Below are positions 1-64,000 of a stretch of 64,000 nt of DNA, in pieces. The notes under the pieces were generated by a model that saw only the letters and a list, made by a program, of their open reading frames with translations, had not been told where the DNA came from and did no database searches. The translations under genes and the position numbers were made by a program. Each line of letters begins with the position of its first letter. The first letter of the stretch is position 1. Origin of the DNA: Candidatus Poseidoniaceae archaeon (GTDB taxonomy: Archaea > Thermoplasmatota > Poseidoniia > Poseidoniales > Poseidoniaceae); assembly GCA_030747695.1 (NCBI GenBank), contig JASLKG010000004.1, positions 6,534 through 70,533 of the forward strand. The letters run 5' to 3'.

Positions 1-1770
1 GATGATAGCGGCTTAACATGGGATGTAGGTCATTTAGCAGCAGGACAATCTATGAAATTATCACTTACAGGTACGATTAATGTTGATGGAATAAAGCCAG
101 TTAAGGCAGGTGTTGCTAGGGCCACTTACAAGGCTGATGCAACACTATCCACACTTTCATTCAGAGAGTTGGATGCATTCTGTCGTGGATTTGCATATAT
201 CAATTCAGTTGAATCTGAGAGACCAGATAATTGGGAATGTAAAACGATTTTCGAAAATCGTTCCTCGTTCACAGTTGATTTAGTCAAGTTACAAGTTAGG
301 ATGAAGGGTAGCGAGGATTTGTTGTTTGATATTAAAGATGTGCCAGACGACGTCCTTCCTGATTCACGTTGGGAATCTGATGTAGTAGATGTTGAATCCA
401 ATGGAAAACCAGATTTCACATGGGATTTGGGCTATACTGTGTTGCCAAGAGCTGTACATTCAACGGAAGGTAAAATTGAGTTACAGCAGTCAACTTTTGA
501 AGTGCTGGATGCTTCACTTGAGAAGAATTACAGCCGATTGATACTTCCATCATATAGAAGACATGAGTTAAGTGCAACTCTGACCTTGACCAATAATGGT
601 TCATCTGCAATCAATTTACTTCGATTGACTGATGATGTTCCTGGTGTATTTGATGCGGTAGCAGCTGAAGATATTTCTGTGAAAGTAGATGGTAAAGATC
701 TTCCTGCTGAGCAATTCAAGTCAGAAATTGCAACGGGGGTTACTATCGAAAAAGAAATGCGATCTCCAGATAGCGCTGGACACACATTGTCAATGACAAT
801 AGGGACAAAAGGACCAATAGATTTGGCACCTGGAAAGTCAATGACAGTTTCATACCCCTTAGTTGCACCAGATCCTAGTCCCGGAAATGAGGCTGTAGCT
901 GGTCCTGCAAGATGTGAATTTAGTGCTGAACGCTTCGGTCCAGTTTGCTCACGTGATTTGGATGAAGTACCAGTGCTCAAAGTAAGGCATCACCGCCGTA
1001 ATTTCTCTGCAGGAAAGTCAGTAATGCCTATGGGTGGAAAAGGCCGATATGAAGTTCTAATTTTGTTCGAGAATAATGGAGATACTGCATTGCAAGATGT
1101 TTGTATTAACGATATATTACCATCTAACTTTGACCTAAAAGATTGGTCAGTACGTGGTGCTGGACGTGAATTAAGAGATGATGTAACAATGGACACCGCA
1201 GATTCAGGTGATGGCGGAACTTCCAATTCTTGGTCTATACCAGTAGTGGAAAAGGGAGAAAGGCTTGAAGTTTCATTTGAGATTAAGGGAGAAGGTGAAG
1301 TGGATGCTGAAGTTCTCAATCAATTCCATGGAGTTACCTTTGGCGATGAGGTCGAAGATGATGAACCCCCGACTCCCTCTAAGGCAGCTGCGAAATCAAA
1401 TGATAGCGATGCTGAGCCAGGTGCAGGATACAAGTGGAGAGAGGATGTATTACTTCGAGTAATGTCTGCACATGGCATAGATGAATCACTTAGAGATGAT
1501 TTCGTTCGACATGCGGTTAAATTTGATGACGATGAAAATATGTATCTAAAGAAAGCTGAAATCGAGAATGCAGCAGCAGCATGGGGTTCTTCAGGCGATG
1601 AGTTAGATTCTGATGACGAATCAGATGCGACAGAAGAAGAAGTTGCTGAAGAAGAAGTTGCTGAAGAAAACTCTGAGGACAGTGAATCCGGATCTAAAGC
1701 ATGTGCGATTTGTGGAATCGATAATTCTGAAGATGCCAAGGAATGTAATTCCTGTGGTTTTGCTTTCTGA
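1..1770 (+). CDS. Hypothetical large protein (5' end outside window) with repeated beta-sandwich-like modules, an acidic C-terminal region and a terminal zinc ribbon
   Basis: Frame 1 is open from base 1 (DDSGLTWDVGHLAAGQS precedes the Met at 52), so the ORF probably starts upstream. Repeated segments such as LTNNGSSAINLLRLTDDVPG and LFENNGDTALQDVCINDILP look like CARDB/DUF11-type modules. The tail is EEEVAEEEVAEE followed by CAICG..CNSCG. No signal peptide or TM is visible in the part present. Confidence 0.6.
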   Translation, partial: DDSGLTWDVGHLAAGQSMKLSLTGTINVDGIKPVKAGVARATYKADATLSTLSFRELDAFCRGFAYINSVESERPDNWECKTIFENRSSFTVDLVKLQVRMKGSEDLLFDIKDVPDDVLPDSRWESDVVDVESNGKPDFTWDLGYTVLPRAVHSTEGKIELQQSTFEVLDASLEKNYSRLILPSYRRHELSATLTLTNNGSSAINLLRLTDDVPGVFDAVAAEDISVKVDGKDLPAEQFKSEIATGVTIEKEMRSPDSAGHTLSMTIGTKGPIDLAPGKSMTVSYPLVAPDPSPGNEAVAGPARCEFSAERFGPVCSRDLDEVPVLKVRHHRRNFSAGKSVMPMGGKGRYEVLILFENNGDTALQDVCINDILPSNFDLKDWSVRGAGRELRDDVTMDTADSGDGGTSNSWSIPVVEKGERLEVSFEIKGEGEVDAEVLNQFHGVTFGDEVEDDEPPTPSKAAAKSNDSDAEPGAGYKWREDVLLRVMSAHGIDESLRDDFVRHAVKFDDDENMYLKKAEIENAAAAWGSSGDELDSDDESDATEEEVAEEEVAEENSEDSESGSKACAICGIDNSEDAKECNSCGFAF

Positions 1771-2166
1771 TTAGAGAGGAAATTCCCATTTTGGCCATTG
1801 ATGAGCAGCAGTGTCGTTAGACACTAATATCAAAACAATGCGCGGAAAAGTTCGAAGAACTTCTTCTAGATTAGGAATCGCAGGGGGAACTACACCTATC
1901 CTCATGTCAACCACTAGCCATGCATCAGGATATTGCCTCAGCCATGCATCTAGTTCAGACATTATGCCTTCAGGTGGAACTCCCGTTCTTACACTAGCAA
2001 TATGTCCCCAATCACTGGGTATTGCTCTATCGGAATCTGAAAACAAAAATAATCTTGGCTTATTTTTCAACTTTTCAATGTATGTAATTGCATTAGGTTC
2101 AGTAACGACACATGGCGAGCCTCTCATGGGCATTGGTTGTGAATGCAGCCATACCTCGTCGGACAT
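1771..2166 (-). CDS. Hypothetical protein (131 aa)
   Basis: The ORF has a protein-like composition. The overlapping + strand ORF 1811..2224 is Ser/Cys-rich and looks like a shadow. I recognise no family motif. Confidence 0.45.
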   Translation of the reverse strand: MSDEVWLHSQPMPMRGSPCVVTEPNAITYIEKLKNKPRLFLFSDSDRAIPSDWGHIASVRTGVPPEGIMSELDAWLRQYPDAWLVVDMRIGVVPPAIPNLEEVLRTFPRIVLILVSNDTAAHQWPKWEFPL

Positions 2167-2262
2167 GCTCCGTCACAATTGTCTCCTATGTTTGAGTTCT
2201 TCGCTCAAATGTACTAATTTTTAGTGACAACGTTCAAGCGTTTGGTATGGTCCCAACAGGTC

Positions 2263-3153
2263 ATGAGCGGTCAGGGCACACCACCTCCTACTCCACCAGG
2301 TGGCTCGATGATGTTCATGCTATTGTTCATGATAGTGATGACATTCATGCTCATGAGTGGAGATATGCGTGCAACAATGGGTGCAGCTGCAGATCCCATA
2401 TTATCTCCATGGCTTCCAGAAGAAAAATATTTCATAATCACTGTTTGGATTATTGGATCAATTTCAATGTTTGTAAATACAGCACTTCGTAATGTATTCA
2501 TGGATCCTATTGACCAAGCACACATTGGTCATCGTCAAGGTCAGGTTAGAAAGATGCTAAATGAAGCACGTGTGGGCCGAGATCCAATATTAATGGAAAA
2601 AGCCCAACTCATGCAACAACATATGATGCCTGAGCAAATGAAAATTCAGATGGGTGCCATGAAGCCAATGATGTTCACTATGTTCTTTATCATAGCAATA
2701 TTTTCATGGATTGGTGCTATAGTTTCTGGATTTAAGGTTGATTATATTTCATTACCCTGGTTACCAGAATGGAACATGCTTGAAGATAGTTTTCTATTTT
2801 TCCCTGCATGGATCGCAGCATACATTTCAATGTCTGCACCATTAGGTAGAGTTGTAGATAGACATATCAAATTGATACGTTACAAGACTCATCCAATAGT
2901 TGCGTCAGGTGATTTGTTGAAGGAACCACTGCTATCCTTAGTTTCTTCACCAAAATCGTCACGTTCAGGTCAAGCTCATAATCGTAGAAAAAGGTCGCAA
3001 AGAAGCCGACAAGGCCCTAGAAAGAAATCTAATGAACGGGTAGAATCCAAATCACTCAAAACATCATTTTGCCCTGAGTGTGGTTGTTCAGATATAGAAA
3101 GGGATGGCCCGAATACAAATATCTGTCAAATATGCAGGCACCAATGGCGGTGA
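2263..3153 (+). CDS. DUF106 / EMC3-YidC-like archaeal membrane insertase with a basic C-terminal tail and zinc ribbon
   Basis: There are three hydrophobic segments and a Met/Gln-rich coiled region (MEKAQLMQQHMMPEQMKIQMGAMKPMMF) typical of the DUF106 family. The C-terminus is HNRRKRSQRSRQGPRKKS followed by CPECG..CQICRH. The start is placed at the first ATG (2263); the track uses GTG at 2224. Confidence 0.7.
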   Translation: MSGQGTPPPTPPGGSMMFMLLFMIVMTFMLMSGDMRATMGAAADPILSPWLPEEKYFIITVWIIGSISMFVNTALRNVFMDPIDQAHIGHRQGQVRKMLNEARVGRDPILMEKAQLMQQHMMPEQMKIQMGAMKPMMFTMFFIIAIFSWIGAIVSGFKVDYISLPWLPEWNMLEDSFLFFPAWIAAYISMSAPLGRVVDRHIKLIRYKTHPIVASGDLLKEPLLSLVSSPKSSRSGQAHNRRKRSQRSRQGPRKKSNERVESKSLKTSFCPECGCSDIERDGPNTNICQICRHQWR

Positions 3154-3697
3154 AATATTGGTTAGGATCACAATTTCTGGTCATCCTGGGAGTGGTACTA
3201 GTACTCTGGTTGAAGGATTGTCGAACCACTTTGATTGGTCATCAATTAATGGTGGTGAAATATTCAGGAAGGAAGCGGCAAAAAATGGAATGTCACTTTC
3301 AGATTTCGGAAAACTTTGTGCCACAGATGAATCAATTGATAAAAACCTAGACCATATTTTGAAGCAAGAAATAACAAGGGATAATGGGCCAGAAATTGTT
3401 GAGAGCCGTTTAAGCGGCTGGTGGGCTCATTTAGAAGATGTTAGTTGTATCAGAATGTGGCTTTCAGTGAATGAAATATCACGTGCAGAGAGAGTAGTCA
3501 GTAGAGAAGGTTGTTCAGTAGATGAGGCATTGGAAGTTAATCAAAAAAGAGTTGAAAGAGATCTGAAACGTTATGATAAGTTGTATGGTATTAATCCTGA
3601 GGATAGGTTACCATATACGCATGTAATTGAGGCTACAACACTCACTGCGGAGGAAATATTACTACAAGTTATTGATATAATGGAGGAATTATCATGA
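3104..3697 (+). CDS. cmk: Cytidylate kinase, archaeal type
   Basis: P-loop ITISGHPGSGTST, then GGEIFRKEAAKNGMSLSDFGKL, match archaeal CMP kinase. The true start may be TTG at 3158, just after the upstream stop. The gene lies immediately upstream of cbf5, a common archaeal arrangement. Confidence 0.8.
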   Translation: MARIQISVKYAGTNGGEILVRITISGHPGSGTSTLVEGLSNHFDWSSINGGEIFRKEAAKNGMSLSDFGKLCATDESIDKNLDHILKQEITRDNGPEIVESRLSGWWAHLEDVSCIRMWLSVNEISRAERVVSREGCSVDEALEVNQKRVERDLKRYDKLYGINPEDRLPYTHVIEATTLTAEEILLQVIDIMEELS

Positions 3698-4650
3698 TTA
3701 TTCTTGATGATGAAGCTAAAACCTCTTCGAAACATGGTTGCGCACCAGAAAATCGCACAATAGAACAATTACTGGATTCTGGATTTATATTGTTAGACAA
3801 GGCTCCTGGGCCTTCTTCTCATCAAATAAGTGCATGGGCAAGGGATATGATGGGGCTAGAAAAGTTAGGGCATGGGGGTACATTGGATCCTTTTGCAACA
3901 GGAGTTTTGCCGCTTCTTTCAGGTAAAGCTATGCGATTGACTGGGAGGATATTGACTCATGAAAAATCGTATTTAGCAATATTTAAATTTGGTATGGAAA
4001 TTGATAGGGCTACATTAGATGAGGTTATGGGGAAAATGACCGGCAAGGTATACAATGTCCCCCCTGAAATTTCTGCGGTTAGAGTGCAAGTAAGAACGAG
4101 AAAAATTTCTAAATTCGAGATATTAGATGTTGATGGAAAATTAGTATTAGCATTGATTGAATGTGAAGCTGGAACATATGTTCGTACAATGGCAAGAGAT
4201 CTTGGATTATTCCTTGACACCGCTGTAGAATTGAAAGAGTTACGGAGGCCTAGTTCTGGTGCCTTTGATTTATCGATGTCTGTGACAATGCAGCAATTAA
4301 CTGATGCATATTGGTTATGGAAAAATAATGATGATGAAAGTGCTTTGAGGAGAATTTTACACCCTGTTGAATCAATGCTGGATGATTTACCTAGGTTAGT
4401 TGTCAAGGACGGTGCTGCAGCGGCACTTTCACATGGGGCTCCACTAAATCGTCCCGGGGTTGTGAGTGTGCCAGAAGATCTTTCAATTGGTTCTGAAGTA
4501 TTACTTTGTACATTAAAGGGCGAAGCAGTTGCTATAGCGAAACTATCACAACATAGCAATATCATTCCAGAAATGACTCAAGGTGAAATAGCAAAGCCTC
4601 ACACTGTGCTGATGGTAGAGGATACTTATCCTCGGAGCTGGGGCAAGTGA
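3694..4650 (+). CDS. cbf5: H/ACA RNP tRNA/rRNA pseudouridine synthase Cbf5 (TruB family) with a PUA domain
   Basis: LLDKAPGPSSHQ and HGGTLDPFATGVLPL are TruB catalytic motifs. The C-terminal PUA-like region reads LPRLVVKDGAAAALSHGAPL. The start overlaps cmk by ATGA. Confidence 0.9.
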   Translation: MIILDDEAKTSSKHGCAPENRTIEQLLDSGFILLDKAPGPSSHQISAWARDMMGLEKLGHGGTLDPFATGVLPLLSGKAMRLTGRILTHEKSYLAIFKFGMEIDRATLDEVMGKMTGKVYNVPPEISAVRVQVRTRKISKFEILDVDGKLVLALIECEAGTYVRTMARDLGLFLDTAVELKELRRPSSGAFDLSMSVTMQQLTDAYWLWKNNDDESALRRILHPVESMLDDLPRLVVKDGAAAALSHGAPLNRPGVVSVPEDLSIGSEVLLCTLKGEAVAIAKLSQHSNIIPEMTQGEIAKPHTVLMVEDTYPRSWGK

Positions 4651-4853
4651 TACTCACGCCTCAACATATTCTTCGTAAACCCACTCATCGGTTTCGATTC
4701 TTAATTTCAATTCACTCATGTGTTCCACACTCTGCTCCGTCACTGTGTGAAGGGCCCCCCAGCCCATTCGAAGCATACTTTTCTTTCACGTTCAACATAT
4801 GAATGTTGACCCCATTTTGATGATTATCCGTCAAACGGACTCTATTTTTATTC

Positions 4854-7208
4854 TTATTCGATCTTCTTTATTTTTGATGGTGCAAAGAGCCCGAATAAGG
4901 CTATTATTAGTAATAATATTCCAGAAGCAACAATGTAAATTGAGGTGGTACCAATCATCTCAGAACTTTTTTCTTCAATAATTTCTTCGCTAGGAGATAT
5001 TGTTATTACGACAGAATCAACGTTATTGTTTTCATCAATTTCATCGATTTCATTACCTCGATCTAGTTCAATTTCAATAATCACACTATCATCATTTTCG
5101 GGAACTTGCCAGTCAAAGACAATTGAACCCAAATCTCCAGACATCAAATATTGAATATTACCACTACCTATTGTATTTCCATCTGCCCGGCACCTTATTC
5201 CAAATTGAGAAGCAGTTACTTCTCCTGAATTTCTAACCATTGTCTTGATCTGTATGATGTCACCAGCATGAACATTTTCTGGAATTCGAATTTCTTCAAT
5301 ATATAATTCAGCTAGTGATCTAACTTCTAAATCAATAATTCTAGTGACGCATGAAGTGCTATCACAAGCAGTAACCAATATTGATGTGAAACCTGGGGTA
5401 GGTGAATCTACAATTATCTGCCTCTCACTCATGTCGACAGTAGCCCAAGATCGATTTGTTGTAACTGTCAATTCACTTGCAAATGAATCAACATCGGATA
5501 ATTCGAAGTCAATTTCATGTTGTTTTCCTAATTCTACAGGTATTATCGATTGAAATTCAGCAAGTACGGGTAAATCGTCAACATTTGCAACAGTAAAGGT
5601 TGAAATCTCAGACCAATAATTCCCTGATGTATCACTTACAATTGTTGTCAATTGGGCGACTCCATTAGCTTCGGGTACCAGTTTGACTCGGATTTGTCCT
5701 TCTGTTAAATCCACTTCGATCAAATTGGGATTGTCATTGACAAATGAAACACTAAGGTCAGAATTGCTAGTTCTATCATCATAACAACTTGTCAACAAAG
5801 GCAGGATCAAACCTCCTCCATCTTCAGTAAGATCATGACTACCAATTATGCCACATTCAGGGTCCTCATCATATTCGATCAAATAACCTCCAGTGACTTC
5901 AATTTCATCAATTACTATTGATAGTGTACTCGCTTCTCCATTATTGCCCCAATTAAACCATGCTTTGATAATGATCTCCAATGTTGTCTCTGAAGGGCTC
6001 ATCACATGTCCTATTGGTATATCATAATCAAATGGGCCAATTTCCCATCCAGCATTGTTGGCCACAGTTATTCCATTTGCAACGACAGTCCATCTTGTAG
6101 AACTATCAATCATTCCAGAAGAATCACCTACAATGTCCCCTTGGATATTTATTGATGGGTCATTGATATCAATCCAGATTCTCGTTAGGCATGACTCATT
6201 TATATGCGCACGAATCTGTAAGTCTCCACTGACAATTGGGATTAAACCTTCATCAATATTGACCCATGCGCCTTGATTATCTAGGTATTCCAGAGAAATT
6301 GTTCCGTTTGCAGATTCCTGATCATAATGTATACGTCCAAATTGTTGTTGCGCAGGTTTATCCATGATTTCTGCAGTCCACAAGCCTCCACTAGATTCCA
6401 AACCACATGGAGCATGTGAAACTGATTCGAATGTGCCCTCGTTTAGATCCCAATCTAAAATCGGCCACTCGCTAACTATATGAGATGATTTAGCAGTAAC
6501 TCTTTCTGCACCATACCAAGGGGTTGTCATTGTAATCTTTAGTCCGACTGCATCAACACGTAATTGCGAATCATCTGTTGTTCCTTCTGAAACATAATCA
6601 AGATTGATTTCTAAATTTTCAAGTTCTCCCCAGGTCCAATTCTGGTCATCAAATATTTCTATAGACCAACCATTATTGAAGTAATATAATCCATTCTGGG
6701 TGTTTGACCATGTTTTAATTAAATCATGAAAACCAGAATTAATTATTGAAATTCTAACTTTATCTTGTTGTAATGCATCAGGAACTTCAAAATGAACAAC
6801 GAGCTCAACGGATTTTATTTGGTTGCCATCCCACGCATCTACTTGGAAACCACCCATCGTGATGTCTGGTCCAGATGACCATGTGTATGCTCCATCCGGA
6901 CTTCCGATAGTAGCATTAGAGTTTGTACTTGTAGATGAAGACCAAACCATTTGTTGCTCAATATGTTCAGGCAAGGGCATTTGTAAAGTTAATCTGTTAT
7001 CTGCAACGATCCCTGTTACATATTCAGCATCCTCTGGCTTTGTTTCTTCAGTGAATGCCAAATGTGTCTTTATCTCCCATAATTGGCTATCTGACATGTC
7101 ACCATTGGGAAAAAGGTCGACTGAACTGGTTGAGTGAACGCTCCTTGCATCAACATTTGTCATTGGCATCAATAATAACACTAGAACTAGTAACAAGGTG
7201 CGGCGCAT
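4854..7208 (-). CDS. Secreted, C-terminally anchored surface protein with a CARDB-like domain
   Basis: N-terminal signal peptide MRRTLLLVLVLLLMPMTNVDA. A C-terminal TM (IYIVASGILLLIIALFGLF) is followed by KIKKIE. The membrane-proximal module GDIIQIKTMVRNSGEVTAS...DWQVPENDD resembles CARDB. Composition is acidic and Asn/Ser/Thr-rich. Confidence 0.75.
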   Translation of the reverse strand: MRRTLLLVLVLLLMPMTNVDARSVHSTSSVDLFPNGDMSDSQLWEIKTHLAFTEETKPEDAEYVTGIVADNRLTLQMPLPEHIEQQMVWSSSTSTNSNATIGSPDGAYTWSSGPDITMGGFQVDAWDGNQIKSVELVVHFEVPDALQQDKVRISIINSGFHDLIKTWSNTQNGLYYFNNGWSIEIFDDQNWTWGELENLEINLDYVSEGTTDDSQLRVDAVGLKITMTTPWYGAERVTAKSSHIVSEWPILDWDLNEGTFESVSHAPCGLESSGGLWTAEIMDKPAQQQFGRIHYDQESANGTISLEYLDNQGAWVNIDEGLIPIVSGDLQIRAHINESCLTRIWIDINDPSINIQGDIVGDSSGMIDSSTRWTVVANGITVANNAGWEIGPFDYDIPIGHVMSPSETTLEIIIKAWFNWGNNGEASTLSIVIDEIEVTGGYLIEYDEDPECGIIGSHDLTEDGGGLILPLLTSCYDDRTSNSDLSVSFVNDNPNLIEVDLTEGQIRVKLVPEANGVAQLTTIVSDTSGNYWSEISTFTVANVDDLPVLAEFQSIIPVELGKQHEIDFELSDVDSFASELTVTTNRSWATVDMSERQIIVDSPTPGFTSILVTACDSTSCVTRIIDLEVRSLAELYIEEIRIPENVHAGDIIQIKTMVRNSGEVTASQFGIRCRADGNTIGSGNIQYLMSGDLGSIVFDWQVPENDDSVIIEIELDRGNEIDEIDENNNVDSVVITISPSEEIIEEKSSEMIGTTSIYIVASGILLLIIALFGLFAPSKIKKIE

Positions 7209-7312
7209 AGCGCCGCCTCAATGTCATGCAACTTCAATAGAGCGGTATGTAGCATCATTAAAATTGACGGAATAGGATAAATACGGTTTCGCGGTCGGCA
7301 AGTTTGACCGAT

Positions 7313-7385
7313 GGCTGTGATGGTGTAGCGGTTAGCACGGTAGGTTGTGGTCCTGCCAGCCCGGGTTCAATTCCCGGTCACGGCC
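7313..7385 (+). tRNA. tRNA-His (GUG) with genomically encoded G-1
   Basis: Hand-folded cloverleaf. Acceptor GCTGTGA/TCACGGC with an extra 5' G opposite discriminator C. D stem GTGT/GCAC. Anticodon stem GTAGG/CCTGC with loop TTGTGGT. T arm CCGGG-TTCAATT-CCCGG. No CCA is encoded. Confidence 0.9.
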
Positions 7386-7386
7386 C

Positions 7387-7392
7387 TTTTTT
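7387..7392 (+). terminator. Oligo-T tract directly after tRNA-His
   Basis: TTTTTT begins 2 nt after the discriminator base. Archaeal termination commonly occurs at oligo-T. Confidence 0.4.
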
Positions 7393-7406
7393 GTACGTAG
7401 CTATGT

Positions 7407-8600
7407 TCAATCGTTCAACACATCTGGGTTTTTTGCTAAATCTCGTGTGATATTTTTCTGATGAGATTCAATAGTTCCCCCTCCTATTTCTAGTAATTTG
7501 GAATCTCTCCAGAGTCTTTCTACGACATATTCTGCAACATAGCCATATCCACCCATTACTTGTATAGCAGCATCTGCAATTTCTTTTGCCGCTGTAGTTG
7601 CAAATAATTTGACACCATCGCTGTCTAATCGATGTCCTGAATTGTTCAGTCCCATGTTTGATGCGGTGTCATAAATGTAGGATCTCATCGCCCGATATTT
7701 TGCCCATGATTCACCAATATAGCGCTGTATTTGGCCAAAATCTCGAATGCTACGCCCAAATGCACCTCTTTCTGTTGCATAACGATTCATTTCATCCAGA
7801 GATCTTCGTGCAATTCCAAGAGACATAGCTGCTAGTGTCAATCTTTCCAATTCTAGATTTTTCATCATGTGTATTAGTGAATCTCCTACTTCACCAACGA
7901 GATTTTCTCCAGGAACTATACAATCTTCGAATACAAGTTCGGCAGTATTTGAGGCACGCATCCCTGTTTTATCAACAATTTTCTGTCCTACAGTATAACC
8001 GTCCATTCCCTTTTCGACAAGGAATGTTGAAATTTCAGCCTTATTTTTTTCATTCACGCCAGTTTTGGCATAAACCCATACTACATCAGCCGGAGTACCT
8101 TTATCATCAATACATCCGTTCGTAATCCACATCTTTCGCCCGTTAATTACCCATGAACCATTGTCAAGCTTTTTCGCAGTGGTTGAAAGACCCAATACGT
8201 CTGTTCCTACGTCCGGTTCGCTCATGGCCATTGCTCCAATCCATTCTCCAGAGCACATATTTGGTAGTATTCTGGAACGTTGTTCATGATTCCCATTTTG
8301 CTCGAGATTATTGACGAATAACATTGAATGTGCCAGATATGCTAACGCAAAACCGGGATCACTTGCAGCAAGTTCTTCGTGTATTATTACACACGCTATT
8401 GCATCTAAGCCAGCACCTCCAAATTCTTCACTAGCAGTGAGTCCCAGCAGCCCCATTTCTCCCATTGATCGTAGCAAATCAAGATTGAATTTTTCATCCC
8501 TATCATGCTTAAGGGCTTGTGGTTCAACTTGCTCAATAACGAAGTCACGAATCATCTCTCTAAGCATCAAATGCTCATCGCTAGGATTGGCTATATCCAT
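7407..8600 (-). CDS. Acyl-CoA dehydrogenase (short/branched-chain type)
   Basis: Full-length ACAD pattern: GGAGLD, SEPDVGTDV, KMWITNG, and a C-terminal GGYGYV..ERLWRDSKLLEIGGGT. Confidence 0.9.
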   Translation of the reverse strand: MDIANPSDEHLMLREMIRDFVIEQVEPQALKHDRDEKFNLDLLRSMGEMGLLGLTASEEFGGAGLDAIACVIIHEELAASDPGFALAYLAHSMLFVNNLEQNGNHEQRSRILPNMCSGEWIGAMAMSEPDVGTDVLGLSTTAKKLDNGSWVINGRKMWITNGCIDDKGTPADVVWVYAKTGVNEKNKAEISTFLVEKGMDGYTVGQKIVDKTGMRASNTAELVFEDCIVPGENLVGEVGDSLIHMMKNLELERLTLAAMSLGIARRSLDEMNRYATERGAFGRSIRDFGQIQRYIGESWAKYRAMRSYIYDTASNMGLNNSGHRLDSDGVKLFATTAAKEIADAAIQVMGGYGYVAEYVVERLWRDSKLLEIGGGTIESHQKNITRDLAKNPDVLND

Positions 8601-8647
8601 GTTAGACCCATATACCGGGTGGGGGTCTTACTTTTTTGTGTTCGGTT

Positions 8648-9061
8648 TCAAAGAGCGATTTTCCTAGCACGTTTTCTTGGTTCATATTCTTGGCCTAATG
8701 CCGGGCGATTTTGTGCAGAACTTACTGCACGTCTGACCTTTACCTTCCGTTCTCTTCTCGCGATTTTCTTTGCGCGCTTACCTACGTGTTTCAAATGCCC
8801 CTCGTTTATTTCAGGTAGCGCAGGCAAATGTGTATTTATTCCTGCTTTGGCTAATACATCCTTCGCCATACCTTGGGGGGAGACTACCATAGCCTCCTCA
8901 ACGATTCGAGATGCGACATGCTTCAATGAATCTCCATTGTGTACAATTGGAGCATTAGAAATATCAACCATTACATGTTGTTGAATTCCTAGTTGCTCTT
9001 CCATTAATGATACGAGAAAATTTTTCGTTAAATCATCCTGCTTTCGCTCCGCCATATGCAT
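8648..9061 (-). CDS. Hypothetical protein with a strongly basic C-terminal tail
   Basis: Protein-like ORF. The tail reads KHVGKRAKKIARRERKVKVRR...PRKRARK. The antisense ORF 8505..8984 is Cys/Phe-rich and judged a shadow. No family recognised. Confidence 0.5.
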   Translation of the reverse strand: MHMAERKQDDLTKNFLVSLMEEQLGIQQHVMVDISNAPIVHNGDSLKHVASRIVEEAMVVSPQGMAKDVLAKAGINTHLPALPEINEGHLKHVGKRAKKIARRERKVKVRRAVSSAQNRPALGQEYEPRKRARKIAL

Positions 9062-9143
9062 CCCATCCGAATATCAGGGACACTGATTCAGTTATGAACA
9101 TTCGGTGTCTAAACCAAGTCAATATGACGTTTTGAATGATTTT

Positions 9144-9149
9144 AAAAAA
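9144..9149 (-). terminator. Oligo-T tract downstream of tRNA-Gln
   Basis: On the minus strand TTTTTT lies about 10 nt after the tRNA 3' end. Confidence 0.4.
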
Positions 9150-9159
9150 TTACCATCAG

Positions 9160-9232
9160 TAGTCCCGCCCGGATTCGAACCAGGGTCCCCGGGACCAAAA
9201 CCCGAGATGATGGACCACTACACTACGGGACT
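9160..9232 (-). tRNA. tRNA-Gln (UUG)
   Basis: The reverse complement folds as follows. Acceptor AGTCCCG/CGGGACT with discriminator A. Anticodon stem TCGGG/CCCGG with loop TTTTGGT. T arm CCTGG-TTCGAAT-CCGGG. The 5' AGUCCCG start is typical of archaeal tRNA-Gln. Confidence 0.9.
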
Positions 9233-9251
9233 CTAAACCGCCGAGACAGGT

Positions 9252-9701
9252 TTAGACCATGTTTGTTTCGCCTATCGTTTCTTTTGCAGATTCTATGAAT
9301 TCACTCAAATCTAGTCCTTGTTTATCTTCATAAATACGGGCCATTACGGCCATATCTAGCTTGTCAAGATACTTGACAAAACGAGCTTCTTTAGTCAAAC
9401 ACTCTTCATATTCTTCTAACAGATTTATCCACTGCGGTGCTAGTTTCATCATTGCTGCATATTCATCTGAAGATTTGCTGCTAGTATCATCATGCGGAGT
9501 TAGATCTCCAACAATAGCCTCGGGAAGATCATGAACAATACACATTTCTATTACTTTCATTTTATCAAGATCGGAGGGGCACAGATCCATAGCTAATATT
9601 GCCATTCCCCATGAATGAGATGCAACACTCTCTGGAGAATCCACACCTGCTCTTACCCATCCTGTTCGCAATAAGTGTTTGAGATCAAACCAGTCACGCA
9701 T
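9252..9701 (-). CDS. HD-domain phosphohydrolase (YfbR-like 5'-nucleotidase family)
   Basis: LKHLLRTGW, HSWGMA and IVHDLPEAIVGDLTPHD form the H..HD..D metal motif. The start is placed at the internal Met (MRDWFDL); the track start 9776 would abut hbd. Confidence 0.75.
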   Translation of the reverse strand: MRDWFDLKHLLRTGWVRAGVDSPESVASHSWGMAILAMDLCPSDLDKMKVIEMCIVHDLPEAIVGDLTPHDDTSSKSSDEYAAMMKLAPQWINLLEEYEECLTKEARFVKYLDKLDMAVMARIYEDKQGLDLSEFIESAKETIGETNMV

Positions 9702-9788
9702 AACTATTGCTGCTATTTCATTTATTAGATAACTTTGGTAAAGTATGCCTAGGCAATAATCATCAATTAGAATCATTTGGCATCTGAT

Positions 9789-10637
9789 ATGGGAATCAAA
9801 AAAATCGCTGTATTAGGTGCGGGGCAAATGGGCAATGGAATTACTCAGGTTGCAGCTTGTGCTGGGTACAAAGTCGTCATGATAGATATCAATCAAGAAT
9901 ATGTCGACAACGGGGTTGCAACGATAAACAAATCACTTTCTAAGTTGGTCGCAAAGGAACGGATGACTCAAGATGAGGCGAATAAAGCGATTGATAGGAT
10001 TTCAATTTCAATCGTCAGAGATGCGGCCGCAGATGCAGATTTAGTCATCGAAGCGATTCCTGAAATTCCAGATTTGAAATTTTCCACATTTGCAGAATTA
10101 GATCAAATTTGTAAACCTGAGGCGATACTTGCAAGTAATACAAGTAGTATTAGTATCAACGATATTGCTAATTCAACAAACCGTCCGGATAAAGTAATTG
10201 GAATGCATTTTATGAATCCAGTGCCAATTATGAAACTTGTAGAAATTATCAATGGTTCAGAGACAAGTGAACAGGTTACTAATGAAATAATTAAGGCGAG
10301 TGAAGTTATGGGAAAAATACCTCTATGTTGCAACGACTCGCCGGGTTTTGTTTCAAACAGAATACTATGCCCAATGATAAACGAAGCTATACTTACTCTT
10401 CAGGAGGGTGTAGCTGAACCTGAATCTATAGATGGAATTATGAAATTGGGAATGAATCATCCGATTGGCCCCTTAGCACTTTCAGATTTAATCGGTAATG
10501 ACACTGTTTTGCATATAATGAACGTACTTCACCAAGGGCTTAGTGACGACAAATATGCTCCAGCAGAATTACTAATAAAGATGGTCAAAGAGGGCAAGTT
10601 AGGGCGTAAATCCGGAGAAGGATTTTACAAATACTGA
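9789..10637 (+). CDS. hbd: 3-hydroxyacyl/3-hydroxybutyryl-CoA dehydrogenase
   Basis: Rossmann motif IAVLGAGQMGNGIAQV-like (KIAVLGAGQMGNGITQV), plus ASNTSS, GMHFMNPVP, PGFVSNR, HPIGPL and GRKSGEGFY. Confidence 0.9.
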   Translation: MGIKKIAVLGAGQMGNGITQVAACAGYKVVMIDINQEYVDNGVATINKSLSKLVAKERMTQDEANKAIDRISISIVRDAAADADLVIEAIPEIPDLKFSTFAELDQICKPEAILASNTSSISINDIANSTNRPDKVIGMHFMNPVPIMKLVEIINGSETSEQVTNEIIKASEVMGKIPLCCNDSPGFVSNRILCPMINEAILTLQEGVAEPESIDGIMKLGMNHPIGPLALSDLIGNDTVLHIMNVLHQGLSDDKYAPAELLIKMVKEGKLGRKSGEGFYKY

Positions 10638-10646
10638 GTTGATAAA

Positions 10647-10973
10647 ATGCAGCCAAATCCACATCAAATACCACCTCAATATGTGCCACATACGGCACCT
10701 CAAATGAATGTTTATCCTGGAGGTTTAGCAATTTCTCCTAATAATCAAAAATCAAAAATTGCAGTTCTATTGTTCGGGATATTTTTAGGGATATTCGGAG
10801 CCCACAATTTTTATCTGGGGTACAATGGAAAGGCGATTGCTCAATTGTTGATTACGGTATTATCCCTTGGTTTTCTAGCATTCATATCTGCCATATGGGC
10901 CTTAATAGAATCAATAATGATTTTTACATCTCCAATGCCAGTAGATGGTAGAGGTGTGCCTTTACGTGATTAA
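10647..10973 (+). CDS. TM2-domain membrane protein
   Basis: Pro/Gln-rich N-terminus followed by LLFGIFLGIFGAHNFYLGYNGKAIAQLL, the TM2 signature. Two TM helices. Confidence 0.7.
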   Translation: MQPNPHQIPPQYVPHTAPQMNVYPGGLAISPNNQKSKIAVLLFGIFLGIFGAHNFYLGYNGKAIAQLLITVLSLGFLAFISAIWALIESIMIFTSPMPVDGRGVPLRD

Positions 10974-11026
10974 ATTAGATTTACAACCAAGGCCAACCTT
11001 TGAGTGTAGTGCCTTGATGGCATAAC

Positions 11027-14000
11027 ATGCGCCGGGCTCTATTTCTGTGCGGATTAATGGTTTTCGTCGTATTTTCTCCATTAGTTTCTGCAACTGATAC
11101 AGATGGAGACGGAATTGACGATTCAATCGATATCTGCAAATGGGCAGCAGGAACTGCAAATTCTACCTTAGGTATGGGGTGCCCTGACCGCGATGGTGAT
11201 GGATTAGCTGATTTCGAAGAAGAAATTAAGCACAATTGGGGTGAATCTGAGCGGGAAGCATATGATTACAATGATCCAGTTGGAGATGAACCAAGAGCAA
11301 TAGAATGGGCAGCCAATGGTTCAATGTACTATGCAGGAGGAGAAGACAATATTGTTGTAATGTTTGACTCTCTTGGAAATAACATGGGTGTATTACACCA
11401 AATGCCGGGAGATATTACAGAGATTCAGAGATCACCTGACGGTACTATGTTGGCAATATCTAGCGGTAACGGCGGGGCGCATGTCATCAATTCAACATCA
11501 GGAACTTTGATCACTAATTTGACTGCAAATGCAGGCACTATGATTAATTCTAGTTCCACTGTTTCTTCTCTTACTTGGTCAAATGATCAATCTAGAATCT
11601 TCTTCCATAATGGCACTACTGCAATCGTTTGGTTCAATACAACTACTTGGACACAGGAACGTCATATTCCAGGATTCATTGATTATCAAGGTTCTAGCTG
11701 GATGGGCGCAATGGATACTACTCCAGATGATAGTTTGATTATATTTTCAGCACTTGGTGAGATACACGCATATTGGGTAGAAAATGCGACATACGCATGG
11801 AACAATACTAGTCATACAGACTATATTCGTGCACTTAGAGTTAGCCCAGATGGAAGATACATGGTCTCAGGAGGAGATATGGAAATTATGTTTGTTCATA
11901 GTATTGATAATGGTCCTGTGCTAGTCCATACAGGTTTGATTTCAGATGAGATTCATGATATTGAGTTTTCTACAGATGGGGGTTCCGTTTTTGTTGCAGT
12001 TCGAGGTTCAGATGATGGTATTCGCGTTTTTGATACAGATGGTTGGTCAAGTTTGGGTGTCATTGATGGATTTGGTTCTTCCAATAGAAATCGCGGAACT
12101 GAAGGTTTGGCAATAAATCCAGATGGAGATAGATTGGTTGTTGGACATCGGCGCAGTGGCAGAATGTCTCTTCATATTGCCGCAGAAGGCCACTTAAGAG
12201 TTCATGGTGAAATGGCCACTCAATTGATGGAAAGCAGATGGAGAGATTGGTATCCTACTAATTCTGAATCAGTTAGAACCTGGGATGTTGATCGTGCTAC
12301 AACAACTTCCGAAATTTGTGCTGGTAAATCATATATAGGATCTCACCCAGCAGGAGTAAGTCCACTTTACGCAACAAAAAACTCTAGTTTTTCGAGCAAT
12401 GGGTTGTGGGATTGTACTAACACTGAAGATCAAATATTGGATGTTCCATATGGGCGGATGGCAGCAGCTATGTTTGTCAAGTCTGGAGGAGAAACAGAAA
12501 GTTGTATAGCAACGCAAGGCGGCTTATCAATGGGCCAATTGCGATGGATTACTTCCGATATGAGTAAAAATGCTTTGCAGCAGAATTCTGAAATGCCTGG
12601 GATAAATATGGCATCAATAGCTCCAAATGATGATGGTGACAGCATTCCCGAGTGGAAAGATTTGGATTCATCTTGCTCAAATTCTCCAATTGTACTTGCT
12701 CATCGTTGGGAAAACCGAACAGAACCATGGGTTGTAAAGGATAAATTACTATGTGAAAATTGTAATAATCCCGACACTTTCTATGGAGTCACTCCAGATC
12801 GTTATCGTGCAATAGTTGGTGGAGAACGTGATGATGTTCTCTTAGGTGTTGCCGCATCATCTGGAGAAGGAAGTATAGGATTTACTGAATTAGGATACAG
12901 TTTAACTAACGGGACGGGAGTTTATCTTATCCCATTAGTAGACAATTACACACATGGCGCTGCCGATGCGATATCGGAGGGAGGAGTTGCAGTAACTCCT
13001 TCGCTAAATGCATCTAGAGATGATACTTGGCCATTACAAACTAACCAAAGAATGTTCATGAATACTAACTCTCTTGGAAAGAATATAAATTTTGCAAGAT
13101 TTTTGGTATCTGATGTTGGAGCTATGCAATGGGAAGATCTTAGTTTTACACGCTTGGGAATTTGGGACACCTATCTATCATATAGGCTCCTAGGTGTGAA
13201 TGTAAGTTATCTCTTACCAGATCAAGATTCAGATGGAGTGTGGGATGGTATTGATATTTGTGCGAATACTGATTTAGGTTTGCCAGTAAACTCAGATGGT
13301 TGCGCCGATAATCAACTTGATAACGATAATGACGGTTACACAAATGATTTGGATGATTGTGATGATGATTATGGAACCTCTACTTTGGGTTCATTAGGAT
13401 GCCCAGATTCAGATGGAGATAACTGGGCTGATGACTTCGACTCACACCCTGGGGATTCATCGGAGTGGAATGATACTGATTCTGATGGGTACGGTGACAA
13501 TTCAGACCATTGCATATACGAGTGGGGTAATTCAACAAACGATACAATTGGTTGCCCAGATACGGATGGTGATGGTTGGTCAGATTCAGGAGATGCATTT
13601 GTAAATGATTCGAGTGAATGGTCAGATATTGATGGAGATGGAATTGGAGATAATACCGATGCATTCCCATATGAAAACACACAGTGGTCAGATGGTGATG
13701 GAGACGGATACGGAGATAACATAACTGGAATTGAGGGTGATACCTGTGCTAGCACTTGGGGAACTTCGAATAAAAATGGGATTTTTGGATGTGTAGACCG
13801 TGATGGAGATGGATGGGCAGATACAGATGATGATTTGCCAGACAATCCACTGCAGCATACAGACGTCGACGGGGACGGAGTCGGTGACGATGCTTCGATA
13901 GAGGATTACGATTGGTGTACAGATACAACTGAAGATGAATTGTCATTAGTTGATTCGAAGGGTTGTGGACCATCACAAAGGGATAGTGATTATGATACCA

Positions 14001-14842
14001 TAATGGACAATGCCGACCAATGCCCAAATACACACATCTCTCAATCAGCTAATGTGAATTCAGATGGATGTTCACCATCCGAGATTGATTTAGATGGTGA
14101 TGGTTTTTCCAGTGCAATTGATTGGGATGACCAGGATCCTGAACAGCATTCAGATAGTGATGGAGATGGATATGGTGACAATGGAAATGTGGCTGGCGGA
14201 GACAGTTGTCCAGTCGAGGAAGGAACTTCAAACAAGGATAAATTTGGATGTCCCGATTTAGATGGAGATGGTTGGTCAAATGATGGTGATGCACTTCCAT
14301 TTGACCAAACCCAGTGGGCAGATACTGACTCAGATGGATTTTATGATAACTGGGATGATCCTTCATGGAATGAATCACGAACAGTTGGGGAATTTGTACT
14401 TGGAGCAACTAATCCCGACAGATGCCCTGAACAATATTCTAATTTCGCAGACTACGAAGGTTGTCTTACGGCAAAAGTTGTCGAAAATGAAAATAGCGAA
14501 AGTGGGCAAGATGAATCCGATTCAGAAGGTGGTTTAGACCTTCTAACTATTATTGGAATGATTGCGGGAGGAATCATACTATGCCTCATCGGTGCAATTA
14601 CTGTTTTGATGAACAAAAAGAAGCCACAGATAAAAGAAGACAAAGTTAATGCTGCATTTGATGAAATCAAAGATGAATCTGATAACGAGGATGTGGAGCC
14701 AATCAATTATGTTCCAACATGGGAGGAATTACCTCCTGGTGAATGGTTGCCAACTGATGAAAATGGCACTAATTGGTACCTAGATTCAGAAGGTAAACAT
14801 TGGTATTCAGATACGGATGGTTATCATGTATGGGAAGAGTAA
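11027..14842 (+). CDS. Giant surface protein: signal peptide, beta-propeller-like repeats, thrombospondin type-3 (TSP3) Ca-binding repeat array, one TM and a cytoplasmic tail
   Basis: Signal peptide MRRALFLCGLMVFVVFSPLVSA. Repeats of type SPDGTMLAISSG, VSPDGRYMVSGG, FSTDGGSVFVA and INPDGDRLVVG resemble WD40-like/YVTN propeller blades. Many DxDxDGxxDxxD units are present. The TM is LLTIIGMIAGGIILCLIGAITVLM and is followed by a tail of about 75 aa. Confidence 0.85.
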   Translation: MRRALFLCGLMVFVVFSPLVSATDTDGDGIDDSIDICKWAAGTANSTLGMGCPDRDGDGLADFEEEIKHNWGESEREAYDYNDPVGDEPRAIEWAANGSMYYAGGEDNIVVMFDSLGNNMGVLHQMPGDITEIQRSPDGTMLAISSGNGGAHVINSTSGTLITNLTANAGTMINSSSTVSSLTWSNDQSRIFFHNGTTAIVWFNTTTWTQERHIPGFIDYQGSSWMGAMDTTPDDSLIIFSALGEIHAYWVENATYAWNNTSHTDYIRALRVSPDGRYMVSGGDMEIMFVHSIDNGPVLVHTGLISDEIHDIEFSTDGGSVFVAVRGSDDGIRVFDTDGWSSLGVIDGFGSSNRNRGTEGLAINPDGDRLVVGHRRSGRMSLHIAAEGHLRVHGEMATQLMESRWRDWYPTNSESVRTWDVDRATTTSEICAGKSYIGSHPAGVSPLYATKNSSFSSNGLWDCTNTEDQILDVPYGRMAAAMFVKSGGETESCIATQGGLSMGQLRWITSDMSKNALQQNSEMPGINMASIAPNDDGDSIPEWKDLDSSCSNSPIVLAHRWENRTEPWVVKDKLLCENCNNPDTFYGVTPDRYRAIVGGERDDVLLGVAASSGEGSIGFTELGYSLTNGTGVYLIPLVDNYTHGAADAISEGGVAVTPSLNASRDDTWPLQTNQRMFMNTNSLGKNINFARFLVSDVGAMQWEDLSFTRLGIWDTYLSYRLLGVNVSYLLPDQDSDGVWDGIDICANTDLGLPVNSDGCADNQLDNDNDGYTNDLDDCDDDYGTSTLGSLGCPDSDGDNWADDFDSHPGDSSEWNDTDSDGYGDNSDHCIYEWGNSTNDTIGCPDTDGDGWSDSGDAFVNDSSEWSDIDGDGIGDNTDAFPYENTQWSDGDGDGYGDNITGIEGDTCASTWGTSNKNGIFGCVDRDGDGWADTDDDLPDNPLQHTDVDGDGVGDDASIEDYDWCTDTTEDELSLVDSKGCGPSQRDSDYDTIMDNADQCPNTHISQSANVNSDGCSPSEIDLDGDGFSSAIDWDDQDPEQHSDSDGDGYGDNGNVAGGDSCPVEEGTSNKDKFGCPDLDGDGWSNDGDALPFDQTQWADTDSDGFYDNWDDPSWNESRTVGEFVLGATNPDRCPEQYSNFADYEGCLTAKVVENENSESGQDESDSEGGLDLLTIIGMIAGGIILCLIGAITVLMNKKKPQIKEDKVNAAFDEIKDESDNEDVEPINYVPTWEELPPGEWLPTDENGTNWYLDSEGKHWYSDTDGYHVWEE
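13216..14360 (+). repeat. In-frame tandem array of thrombospondin type-3 (TSP3)-like calcium-binding repeats
   Basis: A recurring module GCPDxDGDGWxDxxDAFxxDxxxWxDxDGDGYGDN appears at least five times (e.g. GCPDTDGDGWSDSGDAF..DIDGDGIGDN and GCPDLDGDGWSNDGDAL..DTDSDGFYDN). It generates several long antisense shadow ORFs. Confidence 0.7.
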
Positions 14843-14941
14843 TTTGAAATTCATTTGTGCATCTACCATTTGTAGTGCCAATTAGTATTTCATGGCAATT
14901 GTCATAAGCCCCTACTACGGCACGTGAATGAGGGAGAGTCT

Positions 14942-15328
14942 ATGCCAGGTACAACCCGTGTTGAAATTCGTACACTGAAGGTAGGTCGCTATTGTTGCGT
15001 TGATGACAAAGCATACAAAATAAATTCAATATCTAAATCCAAACCTGGAAAGCATGGATCTGCTAAGGCTCGCTTAGAGTTAGTAGATATTTTCACTGGG
15101 CAAAAGATTTCTCACGTAGGTTCGGTTACAGATTCTATCCATGTTCCACTTATTGAAAAGGGAACAGCAATTGTAACCCACATGGATGGGTCTGAAGTCC
15201 ATGCTATGAATCAACGAGATTATTCTCAGATGATACTTCCACTTGAAGAAGGACTTGACATCGAAGCAGGTAAAGAAATCATGTGGATGGAAGCCCTAGG
15301 TTTGTTCAAGATTATCCGTGACCATTGA
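14942..15328 (+). CDS. eif5a: Translation initiation factor 5A (aIF5A)
   Basis: The hypusination loop SKSKPGKHGSAKARLELVDIFTG is present and the length is appropriate. The start is at ATG 14942, preceded by GAGGGAG. Confidence 0.9.
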   Translation: MPGTTRVEIRTLKVGRYCCVDDKAYKINSISKSKPGKHGSAKARLELVDIFTGQKISHVGSVTDSIHVPLIEKGTAIVTHMDGSEVHAMNQRDYSQMILPLEEGLDIEAGKEIMWMEALGLFKIIRDH

Positions 15329-15336
15329 ACAACTAT

Positions 15337-15355
15337 GCCCTCCCGTAGGGAGGGC
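15337..15355. repeat. Perfect hairpin GCCCTCCC-GTA-GGGAGGGC sharing a 13-nt core with 30914..30932
   Basis: An 8-bp stem with a 3-nt loop lies 9 nt after the aIF5A stop. The core CTCCCGTAGGGAG is identical to the second copy. No oligo-T tract follows. Confidence 0.6.
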
Positions 15356-15392
15356 AAGCATCATCAATGGGTTTCACTTGGATAAGCATAGT

Positions 15393-15408
15393 CAGAGTAA
15401 TTACTCTG
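15393..15408. promoter_or_regulatory. Perfect 16-bp palindrome CAGAGTAATTACTCTG upstream of the OPT transporter
   Basis: The sequence is self-complementary and ends 13 nt before the ATG at 15422. It could be an operator or a 5'-leader hairpin. Confidence 0.35.
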
Positions 15409-15421
15409 TTGAGGTTTTTCC

Positions 15422-17809
15422 ATGGGTGTTCAAAAATCTGCTTACCGCCAACCGGTAACACCTGAAGGCCTGAAGGCAATTGAAAATGGAACTTTAACTT
15501 GGCTTGATGACGAGATGTACAACAATCTCAACACAGGCGTACTGGAACAATATCTGGAAGAAAAAAATCTCGAAGAAGCGTTTGAAGTATCTCATTGGAG
15601 TACGAATAAGGTTCTACTCGGTATTGCTATTGGATCAGTTTTCTCCGGGGTCACCGCATATATTGGATTAAAATTAGGATTAGCAATATCTGCTGCATGG
15701 TATATCGCTTATTTGCTTGGAATGGCTCTAAAATGGTCACCTTCTGAAGTAAATATTGCAACTTCTGCAACGACTGGTGCAACACATGCATCAACTGGTT
15801 TCATATTCACATTCCCCGCAATATTTCTTCTAGGTACAGACAAATATCGGCTTGCAGAAGGTTATCTTATTGAAGTTGGTAGTGGTGATATAGCTAATTT
15901 AGCATTCGTTGGAATAGTAGCATCAATGTTTGCAGGTTTTTTAGGAGTTATGTATTTCATTATTTTCAGAAGAGTATGGTTAGTAGAGGATCCATTACCA
16001 CTTCCTGGATTTGAGGCCACATTGAAGATGCTAGATATAGCATCTGATGTGAGTACTGGCGCAGTTGAACATGCTAGAGATTCACTCAAAACTATTGGAA
16101 TATGGACAGGATTCACGATGGTTGCACTATTCTTGATTGAGTATCCTCTGATTTGGGCTAAAGAAGCAGCTGGTGTGAAGAAAATGGCTCTTATGGATTG
16201 GCTCGCAGAACTTGGAACAGGAGAAACATTTGGACTGGCTTCATTTTATTCCCATGGTAAGATCCATCAGCCCGGCGAGGTATATGATGGCCGAAATATA
16301 GGGCCAGCATATTGGACCGAAGAAACTTCATGGAATCCATTTGCATATACATACGTAGGAGTTGCATTATCTCCCTCAATGTTTGCTATTGGTTGGTTCA
16401 TGAAGACGAGAGTGGCTTTCCTGGTTAACATGGGTACTTTTGTTGGTTGGTTATTATTGGTCCCATTAGCTGTAATGACCAATTTCCCCGTATATGACTC
16501 AATATCACAAACGAACGTACCATTAACAGATTATGGCAATCAAAATGTGATGGGATATCCTCTCCAGATACTTGCATTTTCAAAGGTAATTAGAACTATT
16601 GCAATAGGATCAATTGTTGGTGGTGGGTTATTCGGTCTTTTGAAAATGTGGAAAACATTTGGAAAAATATTCGGAGATATTGCAAAAGCATTCAGGGGCG
16701 ATGGTGGACAAGAATATATGGAAGGTAAAGGATGGTATGAGTGGCCATTAGCACATATTCCTATATTCATGTTTCTCACATTTTTCGCAATGATTCTTAT
16801 CTTCATACTCGGTGATTTCCCTGTAATTGCTAGTGTAATCTTTGCTACAATATTGATACTTACGACTTTCTTGTTAGGTGCAATTGCCGTACGCGTGATG
16901 GGAGAAACAGGAATTGAACCAGTTTCTGGTACCTCATTTATTGTATTACTCATGCTGATGGGTGTATTTTTGAATTTCACAGAACCATTGGGACTTACAA
17001 CGCAATCAGCAGTATTGCTTGGATTGGTTGGAACAACTGTATTCGGATCAGCAATTTCAATGTCTGGAACAGTAATCGGTGATTACAAAAATAGTCTATA
17101 CATTGGAAACAGACCCTATCACATTTCCAAGGGCAACATCATGGGGGTTGTACCTGGTGCAATAATTGGAGCAGGTGTTGCAATCTTCCTTTCAAGAGAA
17201 CTTGCTGCAGGAAGAATAGACTTGATAGCACCTCAGGCCAATGCATTTGCAACATTTTCTGTAATATTTGCTGAGAAAGAGGGAGACATGCTTCTTTTAG
17301 GATTAGGATTTCTCCTAGGGATGTTTGTTGAATGGGCTACTGGAATGGGAACTTCTTTTGGACTTGGTATGTATCTTGATGTACCTCACACACTACCTAT
17401 GCTAATTGGCGGTGTAGCACGTGATAAATGGGAAGACAAGAAATTGAAACCTAGAATTGATAAGATCAAGGAAAAAGAAGGTGCTGTAGCGGCTGAAAAG
17501 CAACGAGCTCTGATTCTTCTGGGGACATTTATGGTAGCCGCCGGTGGTCTGACTGGTGAAGCATTCCTCGGAACTGAAAACTCCATTCTGTCATTTATTG
17601 ACTCACTGTGGCAAGATGGACAGATACTTCAAAAAATCTTTGGAACTCCTGACACTTTTGTCTATTCAACATACTGGTACATAATTCGACTTACATCGTT
17701 TATACTCATTAACTTCTTATTGGTCTGGGGAATTTTCTCATTGTTCAAACGCGCCGGAGTTATCGGTGGTGGAGATGAAGTTACAGATGCCGAGTTAATT
17801 GAGGCATGA
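15422..17809 (+). CDS. OPT-family oligopeptide transporter
   Basis: A polytopic membrane protein of about 16 TM. It carries OPT-like segments ATHASTGFIFTFPAIFLLG and VRVMGETGIEPVSGTSF. Confidence 0.8.
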   Translation: MGVQKSAYRQPVTPEGLKAIENGTLTWLDDEMYNNLNTGVLEQYLEEKNLEEAFEVSHWSTNKVLLGIAIGSVFSGVTAYIGLKLGLAISAAWYIAYLLGMALKWSPSEVNIATSATTGATHASTGFIFTFPAIFLLGTDKYRLAEGYLIEVGSGDIANLAFVGIVASMFAGFLGVMYFIIFRRVWLVEDPLPLPGFEATLKMLDIASDVSTGAVEHARDSLKTIGIWTGFTMVALFLIEYPLIWAKEAAGVKKMALMDWLAELGTGETFGLASFYSHGKIHQPGEVYDGRNIGPAYWTEETSWNPFAYTYVGVALSPSMFAIGWFMKTRVAFLVNMGTFVGWLLLVPLAVMTNFPVYDSISQTNVPLTDYGNQNVMGYPLQILAFSKVIRTIAIGSIVGGGLFGLLKMWKTFGKIFGDIAKAFRGDGGQEYMEGKGWYEWPLAHIPIFMFLTFFAMILIFILGDFPVIASVIFATILILTTFLLGAIAVRVMGETGIEPVSGTSFIVLLMLMGVFLNFTEPLGLTTQSAVLLGLVGTTVFGSAISMSGTVIGDYKNSLYIGNRPYHISKGNIMGVVPGAIIGAGVAIFLSRELAAGRIDLIAPQANAFATFSVIFAEKEGDMLLLGLGFLLGMFVEWATGMGTSFGLGMYLDVPHTLPMLIGGVARDKWEDKKLKPRIDKIKEKEGAVAAEKQRALILLGTFMVAAGGLTGEAFLGTENSILSFIDSLWQDGQILQKIFGTPDTFVYSTYWYIIRLTSFILINFLLVWGIFSLFKRAGVIGGGDEVTDAELIEA

Positions 17810-18741
17810 TTACAATGGGTAAATCAGCCCCCGTAGCAGTTTGGGGACTCTTGGCAACAAGTGTGGTGGGTGTATCTTTTGCTGGGGCAATCTTGCAACA
17901 TGTTGATGAGATACCTGCGCTAATGCGTGCCTCTTGGAGATTACAAATTACAGTCATAATGTTGCTTCCATTTGCTTTATTACAGTATAAATCAATGGAT
18001 AAAACACTGAGATTAAGGATTGTAGAAAAGCGTACAATATTGATTATTGTTGGATCAGGTATTGCATTGGCAGCACATTTTGGTTCTTGGGTAACGTCAC
18101 TAGATCACACCACATTAGCACACTCATTATTATTTGTAACCAGCCACCCACTTATATTGATAATTGGAATTGGTTTATGGATTCGTAAACCACACAAATT
18201 AGAAATCATGGGTGCATTATTTGGATTAGCTGGTGTTGCAATAACTTTGCTTGACGTATCTAGTGATTCTAATGTCACGCTTTTTGGAGATTTACTCGCA
18301 TTCGTTGGCGCAGTTACGGTAATTGGTTACATTGTGGCTGGACGTATACTAAGAGAGTGGATGCCAGTATTTGTTTACGCATTACCCGTTACAGCCATTG
18401 CTGCAATATCACTTATTCCAATTTCATTGATGATGGAGGAAAATGTATCTGCATTTGGATGGATTAGTTCCGATTTGCTATATTGGTTTGTACTGCTAGC
18501 ATTTCTGTCAGGAATTGTGGGACACACTGGTTTGAATGCTTGTCTACGTTGGTTATCACCATTAACCATCTCTGTATCTGTTACTTTTGAACCAATTCTC
18601 GGTGCCTTCATTGGATGGCTATTTTTCGATTCTGGCATACCTGGTATGTGGACATGGATTGGTGGGCCATTGTTGATTGGGGGGATTATTTTGGTTATCA
18701 TGGGTGGAGATCAGATTAAATTTGATAGTTCTGAAGAATAG
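17806..18741 (+). CDS. EamA/DMT-family transporter
   Basis: Ten predicted TM helices in two similar halves. The start overlaps the OPT stop (ATGA). Confidence 0.8.
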   Translation: MITMGKSAPVAVWGLLATSVVGVSFAGAILQHVDEIPALMRASWRLQITVIMLLPFALLQYKSMDKTLRLRIVEKRTILIIVGSGIALAAHFGSWVTSLDHTTLAHSLLFVTSHPLILIIGIGLWIRKPHKLEIMGALFGLAGVAITLLDVSSDSNVTLFGDLLAFVGAVTVIGYIVAGRILREWMPVFVYALPVTAIAAISLIPISLMMEENVSAFGWISSDLLYWFVLLAFLSGIVGHTGLNACLRWLSPLTISVSVTFEPILGAFIGWLFFDSGIPGMWTWIGGPLLIGGIILVIMGGDQIKFDSSEE

Positions 18742-18757
18742 TCATGAAATCTACATA

Positions 18758-19354
18758 CTATAATCTGAACTTTACACCAGCATCAAGTAAAAAATGAATA
18801 ATACTAATACAAGTATGTCCTTGCAACCATTTTTCACCTAAAGAGCGTGGAATTCCTCGCTCTGTTTTAAGCTGTTTGTCATCCCCTAATATAAATCCTA
18901 AATCTATGTCATTAGAACTTGAATTACTTGGTAATATCTCGTTATATAGAATTGGAGCATTTGCTTCAAGACGTACAATTGGGCATGACCACTCTGACAA
19001 ACTATCATCCAGATTACCGCTGCTATCATAGATTCCAGGACTTCTTTCAATCCATCTTCCTCGTGGTGGCAATGGTTCTTTTAGAACGCTTGCAATTTTT
19101 CCTCCAACAGCTCTTTCTTCCGCATGCATTCCCTTCAATTCAGATCCTACAAACTTAATTCTTCTCGATGGCCCAGGTCCACCTTCTAGTATCATTGTAA
19201 ATTCAACATCACTTCTGATTCCGTGACTTGTAAGTAACGAACTCATCAACGCACGTACTAATACGTCCATTCTCCCTGCTGCACCAGCCATATCATTCAA
19301 TGGAAGTTTGCCCTTAGACATAGCACGTGTACCTATAATTACGAATCTTCGCAT
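18758..19354 (-). CDS. trmY: tRNA (pseudouridine54-N1)-methyltransferase TrmY (SPOUT, DUF358)
   Basis: FVIIGTRA..LNDMAGAAGRMDVLVRALMSSLLTSHGIR and the C-terminal FILGDD...ISIIHFLLD are co-linear with my recollection of archaeal TrmY. The ATG at 19354 is preferred to the GTG at 19363. Confidence 0.8.
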   Translation of the reverse strand: MRRFVIIGTRAMSKGKLPLNDMAGAAGRMDVLVRALMSSLLTSHGIRSDVEFTMILEGGPGPSRRIKFVGSELKGMHAEERAVGGKIASVLKEPLPPRGRWIERSPGIYDSSGNLDDSLSEWSCPIVRLEANAPILYNEILPSNSSSNDIDLGFILGDDKQLKTERGIPRSLGEKWLQGHTCISIIHFLLDAGVKFRL

Positions 19355-19359
19355 TAAGT

Positions 19360-20541
19360 TCACCTATTGTTATCGATAACCGAACGAATAGCATCAAGCA
19401 TATTTATTTCTGTTTCCAGTACATAATGGGAACCAAGTGAATCTACCAACCAACCCCTGGGTTTATCCGTTTTACCTAAATCCTCGAGTCTATTTGCTAT
19501 AGTTGCAGTCATTCCTGATTTTTTTATCTGTGCAAAAGCGCGATGCACCAAATCCTTTTGCTTGATACAACTTTCCAATTTGAATCCTATGCGTATTGAG
19601 CCTTTACAAAGGTCCTTCAATTCTGAAATGTGCTTAGTTGATTCACTCAATTTTATCTGTAAGTCGCCTTGTAATGATGCAATCTTACCTTCGACTTGTT
19701 CCGGTACAACGTAATCCAATACTGCAGCACTATGAATCCAGACCTCAATCTTATCATTTGCTAGCGCTTTTAATTCCTTTAGCATTTGATCAGGTTCAGG
19801 ACATTCAATAATTAGTGGTAGCCAGGACGGTGCGGAAACATTAGTGACTCCTACCACGCATGTGACATCCATGCCATAGCGAAATAAGTCATCTGCAATC
19901 GAATATCCTGTAGCGCCTGTTGATGTGTTTTGTATGTGCCTAATATCATCAATTGCACTTCTTGTTGCACCAAGAGTTACGACAACTTGTATTGAGTTAT
20001 CATTAACATGGTTACATAAATGAGCAACAATTTCTTCATGGTTAGGATTCTTTTTCTTTCCTTCGATTTCATCTCCCCATAGGATTTTTACTCCCATATT
20101 CCGGCATTCATTTACGACATCAGTTGTGACAGAATCTAGGGCTAAATCAAGATGCATAGAAGGTACCATCATAATTGGAGCATTTCTTCCATTGGCAGCG
20201 CTTAGAGCCATAAGTAGTGGCCCATTCATCAATCCATGTACAAATGATGCCATGATATTACGTGTAGCTGGTGTTACCAAAACCGCATCATATTCAGAAA
20301 GTGCGGATAAATCACCATCCCAATCGGTAATTACATCACCTTGTGAAGCCCATCTTACAGCTAATGGTGTGATTATTTCTTGTGAAGAAGGCGTCATTAT
20401 TACAGTTATTTTTGCACCATGTCTACGTAGTTCCCTAGCTAGTCTAACAGTATCAACTGCTGCAATGCCACCTGTCACTCCTAAGAGTACATGTTTTCCC
20501 TTTAGGGAAAGCCCTCGTACCTCAACGTCGGTGTCACGCAT
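19360..20541 (-). CDS. coaBC: Bifunctional phosphopantothenoylcysteine decarboxylase / phosphopantothenate-cysteine ligase
   Basis: N-terminal flavoprotein motif LLGVTGGIAAVDTVRLARELRRHGA. The C-terminal CoaB half carries STGATGYSIAD and SAAVLDY. Confidence 0.9.
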   Translation of the reverse strand: MRDTDVEVRGLSLKGKHVLLGVTGGIAAVDTVRLARELRRHGAKITVIMTPSSQEIITPLAVRWASQGDVITDWDGDLSALSEYDAVLVTPATRNIMASFVHGLMNGPLLMALSAANGRNAPIMMVPSMHLDLALDSVTTDVVNECRNMGVKILWGDEIEGKKKNPNHEEIVAHLCNHVNDNSIQVVVTLGATRSAIDDIRHIQNTSTGATGYSIADDLFRYGMDVTCVVGVTNVSAPSWLPLIIECPEPDQMLKELKALANDKIEVWIHSAAVLDYVVPEQVEGKIASLQGDLQIKLSESTKHISELKDLCKGSIRIGFKLESCIKQKDLVHRAFAQIKKSGMTATIANRLEDLGKTDKPRGWLVDSLGSHYVLETEINMLDAIRSVIDNNR

Positions 20542-20608
20542 GATACCCCCACAAATCCCTTCTTCATGACGGCTTCGCCGTTTGTTTCAATTGCTACCTC
20601 CTGTAGGA

Positions 20609-21187
20609 ATGCCTATGGCAGGTGCTGATGAGATGGTTATTGCAGGCTCGCGTCCGCAACATAGAAACCCAATTGATGCCTTACATTCACGTACTAGCAC
20701 AGTGCTTTTGATAGATTGTCTTGTAGTTTTTTTGATATTCAGTTCATTTTCATATGTGATCGCAATAATTCCCACACTAATTTGTTGTTTGATTTGGTTT
20801 AATTACAAACGTAAAGCAGAATGGGCATATTGGTTCGCTCCATTACTACTTTCTGCAATTTCGCTATTTTTCCTATTACTACTATTATTGAACTTATATC
20901 TTGTATTCGCTGATAATTCTGGTAGTTGGTTTATGATAATAATAATGGCTTGGGCGTCATTTTCTACAATTAGATTCATTCGTATACACTTTCATCCAGT
21001 GTATAAATTAGGTTACAGTGGGCAATATGTACAATCCTCAGACGCTAATCTAGAACCGGGTGAAATGCTCGCAACATGTCCTACTTGTTTGGCAGTATTG
21101 GCAATTAATCCACTAATGCTATCGATAGAAGACAAATGCCCTCATTGTGAATCATCATTGGTTATGACCTCTGGAGAGGAGGAATGA
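20609..21187 (+). CDS. Hypothetical 4-TM membrane protein with a C-terminal zinc ribbon
   Basis: Four hydrophobic helices are followed by CPTC..(20)..CPHC. The start is uncertain: TTG 20582 in the track, first ATG at 20609. Confidence 0.5.
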   Translation: MPMAGADEMVIAGSRPQHRNPIDALHSRTSTVLLIDCLVVFLIFSSFSYVIAIIPTLICCLIWFNYKRKAEWAYWFAPLLLSAISLFFLLLLLLNLYLVFADNSGSWFMIIIMAWASFSTIRFIRIHFHPVYKLGYSGQYVQSSDANLEPGEMLATCPTCLAVLAINPLMLSIEDKCPHCESSLVMTSGEEE

Positions 21188-21193
21188 CTAGTA

Positions 21194-22219
21194 TTAACGA
21201 GATGCTAGTGTAAGGTTCTTCCACATGTCCTCTGGTACTTCCATTGCTAACCTTAGTCCGCCCATAGCACCAAGTCTTACTGGGTCATCAACAACATGAA
21301 CATTTACATCACCCATATCTGACAATTTACGCTCAACCATTGCGCCCAATCCTCTTATTCCGGAACCACCGCCTGCCAAAACCATGTTTCGACGGAATTC
21401 ATCATGGAATTCCGGGTTTGATCCTGCAATGAGTAATTTTGCATTCTCTACAATTGGTTCGACAATTGATTCACAGGCTAGCTGCATACAATCAGTAATA
21501 TCTAGAGTCATAGCTTTACCTTCAATCGAAAAATCAACCATGATTGGATCGTCTGGCGTCGATGTTGAAACAAAGGAATGTTCTTCCTTCCAGCGCCTTG
21601 CCATATCTTTTGTTATTTGTGCGCCATTGTACTTACGTTGAATTTCTTCAATGATTTGACCGTCAACATAATCTCCAGCATATCCTGTATGCATTTGATC
21701 ACCGGGTCCAGGAATTGTTCCATATACACGGCATAAATCAGTAGTTCCTGCTCCAATATCGATAACCAAAGTATGCTCAATCATGTCAAGAGCATATGCT
21801 ACAGCGAAAGGCTCAGAAATAATCATTGCAGCATTGACGGAACCTGCAGCAGCATCAAAGATTGAAGTCTTGTCAACGTGACTTGCCTCCGCAGGCGCTC
21901 CTATTACAGCGACAACACGATCATAATCTTCAGGATCTGATAATCCAATCAAGTGAGTAATGAAGTGAGCAATGAATTCTCTATCCTCGGTAGTATCCTT
22001 AATCACACCAAGTTCTAGAGGACGGAATAGATTCAAAGCAAGTCTGTTCTTTAGTGCTTCATTACCAAAAAGGACATCCCTCTTCAAGAAATTCTTAGCT
22101 ATAGGATCCTTTGGTGTACCAATAACGGTAAGCTCTTCTTCTTCATGACTATCACTGGATACCATGACAGATCTGAAAGTTCCTAAGTCTATTCCTATGT
22201 AAAGTACGTCTTTAGCCAT
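21194..22219 (-). CDS. Actin-like ATPase, MamK-like family (MreB/actin/Hsp70 superfamily)
   Basis: Actin-fold motifs: GIDLGTFRS (phosphate 1), VIGAPAEAS, ISEPFAVAYALD, VIDIGAGTTDLC (phosphate 2) and MVLAGGGSGIRGL (adenosine). The segments GTIPGPGDQ, AGDYVD and EEHSFV are co-linear with MamK as I recall it (GTVPGPEDQ, AGNYVD, KEQFSFV). Confidence 0.8.
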   Translation of the reverse strand: MAKDVLYIGIDLGTFRSVMVSSDSHEEEELTVIGTPKDPIAKNFLKRDVLFGNEALKNRLALNLFRPLELGVIKDTTEDREFIAHFITHLIGLSDPEDYDRVVAVIGAPAEASHVDKTSIFDAAAGSVNAAMIISEPFAVAYALDMIEHTLVIDIGAGTTDLCRVYGTIPGPGDQMHTGYAGDYVDGQIIEEIQRKYNGAQITKDMARRWKEEHSFVSTSTPDDPIMVDFSIEGKAMTLDITDCMQLACESIVEPIVENAKLLIAGSNPEFHDEFRRNMVLAGGGSGIRGLGAMVERKLSDMGDVNVHVVDDPVRLGAMGGLRLAMEVPEDMWKNLTLASR

Positions 22220-22313
22220 ATGACTCGCCTATCCGTGCCAGTGTTAAGCACCTTATGAATAATGCCTATAATTCTTGCAAATACTATGCAAATAATAATT
22301 CTATAGAACGGTG

Positions 22314-23315
22314 TTAGCACCACGATTCGCAAGTACTACAGTACCATGCAGCATACTCTGGGTATAAATCTGCCATTTCACCACATCCTGTACATTCCTT
22401 GAGTGCATGATTACCAAATATTTGTTGCACAATTTGAACATGATGTGTATCATCAATTCCTAATTGTTGTCGCATTGCCCACAGCATTTGATCTTCTGAA
22501 GGTGAAATAATTCCATCTTCCAAAACAATTTGTACTACTATTCGGTAATCTTCAAGAATCTTAACATCGCGAGGATCCATTGAAACACCGCCTTTTTCAG
22601 CAACAATGTCAGTTCCACCTGGGTCATCAACAAATATAACCAATGATGCTGCATCGAATTCTGAATTTCTTAATTCTAATAGAATTGTACTCCCCTCAAG
22701 ATTGGCGTAAACTAATTTTGAAAATTTGTTAATGACGTTGGTAATCGACCGTGCAGTATCTTCTGAACTTCTACCTCGTCTCCAACCAGTTTCACTCGCT
22801 TCATCATATGCATAAAATTCTGTACCAAATCCTGGATATTCTAATCGCACTTCTTCGCCTCCGTCGAAGCCATTAGCAACAATAGTAATACTACCTACAG
22901 TTGTATCTACTAAATTATCCTCATCATCAAATGAAATCATCAGAGGTTTTCTTTCTTCAGCTGCAGCATTAAAGTGGCCGCTCATTCCACTCATCCATTT
23001 ATCTTCTAGGCGTGAAAGTGATTTTTGTTGTTCTGAAGATAGTCCTTTTTCAATTCCCAAAATATCACTAAGATGCCCCTGTTCCATTTCTTGTTTGAAT
23101 TCATTAATTAGTTCTTCATCGCGACGGTGATTTTCAGGTGGTTTAAATGATTTTGAAACGTGGTCTGGATCTTTCCATTCATAGGAACATCGTGCACAAA
23201 CAAGGTAACCCTCCATGGTAGAAGGTTGCTTTTCACCACCGCATCGGGGACAATCTCCTTCCTCATTTACACTAAGATTTTCTTGTGCTTCTCGGCGGCC
23301 TTTCCTTATACCCAT
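22314..23315 (-). CDS. Hypothetical protein with N- and C-terminal zinc ribbons and a possible TerB-like helical module
   Basis: N-terminal CPRCGG..CARCSYEW and C-terminal CTGCG..CSTCESWC. The stretch EDGIISPSEDQMLWAMRQQLGIDDTH weakly resembles TerB/DjlA-N repeats. It lies co-directionally upstream of the actin-like gene. Confidence 0.6.
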   Translation of the reverse strand: MGIRKGRREAQENLSVNEEGDCPRCGGEKQPSTMEGYLVCARCSYEWKDPDHVSKSFKPPENHRRDEELINEFKQEMEQGHLSDILGIEKGLSSEQQKSLSRLEDKWMSGMSGHFNAAAEERKPLMISFDDEDNLVDTTVGSITIVANGFDGGEEVRLEYPGFGTEFYAYDEASETGWRRGRSSEDTARSITNVINKFSKLVYANLEGSTILLELRNSEFDAASLVIFVDDPGGTDIVAEKGGVSMDPRDVKILEDYRIVVQIVLEDGIISPSEDQMLWAMRQQLGIDDTHHVQIVQQIFGNHALKECTGCGEMADLYPEYAAWYCSTCESWC

Positions 23316-23353
23316 GTATTAGGTACATATGCAATGTATCATGAAGGTTATCA

Positions 23354-24490
23354 TCAAATTCTTCTGAGAATTGTTGCTATACCCATACCGCCACCTATGC
23401 ACATAGATGCTAATGCATATTCACCATTGACTCGGTTTAATAGCGAAGCCGCCTTGCCAACAATTCTTGCTCCACTAGCTCCGAGTGGGTGCCCAATTGC
23501 AAGTGCTCCACCATCAATGTTAATTCTTGAATCGTCAAAATCTAGGCTTAAATCTTTAGTTACTGCTATTGCCTGTGCACTAAAAGCTTCATTCAATTCG
23601 ATAACATCAATATCATCGAGTGATATGCCTGCTCTTACAAGGGCTTTTTTTGATGCTTTTACTGGACCAATACCCATGATCTCAGGTGGAACACCTACAA
23701 CTGAAGTTGATACAATTTCAGCAAGAGTTCCTAATCCATTTTCGTCGGCATATTGTTCCGAACATAATAGGTTACACGCAGCACCATCAGTTAATGGCGA
23801 GGAAGTTGCAGCAGTAACAGTACCAGTTTCAACAAATGCCGGAGATAATTTTGACATTTTTTCAATTGATGTGTCTCTTATACAACCATCTACCTCAAGT
23901 TTATTTTCACCAACAGTAATACCAACGATTTCATTGTCAAAAAACCCCTTCTTTTGTGCAGAGAGGGCCTTATCGTGACTGTGCAATGCAAATTCTTCTT
24001 GCTCTAATCGGGAGATAGAATATTTGTTAGCAAGGTTTTCGGCAGTAAGTCCCATTGAAATATAAGCATCCGGATAATTCTTTTCAATTTCCGGGTGTAG
24101 ATCACGGTTCCAACCACCGCGCTTTACGAGTGACATTGTTTCAACGCCTGCGCACAAAAATAAATTTCCAGACCCCATGCCTATTGCCCCTGCAGCAGTA
24201 TGTATAACTTGCATAGATGAGCCGCAAAGGCGATTAGTTGTCATTCCAGGTATTGAACTAGGTAGTCCTGAAAGATATGTAGCTATTCTTCCTAGATTGA
24301 GACCCTGTACTCCTTCGGGATAGGCGCATCCAAGTAACAAATCCTCAATATCGTTAGTAATTACATTATTTCTAACTTGGATTTCTTGGATAAGTGCTGA
24401 AACCAAATCTTCCGGTCTTGTTTGGAATAGTTCACCTTTATGGGCACGATGAAAAGGCGTGCGAACATAGTCTGCAATTACCGCTCCCAT
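23354..24490 (-). CDS. Acetyl-CoA C-acetyltransferase (thiolase II)
   Basis: NRLCGSSMQ (active-site Cys), NEAFSAQ, GHPLGASGARI and CIGGGMG. Confidence 0.9.
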   Translation of the reverse strand: MGAVIADYVRTPFHRAHKGELFQTRPEDLVSALIQEIQVRNNVITNDIEDLLLGCAYPEGVQGLNLGRIATYLSGLPSSIPGMTTNRLCGSSMQVIHTAAGAIGMGSGNLFLCAGVETMSLVKRGGWNRDLHPEIEKNYPDAYISMGLTAENLANKYSISRLEQEEFALHSHDKALSAQKKGFFDNEIVGITVGENKLEVDGCIRDTSIEKMSKLSPAFVETGTVTAATSSPLTDGAACNLLCSEQYADENGLGTLAEIVSTSVVGVPPEIMGIGPVKASKKALVRAGISLDDIDVIELNEAFSAQAIAVTKDLSLDFDDSRINIDGGALAIGHPLGASGARIVGKAASLLNRVNGEYALASMCIGGGMGIATILRRI

Positions 24491-24589
24491 GTGCCGGCCA
24501 AAGCGTCTGCTCTCATCATCATTGCCCTAGATAATAACTCTACCAATAGAACGGATTATGAAGGAGTTACATTACGGCGGCTTGATACC

Positions 24590-25270
24590 ATGCTAAGGCA
24601 ATGCAGAACTCACGGCCATTTTAGTGGCCATAACTGCCCAACTTGTAACGCTGAAGGGAAATTCATTATGTCCGACAGAGAAGCAAATTCACTAGGAAGA
24701 ATGCTAGCATTGGTATTACGGCACGCTCCTGAAAAGTTTGAGGTGGAGATGGATATTAATGGCTGGGTTAATTCTCGTGAGTTATCGGAAGCAATCCAAA
24801 AACAAAGGCGACATTACCACTGGCTCAGAGGATGGCATTTTTCTGCAATAGCAAATGCTGATGAAAAGGGAAGATATCAGGTTGAAGGTGACATGATTCG
24901 TGCTACATATGGACATTCAATTGAACTTGAATTGGATTTACCTACTGATGACATACCAGAGGCCTTATACTGGCCCTGTGAACCAGATAATGTTTCAACA
25001 CATCTAGAATTGGGTTTAACAGCAGGAGATAGGAAGCATGTACATTTATCAAGATCTATTGCTAATGCTATGGAAGCAGGCCATGTAAGGATCCATCGTC
25101 CAGCAGTTATTGAAATAGATACTACTAGAGCAGTTGCTGATGGATTCACAATATGGCGAGCAGGAACAACTGTATTCTTGTGTGAGGAAATGCCACCAGA
25201 TTACTTGTATCATGTCGGTGACGACGACCCTGCTATACAAGAAATAGTTTCCATTTGGGAAGAAGAATAA
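24590..25270 (+). CDS. kptA: RNA 2'-phosphotransferase Tpt1/KptA with an N-terminal zinc-knuckle extension
   Basis: LGRMLALVLRHAPEKFEVEMDINGWV, ATYGHS and HVHLS are Tpt1 motifs. The N-terminus reads CRTHGH..CPTCN. The track start 24440 would overlap the thiolase start, so ATG 24590 is preferred. Confidence 0.8.
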   Translation: MLRQCRTHGHFSGHNCPTCNAEGKFIMSDREANSLGRMLALVLRHAPEKFEVEMDINGWVNSRELSEAIQKQRRHYHWLRGWHFSAIANADEKGRYQVEGDMIRATYGHSIELELDLPTDDIPEALYWPCEPDNVSTHLELGLTAGDRKHVHLSRSIANAMEAGHVRIHRPAVIEIDTTRAVADGFTIWRAGTTVFLCEEMPPDYLYHVGDDDPAIQEIVSIWEEE

Positions 25271-25609
25271 TCAATCGAAATATTCACCGCAACTAGAACA
25301 AAAGTCGAGTTCACTTTCAACTGATGCGCCACAACTTGGGCATAAGCCACCTATTTTTGCAATTGCTGAAAGGGTCATTTTAGGAGCTGCTTTTTCTGGC
25401 ATTGTCATTGCTTCTATTATTTTCATAGGCTCCTTACCAATTTTAACCAATTCTCCAAATTTTCTTTGGAACTCGATTGCTTCCAGTAAAGTAGCCTCAA
25501 CTTGCCACATCCTTTTTTGGCGCTCAACTTTATCCGTGATATTTTCACAAGCCTCAAGTTCAGTTTGAAGATGACGAATGAATTCATCGAGGCTAGCGCT
25601 TTCTGACAT
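25271..25609 (-). CDS. Hypothetical helical protein with a C-terminal zinc ribbon
   Basis: A coiled-coil-like body ends in CPSCG..CSSCGEYF. The track start (GTG 25666) leaves only 11 nt to the divergent IPK gene; ATG 25609 leaves 68 nt. Confidence 0.5.
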   Translation of the reverse strand: MSESASLDEFIRHLQTELEACENITDKVERQKRMWQVEATLLEAIEFQRKFGELVKIGKEPMKIIEAMTMPEKAAPKMTLSAIAKIGGLCPSCGASVESELDFCSSCGEYFD

Positions 25610-25677
25610 GCTTAATCGTGTGTATAACTCCCTTGTAAATCCAATGCACACATTAGCACCTTCCACTTGCGGTATAC

Positions 25678-26451
25678 ATGGCGGGAACAGTTGTGATCAA
25701 ATTGGGAGGCGGTTTGATCACACATAAGGATAAATTGTGCACCATCAATAGGGAAATCCTAGATGGAATTACAAGCGTATTGTCTCGGACAGATAAGAAA
25801 TTAATCATCATCCATGGCGCGGGTTCGTTTGGCCATATAAAGTCAAAAAAATATATGCTTCAAAAGGGCAGAGTTCAAGGTCTTGACCAAGATAAAGCAA
25901 TAGCTGAAGTGCGCACGGATATGTTAGAATTGAATAGATTAGTGATGGATAGTCTTTCTTCCCATGGAATAATTGCAGAATCATATCCTCCACATAATTG
26001 GGCAGAGGGAACAGGTCCAGACTTCCGAGGAAATTTACCAATATCCACAGGTGTCACGGTAACATTTGGAGATGTTGTTAAAGATAATGAAAAGGAATTT
26101 GGAATATTGTCAGGAGATGATTTGGTATTACGATATGCATTGGAAACTGATGATGTAGAGCGAGTAATATTTGCAATCGGAGGGGTAGATGGCCTAATGA
26201 AAGTCCCTCCTTCAGAGGCAACACCTGATGACCTGATTGAAGAATTGACTGACGAAATTGAATACCGTTCAGAGCATTATTCAGAAATTGATGTAACTGG
26301 TGGAATTGGTTTGAAAATCGAGAGAGGAGCGAGAATAGCCGAAAAGGGCGTCGAGGTTTTACTTGTTAACGGATACCACTCTGAAAGGGTATTATCTGCT
26401 ATTGAAGGAAAAATGGTTCGTGGAACCAAGATATTACCACGGAACTGTTGA
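25678..26451 (+). CDS. ipk: Isopentenyl phosphate kinase
   Basis: Amino-acid-kinase fold motifs VIKLGGGLITHKD and IIHGAGSFGH. The length of about 257 aa is typical of archaeal IPK. Confidence 0.85.
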   Translation: MAGTVVIKLGGGLITHKDKLCTINREILDGITSVLSRTDKKLIIIHGAGSFGHIKSKKYMLQKGRVQGLDQDKAIAEVRTDMLELNRLVMDSLSSHGIIAESYPPHNWAEGTGPDFRGNLPISTGVTVTFGDVVKDNEKEFGILSGDDLVLRYALETDDVERVIFAIGGVDGLMKVPPSEATPDDLIEELTDEIEYRSEHYSEIDVTGGIGLKIERGARIAEKGVEVLLVNGYHSERVLSAIEGKMVRGTKILPRNC

Positions 26452-26489
26452 TGTAGTGTACGCGGAACCCAAGGTGTGAGGAGAGCTAG

Positions 26490-28217
26490 ATGAACTATGG
26501 ATTAACCCAAGTTCCCACTATGGAAATTAGTGATGAAGACTCTTCGTTGCTTTCCGGTCTCGACAAGGTGCAGAAAGATCTGATGTCTGAAGCGATTATT
26601 CTTGTATCTGAATTGGATGAAGTAATCGGACCTATGTCAAAGGCTGAAGCACATTCAGGTTCGGGAAACTATCATCGTGCTTTCAGTGTATTACTTTTCG
26701 ATAGCAGTGGTAGGCTACTAATCCAAAAGCGAGCAGCACATAAAATCACTTTTCCTGGTGTTTGGGCTAATACTTGTTGTTCACATCCACTTTATAGCGA
26801 CGAGGAAATGGAGGCTGCAAACCATATGGGAGTCAAACGCGCCGCAGTACGTAAACTTCAGCATGAACTAGGTATTTCTGAAGAACAGATACCAATAGAA
26901 AAATTTCAATTTGTAACTAGGATGAGATATCAGGCAAGGCAGGATGAAATTTGGATTGAACGAGAGATTGATCATTGTCTGGTAATACATTCAGATGTTG
27001 ATTTGAAAATCAATTCAAATGAAGTTTGTGAAACACGTTGGGTTTCTCAAGAAGATTTGGAAGAAATGTTGTTATCTGAAGATAGTGAAAACATAATCGC
27101 ACCATGGTTTAGGTGCATAGCAGCACGAATAATGACTGATGATTGGTGGAGGCCAGACTGTGTAAAATCTGATAATATCATACACGATATGGGCGATGTT
27201 TCGCACATGCTTCCTAACGCGAGGGGCGCTAATTTAATTACGAGCATTGAAGAAATCAAACCACTAGTTGAAAGCCGTATTGAAAGAGCCCTAACTCACA
27301 CATCGCACAAACGCCTTTCCGGTGCAATGATGCATCTGGTTATAGGCGGTGGGAAGAGACTTAGAGCAACATTACCTTGGTTAGTGGCAAAGGCTGTAGG
27401 TGATACACATTCAGGTTTATTGGATGTAGGTGCGGCTATAGAGACAATCCATAATTTCACCTTGGTACATGATGACATAATGGATGATGATGATATTAGG
27501 CGTGGTCGTCCAGCTGTGCATATTGAGTATGGTTTACCAACAGCAATCAATGCCGGTGATGCAATGTTGGCAATTGCCTTTGAAGCGATGGCAGTTGCTG
27601 AAGGAATAGAGCCAGAACTGCTTCCATTTCTTGTGAAAAGAATTGGAAGAATGGTTCGTAGAGTAAGTGAAGGTCAGCAATTAGATATTGATTTTGAAGA
27701 TCGAATAGCAGTTGAAGAGGATGAATATATCGAAATGATACGTGGAAAAACAGCAGTAATGTTCCTAACATGCGCAGAAGTTGGAGCGCATTTGGCAGGT
27801 GCTGATGAAGAAACAATATCTTGTATGCACGATTGGGGGCTTGCAGTAGGATTATGCTTCCAATTAATGGATGATTTAATTGATGTGTTGTCGGATGATG
27901 ATACTCTAGGAAAACCTAGTGGTTCGGATGTTGCGCAAGGTAAGCGAACACTGATGGTTATACATGCACTTAGGCAACCTGATAGTTCTGAAAAAGATGA
28001 TTTGTTAGCTGCCCTAGGTAAAGGTGATGATGCTACAAAGGAAATGGTATTCAAGGCACACAATGCTTTGGATAAACTGGGGTCAATTTCTTATGCAAGG
28101 AGAAAAGCAGAATCATATCACAAAGAAGCTCATGCATGTCTTGATAGGTTGCCAGAATCTCCAGCATTAGTTGCTCTTAGGGAATTAACAGACTATCAAC
28201 TAAAACGCATCTTCTAG
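26490..28217 (+). CDS. Fusion protein: type-1 isopentenyl-diphosphate isomerase (Nudix) plus geranylgeranyl diphosphate synthase
   Basis: The N-terminal half has HRAFSVLLF, WANTCCSHP and EREIDH (IDI1 signatures). The C-terminal half has LVHDDIMDDDDIRRGRP (first Asp-rich motif) and FQLMDDLID (second Asp-rich motif). It is one uninterrupted 575-codon frame. Confidence 0.85.
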   Translation: MNYGLTQVPTMEISDEDSSLLSGLDKVQKDLMSEAIILVSELDEVIGPMSKAEAHSGSGNYHRAFSVLLFDSSGRLLIQKRAAHKITFPGVWANTCCSHPLYSDEEMEAANHMGVKRAAVRKLQHELGISEEQIPIEKFQFVTRMRYQARQDEIWIEREIDHCLVIHSDVDLKINSNEVCETRWVSQEDLEEMLLSEDSENIIAPWFRCIAARIMTDDWWRPDCVKSDNIIHDMGDVSHMLPNARGANLITSIEEIKPLVESRIERALTHTSHKRLSGAMMHLVIGGGKRLRATLPWLVAKAVGDTHSGLLDVGAAIETIHNFTLVHDDIMDDDDIRRGRPAVHIEYGLPTAINAGDAMLAIAFEAMAVAEGIEPELLPFLVKRIGRMVRRVSEGQQLDIDFEDRIAVEEDEYIEMIRGKTAVMFLTCAEVGAHLAGADEETISCMHDWGLAVGLCFQLMDDLIDVLSDDDTLGKPSGSDVAQGKRTLMVIHALRQPDSSEKDDLLAALGKGDDATKEMVFKAHNALDKLGSISYARRKAESYHKEAHACLDRLPESPALVALRELTDYQLKRIF

Positions 28218-28640
28218 GATCGAAACACGTCCTTCTTTCAATACTTTACAGTACCATCTTGTATCCCCAGGGTAATGTTTGTCAGACATTCTATCATAAT
28301 CTCCATCCGTAAATGAACTAGCAATTTTCCAGCATGGAGATGTTGCACTCAAAACTTTAAGCTCAACCTCTCCAATTTTGAACTTGACTCCTACATCTAG
28401 ACTAATACCTTCAAGTAGTACATTTTCACCAGTTGAGCCAGGTTTTATCGGATGTCCCTCGTGTTGTAATTTATCAAGTAATTCCTTTGTTAAAACGCAT
28501 ACTGCTTTGAATAATCCACCATGATGCTTGGTGTTATTGTGACTGTCACCAACTAATCCATTCACAGTAATTTCAACAGAATCTACAGGAGATTTAGGCA
28601 CTCCTCCATTTGAAATGAAAAGACCAAGAACTCTTCCCAT
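28200..28640 (-). CDS. MOSC-domain protein (YiiM-like)
   Basis: GGVPKSPV, GLVGDSH..HGG, PGSTGENVLLEGI and a conserved Cys in SPCWKI. Confidence 0.75.
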   Translation of the reverse strand: MGRVLGLFISNGGVPKSPVDSVEITVNGLVGDSHNNTKHHGGLFKAVCVLTKELLDKLQHEGHPIKPGSTGENVLLEGISLDVGVKFKIGEVELKVLSATSPCWKIASSFTDGDYDRMSDKHYPGDTRWYCKVLKEGRVSILEDAF

Positions 28641-28653
28641 GTGTGTTCCTCTA

Positions 28654-30861
28654 TCAATCAGAGTAATGAGATTCTGGATTAGGTTCAGGTTTCAAGCCCT
28701 TGCGGGTTCGAATTTCACCAACGACCTTGTCAAATAATTGCGGGGGTAGCATGTCAAATCCAATATTCTCTGAATTCCACACAGCACGACCTTGTGATGC
28801 CGCACGAATATCATTAGAAAATCCGAATGTTTCTGCTACTGGAAGAGTACCAATTACTGTAGTAGCTTCACCTTCTGAAGGCATATCCTCGATTATACCT
28901 CTTCTATTTGTTATCTCTCTAGTTACTTGTCCAAGCCAATCATTTGGCACAGAGACATGTGATCTTTGCATGGGTTCCATTAACACGGTACGTGATCTTA
29001 GCATTGCACCTTTGATAGCATTTCTAACTGCAGGTATTGTTTGAGCAGGTCCACGGTGAATCGCATCTTCGTGTAATTTTGCATCAACAAGTCTAACCAT
29101 CATACCCATTACTGGTTCATCAGCAATTGGTCCTTTCTTGCATACTTCATTGAAAGCCTCGATAATTAGTTCACGTGTTTCATGCAAATTCTGAATACCT
29201 TTTGTGTCATTAACAAGAACATTTGTAGCATTTATTGCATAAATTTTCCTCATCAGATCTTTATCCATTCCATATTCACCAAATTTACGACCAACTTCCT
29301 TTGCATCTCCTGTACGAACTGCTCCATTGCCGAAATGTCCATCACGTAATGCGGTAACTACTTCTGTTGATAGTGGTTCACATTCGATCATGAATCTGTT
29401 GTGCCTGTTGGGTGATTTTCCTTCGAATGAATGACCTTTATTGCTGCTCTCTATAGATTCTCGATAAACTACAATTGGAGGGCTTACCTTGACTTTAATA
29501 CCCTGTTCTTCTTCAATTCTATATGTGGTAATTTCAAGATGTAATTCACCCATACCTGCCAGAAGTGCCTCACCAGTTTCCTGATTGGTACTTACTTGTA
29601 GAGATGCATCAGATTTTGCAAGTGAACGAAGAGCATCAATAAATTTAGGTAAATCCTTCATACTCTTTGGCTCGACAGCTACAGTGACAACTGGATCTGA
29701 ATAGTGTCTTATCGCCTCAAATGGTGTAAAATCCTTATCACGTGAAAGGGTAACACCGGCAGCAGCTGACCTAATACCTGTGATTGCAGCAATATTTCCT
29801 GCGACAACCTTAGGGACAGTAATTCTGTCACCACCAACCATCATGCTAACTTGTTGCACTCGTTCAGGTTTTGCTGCACCTATTGCGAAAACTTGCTCAC
29901 CTTGATTAATTGAACCGGAATAGATTCTACCAACAGCAACTTCTCCTGCGTGTGGATCCATCCAAATTTTTGTAATCATCATTGCAAGTTCGGCATCAGG
30001 GTCGCAACTTACCATAGCTTTACCAATTTCAGTTTCGAGGTCACCAGTCCAAATATTAGGTATTCTGTATGGTTGTGCTTCTACAGGGCCAGGTAACTTT
30101 GTAACAGCCATATCCAAAAGAACCTCGTGAACTGGAGCCTTTTGTGCTAATGTCTTTTGATCTTCGTTGTTGCAGTACTCGAAAATTTCAGTCATGGATA
30201 CTCCCGACTTTTTCATGTAAGGAATGGTGATTCCCCAGTTGTGGTATGCAGAACCGAATGCTACTGTACCATCAAGTACACTTACCTGCCATTTCTTTTC
30301 CATACCTTCTGGTGCGAATGATTGAATCAATTTGTTAACTTTCTTGATAGTTTCTTCAAATCTCTTCAACATATCTTCTGGTGTAACTTTCAATTCGTTG
30401 ATTAGCCGATCAACCTTGTTAATGAATAGAACTGGCTTTACTTTCTCTTTCAGAGCTTGTCGTACAACTGTTTCAGTTTGTGGCATTGGACCTTCTACAG
30501 CACATGCAAGGATAAAGCAACCATCAACAGCACGCATAGCACGTGTAACGTCTCCACCAAAATCTACGTGCCCAGGTGTATCGATCAAATTGATTAGGTA
30601 ATCTGTTCCATCTACTCCGTGAACCATCGAAGCTGATGCTGCATTGATCGTAATTCCACGTGCACTTTCTTGTTCGTCAAAGTCTAAAACACGACTTTTT
30701 CCAGCAAGATCTTCTGACATCATGCCAGCTCCTGCAATTAGATTGTCAGATAGTGTTGTTTTACCATGGTCAATGTGTGCAGCAATACAGAGATTACGTA
30801 TTTGTGGTAACACGTGCATAACTTCTGTTGCTTTTTTGATATTGTCTTCTTTACGACCCAT
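28654..30861 (-). CDS. fusA: Translation elongation factor 2 (aEF-2)
   Basis: G motifs AHIDHGKTT, DTPGHVDF and NKVDR. The diphthamide loop is HEDAIHRGPAQ. Length is 735 aa. Confidence 0.95.
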   Translation of the reverse strand: MGRKEDNIKKATEVMHVLPQIRNLCIAAHIDHGKTTLSDNLIAGAGMMSEDLAGKSRVLDFDEQESARGITINAASASMVHGVDGTDYLINLIDTPGHVDFGGDVTRAMRAVDGCFILACAVEGPMPQTETVVRQALKEKVKPVLFINKVDRLINELKVTPEDMLKRFEETIKKVNKLIQSFAPEGMEKKWQVSVLDGTVAFGSAYHNWGITIPYMKKSGVSMTEIFEYCNNEDQKTLAQKAPVHEVLLDMAVTKLPGPVEAQPYRIPNIWTGDLETEIGKAMVSCDPDAELAMMITKIWMDPHAGEVAVGRIYSGSINQGEQVFAIGAAKPERVQQVSMMVGGDRITVPKVVAGNIAAITGIRSAAAGVTLSRDKDFTPFEAIRHYSDPVVTVAVEPKSMKDLPKFIDALRSLAKSDASLQVSTNQETGEALLAGMGELHLEITTYRIEEEQGIKVKVSPPIVVYRESIESSNKGHSFEGKSPNRHNRFMIECEPLSTEVVTALRDGHFGNGAVRTGDAKEVGRKFGEYGMDKDLMRKIYAINATNVLVNDTKGIQNLHETRELIIEAFNEVCKKGPIADEPVMGMMVRLVDAKLHEDAIHRGPAQTIPAVRNAIKGAMLRSRTVLMEPMQRSHVSVPNDWLGQVTREITNRRGIIEDMPSEGEATTVIGTLPVAETFGFSNDIRAASQGRAVWNSENIGFDMLPPQLFDKVVGEIRTRKGLKPEPNPESHYSD

Positions 30862-30913
30862 GGACTCACCTGACTCTCGTCAAACACGGCCACCTTGAAG
30901 GGGTTTATGAAAT

Positions 30914-30932
30914 CGACTCCCGTAGGGAGTCG
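30914..30932. repeat. Perfect hairpin CGACTCCC-GTA-GGGAGTCG sharing a 13-nt core with 15337..15355
   Basis: An 8-bp stem with a 3-nt loop sits in the 105-nt rps7-fusA spacer. The core CTCCCGTAGGGAG is identical on the + strand to the first copy. Confidence 0.6.
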
Positions 30933-30966
30933 TAAATATACACGACTTAGCAATGTGTCAAAAGAA

Positions 30967-31605
30967 TCAACGAGCACTTGCTGCAATACGCTGAACTTCT
31001 TCCTTCTTTGCTACTGCAAATGAGGTGACATCACCCTGACTTGCTTTTGTAATTTCATTGATAATACATTGAGTTAATGTTCTCTTTGATTTTGAAGTTC
31101 CTTGTTGTGCACCTGCAGCTAGATGTGCTAGAGCAACATCAAGCCTACGTGAAGGAGAACTATCGACTGCTTTAGGCTGTGACACAGCTCCAAACTTGAT
31201 TCGAGTGATTTCTTCCATAGGCGCTGCATGACAAATAGCATCAACAAAAGATTGCAATGGATTTTCTCCACTTTTTTCTGCCATGGAATCTAATGCACCT
31301 TCAAAAGCCTTGATTGCACCTTGCTTTTTACCAGTGTATTTTCCAGTTCTCATCAATTTGTTAATGAAGCGCTCAACAACTGAAAGTTTAGCTTTACCAA
31401 ACCAGGCATTTGCATGTCTCCCACCAGTGTGAGGAGTGCCAACAGTTGAAAGATTGATGTAAGGTGCAAGCCCGGGATCTCTACAAACAACTTCTGAAGC
31501 ATCATATTTACCAAATACTAGAGTTCCTATACCAGCAATTGGTTTTTCTTCTACAACCTCTACAGGTGCTTGTTCTTCAGGTGCTTCAATTTCTTCTTCA
31601 CTCAT
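30967..31605 (-). CDS. rps7: 30S ribosomal protein S7 (uS7)
   Basis: VERFINKLMRTGKYTGKK, the C-terminal EITKA and FAVAKKEE. It follows rps12 as in the str operon. Confidence 0.95.
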   Translation of the reverse strand: MSEEEIEAPEEQAPVEVVEEKPIAGIGTLVFGKYDASEVVCRDPGLAPYINLSTVGTPHTGGRHANAWFGKAKLSVVERFINKLMRTGKYTGKKQGAIKAFEGALDSMAEKSGENPLQSFVDAICHAAPMEEITRIKFGAVSQPKAVDSSPSRRLDVALAHLAAGAQQGTSKSKRTLTQCIINEITKASQGDVTSFAVAKKEEVQRIAASAR

Positions 31606-31619
31606 TCAAACACCACAAA

Positions 31620-32048
31620 TCATCGGACAGGTTTTTCTTTACGTCCACGAACCATTTCATCTAGTGAAACACCGTTAACTTGGATAACCTTGTAACGTAC
31701 ACCAGGAATATCTCCGTATGATCTTCCCATACGTCCACCGATTCCCTCAACCATAACTTCATCGTGTTCATCAATGAAATTAATTGCACCATCTCCAGGT
31801 GCAAACGCAGTCAATTTATTTCCGTTTTTTATTAAAGAAATCTTTACGGCTTTACGAATTCCAGAGTTAGGTTGCTTTGCTTCAATACCAACCTTTTCAA
31901 TGACAATTCCTTTGCCCTGTGTAGAACCACTAAGAGGGTCATGCTTTGCACGTGATTTTAGCATACGTTTCTTGTATCTGCGATCGGACCATCTGAATTT
32001 TTGCCGATCTTTTGCCATCTTGGCACCTGCAAATAGTCCACGACCCAT
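31620..32048 (-). CDS. rps12: 30S ribosomal protein S12 (uS12)
   Basis: [30 protein letters not shown] and IPGVRYKV. Confidence 0.95.
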
Positions 32049-32187
32049 GCTAATTACTCCTGTGAAGCATCTTGCCGACCTACCCCCCCTATTTCATGAT
32101 GCCGATTTATTTCGTAGCCGAAATGTTGGACGTATCGCCTATACTAGAAGTGCCAATGTTCATGTGGATTAGTTATTACGGGTAACT

Positions 32188-33453
32188 ATGGCATTCCGTA
32201 ATTTACTGGGTGAGGCACAACTTATTTCTGAGCCAATAAGTGTACTGCACGGTATATTTGACACATCAATTAGATTAAATCATGAATTGTTGATGTTTGA
32301 TGATATCACCGAGGCACCTGGACATCGTGTTGTAGTAAATTTGTTAACTCGGCCAAGACTTTGTTCGGCTTTAGGTATCGCGCCGGAGGAATTTATTGAC
32401 CTATTAGGGTGGGCAATGGACAATCCATCAAACCCTTTGATTACCGAAACAGGACCTGTTCTTGAAAACATACAGGAAACAGTAAATTTAGATACTTTAC
32501 CAATTCCACATCATTGGCGTGAAGACCGTGGAAGATATATGTCAGCAAGCATTATAATCGCTGAATATAATGGAATTAGAAATACATCATTCCACAGACA
32601 ATTTGTTAGAGATCGTAATCACGTTGTAGCAAGAATAGTTCCAAGGCATCTAAGGACGATGATGGAGGAGGCAAGATCACACGGTTCGGAAGTAAATATT
32701 GCAGTAGTAAATGCACCAGATCCTACTGTGTTACTTGCAGCTGCTATGTCCTTCAATGACAATATTGACGAACTAAATGTTGCAGCATCATTACATCAAA
32801 AGATTCACAACGAACCTCTAAAACTCACAGAGTTGCCAAATGGGATTCACGTTCCAGCAGATTCAGAATATGCAATGTGGGGTCGTATAACGACCGAAAA
32901 TGATTCAGAGGGACCATATGTCGACATTACTGGAACTGTTGATGATGTACGCCAAGAGCCTGTGATTGAAATCGATGGTATTACTCATAGAAATGATCCA
33001 ATATTCCATGCATTGATTCCTGGTGAATCAGAACACAAGACTTTGATGGGGCTTCCACGTGCACCAACAATAAAATCTGCTGTGAATGAAGTTTGCGAAT
33101 GTTTGGATGTGCACATGACTGAGGGCGGATGTGGTTGGCTTGCTGCTGTTGTAAAAATTCGAGTGAATAGCGAGGGTGATGGCATGCGTGCTATAACAGC
33201 AGCACTTGATGGACACAAATCAATGAAAATGGTCACCGTAGTTGATGAAGATATTGATATTACAAATCCTGTCAGAGTTGAATGGGCTATGATGACACGA
33301 TGGCAACCAGATATTGATTCTCTAATATTGTCAGGGCAAAAGGGAAGCAGTCTTGATCCATCACGACACGAGGATGGGAATACGTCAAAAATCGGTATTG
33401 ATGCAACAATACCCTGGAATGCTGACAAATCAAGTTATACAAGTGTACAGTGA
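32188..33453 (+). CDS. UbiD-family (prenyl-FMN dependent) decarboxylase
   Basis: Overall UbiD layout: RVVVNLLTRPR, IPHHWREDRGRYMSASIII, NTSFHRQ and PYVDITG. At 421 aa it is shorter than bacterial UbiD. Confidence 0.8.
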   Translation: MAFRNLLGEAQLISEPISVLHGIFDTSIRLNHELLMFDDITEAPGHRVVVNLLTRPRLCSALGIAPEEFIDLLGWAMDNPSNPLITETGPVLENIQETVNLDTLPIPHHWREDRGRYMSASIIIAEYNGIRNTSFHRQFVRDRNHVVARIVPRHLRTMMEEARSHGSEVNIAVVNAPDPTVLLAAAMSFNDNIDELNVAASLHQKIHNEPLKLTELPNGIHVPADSEYAMWGRITTENDSEGPYVDITGTVDDVRQEPVIEIDGITHRNDPIFHALIPGESEHKTLMGLPRAPTIKSAVNEVCECLDVHMTEGGCGWLAAVVKIRVNSEGDGMRAITAALDGHKSMKMVTVVDEDIDITNPVRVEWAMMTRWQPDIDSLILSGQKGSSLDPSRHEDGNTSKIGIDATIPWNADKSSYTSVQ

Positions 33454-33463
33454 GTTTGATAAG

Positions 33464-34441
33464 ATGGATAGTGGATCTAAACTGCAACATCCAAGGCGTA
33501 ATTTGGGAAGCAGACACAGATCACAAGCTGATAGATTTGTCAAATTAGCAAAGAGGGACCCTGAACAACTTGAAAACAATTTAGCATGGGCTGAACAAAA
33601 TGCTCAACAAGCAGTATTGTATGATTTCACAGATGAACGTAATTGGCGGTGCTTAGCTGAAATTAAGCACATGAGGAAAGATAGGGAAGGTTTGGCGCAT
33701 GTCTTAGAAGATATATTTGTGGTTCTAGGTAGGGATCCAAATCAACTGGAACAATTATCTGGAATAGACCATCTAGAGGTTGGTTTAGAATTATTAGAGG
33801 CTGCCTTCGTTGCAGATTCTTTAGATCCTGAAAAGTGGTTTTTGCAAATTGATGAGGTCTCCTTAATTTCATTCGCAGAGCGCTGTCGAAGACTTGACTT
33901 TACTGATCAACGTTCCAACATAATTTATGGAAGGAGGCTAGAGAGAATAAGACTTGCAGGTCATGAGGACCTATTCATCGACCTGGTACACCATTTATTG
34001 GCACACCGGCCAGGAAATTATGAACTTTGGATGGAACTTGGCAGGCTACATGAGCGAAGAAGTGAGATAGATCAGGCCTGGTTATGTTATGATCACGTGC
34101 AACATTTGAGACCGTCCAATAGTGCTAGAGATAATCTATTGATGAGATTAAAAGATGCAATGGATGGTAACGAATCCAAGCCTTGGTCGGGGCCATCACT
34201 AGAAACAAGGCAAGATTTCTTGAATAAAATGAAGCAATTATCTAGGACAGTAAGTGTTGTTCCAGAGTTAGAATTGAATACCGAATTTGATGAAAAATTA
34301 GACCCTGATTTGGTGCGCTTACGTGAACTAATTGAAGCAGAAAATGCAGCTGAAGCATTCTTCTTGGCACGTTCATTGTTTACTACTGGTGAATTATGGG
34401 CCGAGGAGTGGATGATAAAGGCTCAATCAATGCTTGATTAA
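33464..34441 (+). CDS. Hypothetical alpha-helical (TPR-like) protein
   Basis: Helical-repeat composition (e.g. YELWMELGRLHERRSEIDQAWLCYDHV). The start is placed at the ATG after the UbiD stop. No family recognised. Confidence 0.5.
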   Translation: MDSGSKLQHPRRNLGSRHRSQADRFVKLAKRDPEQLENNLAWAEQNAQQAVLYDFTDERNWRCLAEIKHMRKDREGLAHVLEDIFVVLGRDPNQLEQLSGIDHLEVGLELLEAAFVADSLDPEKWFLQIDEVSLISFAERCRRLDFTDQRSNIIYGRRLERIRLAGHEDLFIDLVHHLLAHRPGNYELWMELGRLHERRSEIDQAWLCYDHVQHLRPSNSARDNLLMRLKDAMDGNESKPWSGPSLETRQDFLNKMKQLSRTVSVVPELELNTEFDEKLDPDLVRLRELIEAENAAEAFFLARSLFTTGELWAEEWMIKAQSMLD

Positions 34442-35472
34442 TTTGGATTTTCAAGAGTCATAATCTCAGTAACCCTCGACGTCCATTTTTCAGCATTTTC
34501 ATCTTCGCATAAACTTGCACAAAGAGCTGCAAGAAGAGCATCTTCTACTTCCTCAGGACGGGAAAATAAATCATCAAAGACATCGTTGCAATCAAGCCTT
34601 TTTGATAGCATCAATAATGCTCTCAAATCTGGCCTTTCACTTCCAGCATAACCTGGATGCGTATTTTCCACACACCATTTGAAAACACCATTAACATCAT
34701 CTGGGTTAACAACTAGTTGAATCTCTTCTTCACCTATGGATCGTGGTTTCGACTTCATTATTTGATCAGCAAATTTTTCAGCCTCTTCATCCATAAATGG
34801 GGACGAAATTTCTACGAATATTGCTCCAGCTTCAACGGCCAAATCATTTTGGTTGGACATTATTGCATGAGCATGTGAATTAAAGGCACATCTCGCAGCA
34901 TCAAATAATTGTCCAAATGCCATATGAATTCTTGCGGCTTGTATCCTTGAAATTGCTATAGTTTCATTTGCGTGCCCGGCATGTCGGCTAATTTCACCAT
35001 GTACTTGTAATGCCATAATTGGTTCCTCTATACTAAGGTGAAATGCAGCCTTGTTTAGTAATGAAATATCATGATCACGACTGGCTTTTGCCACTGATTT
35101 TAATCTAGTCTCAGCCCAATTAAAATCTTCCCTTGCTTCATCTATTTTTCCTAATTCGAAATTGACTAAGCCCCTTTCCATTCTTAATCTTCCTTCCAAT
35201 GCAAGATCTCGTGTTTGATTGTCACGCGCAATAGAAAGTGCATTTTCAATACCTTCAAGTGTAACTTGGCCATTCAATCGATCTCTTACTAAATCTAAGA
35301 CCGACTTTTCAGCTTCAGTCAACTTATTTTCAACGAATTCAACAATATCGCTATCCATCACTAATCCTAGTTCTGCAACACCCAACCAACTAGTCCAACC
35401 CATTTCTTCTAGGTAAATATCTAGTTCTCTTTCACCATTTTCCCAAGCATCGATAATCATTTCTGGTCTCAA
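34438..35472 (-). CDS. Hypothetical alpha-helical repeat protein, last gene of the exosome superoperon string
   Basis: TPR-like segments (GLVNFELGKIDEAREDFNWAETRL). The start overlaps the DHH stop by 4 nt. Confidence 0.55.
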   Translation of the reverse strand: MRPEMIIDAWENGERELDIYLEEMGWTSWLGVAELGLVMDSDIVEFVENKLTEAEKSVLDLVRDRLNGQVTLEGIENALSIARDNQTRDLALEGRLRMERGLVNFELGKIDEAREDFNWAETRLKSVAKASRDHDISLLNKAAFHLSIEEPIMALQVHGEISRHAGHANETIAISRIQAARIHMAFGQLFDAARCAFNSHAHAIMSNQNDLAVEAGAIFVEISSPFMDEEAEKFADQIMKSKPRSIGEEEIQLVVNPDDVNGVFKWCVENTHPGYAGSERPDLRALLMLSKRLDCNDVFDDLFSRPEEVEDALLAALCASLCEDENAEKWTSRVTEIMTLENPN

Positions 35473-36440
35473 TTATTATTCCTCCTAATTGATGCTAATT
35501 CATTGATAAAAGCAGTTTCTGCAGAGATAACATCCGATTTTCCACTCCAACCAGCTGCCCCGTCATGGCCTCCACCATCTCCGCCTAGTTTATTGGATAT
35601 TTTTTGCATTATTTCTCCGAGATGAATACCTTCTTTCGTAATGGATCTTGGTGCTCTTGATGTTAACCTAGTTTCACCATCTCTAAATCTAGAAACAAGT
35701 GCTATTTCAGCACCTGCTTGAATCAAGATCGAGGCAACGCGCCCTTCCATAATACCAGCCTTAGTTGTGACTAAATTCCAAGCTCCAGCATCCAGGTTAG
35801 AACATCTAGATAGCGCTTTGATTATTGCGCCTCTATCTGATGAAGTAATACTTTGATCTTGTATTTTTTCAATAAATTCTTGGTATTCAAAATCCGCACC
35901 ATCTAGTATTTTTGTTGCGCATGTTAGTGCTGAAGAATCAGCATGTCTAAATCTACCAGTATCACTTATTAATCCTGCTAGTAACAACTTCCTTACTTCT
36001 TCAGTTAATGATTCAGGATGATGACTTTCTAAGTACTCAAAAATAATTTGAGTCGTTGATCTAGTATTCATACGATATTCTAAATCTAACTCGGAAAACG
36101 ACCAATCACATGTATCATGGTGATCGATTACACATATGGGCACATTTTCAGGTAATTTCACTCCTGTTTGATTTTCAGAAGCAGAGTCAACAATAATTAT
36201 TCCACCTAGTTTATTGGGCCACATCGGTTTTTCTGATAATTTTTTGAAGGGGGCTGAAAGTTCATCGCAAAGTTTTGCTGCCATCCGCCCCATATGTCTA
36301 CCACAAGCCATCAAGGTTGGATTGGAAGCAGCAAGCGCTATCGCTGATCCAATTGTGTCCATATCACCATTTTTACCTGCTAGGACGGGAACAGCGCCAC
36401 GTGATGTAGCATCGTCTATCCATTTTTTTAGAGAGGACAA
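35469..36440 (-). CDS. DHH/DHHA1 phosphoesterase (NrnA / archaeal RecJ-like)
   Basis: NGDMDTIGS, IIIVDSA, VIDHHDT (DHH) and GGGHDGAAG (DHHA1 GGGH). Confidence 0.8.
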   Translation of the reverse strand: MSSLKKWIDDATSRGAVPVLAGKNGDMDTIGSAIALAASNPTLMACGRHMGRMAAKLCDELSAPFKKLSEKPMWPNKLGGIIIVDSASENQTGVKLPENVPICVIDHHDTCDWSFSELDLEYRMNTRSTTQIIFEYLESHHPESLTEEVRKLLLAGLISDTGRFRHADSSALTCATKILDGADFEYQEFIEKIQDQSITSSDRGAIIKALSRCSNLDAGAWNLVTTKAGIMEGRVASILIQAGAEIALVSRFRDGETRLTSRAPRSITKEGIHLGEIMQKISNKLGGDGGGHDGAAGWSGKSDVISAETAFINELASIRRNNN

Positions 36441-36442
36441 AT

Positions 36443-36751
36443 TTATCCCTCAAGAGATTGCTTGAGCTGTTCGTAAGTTGAAATCAGTTCCTTTTCCTTT
36501 TCAGTAACACTCGTTACAGCTATTTTCATTTGCTCAAGAGTCGATTCTAAATCCTCAAGTAATTGTTTACGATCATCTACTTCTACGAGAATAGTACCCA
36601 TTTGCCGATGTAGCGCTAGATCATTAGGTTGTGATTTTACAGCTTCAATAGTACCTTCAATTTCACGAATTTGTGCATTTAGTGCTGCAACCTGTTGACG
36701 AGCATTCTGAACTTCTGCGACAACCATTTGTAATTGTTGAGTCGATTCCAT
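36443..36751 (-). CDS. pfdB: Prefoldin beta subunit
   Basis: A 102-aa protein with two coiled-coil arms flanking a central hairpin (ALHRQMGTILVEVD). It sits in the conserved archaeal position. Confidence 0.75.
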   Translation of the reverse strand: MESTQQLQMVVAEVQNARQQVAALNAQIREIEGTIEAVKSQPNDLALHRQMGTILVEVDDRKQLLEDLESTLEQMKIAVTSVTEKEKELISTYEQLKQSLEG

Positions 36752-36766
36752 AAGTTACACATCCTT

Positions 36767-36982
36767 TCAATTTTTTACAACATCTATTACTTTGTTAGCA
36801 ATAACTAATGAACGCATTCTTGTATTCCAGATTGCCCTTGCATCTTTGGCACGCTTTTCATTAAAGACCATTTCAAAAGCAGAATCACTTATTGAAATCT
36901 CTTCTTCAGTAGATAGAGCAGAACCTATTGAGGGCGCTATGGGCGAATCCACCTTTAGGCGGATTGTCCACACTGTAATCAC
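36767..36982 (-). CDS. pcc1: KEOPS complex subunit Pcc1-like
   Basis: A 71-aa protein. AKDARAIWNTRMRSLVIANKVIDV resembles the Pcc1 C-terminal helix. It overlaps the rpl37ae stop by 4 nt. Confidence 0.6.
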   Translation of the reverse strand: MITVWTIRLKVDSPIAPSIGSALSTEEEISISDSAFEMVFNEKRAKDARAIWNTRMRSLVIANKVIDVVKN

Positions 36983-37344
36983 TCCTCTTCTTCAAGCTCG
37001 CCAGCAGTACGAGCACGCTCATACTCAATTGCAGCTTGCTGTGCAATAAACGCCATGTCAGCAGTTGTTGCACCATCGGTATTGCGCCTGATTATTCGAT
37101 TATTTGTATCAGATGCACGAGTGTAAGGTTCCCATGCTCCTCCGGCAAATGTGTGACCACATTTACCGCATCCCCATATTCCTACAGATTTACGAGAAAC
37201 CTTTGGATAGTGACAAACAGGGCACGTATATTTCGTTGCTTTTTTCTTCATGGCAATGCCAGCGTTACGTCGTACGCTGACACCATAACGTGCTCCGAAT
37301 CGGCCAGTTGCTCCTGCCTTGTGGGTTCGTTTTGCCATGTTCAA
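36979..37344 (-). CDS. rpl37ae: 50S ribosomal protein L37Ae (eL43) with a C-terminal extension
   Basis: KRTHKAGATGRFGARYG plus the zinc ribbon CPVC..CGKCG. The conserved core is followed by an extra tail of about 35 aa ending GELEEEE. Confidence 0.9.
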   Translation of the reverse strand: MNMAKRTHKAGATGRFGARYGVSVRRNAGIAMKKKATKYTCPVCHYPKVSRKSVGIWGCGKCGHTFAGGAWEPYTRASDTNNRIIRRNTDGATTADMAFIAQQAAIEYERARTAGELEEEE

Positions 37345-38126
37345 GCCTCCTGTGAGTTGACAAGTTCAGCAAGTTCAGCGCAGCGCTGCTGTGCGACCTG
37401 AAGAATCTCGTCGAATTCGGCCGGCGTGAAAGTTCCCTTTAACCCCTTCTGAAGAGAATGTAAGTGACCTTCATCACCAAGTGTTATGTGAATTCTCTCA
37501 TTTCCACCTAATTCTTCTTCATCATTTGCATCAAGAACATACCTTCCTCCAACTCGTGTAAAAGAGCACATTGTCGGTGTCATTGAAACTGCTAATGGGT
37601 AATCCTCGCCCACATCAAATCTCTCTGCAGGAACTATCGCTGTTCGAAGAGCAGCAATAGCTCCAAGTGCGCATGCATCGAATATATTTCCTTTATCAGA
37701 AAGTACATGTATGTCAATCATTATTCCCAGAACCTTTTCTCCAGGTATAATGCACAATGAGTCCATATCGATACATCCAGATTCACGGATCCCTCTATCG
37801 ACAACTCTTCCCAATTCTATAGATTCAGGTGAAGGAGGTCCAGGTTCGTATTTTCTTCCAGCGACCGGGCGTAATTCTGCACCACACATTAGTGATCCTT
37901 GAGCAGGTCTATCAGGCCATGGTGTACGAACTTCAAATTTAACTCCTGCATAAATTATTGTTTCTCCCCAAGTTACTTTTGCTGAACCTTCAGCATTATA
38001 GAGACAGTTTGTTTCTAATTTTATGTCACGGGATTCCCAACGACTTCTCCCATCGATTCTCTGATCATTTTCAGCTAAGCGCTTTAATTCCTGCTGCAAT
38101 AATTTTGGAACAAGTTCAACCATCAA
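37341..38126 (-). CDS. rrp42: Exosome complex subunit Rrp42
   Basis: RNase PH-like fold: RIDGRSRWESRDIKLE and NAEGSAKVTWGET. It overlaps its neighbours by 4 nt. Confidence 0.9.
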   Translation of the reverse strand: MMVELVPKLLQQELKRLAENDQRIDGRSRWESRDIKLETNCLYNAEGSAKVTWGETIIYAGVKFEVRTPWPDRPAQGSLMCGAELRPVAGRKYEPGPPSPESIELGRVVDRGIRESGCIDMDSLCIIPGEKVLGIMIDIHVLSDKGNIFDACALGAIAALRTAIVPAERFDVGEDYPLAVSMTPTMCSFTRVGGRYVLDANDEEELGGNERIHITLGDEGHLHSLQKGLKGTFTPAEFDEILQVAQQRCAELAELVNSQEA

Positions 38127-38863
38127 GATTCACCTCTCATTTTCTCTTCATATCGTCTTTTCAAGGCATCTTTTTGTAATTCATGAATTTCTTTGGCAGC
38201 TTTCATATTGTACTCTACGCATGTATTATACTCTTCAATCGAAAGGTCACCATCCATTTGGAGGAACGCTATTTCACCGGTTGTTGGTAAAATTCCCATT
38301 GGGAGGTCAGCTTGCCCATAATTGTCCTCTGCTTTATCCAAATCAAGGACCACTGTGTCCTCGATTTTACCAGCGGCTACTCCAACAATCAAATCACGCA
38401 TTGGTATACCAGCATCTGCTAGTGCAACTGCAGCAGCAGTAATTCCAACACATCGTGTTCCAGCTTCTGCTGCTAATATCTCAATTTCGACACGGATTTT
38501 AGAACGAGGGTATCTTTCGACTAGAACTACACTCTCAAGAGATTCTGCAGTAACTTTACTAATCTCTCTTGAACGACGATTATAACCTGGTCGAATTCGA
38601 TCACTTGTGGAAAATGGTGCCATGTTATACCTAACATCAATTACACAACGATCTTGTCTCTGTATTTTTCTTGGATGTGCTTCCATTGGGCCATATACTG
38701 CACATACTGCAACATTTAGGCCATGTTTTACCCATGCTGAACCATCTGCAGCAGGTAAAATCCCAGCCTCAATTTCAACTTCTCTCATCTCATCAACTTT
38801 ACGACCATCTAGCCTTAAGCCATCTTCGCGTAGTAGTTTGATATCACCATATCCTCCCATCAT
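38123..38863 (-). CDS. rrp41: Exosome complex exonuclease Rrp41 (RNase PH type)
   Basis: RLDGRKVDEMREVEIE, ADGSAWVKHG, the phosphate site RRSREI and TAAAVALADAGIP. Confidence 0.9.
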   Translation of the reverse strand: MMGGYGDIKLLREDGLRLDGRKVDEMREVEIEAGILPAADGSAWVKHGLNVAVCAVYGPMEAHPRKIQRQDRCVIDVRYNMAPFSTSDRIRPGYNRRSREISKVTAESLESVVLVERYPRSKIRVEIEILAAEAGTRCVGITAAAVALADAGIPMRDLIVGVAAGKIEDTVVLDLDKAEDNYGQADLPMGILPTTGEIAFLQMDGDLSIEEYNTCVEYNMKAAKEIHELQKDALKRRYEEKMRGES

Positions 38864-39579
38864 AAATTCCTCCTTGCGTCTTCAATAAATTCCACTAAAG
38901 TGGCTTTGAAATTTTCTTTGTGACCTTCATTACGAACAAAATCAATTATTTTTTTCATAACAGACAGGCCTTCTGAATCGCCATCAATCCATAATCTTCC
39001 GTTATCACCAACAATTATTCTGCAATCTGTAGCATCTTTTAACATATTGAGAGTAGAATCATTGTCTCCTCTTATTCTTGAAATATGAGTCATGGAAACC
39101 TCTAACATGAATCCCTCTTTGAGTCGTCTTAAACCTACGCCCTTCATAGTTAGAACTATGTTATGTGCTTCATCAACTTCTTGAACTCTTGCTAGCATAA
39201 CATCACCAATGTCCATTTGCTCCCTTGCGGCACCAAATTCGACCTTCCACGGGGCTAAACTCATTGGTAGTAAACCATTGAATGGACCGTTTACATCAGC
39301 AAACCATAGATTATTTCGTACGCTTTCAATTACACCAATTACTAGATCTCCAGACCTAGGCATATATGCTGAATTAATTGGATCAACAGATATAACTCCA
39401 TTGTTATTGTTAACCCATCCAACTTTAGTCGCAATAATAGCGTCACCATATGAAATTGTTCCAGTTCCTGCTCGTACTCCAGATGAGGTCTCTATTGCCT
39501 CTCCTGGAGTCACGAGGCGCAGCTCGGCGCCTGTACCCGCTCCTGACATTCTTCTTCTCCATTGCGGCCGACTCAGCAA
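38860..39579 (-). CDS. rrp4: Exosome complex RNA-binding subunit Rrp4 (S1 + KH)
   Basis: S1 region PRSGDLVIGVI and a KH-like region ISRIRGDNDSTLNMLKDATDCRIIVGDNG. The start may be the internal Met at 39549. Confidence 0.85.
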   Translation of the reverse strand: MLSRPQWRRRMSGAGTGAELRLVTPGEAIETSSGVRAGTGTISYGDAIIATKVGWVNNNNGVISVDPINSAYMPRSGDLVIGVIESVRNNLWFADVNGPFNGLLPMSLAPWKVEFGAAREQMDIGDVMLARVQEVDEAHNIVLTMKGVGLRRLKEGFMLEVSMTHISRIRGDNDSTLNMLKDATDCRIIVGDNGRLWIDGDSEGLSVMKKIIDFVRNEGHKENFKATLVEFIEDARRNL

Positions 39580-39607
39580 CCCATGATAAAACAGACGGAT
39601 AGAAAAA

Positions 39608-40294
39608 TTACAGTTCTTTTACTTCTGTTGAACTATTTATGCCCTTCATTTTACCGATAAGAGTTTGAACTTTTCCAGGCGGGCATTCTATGATACATGC
39701 CCAATCTCCATTGGACAACCACTCATCTTTATCCAAATATGCTCTAAGTAATTTGGAGGCAGCACCATAAGAAGAACCGGGAATTCTGAAAGCAACACGT
39801 ATTGGTTCAAATGATAGTGGTATAAGTGGTTTCAACATTTCTATTGCATCTTTAACTTGTACATCAACTCGCTTAAAAGGATCAACTGAAAAGCGACTTT
39901 CCTCCAGAGCTAACTCAATTCTAGTTCTTGGATGAGGTGTTTTTGCTTTCGGATCAATCGCATTTGAATGTATTTCGTGAATAATTTGTTGTCTTTTTTC
40001 TTCCACCAATCCCTTTCTTTGGTTTGTAGTCAATTGAATATTTCCCTTTTCAAGAATTTTCATTGAAATTTCTGTAATGTCATTTGTCTCGAAAGTATTC
40101 ATTATTGCTTCTTCAGTAGGACGATCTCCCCCTCTTGCATCATGCCACACTTCGTCAGTTGCTAGAAAATCATCGATATTTACGCTACTTGGGTCAGATT
40201 TGAACTGATTAACTAAATCTGGATCACAAAGAATTTCGTAACGCTTTCCACCATATTCCCAACGAGCTAGTATTGCTTCATCGAGACTTACCAT
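39608..40294 (-). CDS. sdo1: SBDS-family ribosome maturation protein (Sdo1)
   Basis: AILARWEYGGKRYEILCDPD and the overall three-domain length. Confidence 0.9.
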   Translation of the reverse strand: MVSLDEAILARWEYGGKRYEILCDPDLVNQFKSDPSSVNIDDFLATDEVWHDARGGDRPTEEAIMNTFETNDITEISMKILEKGNIQLTTNQRKGLVEEKRQQIIHEIHSNAIDPKAKTPHPRTRIELALEESRFSVDPFKRVDVQVKDAIEMLKPLIPLSFEPIRVAFRIPGSSYGAASKLLRAYLDKDEWLSNGDWACIIECPPGKVQTLIGKMKGINSSTEVKEL

Positions 40295-40302
40295 GGTTTA
40301 TT

Positions 40303-41025
40303 TCACTCCTCAAGTGGCTTCAAACGATCAATTTGCTTATTCACTTCACTTCGATCTAATACACGATATCCTTCATTATCGATGACTGAAACTTCCACAG
40401 CATCCCGATTCAACTCCTGATCATTTGCATTTCTCAAAGCCTCCAGTCCCAATTTCATTGCAGCATTAAGTGTCATACCTTTTTTCCAGTTACTTTCGAA
40501 ATACTCAATCACTGTATTTCTTCCACTACCAATAGCTCCAGCATGGTAAGATTGGTATGCTCCAGAAGGATCAGTTTCAAACAAATGAATTCCATTATCA
40601 TCAACACCACCTATTAGTAATGCAGTACCAAAGGGTCTAGATCCTCCATATTGAGTAAAAGATTGCTTAAAATCGCAAATTTTCTTTGTTAAGATTCCAA
40701 CAGGAACAGTAGCAGCATATGTTATTCGATTAATTTGAGCCTCAACTCTTGCCCTTGCAACTAATTGTCTTGCATCCGCAACCAATCCACTAGTTGCAAT
40801 GCCAACATGCCCATCAATCTTGAACATTTTTTCAATAGATTCAGGTATAATTAGACGGCTAGCAATACGTTTATCGCAAACCAAAACTACACCATCTCTG
40901 AATTTCAAACCAGCGGTTGTAGTACCCCTTTTTACGCTCTCTCTTGCATATTCAACTTGAAACAATCTACCATCTGGACTGAATGTGGTAATTCCGTGAT
41001 CATATCCTCTTCCGCTTGGCTGCAT
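40303..41025 (-). CDS. psmA: Proteasome alpha subunit
   Basis: YDHGITTFSPDGRLFQVEYA begins just after the Met at 41025. The track's 49-aa N-terminal extension is Cys/Leu-rich and overlaps the divergent gene, so it was trimmed. Confidence 0.9.
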   Translation of the reverse strand: MQPSGRGYDHGITTFSPDGRLFQVEYARESVKRGTTTAGLKFRDGVVLVCDKRIASRLIIPESIEKMFKIDGHVGIATSGLVADARQLVARARVEAQINRITYAATVPVGILTKKICDFKQSFTQYGGSRPFGTALLIGGVDDNGIHLFETDPSGAYQSYHAGAIGSGRNTVIEYFESNWKKGMTLNAAMKLGLEALRNANDQELNRDAVEVSVIDNEGYRVLDRSEVNKQIDRLKPLEE

Positions 41026-41087
41026 GGCGCCACCTCTAGTGGCTGTCCGGGTCGGGGTCTTATCAACCTTGGCGGTCTGGCATAACC

Positions 41088-41744
41088 ATGAGAGTAGCAG
41101 TTCTTTCCAGTGGAGGCAAGGACAGCACAATGGTTTGGTGGTGGGCATTATGCAATGGCTGGGATGTGTCATGTATTGTCACAGTGATCGTCGAAGGCGA
41201 TGATTCTATGATGTTCCAAATTCCAAGTACTTCATTGGTTGAGATTCAGACAGAATTGGCTGAAGTTGATTGGGTTAAAGTACCGACATCTGGTAGAGAG
41301 GATGAAGAAATTAATGATTTAGAAGTCGCTCTAAGAGAATTAGAAATTGACGGCATTGTTTCTGGTGCACTTCGGTCTGATTATCAAAAAACCAGACTGG
41401 AAAGAATGTGTGAAAGATTGAAAATTAAGTCTTTTACACCAATTTGGCATCAACCTGGTATACTACATATGCGTGGTCTAATTGATAGTGGATTCGATGT
41501 TATGATTTCAGCGATATCAGCAGATGGACTGACTGAAGAATGGTTGGGCCACGTTATCACTAATAACTCCTTGAAAAAACTGGAAACAATTGCAAAAAAA
41601 TTCCGATTTAATATCGATGGTGAGGGTGGAGAGTATGAGACATTTGTCGTCGGAGCGCCACATTTCTCAAAAATTATTGAATTGGAATTTGATAAAATAT
41701 GGGATGGCAAGCGTGGGCATATTGTAGTGAAAAACCAACAATAA
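41088..41744 (+). CDS. PP-loop ATP pyrophosphatase of the MJ0570 / Dph6 (diphthine-ammonia ligase) family
   Basis: MRVAVLSSGGKDST (PP-loop SGGKDS), GALRSDYQK and GEGGEYETFV. Confidence 0.8.
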   Translation: MRVAVLSSGGKDSTMVWWWALCNGWDVSCIVTVIVEGDDSMMFQIPSTSLVEIQTELAEVDWVKVPTSGREDEEINDLEVALRELEIDGIVSGALRSDYQKTRLERMCERLKIKSFTPIWHQPGILHMRGLIDSGFDVMISAISADGLTEEWLGHVITNNSLKKLETIAKKFRFNIDGEGGEYETFVVGAPHFSKIIELEFDKIWDGKRGHIVVKNQQ

Positions 41745-41771
41745 TCGATTAGGCGTACCCACGTAATATTC

Positions 41772-43148
41772 ATGACCTCTGCCCAAGGGGCTTACATCAT
41801 GGCATTCTGCCCGCTGGACTATAGATATGGCTGCCAAGACTTCAAAGAAATTTGGTCAGAGCTAGGTAGACATCAGAGACAGTTAGAAGTTGAAAGAGCA
41901 CTTGTATGGGCGCATATGCAGATGGGAAAAGTATCATCAGCAGATTATGAAAAAGTCGCAGAAATTGCAGTACATAGCGTGGTCACTAAGGAAAGAGTTT
42001 CTGAAATTGAAGCTGAAACTCGACATGACATCATGGCGTTGACAAAGGCAATGGCAGAAGCTGCTGGAGAAGCTGGCTGGTGTATACATCTGGGTGCAAC
42101 TTCTAACGATATTGTAGATACTGCTGTTGGTTTACAACTACGTGACTCCTTACTATTGTTACGAGAGCAATTATGTAATTTGATTTCTGTGACAGCAACA
42201 CTTGCTGAAAGAGAACGTGATACAGTAATGCTGGGAAGAACCCATGGTCAAGCTGCAGTTCCAATCACTTTTGGTCTGAAAGTTGCAGTCTGGTTGGATG
42301 AAATGAGAAGGCAATTGGTAAGACTTGATGAAGCAACTCCTAGAATTGCTGTAGGGAAGTTTCTAGGCGCTGTTGGTACAGGTGCTGCACAGGGTGATGG
42401 TGCTAGAGAATTACAACGATTAATTCTAACACATCTTGGTTTAGGGGTTCCATTAGCAACAACTCAAGTCGTGGGAAGAGATCGATATATTGAGTATGTG
42501 TCATGGTTAGCAAATGTGGCTTGTACGTGTGAAAAAGTACTCCAAGAAATTCGTAATTTACAACGTTCAGAAATAGCTGAAGCCGGAGAAGGTTTTGATG
42601 TAAAAAAGCAAGTCGGCTCCTCAACTATGGCTCATAAGAAGAATCCAATAAAATCTGAAAATGCATCGGGACTTGCCCGTATAGTGAGATCATTCATAAT
42701 TCCTACTTATGAGAATGCATTACTTTGGCATGAGCGTGATTTAGCAAATTCTAGCAGTGAAAGATTCACTTTATCACATGCATCTGCATTGTGTGAGGAT
42801 GTTATAGCAAAGACTGCAAATGTTCTAACTAATCTTTGGGTAGATGGCGACAAGATGCTGGAAAACATTGCAAGTCAGAAAGGACTAGTAATGGCTGAAA
42901 AGGTCATGATCGAGTTAGTTGGTCATGGAATAGGTAGAGACGAAGCACACGAAATTCTTCGTTCGGCTTCATTCGAGGCAATAGAAAATAAGGAAGAATT
43001 AATTGATATTTGTGCAAGAACTCCAGCAGTATCTGCAGCCTTTAGTGCTGAAGAATTAGAAGCAATGTTTGATCCTGCAAACCACATTGGAGTTTCAGGT
43101 GAAATCGTAGATGAAGCTGTTGCTTTGGCACGTAGTGCAATTAACTGA
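41772..43148 (+). CDS. purB: Adenylosuccinate lyase
   Basis: GATSNDIVDTA, TVMLGRTHGQAA and the signature loop GSSTMAHKKNP. Confidence 0.9.
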   Translation: MTSAQGAYIMAFCPLDYRYGCQDFKEIWSELGRHQRQLEVERALVWAHMQMGKVSSADYEKVAEIAVHSVVTKERVSEIEAETRHDIMALTKAMAEAAGEAGWCIHLGATSNDIVDTAVGLQLRDSLLLLREQLCNLISVTATLAERERDTVMLGRTHGQAAVPITFGLKVAVWLDEMRRQLVRLDEATPRIAVGKFLGAVGTGAAQGDGARELQRLILTHLGLGVPLATTQVVGRDRYIEYVSWLANVACTCEKVLQEIRNLQRSEIAEAGEGFDVKKQVGSSTMAHKKNPIKSENASGLARIVRSFIIPTYENALLWHERDLANSSSERFTLSHASALCEDVIAKTANVLTNLWVDGDKMLENIASQKGLVMAEKVMIELVGHGIGRDEAHEILRSASFEAIENKEELIDICARTPAVSAAFSAEELEAMFDPANHIGVSGEIVDEAVALARSAIN

Positions 43149-43150
43149 TA

Positions 43151-43579
43151 TCATTTTGATTCATCAGGCTGCATCATTGCAACCCGGATAAAAATTATCG
43201 ATAATATTGTAGAAATTATAAAGAAAATCCCGACGTACATTGAAATATTATACCATAGAATACCCACACCAATCAATGAAATATAGGCAATTAATTGACA
43301 AATTGCAGATGCTTTTCGAAGTCTTATCATCATCTCATCACTCAAACTACCCCTATTCTCTAATACGAATGTGTAAATCAAGAAATATATTCCTTGAAAG
43401 GGTAATGTTGAAGCGATAATTGCTAATGCGATTTCACGGATAAATTTTGGATTACTTTCCTGTTCAATTCCTTGGAAAAGCATAACTGCAGCATTTGTAC
43501 CTAATAATGCAGCCATTATTGCCCACCTTTTATCTTGCGATGAAGTGAGACTTTCAACATTGACCGAGTCATCAGACAT
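43151..43579 (-). CDS. Hypothetical 4-TM membrane protein
   Basis: Four hydrophobic helices. No recognisable motif. Confidence 0.5.
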   Translation of the reverse strand: MSDDSVNVESLTSSQDKRWAIMAALLGTNAAVMLFQGIEQESNPKFIREIALAIIASTLPFQGIYFLIYTFVLENRGSLSDEMMIRLRKASAICQLIAYISLIGVGILWYNISMYVGIFFIISTILSIIFIRVAMMQPDESK

Positions 43580-43633
43580 AATCGACGCTCAATGAGAAGG
43601 GGTTTGTAACTTGTGGACCAAACAACCCAAAAC

Positions 43634-43906
43634 TTAGCGTAAAAGAAGTAGCAATCCACCCGTCAGGGATGCAGTAATTATCAGCAAGATAATCATAGCT
43701 TGTGGGCCATATTCATTCGAATCGTCCATAGCAGTACGAAATAACCCATCACGAGTTAGTCCTTTGGCAAGTGAGCCAGCTTCATCAAACTCCGGTAATT
43801 GTCTACGTGGAATTCTTTCGCCTTTGCGTACTGACCCGGCCATAATATACCCAGGAGTTGCTGGGTCATATTGATTTGCATTAGGAAGTAAGATATCTAA
43901 AAACAT
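43634..43906 (-). CDS. Hypothetical small tail-anchored protein
   Basis: 90 aa with a single C-terminal TM, MIILLIITASLTGGLLLLL. Confidence 0.4.
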   Translation of the reverse strand: MFLDILLPNANQYDPATPGYIMAGSVRKGERIPRRQLPEFDEAGSLAKGLTRDGLFRTAMDDSNEYGPQAMIILLIITASLTGGLLLLLR

Positions 43907-43918
43907 CTACGATGTATT

Positions 43919-44470
43919 ATGCAGGAACCTTGCGTTGCGGATATGTCGATTGCAGATGAACATATTGTGGTAGATGAAAAGTCACAACTTTCTGCTGTGG
44001 CCGATAAACTCGCATTGCATCCTAAACATGCTATATTGGTAAAATCAAGAAAATCTTCAGAGATTCTTGGCGTGATTACTGCTAAGGATATTTTTGCAAA
44101 AATTTCCCAAGGTGTGAATGTTGGTAAGATGAAAGTATCGAAATTAATGCGAACTGAAATAATGACGTTATATGGTGATTTACCGTTGTCAAAAGGGCTT
44201 GATTTGATGTTGGAAAGACGCCCTGATGCGATAGTAGTTGTAGATTCACAGGACGAATATATGGGCTATTTTTCCCCGAGTGATTATCGTGATGCTACTA
44301 GAAAATTAGAGACTCATCAGCTAATGAGCGTTCGACTCAAAAGATCAAAAAAGGCAATTCAAGAGGTTGCAGAAGAAGAAGGAACTTCTGATCTATTAGA
44401 TCTATTACTTGGGGGTAATGAAGAAGATTCTAGTACTGTAGAAGTGCCTTCAATGATCAACCTTGAATAA
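43919..44470 (+). CDS. CBS-domain pair protein
   Basis: Two CBS units: ILVKSRKSSEILGVITAKDIF and IVVVDSQDEYMGYFSPSDY. The tail is acidic. Confidence 0.7.
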   Translation: MQEPCVADMSIADEHIVVDEKSQLSAVADKLALHPKHAILVKSRKSSEILGVITAKDIFAKISQGVNVGKMKVSKLMRTEIMTLYGDLPLSKGLDLMLERRPDAIVVVDSQDEYMGYFSPSDYRDATRKLETHQLMSVRLKRSKKAIQEVAEEEGTSDLLDLLLGGNEEDSSTVEVPSMINLE

Positions 44471-44505
44471 ACAAACTATTCAACCACCGCCAATGTGAAG
44501 GTTCT

Positions 44506-45075
44506 ATGCCGCTGTGGCTTCCTGACGTTGGAGCAGAATCGATACACTTAGTCGTAGAGGGTTCTTGTGGCGGGACAACGCTTGGCTTACAAATTTCAAA
44601 ACAAGTAATAGAAGAGGGTGGTCGTGTGCTTTGGGCATCACCTGAATTACCTGATGGAGTTAGATTTGGCCAGATATTTTCAGAACTTGATCCAGTATCT
44701 TCATCACGATATCACGCAATTAATCTCGTAGGAGAGATTAAACAATCACTTGAAAATATATTATCAATAGCAAAAATGTTACCGAATGTAAAATTGGTTG
44801 TAGTTGATGATTATTGTCCTGATACAGGTAGAATTCCATCAAATATTGTAAAAGCCATTAACAATTTTGTTGAAGCATCTGAATGGTGTACCATTTTTAT
44901 TTCTAAAGGTGGAGTTTCAATGGACGATAGGCCACTAATAGAACGTTCAGGTAAGAATTTGAATATTGGTGAAACGTGGTTATTGACCAGACCAGATACA
45001 GACAATAAACGTATAATTCATACAGGCGGCAAGGAAATTAAACTAACATTAGACGAAGATGGATACAAACTCTAA
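44506..45075 (+). CDS. RecA/KaiC-like fold protein with a degenerate Walker A (predicted pseudo-ATPase)
   Basis: VVEGSCGGTTLGLQI occupies the place of GxxGxGKT but has no Lys. A Walker-B-like KLVVVDD is retained. It follows the CBS gene by 35 nt. Confidence 0.5.
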   Translation: MPLWLPDVGAESIHLVVEGSCGGTTLGLQISKQVIEEGGRVLWASPELPDGVRFGQIFSELDPVSSSRYHAINLVGEIKQSLENILSIAKMLPNVKLVVVDDYCPDTGRIPSNIVKAINNFVEASEWCTIFISKGGVSMDDRPLIERSGKNLNIGETWLLTRPDTDNKRIIHTGGKEIKLTLDEDGYKL

Positions 45076-45339
45076 CTATTCATCTTCACCGAGTAGTGCT
45101 GCCATTTCTTCAAGAGCCTCTTCATCAGGCTCATCGAATTGCTCAGGGTTTTTTGCTGCTCCTTCTAAGACATCATCACCTGCAACTGCTGGAGCACTAT
45201 CGGCGCGTGCTCTTGCCAGATTAGCACGTCCTCTGTTTGTGACGTACCATATCATGCCAATTAGTGACAATCCAAGCAGAATGTAAACATAATGTTCAGT
45301 CTCCATGTTTACCCCCCAGAAAGATTTAGCCTTTACCAT
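45076..45339 (-). CDS. Hypothetical small single-TM protein with an acidic C-terminus
   Basis: TM YVYILLGLSLIGMIWYV, then the acidic tail DEPDEEALEEMAALLGEDE. The start overlaps the tiaS stop. Confidence 0.4.
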   Translation of the reverse strand: MVKAKSFWGVNMETEHYVYILLGLSLIGMIWYVTNRGRANLARARADSAPAVAGDDVLEGAAKNPEQFDEPDEEALEEMAALLGEDE

Positions 45340-46460
45340 TTAGGGTTAGTGGACAAATCACCAGCTAGATGTCTTCGTGAATCATAATCTGGCTGCACCC
45401 ATCCTTCAAAAGGAGGAATTCTTTCTACTTCTATCCATTCATCTGAAGAAATATTTTTACACTCAGGGCAACGAATTCCTTGATTCTGACCCATGGATTT
45501 CATTCTAGTCCCACAATCACATATTGGCCTGCTTTTTGCAGTGGAGTGCAGGACTTTTATCGCTTCTATATGTAACATTCTTTCGTACTCCATTCCTACT
45601 ACTGCAATCTCATCCCCCTCTGTTAAAAATTGCGAAATCAAATTTACAGGCCCTCCTTCCCTAAATGAAAGCAAAAAATCATTAATGATAATATGGCCAC
45701 CTTTCATCATTTCTTTCCTCAAAACAGTATGCTTCGAGCAACCAGAAACATGATCCCAACTTGCTTGATTAGTTTGGAAAATCCTACTTCCGGTTGTAGG
45801 TGAACTACCCTCTAACAATATTTGTGTACTTTTTTTTGCAACTGATTTGGTAGTTGCTCTTACTCCAAACATTACAGGGCATGGCCCACGTGGGGAAATC
45901 AATCCTCTTTCTGTTCTTGGATCACGGCATAGGAATGTGCCTTCAAAACCGTCAACAATTTTCAGAGCACCTTCATCTACCAAACGTTCACCTTTTCTCC
46001 AAGCAATACCTTCCCATGTTGAATTATTCCCTGGCCATGCGCAGGCTGCTGTGGCTCCAATTCTACCGTGTCCACCCCATTGTATTCCTCCATCAATAAA
46101 GGTGGCCTCGCCCCTAACTGCTTTCCAATATAATTCTGGATCGGGTTGAGTATCGAATAGAACCATTCCCGGATCAGATGGAAACTGTTCTCTACTATCA
46201 TGTTCAGATAATGATATATTCCCTTTTAATGGTAATATGTATTTATTCCAATATTCATCAAGCCACTCGGCAATCCCCTCGTAATTTTCAATCTCAACAG
46301 CAAGAGCAGCATTACCTCTTGTCCTTCGAGAAGCAAATGGCCAAAGTCGTACTAATCTAGGCTCACCGTGACCACAAGGTAAGGAATCAAGTAATTGATG
46401 GAAAACTAATGTTGTACAACCTCCTGAAAGGGAGTCTGTGTCATCAAGTCCTAACCACAT
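45333..46460 (-). CDS. tiaS: tRNA(Ile2) 2-agmatinylcytidine synthetase TiaS
   Basis: N-terminal LGLDDTDSLSGGCTT (TiaS kinase-domain signature), an OB-like middle region and the C-terminal zinc ribbon CDCG..CPEC. Confidence 0.85.
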   Translation of the reverse strand: MWLGLDDTDSLSGGCTTLVFHQLLDSLPCGHGEPRLVRLWPFASRRTRGNAALAVEIENYEGIAEWLDEYWNKYILPLKGNISLSEHDSREQFPSDPGMVLFDTQPDPELYWKAVRGEATFIDGGIQWGGHGRIGATAACAWPGNNSTWEGIAWRKGERLVDEGALKIVDGFEGTFLCRDPRTERGLISPRGPCPVMFGVRATTKSVAKKSTQILLEGSSPTTGSRIFQTNQASWDHVSGCSKHTVLRKEMMKGGHIIINDFLLSFREGGPVNLISQFLTEGDEIAVVGMEYERMLHIEAIKVLHSTAKSRPICDCGTRMKSMGQNQGIRCPECKNISSDEWIEVERIPPFEGWVQPDYDSRRHLAGDLSTNPKW

Positions 46461-47065
46461 CAGCCCACCGGGTTGAACTCATCCCCTTCATCATTGCTGA
46501 GAATTCTATGGATAACGCTCGGCAATCCAAGTTCTGAATCTACGTGAAACAGTCTAGCTCCAACTGCCCATCCAGCCCCCATATCTGATTTTCTATCTCC
46601 CACCATTAAATCTAGCACGTTTATTGGACTTGGTTTATTACCCCACCAGTCAAGAGTTGTGTGTGCGACGCTGCGTAGTAATTCAGATGCGTGATTGAGC
46701 ATTCCAGGGTGTGGTTTTCTACATCTACATTTTTCTGAAAATTTATGTGGACAAGTCATTATCACATCGATAATTCCTATTTCATATTGCAGTTTAGTAT
46801 GGATTTTTTCAAGGGCTTGAACATCATATAATCCTCTGCTTATTGGTGATTGATTAGTAACAATGACAATTCGATATCCAGCGCTACGTAACTTAGATAT
46901 TGATTCTTTTACACCAGATATTATCTCTAATTCATTTGGAGATTTTATGTACTCAGGGGAACCATAATTTAGGACACCATCTCTATCTAAGTATGCTATT
47001 GGAAAATCTGATTCTTTGCCAAAAGCGCCTTGATTATATTCAACCAGTGGCCCCTCCATATACAT
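46460..47065 (-). CDS. HAD-IIIA phosphatase (GmhB / histidinol-phosphatase-like)
   Basis: YLDRDGVLN (DxD nucleophile), IVTNQS, the zinc site CPH..CRCRKPHPGM and MVGDRKSDM. Confidence 0.8.
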   Translation of the reverse strand: MYMEGPLVEYNQGAFGKESDFPIAYLDRDGVLNYGSPEYIKSPNELEIISGVKESISKLRSAGYRIVIVTNQSPISRGLYDVQALEKIHTKLQYEIGIIDVIMTCPHKFSEKCRCRKPHPGMLNHASELLRSVAHTTLDWWGNKPSPINVLDLMVGDRKSDMGAGWAVGARLFHVDSELGLPSVIHRILSNDEGDEFNPVG

Positions 47066-47135
47066 GCTACTAACAATCTAGTTCATGTTCATTCAGGCGA
47101 AGACCTTAGAGGTGGGTTCCTTTTAGTCACTAATC

Positions 47136-48071
47136 ATGGCGACTGATTTGTATGTTGATCGTTCGCTTGCTACTATAATCGGTTTTATTGGTTTATTTTT
47201 ATTGTTAACTAGTTGGCGTATCGCTAGAAATAGGTCACAATCGATTGCTGTAGTTGGATGGGTTTTAACAGGTTTTTATTTCTTTAATGATACACCTTAT
47301 TATCTGGCACAGAATGACAGTGTGCTCACAGTTATGTCAGCATCGACATTACCTGGTGCGTTAGCAATTGCTTGGTGGGAAGTAAACAGTTCCGATGAAA
47401 AAGACAGGAAAGCACTTCACTGGTTTAGGGGAGCTGTGGGTGCAGCAGGCTTGCCCTATCTTTTGATCGCACATATCCCTTGGCTCAGCGTTATTGCTAT
47501 CTGGTTTGTTGCTTGGCAAGCATGCTTTTTCCTGTCATTCGCAGGCGGGCAAGAAATTCAGTTGGGAGAGACGTATGTTAATCCAGCAAATGGCAATAGT
47601 ATTGCTTGGTCAGAGTGGGATGGCAATCGTTGGTTCTTAAGTGAGGAGATGAGAGAACATTCATTTCACACTCAATTGGTTAGTGATACTGGAGAAATCG
47701 GAATAAATTTTGTTCTTGCGTGTACAGCAATTCAAAGCATGATCATATTTGTCGGTGCAATATCTGTACTCGATATGAGTTGGAAAAAACGAGTGCGTGC
47801 ATTATTCATTTCATTAACTCTAATCCATATACTGAATCTATTTCGAAATGCAGGATTAATTTGGTTGCAATTAGGATATCCTGATTGGATATGGTTGGGA
47901 TTGAATATTTTCGATTTCGGACATATTTATGCCTCAAGATTTGGTTCACTTGCTGCTATGTTTTTATTGGCATTAGTTTTGTTTGAAATGTTACCACAAA
48001 TGCATCGTCATGTTTTACGCTTACTTAGTCCACTAAATTTGGGAAAAAGACCCACAAATTCAGTCAAATAA
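47136..48071 (+). CDS. Archaeosortase, ArtA-like
   Basis: Polytopic membrane protein. VLACTAIQSMIIFVG (catalytic Cys), ILNLFRNAG (Arg) and FDFGHIY (His) are co-linear with the archaeosortase/exosortase Cys-Arg-His pattern and with my recollection of Haloferax ArtA (VLACTG, ALNLLRT). Confidence 0.75.
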   Translation: MATDLYVDRSLATIIGFIGLFLLLTSWRIARNRSQSIAVVGWVLTGFYFFNDTPYYLAQNDSVLTVMSASTLPGALAIAWWEVNSSDEKDRKALHWFRGAVGAAGLPYLLIAHIPWLSVIAIWFVAWQACFFLSFAGGQEIQLGETYVNPANGNSIAWSEWDGNRWFLSEEMREHSFHTQLVSDTGEIGINFVLACTAIQSMIIFVGAISVLDMSWKKRVRALFISLTLIHILNLFRNAGLIWLQLGYPDWIWLGLNIFDFGHIYASRFGSLAAMFLLALVLFEMLPQMHRHVLRLLSPLNLGKRPTNSVK

Positions 48072-51000
48072 GTCTGACACAGTAACATGCTCAGCAGGCT
48101 CTTCAATCGTTCCAATGTCCATTGAAGGTGATTGGGCTGATTTTACCTCGCCTTGAATGAAAGCTTCGCTCAGGGGGTCATCATTGCGTTCCCATGATAC
48201 TTCTCTTTCGTCCTTTCTATTTACGAATAGTGCATTCCCTAGAAGCGCAATAAGAATACAACAAACGACAACAGATATTGTGTATATTATGTCGTTATCC
48301 ACTGTCGATATAAAATCAGAATTATCGCCAACTCCATCACCATCAGTGTCAACAGATTCTGTTGGATCATCAGGAAATTGGTCTTCTGCGTCAACAACGC
48401 CATCACCGTCTCTGTCAAAGGCATCAAATGTGGTTGTACACGTTTCCACGGCATCATCAATTTCGTTTCTGCTTATTTGTGAATCATCATTTCTATCTAT
48501 AGTAAAAAAGTTATAATCATTTAGCCATTGAACTGAAGACATATATTCGAGTGAAACTCGGTTTGAATCGAATTGATCAAAGATTATTGACAACTCATTT
48601 TCACAACTACACAATATTTGTTTTAATTCAGCGATATCAATTACACTATCCTTGTTCAGATCTATTTCATCAAAGTCAACATCTTGATAGAATCTATCTA
48701 GTTCACTTTCAACAATATCGTCATCATTATCGAGGTCTATTTCCTGAAATTCTTCTATTACTAAATCTATACATCCTGTAATTTCAATCGATTCTTGTTC
48801 CGGTTCTGGAACAGGTTCAATGCCAGGCCCAATTTCCATCCATGTAGCAACAATACCTAATTCGACAGTATCTTCATTAACATCCATTGTGATATCTATT
48901 CTGTCATTGACAAACCAGATATTTATTTGTCTTTGAACACCATCACCCTCAGCGTTTTCAATAGAATTCCCTTGTCGCCCTCCAAATCCAAAGTCGTCAA
49001 ATCCAGTCTCGGAAAATTCAGCAGATAATTCGATATCCCCGCTATCTCCCCAAGTTGTGATAGATAATTCAGTTGCGATTGAGTCTAAATCAATAAAGAA
49101 AAGTAATTGCGCATCCTTTGGGGCATTTATTCCGGATATTTCTTCACCATTATACAATTGGATTGGTTCTCCATCATAGGACCAAACATAACGATCCTCA
49201 AAAGATGCAGTAATCATTACTTGGCTAAAAGGGTCCTCATCTGTACCAAGTAAGATATACCATCGGCCAGGAGTTGGATCATTGAATGCAATTTTATCTC
49301 CAGCACCTGGGGAATTAGAATGCTTGTCATATGTACTCCATGTTGGATATTGTTCATACCTCATTGACAACTGAGCCTCACCATTACCATCGCTCAAATC
49401 AACCTCTAATCGTTCTACACCTTCCTCGACGTCGATGTAGAAGTATTGGTCTAGACCATTGTAACCGCTGAGAGGCCCATATGAAATGCTAGGGAATAAT
49501 TCGACGGCATCTTCTGGCTCAGAGTTGTCTGGAGGATATGTAAAATCTGCCTGAATAGTTACTTCACGACATCCTCTAAAGGCTGTCATCATAACATAAT
49601 ATATTCCTTCCTTAGCATCGAATAGACTTACCTCTTCATTGTTTCCTTGGTTTGAAGAATGTGCAGTTAATGAAGAGTCACTAGTAACGGTTTCTGATTC
49701 AATAAATGCCCATGGATTACTGGCGTCTATCCATGGAAGTACTCCTCTACCAATATGCAGGTCACATTGGCCATTTCCACCCCAAGTTTCTACCTTAAGT
49801 TCTGAAAGGGGTTCCATCAACTCAACATAGTAATACTGTGGATCTCCGTTATTGGGCTGAATACCTTGATTCGTAACTGCAATCCCATCATTTAGTTCTA
49901 GCATGTCCTCTAAGCTTGGCGGTTCAGGAGCAAGTTCCCAATTTCCTTTGATGAATAGTTCATCACTGTCACTGTTTGCTACAATAGTGATCCACCAGGT
50001 ACCTTTCTCTGGCCACTCCATACTAATGGCGCCATAGCCCCACCAAAATTCTATTTCATACTCGTAATCCCACTTTGTAGGGATTACTTCATGTGAGATA
50101 TATACACTAAATGTTGGTTCAGATTCAAAATCATCCTCATCAAATTCAAAACTTCCAGATGATTCCACTGTTATGCTAGCAAATTGTGTATTCTCTGGTA
50201 ATTCTGCAAAGAAAAGGTATGTGTCACCTTCCATGATCTCTTCTTCAATAACCATGTCTTGATTATTTGAAAGCTCAATTGCTTGTGCGACAATTGTACC
50301 ATCTGGCATAACCCATGCTGCGCCTATAATGTCACCACTCCTACCTTGGTAATCTTCGGTTGTACTACCTTCGCCTTCTGTAAATTGCCATGCAGATTCA
50401 TGGGCAGCGTTACTGATAATTAGATCATCAATCATGCCTCTGAAATAATTGCAATCACATCCTGCACCCATACGCCCAATGTACAGTTCATCGCAATCAG
50501 AGCCAGATTGAAAACAGTCGTTAGAACCGAAATCTCCTTGCGGAATTTGTGAATCATTTACATCAATCATTCCTGCCGAATTATTGCCTATGAAAAATTC
50601 ACCACCTCCCTGGGTATCGACAATTACTCTCACATGCGTCCAAACATTTTCCTGAATTGATATATTTGACATAGGATTGGATGAAATTGAATATTGATTC
50701 GAATAAGCCAAATAACCATCGTTAAGGTATAATCCCCATCCATAATCTCCTAACATTGTAATAAATTGAATTCCTACTTTATCAGGAACATTAATCCAAG
50801 CCTCAATCTCAATATGTGCCTCAAACTCTGGTAGAGTTTCACTAATTACGACATGATCATTGTCTCCATCAAATCTTAGTGCATAATTGGCTCCCTCTCC
50901 AACTTCCACAACACCGTAGACTGGAAAATATTGGGGGTCATCTTCGAGATCATTCCAACTTCCTGGCTGTATTGTACCCATGTTTGTACCAGTAATATGC

Positions 51001-51404
51001 ACATAGTCTTCATCATCACCAGTGTCGGGTTGAGAATCTCCCCAATTACGGTACAAGAAAGGAGTTCCATCATGCCAACGAAAATCACTTTCAGAGTTTT
51101 GATCACTAAGACCAATCCAAAGGTGTCTAGTTGTATTATTATCAACTGCGAATGTGTCATAAAGCCATTGATTCTCTGTAGCATTATTTACGGTTACTAA
51201 ATACCCATCAAGACTTCTCGCTTTCTCAGCTGCATCGGTCCATGAGGATGCAGTAAGGAGGTGATATGTGTGCCCATTTTCTGGATTAATTTCAGTACTA
51301 ATTACTTGTATTTCTTCTATAGATTCTGCCGATACTGTACTTACTAATGAGCTATATGATACCAAAATTAGCATCAATAGTGTCAGTGCCGACTTAATCT
51401 TCAT
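48060..51404 (-). CDS. Giant surface protein: signal peptide, C-type-lectin-like domain, LamG/ConA-like domain, PPC-like beta-sandwich repeats, EF-hand-like pair, thrombospondin type-3 (TSP3) repeats, TM and cytoplasmic tail
   Basis: Signal peptide MKIKSALTLLMLILVSYSSLVSTVSA. C-type-lectin-like domain: WIGLSDQNSESDFRWHDG..YRNWGDSQPD..WNDLED. LamG-like: LRFDGDNDHVV..YIGRMG..FRGMIDDLIISN. PPC-like: YYYVEL..GNGQCDLHIG and YFYIDV..GNGEAQLSM. EF-hand-like: DLNKDSVIDIAELK. TSP3: DRDGDGVVDAED..DTDGDGVGDN. TM: ISVVVCCILIALLGNALFV. The start is at ATG 51404 (the track used TTG 51422). Confidence 0.8.
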   Translation of the reverse strand: MKIKSALTLLMLILVSYSSLVSTVSAESIEEIQVISTEINPENGHTYHLLTASSWTDAAEKARSLDGYLVTVNNATENQWLYDTFAVDNNTTRHLWIGLSDQNSESDFRWHDGTPFLYRNWGDSQPDTGDDEDYVHITGTNMGTIQPGSWNDLEDDPQYFPVYGVVEVGEGANYALRFDGDNDHVVISETLPEFEAHIEIEAWINVPDKVGIQFITMLGDYGWGLYLNDGYLAYSNQYSISSNPMSNISIQENVWTHVRVIVDTQGGGEFFIGNNSAGMIDVNDSQIPQGDFGSNDCFQSGSDCDELYIGRMGAGCDCNYFRGMIDDLIISNAAHESAWQFTEGEGSTTEDYQGRSGDIIGAAWVMPDGTIVAQAIELSNNQDMVIEEEIMEGDTYLFFAELPENTQFASITVESSGSFEFDEDDFESEPTFSVYISHEVIPTKWDYEYEIEFWWGYGAISMEWPEKGTWWITIVANSDSDELFIKGNWELAPEPPSLEDMLELNDGIAVTNQGIQPNNGDPQYYYVELMEPLSELKVETWGGNGQCDLHIGRGVLPWIDASNPWAFIESETVTSDSSLTAHSSNQGNNEEVSLFDAKEGIYYVMMTAFRGCREVTIQADFTYPPDNSEPEDAVELFPSISYGPLSGYNGLDQYFYIDVEEGVERLEVDLSDGNGEAQLSMRYEQYPTWSTYDKHSNSPGAGDKIAFNDPTPGRWYILLGTDEDPFSQVMITASFEDRYVWSYDGEPIQLYNGEEISGINAPKDAQLLFFIDLDSIATELSITTWGDSGDIELSAEFSETGFDDFGFGGRQGNSIENAEGDGVQRQINIWFVNDRIDITMDVNEDTVELGIVATWMEIGPGIEPVPEPEQESIEITGCIDLVIEEFQEIDLDNDDDIVESELDRFYQDVDFDEIDLNKDSVIDIAELKQILCSCENELSIIFDQFDSNRVSLEYMSSVQWLNDYNFFTIDRNDDSQISRNEIDDAVETCTTTFDAFDRDGDGVVDAEDQFPDDPTESVDTDGDGVGDNSDFISTVDNDIIYTISVVVCCILIALLGNALFVNRKDEREVSWERNDDPLSEAFIQGEVKSAQSPSMDIGTIEEPAEHVTVSDLFD

Positions 51405-51458
51405 GAAAATGTGGAACACCAACTAATTATTGAAACCTTTCACTAGCAGTCAGAGATA

Positions 51459-54400
51459 TCAATTCATCTTTTTTCCACCAATTCTTAGTTCAGTTTTTAG
51501 CGGCATTTGATGTTCCCATGCAAATTCTTTTACAACTCTCCAACCCTTTTCAGCTCCTTCATATTCTGTTACCTCGATAATTTTGTCGCGTGTATTAGCT
51601 TTGAATGCTGCAACCGGTTCAGCATTTCTGAACACAAGATATGCACTCCCAAATCCAAATTTCTGCTTCAATACATCACTGAAATATGGTGCAATAGGAT
51701 CACTAGGAGGTAATACAAAATCTCTTATTGGTGGTACATTTTTCGCTTCATCCAGCATTGTTTTTCTTCCCCAACAAACTTCATGCAAATCTTGAACTAA
51801 AAATCCTTTTATTAAAGTACCATCCTCTTCGAAATCGGTTAATATTGCTTTTAGTTCTTCAGGCTTAAATGGCGTGCCAGCTAATTTAGTAAATTGTTTT
51901 AGGGTTATCACAGGATAATCTGAAACCATCCGTCTAAGGTATTCCTTTCTTAATAGCACTGGATCCATTCCCTTACGCGGAAATACTGATCTAAATCCAC
52001 CACGATAGTCTTGGACCATATGACCGCTTCTTAGAAGTGGCTGGATTAGTTTTCTGAATGCTGCACGTTTCATTGCATGTCGCTCCATAAATAGATTTGG
52101 ATCACTGTTGTTTTCGAAGAATTCAATGACATCAATTAACTCTTCATCAGGCTCTTGTCCTCGGATTGCTAAAAGTGTTGAGAAGTGGTCATAGGATGCC
52201 CACACTTGATGCCCCCTGAGATTAATACCTTGATGTAATCGATGAGCAGATGCCATGTTTTTCAGTGCAACGCGATACACTTCAGCTCTTCCACGCAATC
52301 CGAAATCATCTCGAACTTCTTGCACACTTTCAAGTGCATCTATCTCACTACCTAGTCGGGAACTTTGGTGAAGATTATGTCTGTGGAACAATGCCCTTTC
52401 AGCAATTTCTCTAGGTTGTGGGTCAACAATTCCACCACGGATCATTCTTTCTCCTGCTAACTTGAATCCAATTTTCTCAAGCGCATTGCGGGTGTTTTGA
52501 TCAATCTCTGTAACTGGTTCTCCATTGAATTGTGATAATACAGCCACATCTACTAATTGGTCTGAGTGGTTATCAAGAAGCCTCTCAAAGGCTCCACAGA
52601 ATTCATCTAAATATGCATATGGTATGTGCATATCTTTGATTTCTAGATAGTCATTAACCTTGAACATCAGAACCTTTCCAATAGGATCTACACCTTTGAA
52701 TACAGGCAAATACCATCCTCTATCTAGGACTGATCTAACTTCCCAAATAAATCGAGACACATATGGATCTGATTGAGTTAGAATCCTTAGTGTTCTGTCT
52801 TCACGGCGAGGTGAATTTAGTAACTTAACCTCTTCAGGTATCATGTAGAATGCTTCAGGATCTGGAACTAGTGCCATTACTTTCGAGATTTTACCTTCTT
52901 TTTCCAAATTATGTAAAGCAGCAGCTAATTCTTCAACACTTCTTGAAACATAGTAGCGAAGTGTAAACGCTTTTACAGGCCCCATTCTTTTGATTACTTT
53001 AACTAATGATTCTTCAAAACTAAGTGGTTGATATACATCTAATACCCTGTGGAATAATGACAGTCTCCTCCTCCTGCCAACAACATCCTCAAATTGTTTC
53101 ACAACACATAATTGCCGTTCTAGATTAGAAATTGCATTTTTCAGATCTCTCTGAAGAGACTTATGGTCCTCTCCTTTTGGAAAATCAATCAGCCATTCTT
53201 GTCGAGTTAAATTCTCTCCCTTGTGAATTTTTTCGAGCAATAATTTTTCCATCTCACCTAGCCATGGTTCTGGTTTCAAACCTAGGAGCATTGGCAGATT
53301 GTTGACAGTTGTGTATCCAATTCTATTATGTAACAATCTACCCATCATCACATCAGAATCCAATTGCAAATCCTTCCAATCAGCATATCTAAAATCTTTC
53401 ACTCTATACAACATTTCTTGTTGCTTTTGGAACAGTATGTGTTGATTAAATGCTGCAAAACCATCTGTGTATTCTTGAAATGACTTTTCCATGACTAGAT
53501 GCTGTACCCAACGATATTCAACAACATCGTCCTCACCGCCAGTTATCTTGTGCTCATCAACTTTTAGAATAAACTCAGCATCATCAGTTTGGGTATAGAA
53601 ACCAACTGAAATTACGTTACGTACTTCTAGTTCATGCAATATCGAATCAATTTGTTTTTGTGGAAATGGCAAGCGCTCATAAATTGTATCTCCTGTCGCA
53701 GGTCCTTCACTACCAAGCATTTCGATTATTTTGACACGAAGTGCTTCATGTGGATCAGAAATTTTTCTTTCCTCCCATTTTGTTGGCTTGCTACCATCAA
53801 ATTCAACAGCGATTTCATATGTTAGACCCTGAGTATATAGATCACGAACATCCTCAAGATTTTTCCCACCAGCAACCGAAATACACCCTAGAGTTCCATG
53901 TATTTCTGCCATATATGATGAGAACCATTTGTCATTCAGTTCTTTCATTCCAGTAGATCTTAACTTTGTCACCAAGCCACGTGAGGCTAAGTCCTCAATC
54001 CAAAGTTTGATCTCATCATGACCTGTACCTTCTAACTTTAGTGCATATAGCGGATTTTCCCAATTTCTATCAAGGCCCCCACCCTTTGCCATAAGGTGTA
54101 AAAGTGAATCTGGATCGAAAGGTTTCGGCACTTTGCCTGCATAATAATCTCTCAATTGTTCTTCGGTTAATTCTGTAGCTAAACTTCTACTTCCAAGTAA
54201 TCTTCTAAGTATTTCAGGATCAATGTCTTTGACTAGGAAAGCCCTCGTCTTCATCGACAATAAATCCTCAAAGGTTGACATGTACAAACTCATTCCCAAT
54301 TTACTTGGCACTGGAACTTTTGTATGCACAATTCGGACGTCACTTTCCTTTGTTGCTTGCAAGAATTCTGTCAGACCAGTTAGGTCAATATCAGCAAACA

Positions 54401-56744
54401 TAATTTCTGCCTTTGCCTCTTTCATTAGAAGTGAATCTTCGATAGACCTATGTTTCTGTAAAAGCGAATCGGCTCGCTGTTGGAACTGTTGTGGACTCAC
54501 CTCTTCAGCACCGATTCTTTTTGGTATTATCATCGATCTTCCTGCTACTTCTCTGAAGCGTTTTGCAAAAATTTGTGTATTTACTATATATCTCTCGATT
54601 ACCTCAATATGGTTATTGGATTTGAAAGCATCATACATTTCGCCAGGATCTATCTCTTGACTTGTTTTTATGAGTAGTGCGTTTTCGTCAAATGACAATT
54701 CCAAAACAGCAATACCTCCTTGTTCAGCTAGTCCAGCCATAAAGTATCCAAGTGCTGTATTGAACCCTCTCCCTCGACATGAAGTTATGAGGTAAGTCGG
54801 CATTCCTCCACTAACTATTTGTTCTACAATCAGCCTGTTAGGCTCAGGAACCTGAAAAGAATCTAATGTGTGCTCCTCTAAGTGTCTGGATATTGTATTT
54901 GCAACTATTTCAGAAAGACCATATGCATTCTTTAACAAAGGCCTTGGATCCATTTTTCTACGCAAAGCATTTGCACAGTTACCTATTAGATTTAGAAGAG
55001 CTTCAGATAATTCTGCTGAACGGCTTCTTGCCTCACCAGCCCAGGAGGGAATTGTAGGCCTATATCCTGTAGCAGTGGCCACATTTACTCTTGTCCCTTG
55101 AATATTTGTCACCCTATATGTCGAGCCACCTAGAAGTATTACGTCCCCTCCTCTTAAGTTAGAAACAAATGAAGAGGATAATTGGCCTAAGATACTGCCT
55201 TCGGCATTGAATACTAGGTAGGAGTTATCGGGTGCTATAGTTCCAATATTTGTATAGTATATCATTCTTGAATAACCACGTTTACCGTATAGATTTTCTT
55301 CCCAATCTATCCAGACGCGCCTTTCATCATCTAACATATCGAGAACCTCAATAAAATCATCATATTCTAAATTTCTATATGACCATGTACTTTTGACGAT
55401 TTCAAAAGCCTCATCCATATCTCTATCGTTTATAATCACTAATCCAATTAGAAATTGTGCTAAAACATCAAGACAATTTTGTGGAAAATCTAATTTGTCC
55501 ATATCACCAGTTTGAATAGCTGCTTGTAATGCAGCAAGTTCGATTAAATCATCGATATTTGAGGGGAGAAAACGCGCACGTGGAATACCACCAACATGGT
55601 GGCCAGCTCGCCCTATTCGTTGCAATGCAGTTGCAATGTCTCCCGGCGAACCTACTTGTATGACTAAATCAACTGAACCAATATCTATGCCCATCTCGAG
55701 TGAAGACGAAGTCACTACTGCCCTTAGGTGCCCCTGCTTCAATTTCCTTTCAACATCATGCCGTATACTCTTATCCATCGAACCATGATGCCCCGCTACC
55801 AATTCACCCATGTAAGGCTTCAACCTTTGAACTAATGTTTCAGTCATTTTTCTTGTGTTTGCGAATACAAGAGTAGTGTTGTGTGCACTAATCAAGTCAG
55901 CAATTATTTCCACATTCTTTTCTAGAACTTTAATTACAGATAGTTCGCTAAATTTGTTTGAACACAACGTTATGTCAAGATCTAATTCTCTAGCTCCACT
56001 AACTTTGGCTATTTTCACTTGCTGCGCACTATCACGACTCTCTCTATCATCACTAGCAACGAGATACTCTGCAACCTTCTCTAATGGCTCCATTGTAGCA
56101 GAAATTCCTATGCGTTGTACTGGTCGCATCAATATTGTATCTAGTAGCGAAATTGTAAGCGCTAGATGTACTCCCCTTTTTGTTGGTACAAGAGAGTGCA
56201 TTTCATCAATTATTATCCACTCTACATTAGAAACGATTGGTTGAAATCTTGGAGAAGAGATGGCTATTGCCATACTTTCAGGGGTAGTAATCAGTATATG
56301 AGGTGGTTTTCTTAGCATTTTTTGTCTTTCAGATTGTGGTGTGTCTCCCGTCCTCAAACCAACTCTAATTTTTCCTTGTGCACGATCAGGTAGAAATTTT
56401 TCTTCAATTTCTGCCAATGGACCTAATAGATTCTTTTGGATGTCATTGGCTAGAGCCTTTATTGGAGAAATATATAGGCAGTACACACGTTCTTCTAGTG
56501 TATTGTCTAATGTATGTCTAATTAGTTTGTCAATTATACTCAAGAATGCAGTCAGCGTTTTACCTGACCCAGTAGGAGAACATAATAGTAGATGATCGCC
56601 ATTTACTATTGATGGAATCGCCAATTTCTGGGGTCGAGTAAAGTCAGGAAATTTTTCCGCAAACCAATTACGAACTGGCTGACATAAAGTTTCCAATAAC
56701 TCCTCTGTTTCCATTGGAGTCTCTAAGTATGTTATCTCTGCCAA
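51459..56744 (-). CDS. lhr: Long-form Lhr-type DExH helicase (1761 aa) with a C-terminal AlkZ/YcaQ-like winged-helix region
   Basis: TRPQKLAIP (Q motif), SPTGSGKT, IIDEMH (DExH), ISATM and QRIGRAGH, followed by an Lhr-type accessory region. The C-terminal part contains VLPPSDPIAPYF..FGFGSAYLVF. The start is TTG at 56744; the first ATG is at 56714. Confidence 0.9.
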   Translation of the reverse strand: MAEITYLETPMETEELLETLCQPVRNWFAEKFPDFTRPQKLAIPSIVNGDHLLLCSPTGSGKTLTAFLSIIDKLIRHTLDNTLEERVYCLYISPIKALANDIQKNLLGPLAEIEEKFLPDRAQGKIRVGLRTGDTPQSERQKMLRKPPHILITTPESMAIAISSPRFQPIVSNVEWIIIDEMHSLVPTKRGVHLALTISLLDTILMRPVQRIGISATMEPLEKVAEYLVASDDRESRDSAQQVKIAKVSGARELDLDITLCSNKFSELSVIKVLEKNVEIIADLISAHNTTLVFANTRKMTETLVQRLKPYMGELVAGHHGSMDKSIRHDVERKLKQGHLRAVVTSSSLEMGIDIGSVDLVIQVGSPGDIATALQRIGRAGHHVGGIPRARFLPSNIDDLIELAALQAAIQTGDMDKLDFPQNCLDVLAQFLIGLVIINDRDMDEAFEIVKSTWSYRNLEYDDFIEVLDMLDDERRVWIDWEENLYGKRGYSRMIYYTNIGTIAPDNSYLVFNAEGSILGQLSSSFVSNLRGGDVILLGGSTYRVTNIQGTRVNVATATGYRPTIPSWAGEARSRSAELSEALLNLIGNCANALRRKMDPRPLLKNAYGLSEIVANTISRHLEEHTLDSFQVPEPNRLIVEQIVSGGMPTYLITSCRGRGFNTALGYFMAGLAEQGGIAVLELSFDENALLIKTSQEIDPGEMYDAFKSNNHIEVIERYIVNTQIFAKRFREVAGRSMIIPKRIGAEEVSPQQFQQRADSLLQKHRSIEDSLLMKEAKAEIMFADIDLTGLTEFLQATKESDVRIVHTKVPVPSKLGMSLYMSTFEDLLSMKTRAFLVKDIDPEILRRLLGSRSLATELTEEQLRDYYAGKVPKPFDPDSLLHLMAKGGGLDRNWENPLYALKLEGTGHDEIKLWIEDLASRGLVTKLRSTGMKELNDKWFSSYMAEIHGTLGCISVAGGKNLEDVRDLYTQGLTYEIAVEFDGSKPTKWEERKISDPHEALRVKIIEMLGSEGPATGDTIYERLPFPQKQIDSILHELEVRNVISVGFYTQTDDAEFILKVDEHKITGGEDDVVEYRWVQHLVMEKSFQEYTDGFAAFNQHILFQKQQEMLYRVKDFRYADWKDLQLDSDVMMGRLLHNRIGYTTVNNLPMLLGLKPEPWLGEMEKLLLEKIHKGENLTRQEWLIDFPKGEDHKSLQRDLKNAISNLERQLCVVKQFEDVVGRRRRLSLFHRVLDVYQPLSFEESLVKVIKRMGPVKAFTLRYYVSRSVEELAAALHNLEKEGKISKVMALVPDPEAFYMIPEEVKLLNSPRREDRTLRILTQSDPYVSRFIWEVRSVLDRGWYLPVFKGVDPIGKVLMFKVNDYLEIKDMHIPYAYLDEFCGAFERLLDNHSDQLVDVAVLSQFNGEPVTEIDQNTRNALEKIGFKLAGERMIRGGIVDPQPREIAERALFHRHNLHQSSRLGSEIDALESVQEVRDDFGLRGRAEVYRVALKNMASAHRLHQGINLRGHQVWASYDHFSTLLAIRGQEPDEELIDVIEFFENNSDPNLFMERHAMKRAAFRKLIQPLLRSGHMVQDYRGGFRSVFPRKGMDPVLLRKEYLRRMVSDYPVITLKQFTKLAGTPFKPEELKAILTDFEEDGTLIKGFLVQDLHEVCWGRKTMLDEAKNVPPIRDFVLPPSDPIAPYFSDVLKQKFGFGSAYLVFRNAEPVAAFKANTRDKIIEVTEYEGAEKGWRVVKEFAWEHQMPLKTELRIGGKKMN

Positions 56745-56927
56745 GATTTTTCACTACTCGCGTGGTTGCATAGCGTACATGAGGAGTTGATGAACATTGT
56801 CCCTAGAATTACATCACAGTCTTGGAATATCTACTTGCAATTTCATGTCACTAAGAGATATATCTTAACAAAACCACATATTGCATGCTATTTGCATAGG
56901 TTTCCTCATGTACCACTTGTTTCACGG

Positions 56928-58604
56928 ATGGTCATGGAGCAGTTCTCAACTGAGCGTCTAACCCGTCTTTCAGGTATGCTCAAACGTAGAGGGATTATTC
57001 TTCCAGCATTTGAAATTCATGGAGGTTCTGCTGGACTTTATGATTTTGGACCTGTTGGAGGGAGGTTGCGGTCGAAAGTTATTGGTGCATGGTTAAATCA
57101 TTGGCTCAGCCTAGGTAATATAGTTGAAATTTCATGCCCGACTGTAACACCATATTCTGTTCTTGAAGCAAGCGGTCACGTTGGCGAATTTAGTGATTTT
57201 TTGACGGAATGTAGTGGATGTGGCGAAGCTAGTAGGGCAGACCATTTGATTGAGGACGACTATCCCAATTCAGATTCAATGACACGTGATCAATTATCAA
57301 AAATTATTGATGAAAAAAATCCTACTTGCCCCTCCTGTGGAAAATCAGATTGGGGTGAAATTAAAGCTCAAAATCTAATGTTTAACACTACAATAGGTGC
57401 AGGAAAATCTGGACGCCAGGGGTTCTTGAGGCCTGAAACTGCCCAGGGGATGTTTACTTCATTCCCCGCAATCTATAGGCACTTCAGAGAGCGTTTACCC
57501 TTTGGAGCAGTACAAACAGGAAAAGGATATCGAAATGAAATTTCACCACGCCAGGGAATGATTAGGCTAAGAGAATTCAATATGGCAGAACTTGAATATT
57601 TTATCGATCCTGAAGATGAGATTAAACATGATTTTAGTTCTTGGAAAAATTCTGTTATGTTAATTGCAGATGGAAGGGGAGAGCTTGAAATGACACTTGG
57701 AAAAGCTGTATCCGAAGGTGTAATTCGCCATCCTACAGTTGGATATTTCATGGGCTGGACTATGGATTTCTTACTAAGTATTGGCATTAATCCAAAGTGG
57801 ATGAGATTTAGGCAACATGAAACTGATGAAATGGCGCATTATGCCCAGGATTGCTGGGATGTAGAACTCTTTGGCTCTTATGGATGGGTTGAATGTGTTG
57901 GAATTGCTCATAGAGGCTGTTATGATTTGTCGGCGCATGAAAAATCAACTGGGCAAAGATTGCGTGCTTGGAGAACCTATTCTGAGCCAAAGATCGAAGA
58001 AGTTGATAGATGGACAACAGATGGATCAATAGCTGGGCCAGCTTTTAGAGAGTTAGCTGGCAAAGTAAAGCAGGCTGTTGAACTTCTCGATAAGGATACT
58101 AGTTTCCCAGTTAATTTATCAGTCGAAGGTAGAGAAATACAAGTATTATCTGAACATGTAAAGCGTCTTCAAAGGACGGAAAATGTAGCTGGAGAGTGGT
58201 ATATTCCACACGTAGTAGAGCCAGCATTTGGTATAGATCGCATAATTTGGCATCTCATTGATCATTCCTTTATGGAAACAGAAAAATCAGGTGAAAATTA
58301 CAATATTTTGGGATTTAAACCTACAGTTTCTCCTGTTGATGTAGCAGTATTACCGCTATTTGAGAAGGATGGAATGAAAGAATTAGCTGAAAATATTCAT
58401 CGTAATTTATGCAGTCGTAAGGATATATTCTCGATTTATGATGGGAGTGGTTCAATTGGCAGGAGATATGCACGGGCAGATGAAATTGGTGTGCCGTGGT
58501 GCATAACAGTTGACCATGAATCACTAGTAGACGGTATGGTTACCATTCGGGAAAGAGATACAGGTAATCAAAAACGTATCAAATATGAAGATATTGATTT
58601 TTGA
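56928..58604 (+). CDS. glyS: Glycyl-tRNA synthetase (archaeal/eukaryotic alpha2 type)
   Basis: RGIILPAFEIHGGSAGLYDFGPVG, FLRPETAQGMF, GKGYRNEISPR, FNMAELEYF and VVEPAFGIDR. A zinc-ribbon insert reads CSGCG..CPSCG. The track start 56766 (TTG) adds a non-homologous 54-aa leader and was trimmed. Confidence 0.9.
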   Translation: MVMEQFSTERLTRLSGMLKRRGIILPAFEIHGGSAGLYDFGPVGGRLRSKVIGAWLNHWLSLGNIVEISCPTVTPYSVLEASGHVGEFSDFLTECSGCGEASRADHLIEDDYPNSDSMTRDQLSKIIDEKNPTCPSCGKSDWGEIKAQNLMFNTTIGAGKSGRQGFLRPETAQGMFTSFPAIYRHFRERLPFGAVQTGKGYRNEISPRQGMIRLREFNMAELEYFIDPEDEIKHDFSSWKNSVMLIADGRGELEMTLGKAVSEGVIRHPTVGYFMGWTMDFLLSIGINPKWMRFRQHETDEMAHYAQDCWDVELFGSYGWVECVGIAHRGCYDLSAHEKSTGQRLRAWRTYSEPKIEEVDRWTTDGSIAGPAFRELAGKVKQAVELLDKDTSFPVNLSVEGREIQVLSEHVKRLQRTENVAGEWYIPHVVEPAFGIDRIIWHLIDHSFMETEKSGENYNILGFKPTVSPVDVAVLPLFEKDGMKELAENIHRNLCSRKDIFSIYDGSGSIGRRYARADEIGVPWCITVDHESLVDGMVTIRERDTGNQKRIKYEDIDF

Positions 58605-58645
58605 CATTCCGAAGGTTCAAGGAGTCGCCAGCGATACAAGTTGTT

Positions 58646-60145
58646 ATGGCGATAAGTGATTGGACTGAACGCCATCGCCCATCCAATGAAAGATCTTTAG
58701 AAGGTAATGAAGATAAAAGAAAGGTAATTCGTGCATGGCTAGAAGAATGGAAAGTCGGTAAGCCAACTAAACCTGGAATTTTATTAATTGGTCCTCCTGG
58801 AGTTGGAAAGACTACCGTCGCAAGAGCAGTTGCTAAAGATATGGGTTGGAATGTGATTGAATTAAATGCATCAGATGCAAGAAACGCTGCAGCAATAAGG
58901 AAAGCAGCTACTCATGCAGCAACACATGGCTCTTTATTCCAAAATCCCGGTGAAACTCCGCCGAAAACATTGATTCTACTAGATGAGGTGGACCATCTTT
59001 CTGGCGGATTACGCTCAGTCAACCAAGACCGCGTTAAGTCAATTGTAATGGGCGATCAGAATAGCACAGTAAAAGAATTCAAAGGAGATAGTGGAGGTAA
59101 GGCTGAATTACTTAACTTGTTGAAATCAACAAAACAACCAGTTATATTGGCTTGCAATGAAGAAATGGGGCTTTGGGGAAGGACTTCTTCGAGATGGCGA
59201 GATACACGAGATAGGTTTACGAAATATGTCAAGCCGATTAGATTTGGAAGAGTATCTACAGAGGCCTTGCGACGTATAACTTTGAGAGTTCTGAAGGAAG
59301 AGGGTTTCACTGCTGATCCGGGTGCAATTGATTTATTGGTAGAAAATAATCCAGGTGATTTACGAGCACTTGTGCGGGATTTACAGGTAATGTGTAGTAT
59401 ATGTGATGGTAATATCGATCGTGAACTAGTCATAGATACAATTGATGTTGGAACTAGGGATCAATCAATTGACATATTCCCCGGCCTTGGAGAGTTGTAT
59501 AAATCTAGAACCGCTGAAAAGGCAAGATCTACTGGTATGAAACTCGACAAGAGCCCCGATGAAATGGTTGCATGGATCTCATGGAATAATGTGAATGTCA
59601 TGACAGAATATAACTCAGTAAGAAGAGGTTCCAAAGCACTTTCATTAGCGGATAATTTACTGACTAGCAAATATAGAAATACGGCACATAGGTCATGGTA
59701 TTGGGGTTCAAATCTATCTACTCTGGGAGCCAGTGTTGTTTCAGATAAACCTCTTGAGGGTAAGGTTTTCTGCTCCCGCCCCTCATTTTTGGGATTTGGT
59801 TCAGCATGGAGGCGTAAATCAATTATTGAACGCTTGGCGTCAACATGTGGTAGCTCTAAGAAAACAGTTCGGGAAGAATTATTACCATCATTACTTTCAA
59901 TAATGGACGATAATGGTGAAGATTTCACTATTTCACTTTCCCTCGGACTATCACCAGAAGAACATGCAGCAATTTCTGGACTAAAAATTAGCCACAGATC
60001 AACCAAAGATTTACTTGAGAGATATTCAAATAAATTAGAAGATTTAGCTGATAATTTAGCAGTTAACGATGAGGATGTGGAAATAAATACTGAAATAGAA
60101 ACGGAAGAAGTTGCGGATAGTTCCAATCAAATGAAATTATTCTGA
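58646..60145 (+). CDS. rfcL: Replication factor C large subunit
   Basis: WTERHRP, ILLIGPPGVGKTTVARAVA, NASDARN, LLDEVD and an acidic C-terminal tail. The start is placed at ATG 58646. Confidence 0.85.
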   Translation: MAISDWTERHRPSNERSLEGNEDKRKVIRAWLEEWKVGKPTKPGILLIGPPGVGKTTVARAVAKDMGWNVIELNASDARNAAAIRKAATHAATHGSLFQNPGETPPKTLILLDEVDHLSGGLRSVNQDRVKSIVMGDQNSTVKEFKGDSGGKAELLNLLKSTKQPVILACNEEMGLWGRTSSRWRDTRDRFTKYVKPIRFGRVSTEALRRITLRVLKEEGFTADPGAIDLLVENNPGDLRALVRDLQVMCSICDGNIDRELVIDTIDVGTRDQSIDIFPGLGELYKSRTAEKARSTGMKLDKSPDEMVAWISWNNVNVMTEYNSVRRGSKALSLADNLLTSKYRNTAHRSWYWGSNLSTLGASVVSDKPLEGKVFCSRPSFLGFGSAWRRKSIIERLASTCGSSKKTVREELLPSLLSIMDDNGEDFTISLSLGLSPEEHAAISGLKISHRSTKDLLERYSNKLEDLADNLAVNDEDVEINTEIETEEVADSSNQMKLF

Positions 60146-61804
60146 CTATTTTTTCTTTTCTTCCATTTTTTCGAACAAATCGCGCATCAGTTTAACAGAA
60201 GCCCTATCTGGTGCATCTCTTTCCTCTTTCGCCCATGTTCTAGGATGAATTAGTAACAGAGCAGTCATAAGTTCGAGACGGCCAAACCACATTAGAATAG
60301 TTGTAATGATTAGAGATGGACTCCCCATTGAAGCCCAAGTATTCGAGGGGCCATAATCACCGATAGTTGGCCCAGTGTTACCTAGAGAAGAGGCAACTAC
60401 TGCTACGACAGACTCAAAGTCTGAGTTTGGCATTGTAATGGCTAGAATTATACATGAAATTATGAAAAGACCAGTCCAAACGAACAACATACCAACAATT
60501 AAGCTAAGCCGATCGCCCTCAACTACCTCTTCATTTAGACGTATTCTTGATATTTTTCTAGGCTGTGATATCCTTCCAAGTTCACGCCAAGCAATCTTAA
60601 AGGCGAGTGTTAATCTCATGACCTTTAAGCCACCAGCAGTTGAACCTGCACACCCCCCTACTATCATTAAGACAAATAGTAAGACATGAGTTATTACCGG
60701 CCACGTCATATAATCGGTAGTAGTGTAACCTGTTGAAGTCCCTATTGATATTGTTTGAAATAACGATTGTCTAATACCATCAGATGTATTGATCCCACTG
60801 AACATTAACGCTGCGAAGATTATTAATGCAAATAAAATGATCAAGAATGTGTAATTTCTTGCCTCTTCATCTTTAAAGATCTTCTTCCAACGACCTTCCC
60901 AACCAAACCAAATCAATGTGAAATTTATCCCCGCGATAAACATAAATGCCATAATTATGAATTCTATAGTAGCACTATCATAGTACCCTATAGAAGCATC
61001 ATGTGTAGAGTAACCTCCTGATGGCATTGTTGTCAGACCATGATTAAATGCATCAAATGTAGTCATCCCGCCGACGAATTTCAGAAGCACAATTTCAAGT
61101 AATGTTAGTACAATGTATATCGCCCAAAGCGTAAGAGCTGTTTGTTGCAACCTAGGCCTCAAACGTGACAATGAAGGTCCTGTAAGTTCCGCTCTTGCAA
61201 GTGCCATTCCTCCGCCGAGGACTCGTGATAAAAGCATTAATCCGAGCATAATTATACCCATGCCGCCAAGCCATTGAGTTAATGACCTCCATAGTAGAAT
61301 TCCTTTTGGTTGGTTGTTGATACAGTCTAACTCCCCTGGGATACAGTTCGGACTCATTCTAGGCTCGATGACTGTCGCACCAGTTGTGGTGAAACCACTC
61401 ATCGATTCAAACCATGAATTAACGAAACCACGTGCAATATCTATCATTGCCGCCTGATCTGTAAATGGGCCATTAAACACTCCTCCAAGCCAAAATGGAA
61501 ATGCGCCAACTAGAACCGCGACAGGCCAAGCCAATGCTACTGCGGCAAAAGCCTCTCTATCTCGTAACCTTTCAGTAGTATCCGATCTAACAAATAATGT
61601 CAGCATACCTATGCCGATAAATCCTGAAAATATTATTGGTAGAAGAAACGCTTGTGATGCAATTGAGAATCCATCTAACCACCACGTAATTAGGAAACTG
61701 AATATCAAGGGTACTATCATTGCCAGCATAGTCCACCCGACTATAAGGGAGAGAACATCACGCCGCATTAATTGATCACACCTTGAATTTCTTTTCGATG
61801 TCAT
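60146..61804 (-). CDS. trkH: Trk-type potassium uptake membrane subunit TrkH
   Basis: Polytopic protein with repeated pore-loop-like SGFTTTGAT, GGYSTHD, GTSTGYTT and LGNTGP. An alternative Met at 61768 would remove the overlap with trkA. Confidence 0.9.
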   Translation of the reverse strand: MTSKRNSRCDQLMRRDVLSLIVGWTMLAMIVPLIFSFLITWWLDGFSIASQAFLLPIIFSGFIGIGMLTLFVRSDTTERLRDREAFAAVALAWPVAVLVGAFPFWLGGVFNGPFTDQAAMIDIARGFVNSWFESMSGFTTTGATVIEPRMSPNCIPGELDCINNQPKGILLWRSLTQWLGGMGIIMLGLMLLSRVLGGGMALARAELTGPSLSRLRPRLQQTALTLWAIYIVLTLLEIVLLKFVGGMTTFDAFNHGLTTMPSGGYSTHDASIGYYDSATIEFIIMAFMFIAGINFTLIWFGWEGRWKKIFKDEEARNYTFLIILFALIIFAALMFSGINTSDGIRQSLFQTISIGTSTGYTTTDYMTWPVITHVLLFVLMIVGGCAGSTAGGLKVMRLTLAFKIAWRELGRISQPRKISRIRLNEEVVEGDRLSLIVGMLFVWTGLFIISCIILAITMPNSDFESVVAVVASSLGNTGPTIGDYGPSNTWASMGSPSLIITTILMWFGRLELMTALLLIHPRTWAKEERDAPDRASVKLMRDLFEKMEEKKK

Positions 61805-63191
61805 CTATTCTATCAGGAGGTAAGAAAATAGTCAATCTATCACCATCTAGAATAGTTTTGTTAGGTAAAGGTCTCATAGTCTCCCATTCATTATCTATAT
61901 TTTTTCTTTGGATAAACGCTGCTTTGCTCCAATCTGGTAGATTTACATCGGCTAGTGTTTTACCTTCGAATTTCAATTTTGAGGTTACTGGTAGATTTAT
62001 CCCAACAATATCACTTATCGTCGAAAGTACTGCATAAGGTCCAGGAATCTCAGAATGAATTTTTGATAATATCGAATCTACGGCTACACGCCTTCTGTCA
62101 ACAGAATAAGTAATTCCCATCCTTTTAACCACATTTGCTAGATCTGCATCATATAGAGTTAATCCAGTACGCTCGACACCCAAATCATTTGCAAGTAAAG
62201 CTGCTGCAATAGATTCATGATCATTTTCTAATGCAGCAATTGCAATATCATGCGATGAAATTTCAATTTCTTTTAGTAGGTCTTTGTCCAAGTGGTCACC
62301 ATGTATTATCTCACATGCTGATAAATTGCCAATATCTGAACCTGCAAGTGCATTTGCTTTTTGCAAATCTCTCTCAATTATTGTTACTTTAGCTCCACTG
62401 TTCAACCATGCTTTTGCCGATCGTATAGCAACTAAACCCCCTCCGAATATCGCAACATATGGGTTAGATGGGAAATCAGAGGTTTCATGTCCGAATATTC
62501 TCAAAATTCGATTAAAGGATGCTTTGCCAGCTGTCGCGATTGCGATTTTATCATCTGGAAGTAGTTGATCATCATAGGTAGGTACCTTTCCAGGAGTGCC
62601 GCTGCGTTTTAGGCCAACTATTGTTGGCATACCACCTTCAACACTTGATTCAGATTCCAATAAAGTTCTATGGACAACACTACTTGCTCCTGAATTAACC
62701 TTCAATTCAACAATATATGCATCCGCTTGAAATGGTATTACTTCATTTAATGAAGAGGATCTTAATCCAGACATTAATCTTTCAATCGCATCATCTACTG
62801 GATGTACAACATGATCAACACCTGCCCAAGAAGATAGTTTTCCCTCATTGTGTTCTTTTGTGAAATTATGATCTCTAACTCGACAAATTGTCATTAATTC
62901 GCCTTTACCGCCTGTTGCCTCCTTATACGCATGTTTGGCCAAGGCACAGGATAGGATATTTATTTCATCGGAATTAGTTGCTGCAACGTAGACTTGTGCA
63001 TCTTCAATTCCCGCTTCTTTGAATTTTTCTCTTTGGGTAATATTTCCGTGAATTACTAGGATGTCCATTCCTTGAGCATTTTTTACAGCTCTAGAATCAC
63101 TATCAACTAGTACTACATCTTTATCCTCCCTTCGTAAGGATTGTGCGAGTTCAACTCCAACTCTACCCCCACCTCCTATGATAATCCTCAT
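61776..63191 (-). CDS. trkA: Trk potassium uptake NAD-binding subunit TrkA (two RCK units)
   Basis: MRIIIGGGGRVG and a second VAIFGGGLVAI Rossmann motif, each followed by an RCK-C-like segment. Confidence 0.9.
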   Translation of the reverse strand: MRIIIGGGGRVGVELAQSLRREDKDVVLVDSDSRAVKNAQGMDILVIHGNITQREKFKEAGIEDAQVYVAATNSDEINILSCALAKHAYKEATGGKGELMTICRVRDHNFTKEHNEGKLSSWAGVDHVVHPVDDAIERLMSGLRSSSLNEVIPFQADAYIVELKVNSGASSVVHRTLLESESSVEGGMPTIVGLKRSGTPGKVPTYDDQLLPDDKIAIATAGKASFNRILRIFGHETSDFPSNPYVAIFGGGLVAIRSAKAWLNSGAKVTIIERDLQKANALAGSDIGNLSACEIIHGDHLDKDLLKEIEISSHDIAIAALENDHESIAAALLANDLGVERTGLTLYDADLANVVKRMGITYSVDRRRVAVDSILSKIHSEIPGPYAVLSTISDIVGINLPVTSKLKFEGKTLADVNLPDWSKAAFIQRKNIDNEWETMRPLPNKTILDGDRLTIFLPPDRIDDIEKKFKV

Positions 63192-64000
63192 CCTAAAGTC
63201 TCCTCCAACCATTTATTATTCCAAGTACCGCCGGAAATTATCGGGTCTCCTTCAGTAGAGAATGATCTCATTCTTTCCATACCGTATGACATAGAACCAC
63301 CACCGTAGTATCCATCAACATTCATTGCATTCGGATTTGCTATGACGGGTGTAGGTTCAACCCAGTCAATATATGCTGTTGGTGTATGGACAAGCCATTT
63401 TCTATTTACAACATCAACAGCACCCTCCACGTAGCATGTTTCCAGAACAATTCCTTGTGAATTACACCAATCTTCCGATAATGGTAACATGATATAAGCC
63501 CAAGCATGCCCTTCCCATTGAGTGTAGTCTGGACCGGTCAATGCTCCAAATACATACCATGTCGGTATATCTTTCACACGCATTATGGACATGAATGCAT
63601 TAGACTGATCATCACAATCACCCATTCCATCCACTAGACAATGCTCTCCAGATCTAGCAGTAATAGGAGCCGAAACATCATATGGAACATGAGAATTCAA
63701 CCAATCAAATGTAGCCCTAGCATAAGCATAAGCATTTGTTTTCAGATTATTTGGTAAACTTGCGTCAATAGAGGCCGCTACCTGAGTAACAGTTGGTGCT
63801 GTTGAATTTCTACCATCAATTGCCCATTTATGATTAGACGAGCCAACGTTTCTATCATACCAATATTTGTATGATCCGAAAGTGCCTGATCTTTCATCAT
63901 ACCCGCGTTCACTTATATCGCTAAATGTGCCCGACCTTTCAACGCTCACTCCCTCTGATTTACCATCAAGTCTACCATCCATTCTAGTTGAATGCCACCA
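63188..64000 (-). CDS. Transglutaminase-like (papain-fold) domain protein, 5' end outside window
   Basis: GMGDCDDQSNAF (catalytic Cys) and GHAWAYI (His). The frame stays open beyond the Met at 63982 to the window edge. Its stop overlaps the trkA ATG (ATGA). Confidence 0.7.
   Translation of the reverse strand, partial: WWHSTRMDGRLDGKSEGVSVERSGTFSDISERGYDERSGTFGSYKYWYDRNVGSSNHKWAIDGRNSTAPTVTQVAASIDASLPNNLKTNAYAYARATFDWLNSHVPYDVSAPITARSGEHCLVDGMGDCDDQSNAFMSIMRVKDIPTWYVFGALTGPDYTQWEGHAWAYIMLPLSEDWCNSQGIVLETCYVEGAVDVVNRKWLVHTPTAYIDWVEPTPVIANPNAMNVDGYYGGGSMSYGMERMRSFSTEGDPIISGGTWNNKWLEETLG

Follow-up and report, generated by a model that had tools for sequence, protein, structure and literature searches.

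The locus described here raises a question of function: what might a MamK-like actin do in an archaeon, and does the protein encoded next to it serve as its partner? The window (the entire stretch of DNA analyzed, 64 kb in length) is a chromosomal segment of housekeeping character from an archaeon of the Poseidoniales (Marine Group II), an assignment that follows from the organism names of homologues and from the archaeal housekeeping genes found throughout, including those for aIF5A, EF-2, the exosome subunits Rrp41/42/4, Cbf5, TiaS, proteasome alpha and SBDS. For 45 ORFs scanned across it, Pfam matches were limited to families of housekeeping, transport and surface proteins, where there was any match, and an Rfam search of the window returned two tRNAs and nothing else. 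The two genes in question lie on the minus strand precisely where an earlier note on this DNA had placed them, the gene for the MamK-like actin-fold ATPase (21194..22219; 341 aa) being located downstream of, and co-directional with, a gene for an acidic protein of 333 aa (22314..23315; pI 4.6), with a spacer of 94 nt between the two (22220..22313). On balance, we lean toward the view that these genes represent a cytoskeletal module of two genes, confined to Poseidoniales and made of a filament-forming actin and a dedicated adaptor or regulator.

The Marine Group II are globally abundant, uncultured archaea whose cell biology is essentially unexplored, and in our literature search no publication came up that connects MreB, actin or MamK with Marine Group II or Poseidoniales, in line with the earlier note, which took this for a possibly undescribed system. 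The actin systems known in Archaea are those of crenactin, Ta0583, salactin, volactin and the Asgard actins. To this short list, a MamK-like actin conserved across the order would contribute a new branch, one that brings along a partner particular to the lineage and, with the second paralogue, another actin-partner pair.

Conservation of the gene pair

As to the association of the two genes, the actin gene is found immediately 3' of the partner gene, in the same orientation, in 78 of the 80 species loci, while the contigs of the remaining two stop before the site; the pairing is thus kept in every informative Poseidoniales locus (78/78). When adjacency is counted strictly, the number is 69 of 70, the one exception being a locus where the partner gene, though it has not moved, carries a frameshift. 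Breakpoints occur on either side: the thiolase and partner genes are neighbors in 30 of 70 loci, the actin and membrane protein genes in 50 of 69. The pair is therefore stably linked, as would be expected of an actin gene and its accessory gene, and it is the sole unit of the region that has breakpoints on both sides and is itself never broken. The convergent neighbor, a gene for a hydrophobic membrane protein with four transmembrane segments and a C-terminal zinc ribbon (CxxC...CxxC; 20582/20609..21187, plus strand), is indeed present in the window, as noticed earlier, but it is not a consistent part of the module. As a candidate third component it was rejected, as it adjoins the actin gene in those 50 of 69 loci only and CoaBC in 53 of 53.

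One could argue that the adjacency of the two genes reflects nothing more than inherited gene order. The actin would then act by itself or together with proteins from other loci, and the partner would do something unrelated, nucleic-acid metabolism being one example. Poseidoniales genomes as a rule keep their gene order, so that being neighbors says little by itself about a functional link: the gene pairs IPK-zn131 (60/60), zn131-Tpt1 (64/66) and membrane protein-CoaBC (53/53) are conserved equally well. The zinc-ribbon matches of the partner, described below, are of a generic kind, typical of transcription factors, ribosomal proteins and transposases. The upstream sequences point in the same direction, with a promoter-like TTCAT(A/G)A element present upstream of the partner and of the actin alike. 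In front of the actin this conserved element (GGCATTATTCATAAGGTG) is represented by TTCATAAGG (22251..22259, minus strand), approximately 40 nt 5' of the ATG, and a palindrome, TTCTATAGAA (22299..22308, minus strand), is located just past the stop codon of the partner gene. A GGCAWTNTTCATAAG-type motif is also found 5' of aIF5A, and a TTTCATAA core 5' of EF-2. Judging from these motifs, the partner and the actin seem to be served by separate promoters, and thus the two may not be co-transcribed.

We nevertheless consider inherited order to be a rather unlikely explanation, given that the pair remains intact despite the breakpoints at both of its sides. The partner family was found nowhere outside the order with this actin clade, which also counts against mere inherited order. 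The third argument is by analogy. Poseidoniales genomes encode a second MamK-like paralogue, and in 68 of 69 loci it is followed by a gene for an acidic coiled-coil protein that is unrelated to the 333-aa partner (0.2% probability of homology by hhalign), thus any resemblance between the two partners is confined to a short motif. This motif is the conserved C-terminus of the coiled-coil protein, GDPV[LVI][FY][DE][DE]E, similar to PLMISFDDED of the 333-aa protein. A paralogous actin with its own neighbor, bearing a similar acidic motif, speaks for a dedicated partner in the window as well. It should be kept in mind that the shared motif is short and that both partner proteins are acidic.

The MamK-like actin

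The identity of the actin is consistent by sequence, profile and fold. In a sequence search of the PDB, MamK is found first (5LJW, 5LJV and 5JYG at E 2e-74), with residues 2-336 of the window protein aligned to residues 8-341 of the solved MamK and only two gaps, one of a single residue and one of two. The identity is approximately 40% with MamK, 33% with BeeR (E 5e-44) and 27% with Thermotoga maritima MreB. All the motifs listed in the earlier note can be seen in the MamK alignment (GIDLGT, VIGAPA.AS, SEPF, DIGAGTTD, GT(I/V)PGP.DQ, AG.YVD, FSFV, AGGGS.IRGL and LRLA.E.P...W), and its proposal of an actin-fold protein co-linear with MamK over the whole length is borne out. Likewise, it was correct in excluding GTxPGPxDQ and AGxYVD from the features of MreB: in our alignment, GTxPGPxDQ and AGDxxD are missing from MreB and common to MamK and BeeR, and they thus mark the MamK/BeeR group and not MamK alone. 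The predicted fold gives the same ranking, the three best chains in Foldseek being those of MamK (5LJW, 5LJV; E 6e-26 to 1e-25, TM 0.71-0.76), followed by BeeR (E 3e-23) and then MreB (E ~1e-16). Chains of ParM, Ta0583 and crenactin are present neither among the PDB sequence matches at E <=0.01 nor among the best 50 Foldseek matches.

Of the NCBIfam models, MamK (NF040964) produces by far the highest score, 355.9 bits, which is under the family cut-off of 400 bits. For comparison, members of the true MamK clade score 472-508 bits with this model, a Nitrospira protein named as MamK family 425, a KSB1-type fusion protein 414, the second Poseidoniales paralogue 330 and BeeR 226. The scores of the window protein with other models are far under their respective cut-offs: 208.6 versus 530 bits for BeeR (NF053558), 86, 80 and 57 versus 293-515 for the MreB models, 53.7 versus 400 for salactin and 15.7 versus 417 for ParM. 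In Pfam, the Volactin cut-off is missed (21.9 versus 35 bits), while the Salactin cut-off is passed (44.8 versus 27.1), with a match far weaker than the one to MamK. The protein is thus neither an ordinary MreB nor an ATPase of the ParM/Ta0583, crenactin, salactin or Hsp70 type.

In a neighbor-joining tree of 86 sequences (100 bootstraps), which does not settle the deep backbone, the window actin groups with Poseidoniales sequences (100%), then with the second paralogue as the sister (98%) and then with bacterial fusion proteins (76%). BeeR forms a separate clade (92%), and MamK of AMB-1 groups with two further sequences (P0314 and P0275) in a clade that does not include the window actin. The latter forms its own order-specific clade. 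We conclude that this actin is MamK-like rather than a strict MamK: the likeness noticed earlier stands by sequence, profile and fold, while membership in the family proper does not, because of the score under 400 bits and the position outside the magnetosome MamK clade.

Homologues of this protein are named 'rod shape-determining protein MreB' in the NCBI and JGI records, implying a cell-shape determinant of the MreB type, and the protein does pass the gathering score of Pfam MreB_Mbl (87 versus 27 bits), a model that spans the wider superfamily. Both the NCBIfam scores and the identity values given above favor MamK instead, and a role of the MreB type appears quite improbable to us for additional reasons. 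No MreC-, MreD- or RodZ-type neighbors are present and, to our knowledge, archaea possess no peptidoglycan-elongation machinery for such a protein to guide. The cells of Marine Group II are cocci of ~0.7 um (PMC6864105), and the public label is thus misleading for a coccoid organism.

An alternative of similarly low probability is a non-polymerizing ATPase of MamK-like ancestry, chaperone-like or regulatory in nature. What prompts it is residue D273, which aligns with A278 of MamK, the site of the substitution (A278D) that makes MamK non-polymerizing (title of PDB entry 5LJW). Across species, this position is occupied by D in 64 of 73, by N in 8 and by T in one, and thus any filament contact there must differ from that of MamK. 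However, over the MamK/BeeR group the equivalent site varies between A, D, P and S, polymerizing BeeR included. Another observation in favor of this alternative is the poor AlphaFold prediction for the region of subdomain IB (residues 29-75), which is, however, accounted for by the small depth of the alignment (23 sequences at >=77% identity). Further against it are the collinearity with MamK over the full length, with all four subdomains and two small gaps, and the scores below 26 bits with the Hsp70, sugar-kinase, EutJ and FtsA models. As for its identity, the protein has the ATPase residues that, along with full-length collinearity, served as our criterion for the MamK family (E143 and D161 of MamK). 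The residues of the phosphate-1 (G9-T14), phosphate-2 (D154-D161) and adenosine (A282-S286) motifs, with the catalytic E136 (MamK E143) and D154, are invariant in all 73 species, and identity across both Poseidoniales families is 75-95%.

Finally, positioning of a magnetosome-like organelle, as by MamK, is suggested by nothing other than the sequence similarity to MamK and can practically be dismissed: as the earlier note had already remarked for the window, no magnetosome gene families are matched by the 45 ORFs scanned across it, the gene is surrounded by housekeeping genes, the protein is found outside the AMB-1 MamK clade and under the curated MamK cut-off, and MamK-like proteins are common in lineages without known magnetotaxis (Acidobacteriota, Gemmatimonadota, Verrucomicrobiota, KSB1 and ANME-2).

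The partner protein

The 333-aa protein belongs to no Pfam or NCBIfam family above cut-off. Its homologues comprise 308 clusters when a single sequence is used as a query and 340 when a profile of diverse members is used; the matches listed are full-length, and every organism name among them is Poseidoniales or (unclassified) Euryarchaeota, which makes this a family found only in Poseidoniales. The AlphaFold model has an overall pLDDT of 75.6, and a Foldseek search with this model against the PDB produced no meaningful fold match, the best (E 2e-3, TM 0.22) being to phage tail and flagellin domains. A profile search of the PDB returned a weak match to an eL43-type ribbon alone (E 0.004).

The protein can be divided into five parts, all encoded on the minus strand. 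The N-terminal zinc ribbon (23187..23252; C22, C25, C40 and C43), with weak matches to ribbons of the IS1595, TFIIB and eL43 types, is preceded by a conserved basic peptide, IRKGRREAxENL. Next is an acidic linear motif, EERKPLMISFDDEDN (residues 120-134; 22914..22958), near-invariant and located in a linker predicted to be disordered (pLDDT <50 for residues 113-135). It is followed by a central alpha/beta domain (residues 139-245; 22581..22901), predicted with pLDDT of about 85-93 and with no fold relative found, and by a helical region (residues 254-303; 22407..22556) with an invariant DGIISPSEDQxLW. The helical region is weakly TerB-like: among 37 members of the family, 16 match TerB (best E 0.0016) and 19 match ENT, all of them below the curated cut-offs. 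The C-terminal zinc ribbon (22329..22394; C308, C311, C326 and C329) is kept in every full-length homologue aligned. The N-terminal one, on the other hand, is lost from a subclade of Thalassarchaeaceae (L071, L074 and L076), in which the basic peptide is kept, and the double zinc ribbon by which the partner had originally been characterized thus fails as its defining feature. The most conserved stretch of all is the acidic motif, RKPLMISFDDEDN, at least 98% conserved, and a regular expression for it has a single match, the partner itself, in the 27,647 residues of the window ORFs. We consider residues 120-134 a candidate actin-docking peptide. Bacterial fusion proteins related to the actin (14 of them) lack the motif in their N-terminal extensions. 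The partner has no recognizable cargo-binding domain, and its pI of 4.6 argues against general DNA binding.

A possible mechanism and its known counterparts

For the two-gene cytoskeletal module that we favor, the following scenario may be envisioned. The 341-aa protein would be an actin homologue from the MamK/BeeR group that hydrolyzes ATP and forms filaments, polymerizing upon ATP binding, and the 333-aa protein would be its dedicated accessory factor: an adaptor, an assembly regulator, or both. The partner would dock on the actin through the acidic peptide in its flexible linker, leaving the alpha/beta domain, the TerB-like helices and the zinc ribbon(s) to engage a cargo or a control point. 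Its likely roles would be to position or segregate something inside the cell, with DNA as our first guess, or to contribute to division. With the cells coccoid and magnetosome genes missing, these roles are likelier than maintenance of a rod shape, which is unlikely. Of this picture, the analysis shows the actin-fold identity with its closest relatives, a complete nucleotide-binding site, the pairing throughout the order, and the domain layout and conserved motif of the partner; the cytoskeletal or positioning function suggested in the earlier note is inferred, as are polymerization, binding between actin and partner, what the motif does and what the cargo is. A more ambitious version, which we offer tentatively and would not bet on, is that two paralogous MamK-like systems have unrelated adaptors, both docking through a shared acidic hydrophobic-F-D-D-E-D peptide, and that the window system is an order-universal machine for positioning chromosomes or organelles, new to archaea and with an adaptor of a new fold. 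The actin-adaptor pair is concrete, testable and expressible in a surrogate host, and such functions would present MamK-like actins as general-purpose cytoskeletal proteins, well beyond magnetotaxis.

How does such a module compare to the known ones? MamK, the closest relative both solved and curated, shares with the window actin the full-length collinearity, the catalytic residues and the GTxPGPxDQ and AGxYVD motifs; the host here is, however, an archaeon without magnetosome genes, the clade is separate, the score is 356 bits versus the required 400, and an Asp is present at the A278 position. In magnetotactic bacteria, the accessory proteins of MamK are MamJ/LimJ and McaA/McaB. The 333-aa partner, with no Pfam or NCBIfam family match above cut-off and no fold match in the PDB, may differ from these. 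For MamK too there is an acidic accessory protein, the product of a nearby gene, and dedicated accessory factors are known for several bacterial actins (MamJ, ParR, AlfB and Alp7R; PMC13170167).

BeeR (PDB 8R2N) is the second-best relative by sequence, profile and fold, and it shares the PGPxDQ and AGD motifs with the window actin, which differs in lacking the insertions of BeeR, in belonging to a separate clade and in scoring far under the BeeR cut-off. BeeR is a bacterial actin that forms three-stranded tubes.

A different type of similarity is to ParM-ParR, AlfA-AlfB, Alp7A-Alp7R and crenactin-arcadin-2, in all of which an actin-like gene is found beside a small dedicated partner. ParR and arcadin-2 dock via their C-termini, as short peptides, and by analogy the window partner may likewise dock by a short peptide. 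In pairs of the ParM-ParR type, the order of the genes is different from the order here, where the partner precedes the actin; the ParM model scores just 16 bits, and the locus is chromosomal, order-wide and in a housekeeping setting rather than on a plasmid. No ParMRC-like centromere, as an array of repeats, was found near the two genes, the only repeat being a two-copy 11-nt direct repeat in a non-conserved part of the spacer. Adaptors of the ParR type are ribbon-helix-helix proteins, whereas the window partner is acidic, with zinc ribbons. Salactin and volactin are archaeal actin homologues as well, from a different lineage and with different neighbors, the window actin scoring 45-54 bits with the salactin models and below the cut-off with the volactin model; the closest family of salactin has also been reported to be MamK (PMC10746226).

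A MamK-like actin of an isolated archaeal subfamily

The gene at 21194..22219(-) of the window, as given in the ORF list, encodes a protein of 341 aa (the actin) with a MamK-like actin fold and an intact ATPase site. Its NCBIfam scores are 355.9 bits for MamK, over the full length, 208.6 for BeeR, 57-86 for the MreB models, 53.7 for salactin, 26 for EutJ, 20 for FtsA and 16 for ParM, and its Pfam scores are 87 for MreB_Mbl, 45 for Salactin, 30 for Actin and 22 for Volactin. Among the sequences of solved structures, the best three matches are MamK entries (E 2e-74, residues 2-336 aligning with MamK 8-341), followed by BeeR (5e-44) and MreB (1e-14), and every MamK motif listed in the earlier note is seen in this alignment. 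The shallow alignment limits the AlphaFold model to moderate quality (pLDDT 69, pTM 0.72); in Foldseek its best match is MamK (E 6e-26, TM up to 0.76), with BeeR, MreB and eukaryotic actins next in rank and no ParM, Ta0583 or crenactin chains among the top 50 matches. The residues of nucleotide binding and catalysis, D11, G13, T14, E136, D154, G156, G158, T159, D161 and G283-S286 are invariant across 73 Poseidoniales species.

As to membership in the family proper, the proposed assignment holds for a MamK-like protein but not for MamK in the strict sense, as 356 bits falls below the curated NCBIfam cut-off of 400 bits. With the same model, sequences close to the AMB-1 MamK score 472-508 bits, a Nitrospira ‘MamK family’ protein 425, bacterial fusion relatives 414, a second Poseidoniales paralogue 330 and BeeR 226. 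An exhaustive search of 1.84 billion representatives produced 1114 relatives, of which none that is full-length falls at about 50% to 75% identity, this range holding only short fragments, so that the Poseidoniales proteins stand as an isolated group. In a neighbour-joining tree (86 sequences, 334 columns, 100 bootstraps, rooted with MreB), an analysis the earlier note had proposed, the actin falls outside the clade of magnetosome MamK, the Poseidoniales sequences being monophyletic (100% bootstrap) and sister to P0249, the second paralogue (98%). A clade of bacterial proteins joins these two Poseidoniales groups next (76%), with AMB-1 MamK (39.6% identity to the actin) and BeeR (33%) in other clades and the deeper backbone without resolution. 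The Pfam scan of 45 window ORFs gave no matches to magnetosome gene families. The most apt name for the protein is a MamK-like actin from a subfamily specific to the order. The MamK branch was noted in 2009 to include archaeal members (PMC2651865), MamK is the reported nearest family of salactin (PMC10746226), and MamK-like proteins are also present in ANME-2/Methanosarcinales archaea, Acidobacteriota, Gemmatimonadota and Verrucomicrobiota.

The members of the nearest bacterial clade are 520-1230 aa long, with a coiled coil and then a long disordered region ahead of a C-terminal actin domain; one is named candidate division KSB1, and the contig neighbourhoods of the clade are bacterial-looking. 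In the fusion proteins P0244-P0259 (loci L085 and L086), the disordered stretch is K/P/E-rich and 200-900 aa long. This fusion architecture is itself uncharacterised.

We infer that the actin forms filaments. At the position of its D273, the 73 species have D (64), N (8) or T (1). This position corresponds in the alignment to MamK A278 and varies among relatives, and the A278D mutant of MamK is non-polymerising (title of PDB 5LJW). The residue is compatible with filaments but argues against a contact identical to that of MamK.

The partner protein and its linkage to the actin

The gene directly upstream (22314..23315(-), ORF list), in the same direction and 94 nt away, encodes an acidic protein of 333 aa (pI 4.56; the partner). 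Its homologues form 308-340 clusters, and among the listed matches, all those with a named organism come from Poseidoniales or unclassified Euryarchaeota. The pairing of the actin with this lineage-specific protein is order-wide. The earlier note had suggested looking for synteny in related archaea, and a scan of one genome per species gave 80 Poseidoniales loci that carry the partner gene. In 78 of these it is immediately followed by the actin gene in the same orientation, and the other two contigs stop no more than about 220 nt from the partner. Of the 75 loci in which the spacer was measured, 74 have one of 51-237 nt, and the 75th, of 533 nt, belongs to locus L077 with a frameshifted partner gene. 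Strict adjacency is found in 69/70 loci, the sole exception being this same frameshifted gene, still in place, in a long-read MAG. The L077 frameshift (L077:5989-7000, long-read MAG) splits the gene into pieces of 191 and 186 aa, and represents either a sequencing error or a pseudogene.

Breakpoints flank the pair on both sides, with thiolase-partner adjacency in 30/70 loci and adjacency of the actin to a 4-TM zinc-ribbon membrane protein in 50/69. Control pairs are equally stable (IPK-zn131, 60/60 loci; zn131-Tpt1, 64/66; membrane protein-CoaBC, 53/53), so that synteny inside a single order lends support but does not settle the matter. The membrane protein gene (20582/20609..21187(+)), which converges on the actin gene and was a candidate member of the unit, does not belong to it by these counts: it travels with CoaBC (19360..20541(-)), to which it is tied more closely, and not with the actin.

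The AlphaFold model of the partner (pLDDT 75.6) begins with an N-terminal zinc ribbon (residues about 20-50) and a set of helices (63-110). A stretch predicted to be disordered (113-135) leads to an alpha/beta domain modelled with confidence (139-245), a weakly TerB-like helical region (254-303) and a C-terminal zinc ribbon (305-333). No meaningful fold match was found by Foldseek against the PDB, and the Pfam matches (ribbon, TerB, ENT) are all weak and below cut-off. A flexible linker of the partner bears a conserved acidic motif: the protein's best-conserved short element across 78 species, EERKPLMISFDDEDN (residues 120-134), falls within the predicted disordered stretch. In one subclade of Thalassarchaeaceae the N-terminal ribbon is missing, with the basic peptide at the N-terminus, the motif, the alpha/beta domain and the other ribbon all retained, and so the ‘double zinc ribbon’, by which the earlier note describes the protein, is neither its core nor its defining feature. 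Such partner genes, at about 6001-6940 in loci L071, L074 and L076, encode 312-314 aa.

Sequence change is faster in the partner than in the actin (48-82% versus 75-95% identity), a pattern typical of adaptors. The two proteins are inferred to interact directly, with the partner as an adaptor or regulator. Few accessory factors are known for bacterial actins, namely MamJ, ParR, AlfB and Alp7R (PMC13170167).

A second paralogue and possible functions

The second paralogue, represented by P0249, is not in the window; on Poseidoniales contigs it has genes for a subtilase and a GGGP synthase on its two sides and is followed, in 68 of the 69 metagenomic loci with room, by an acidic coiled-coil protein of 421-426 aa. 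It is found at L081:6001-8381 and in loci L087-L166, and is 45% identical to the window actin. Comparison of the coiled-coil protein with the partner gave no homology (hhalign probability 0.2%). The otherwise variable tail of the former ends in a conserved RPP[SA]PGG[ST]GDPV[LVI][FY][DE][DE]E, resembling PLMISFDDED of the partner, and the corresponding regex has one match in the 27,647 residues of the window ORFs, which is the partner. One hypothesis is that the two motifs might represent a shared docking peptide.

The cells of Marine Group II are coccoid and about 0.7 um in size (PMC6864105), and thus the public name of the actin, ‘rod shape-determining protein’, is unlikely to fit its function. 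No parC-like repeats are present near the pair, leaving a ParMRC-type mechanism without cis-site support here. The leading guess is a role in segregation or positioning of DNA or another cell structure, or in division. Overall, the observation of the earlier note is confirmed, and the reading of a MamK-like actin plus a conserved partner is supported, with corrections as to threshold and clade, the zinc ribbons and the membrane protein. It presents a new version of the theme of actin plus adaptor, from an uncultured lineage of importance, in whose literature we found no paper mentioning MreB, an actin homologue or MamK.

Genomic setting and transcription signals

Judging from source names on close homologues, the host is a Poseidoniales (Marine Group II) archaeon of the Poseidoniaceae type. 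G+C content is about 40% along the whole window, and the Pfam scan recognizes archaeal housekeeping genes (aIF5A, EF-2, ribosomal proteins S7 and S12, exosome subunits, Cbf5, TiaS, proteasome alpha, SBDS and an RFC-like ATPase). Mevalonate/isoprenoid genes are also present (thiolase, isopentenyl phosphate kinase and an IDI-GGPP synthase fusion), as a compact isoprenoid-lipid neighbourhood surrounding the actin pair. The fusion is a single ORF of 575 aa (26490..28217(+)), a NUDIX (IDI-type) domain joined to a polyprenyl synthase, adjoining the isopentenyl phosphate kinase gene and near thiolase. The kinase gene is also adjoined, in all 60 loci, by that for zn131 (25271..25666(-)), a protein of 131 aa that has a DUF7575-type zinc ribbon at its C-terminus.

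In the partner-actin spacer, a conserved GGCATTATTCATAAGGTG is located about 40 nt ahead of the actin ATG, with GGCGAGT directly ahead of the ATG, and TTCATGATA is located about 30 nt ahead of the partner start. A near-identical GGCAATTGTCATAAG is found upstream of aIF5A, and a TTTCATAA core upstream of EF-2. These look like host promoter elements, suggesting that the actin and partner genes each probably have their own promoter. The GGCAWTNTTCATAAG-type element, at 22251..22259 and also upstream of 14924 (aIF5A) and 30861 (EF-2), precedes several highly expressed genes at a distance of 25-55 nt, and is probably the BRE/TATA-like promoter signal of the host.

Three very large ORFs probably encode surface or secreted proteins: a WD40 beta-propeller protein of 1271 aa (11027..14842(+)), a protein of 1120 aa with C-type lectin and PPC domains (48060..51422(-)) and one of 1761 aa (51459..56744(-)). 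Just 3' of the partner stop codon is a palindrome, TTCTATAGAA (CTATAGAW), which is conserved across species and over-represented in the window (15 sites versus 4.2 expected). Its sites include 22299..22308 (the copy after the stop codon), 10424..10433, 37815..37824 and 51315..51324, and apart from the first of these most copies fall inside ORFs.
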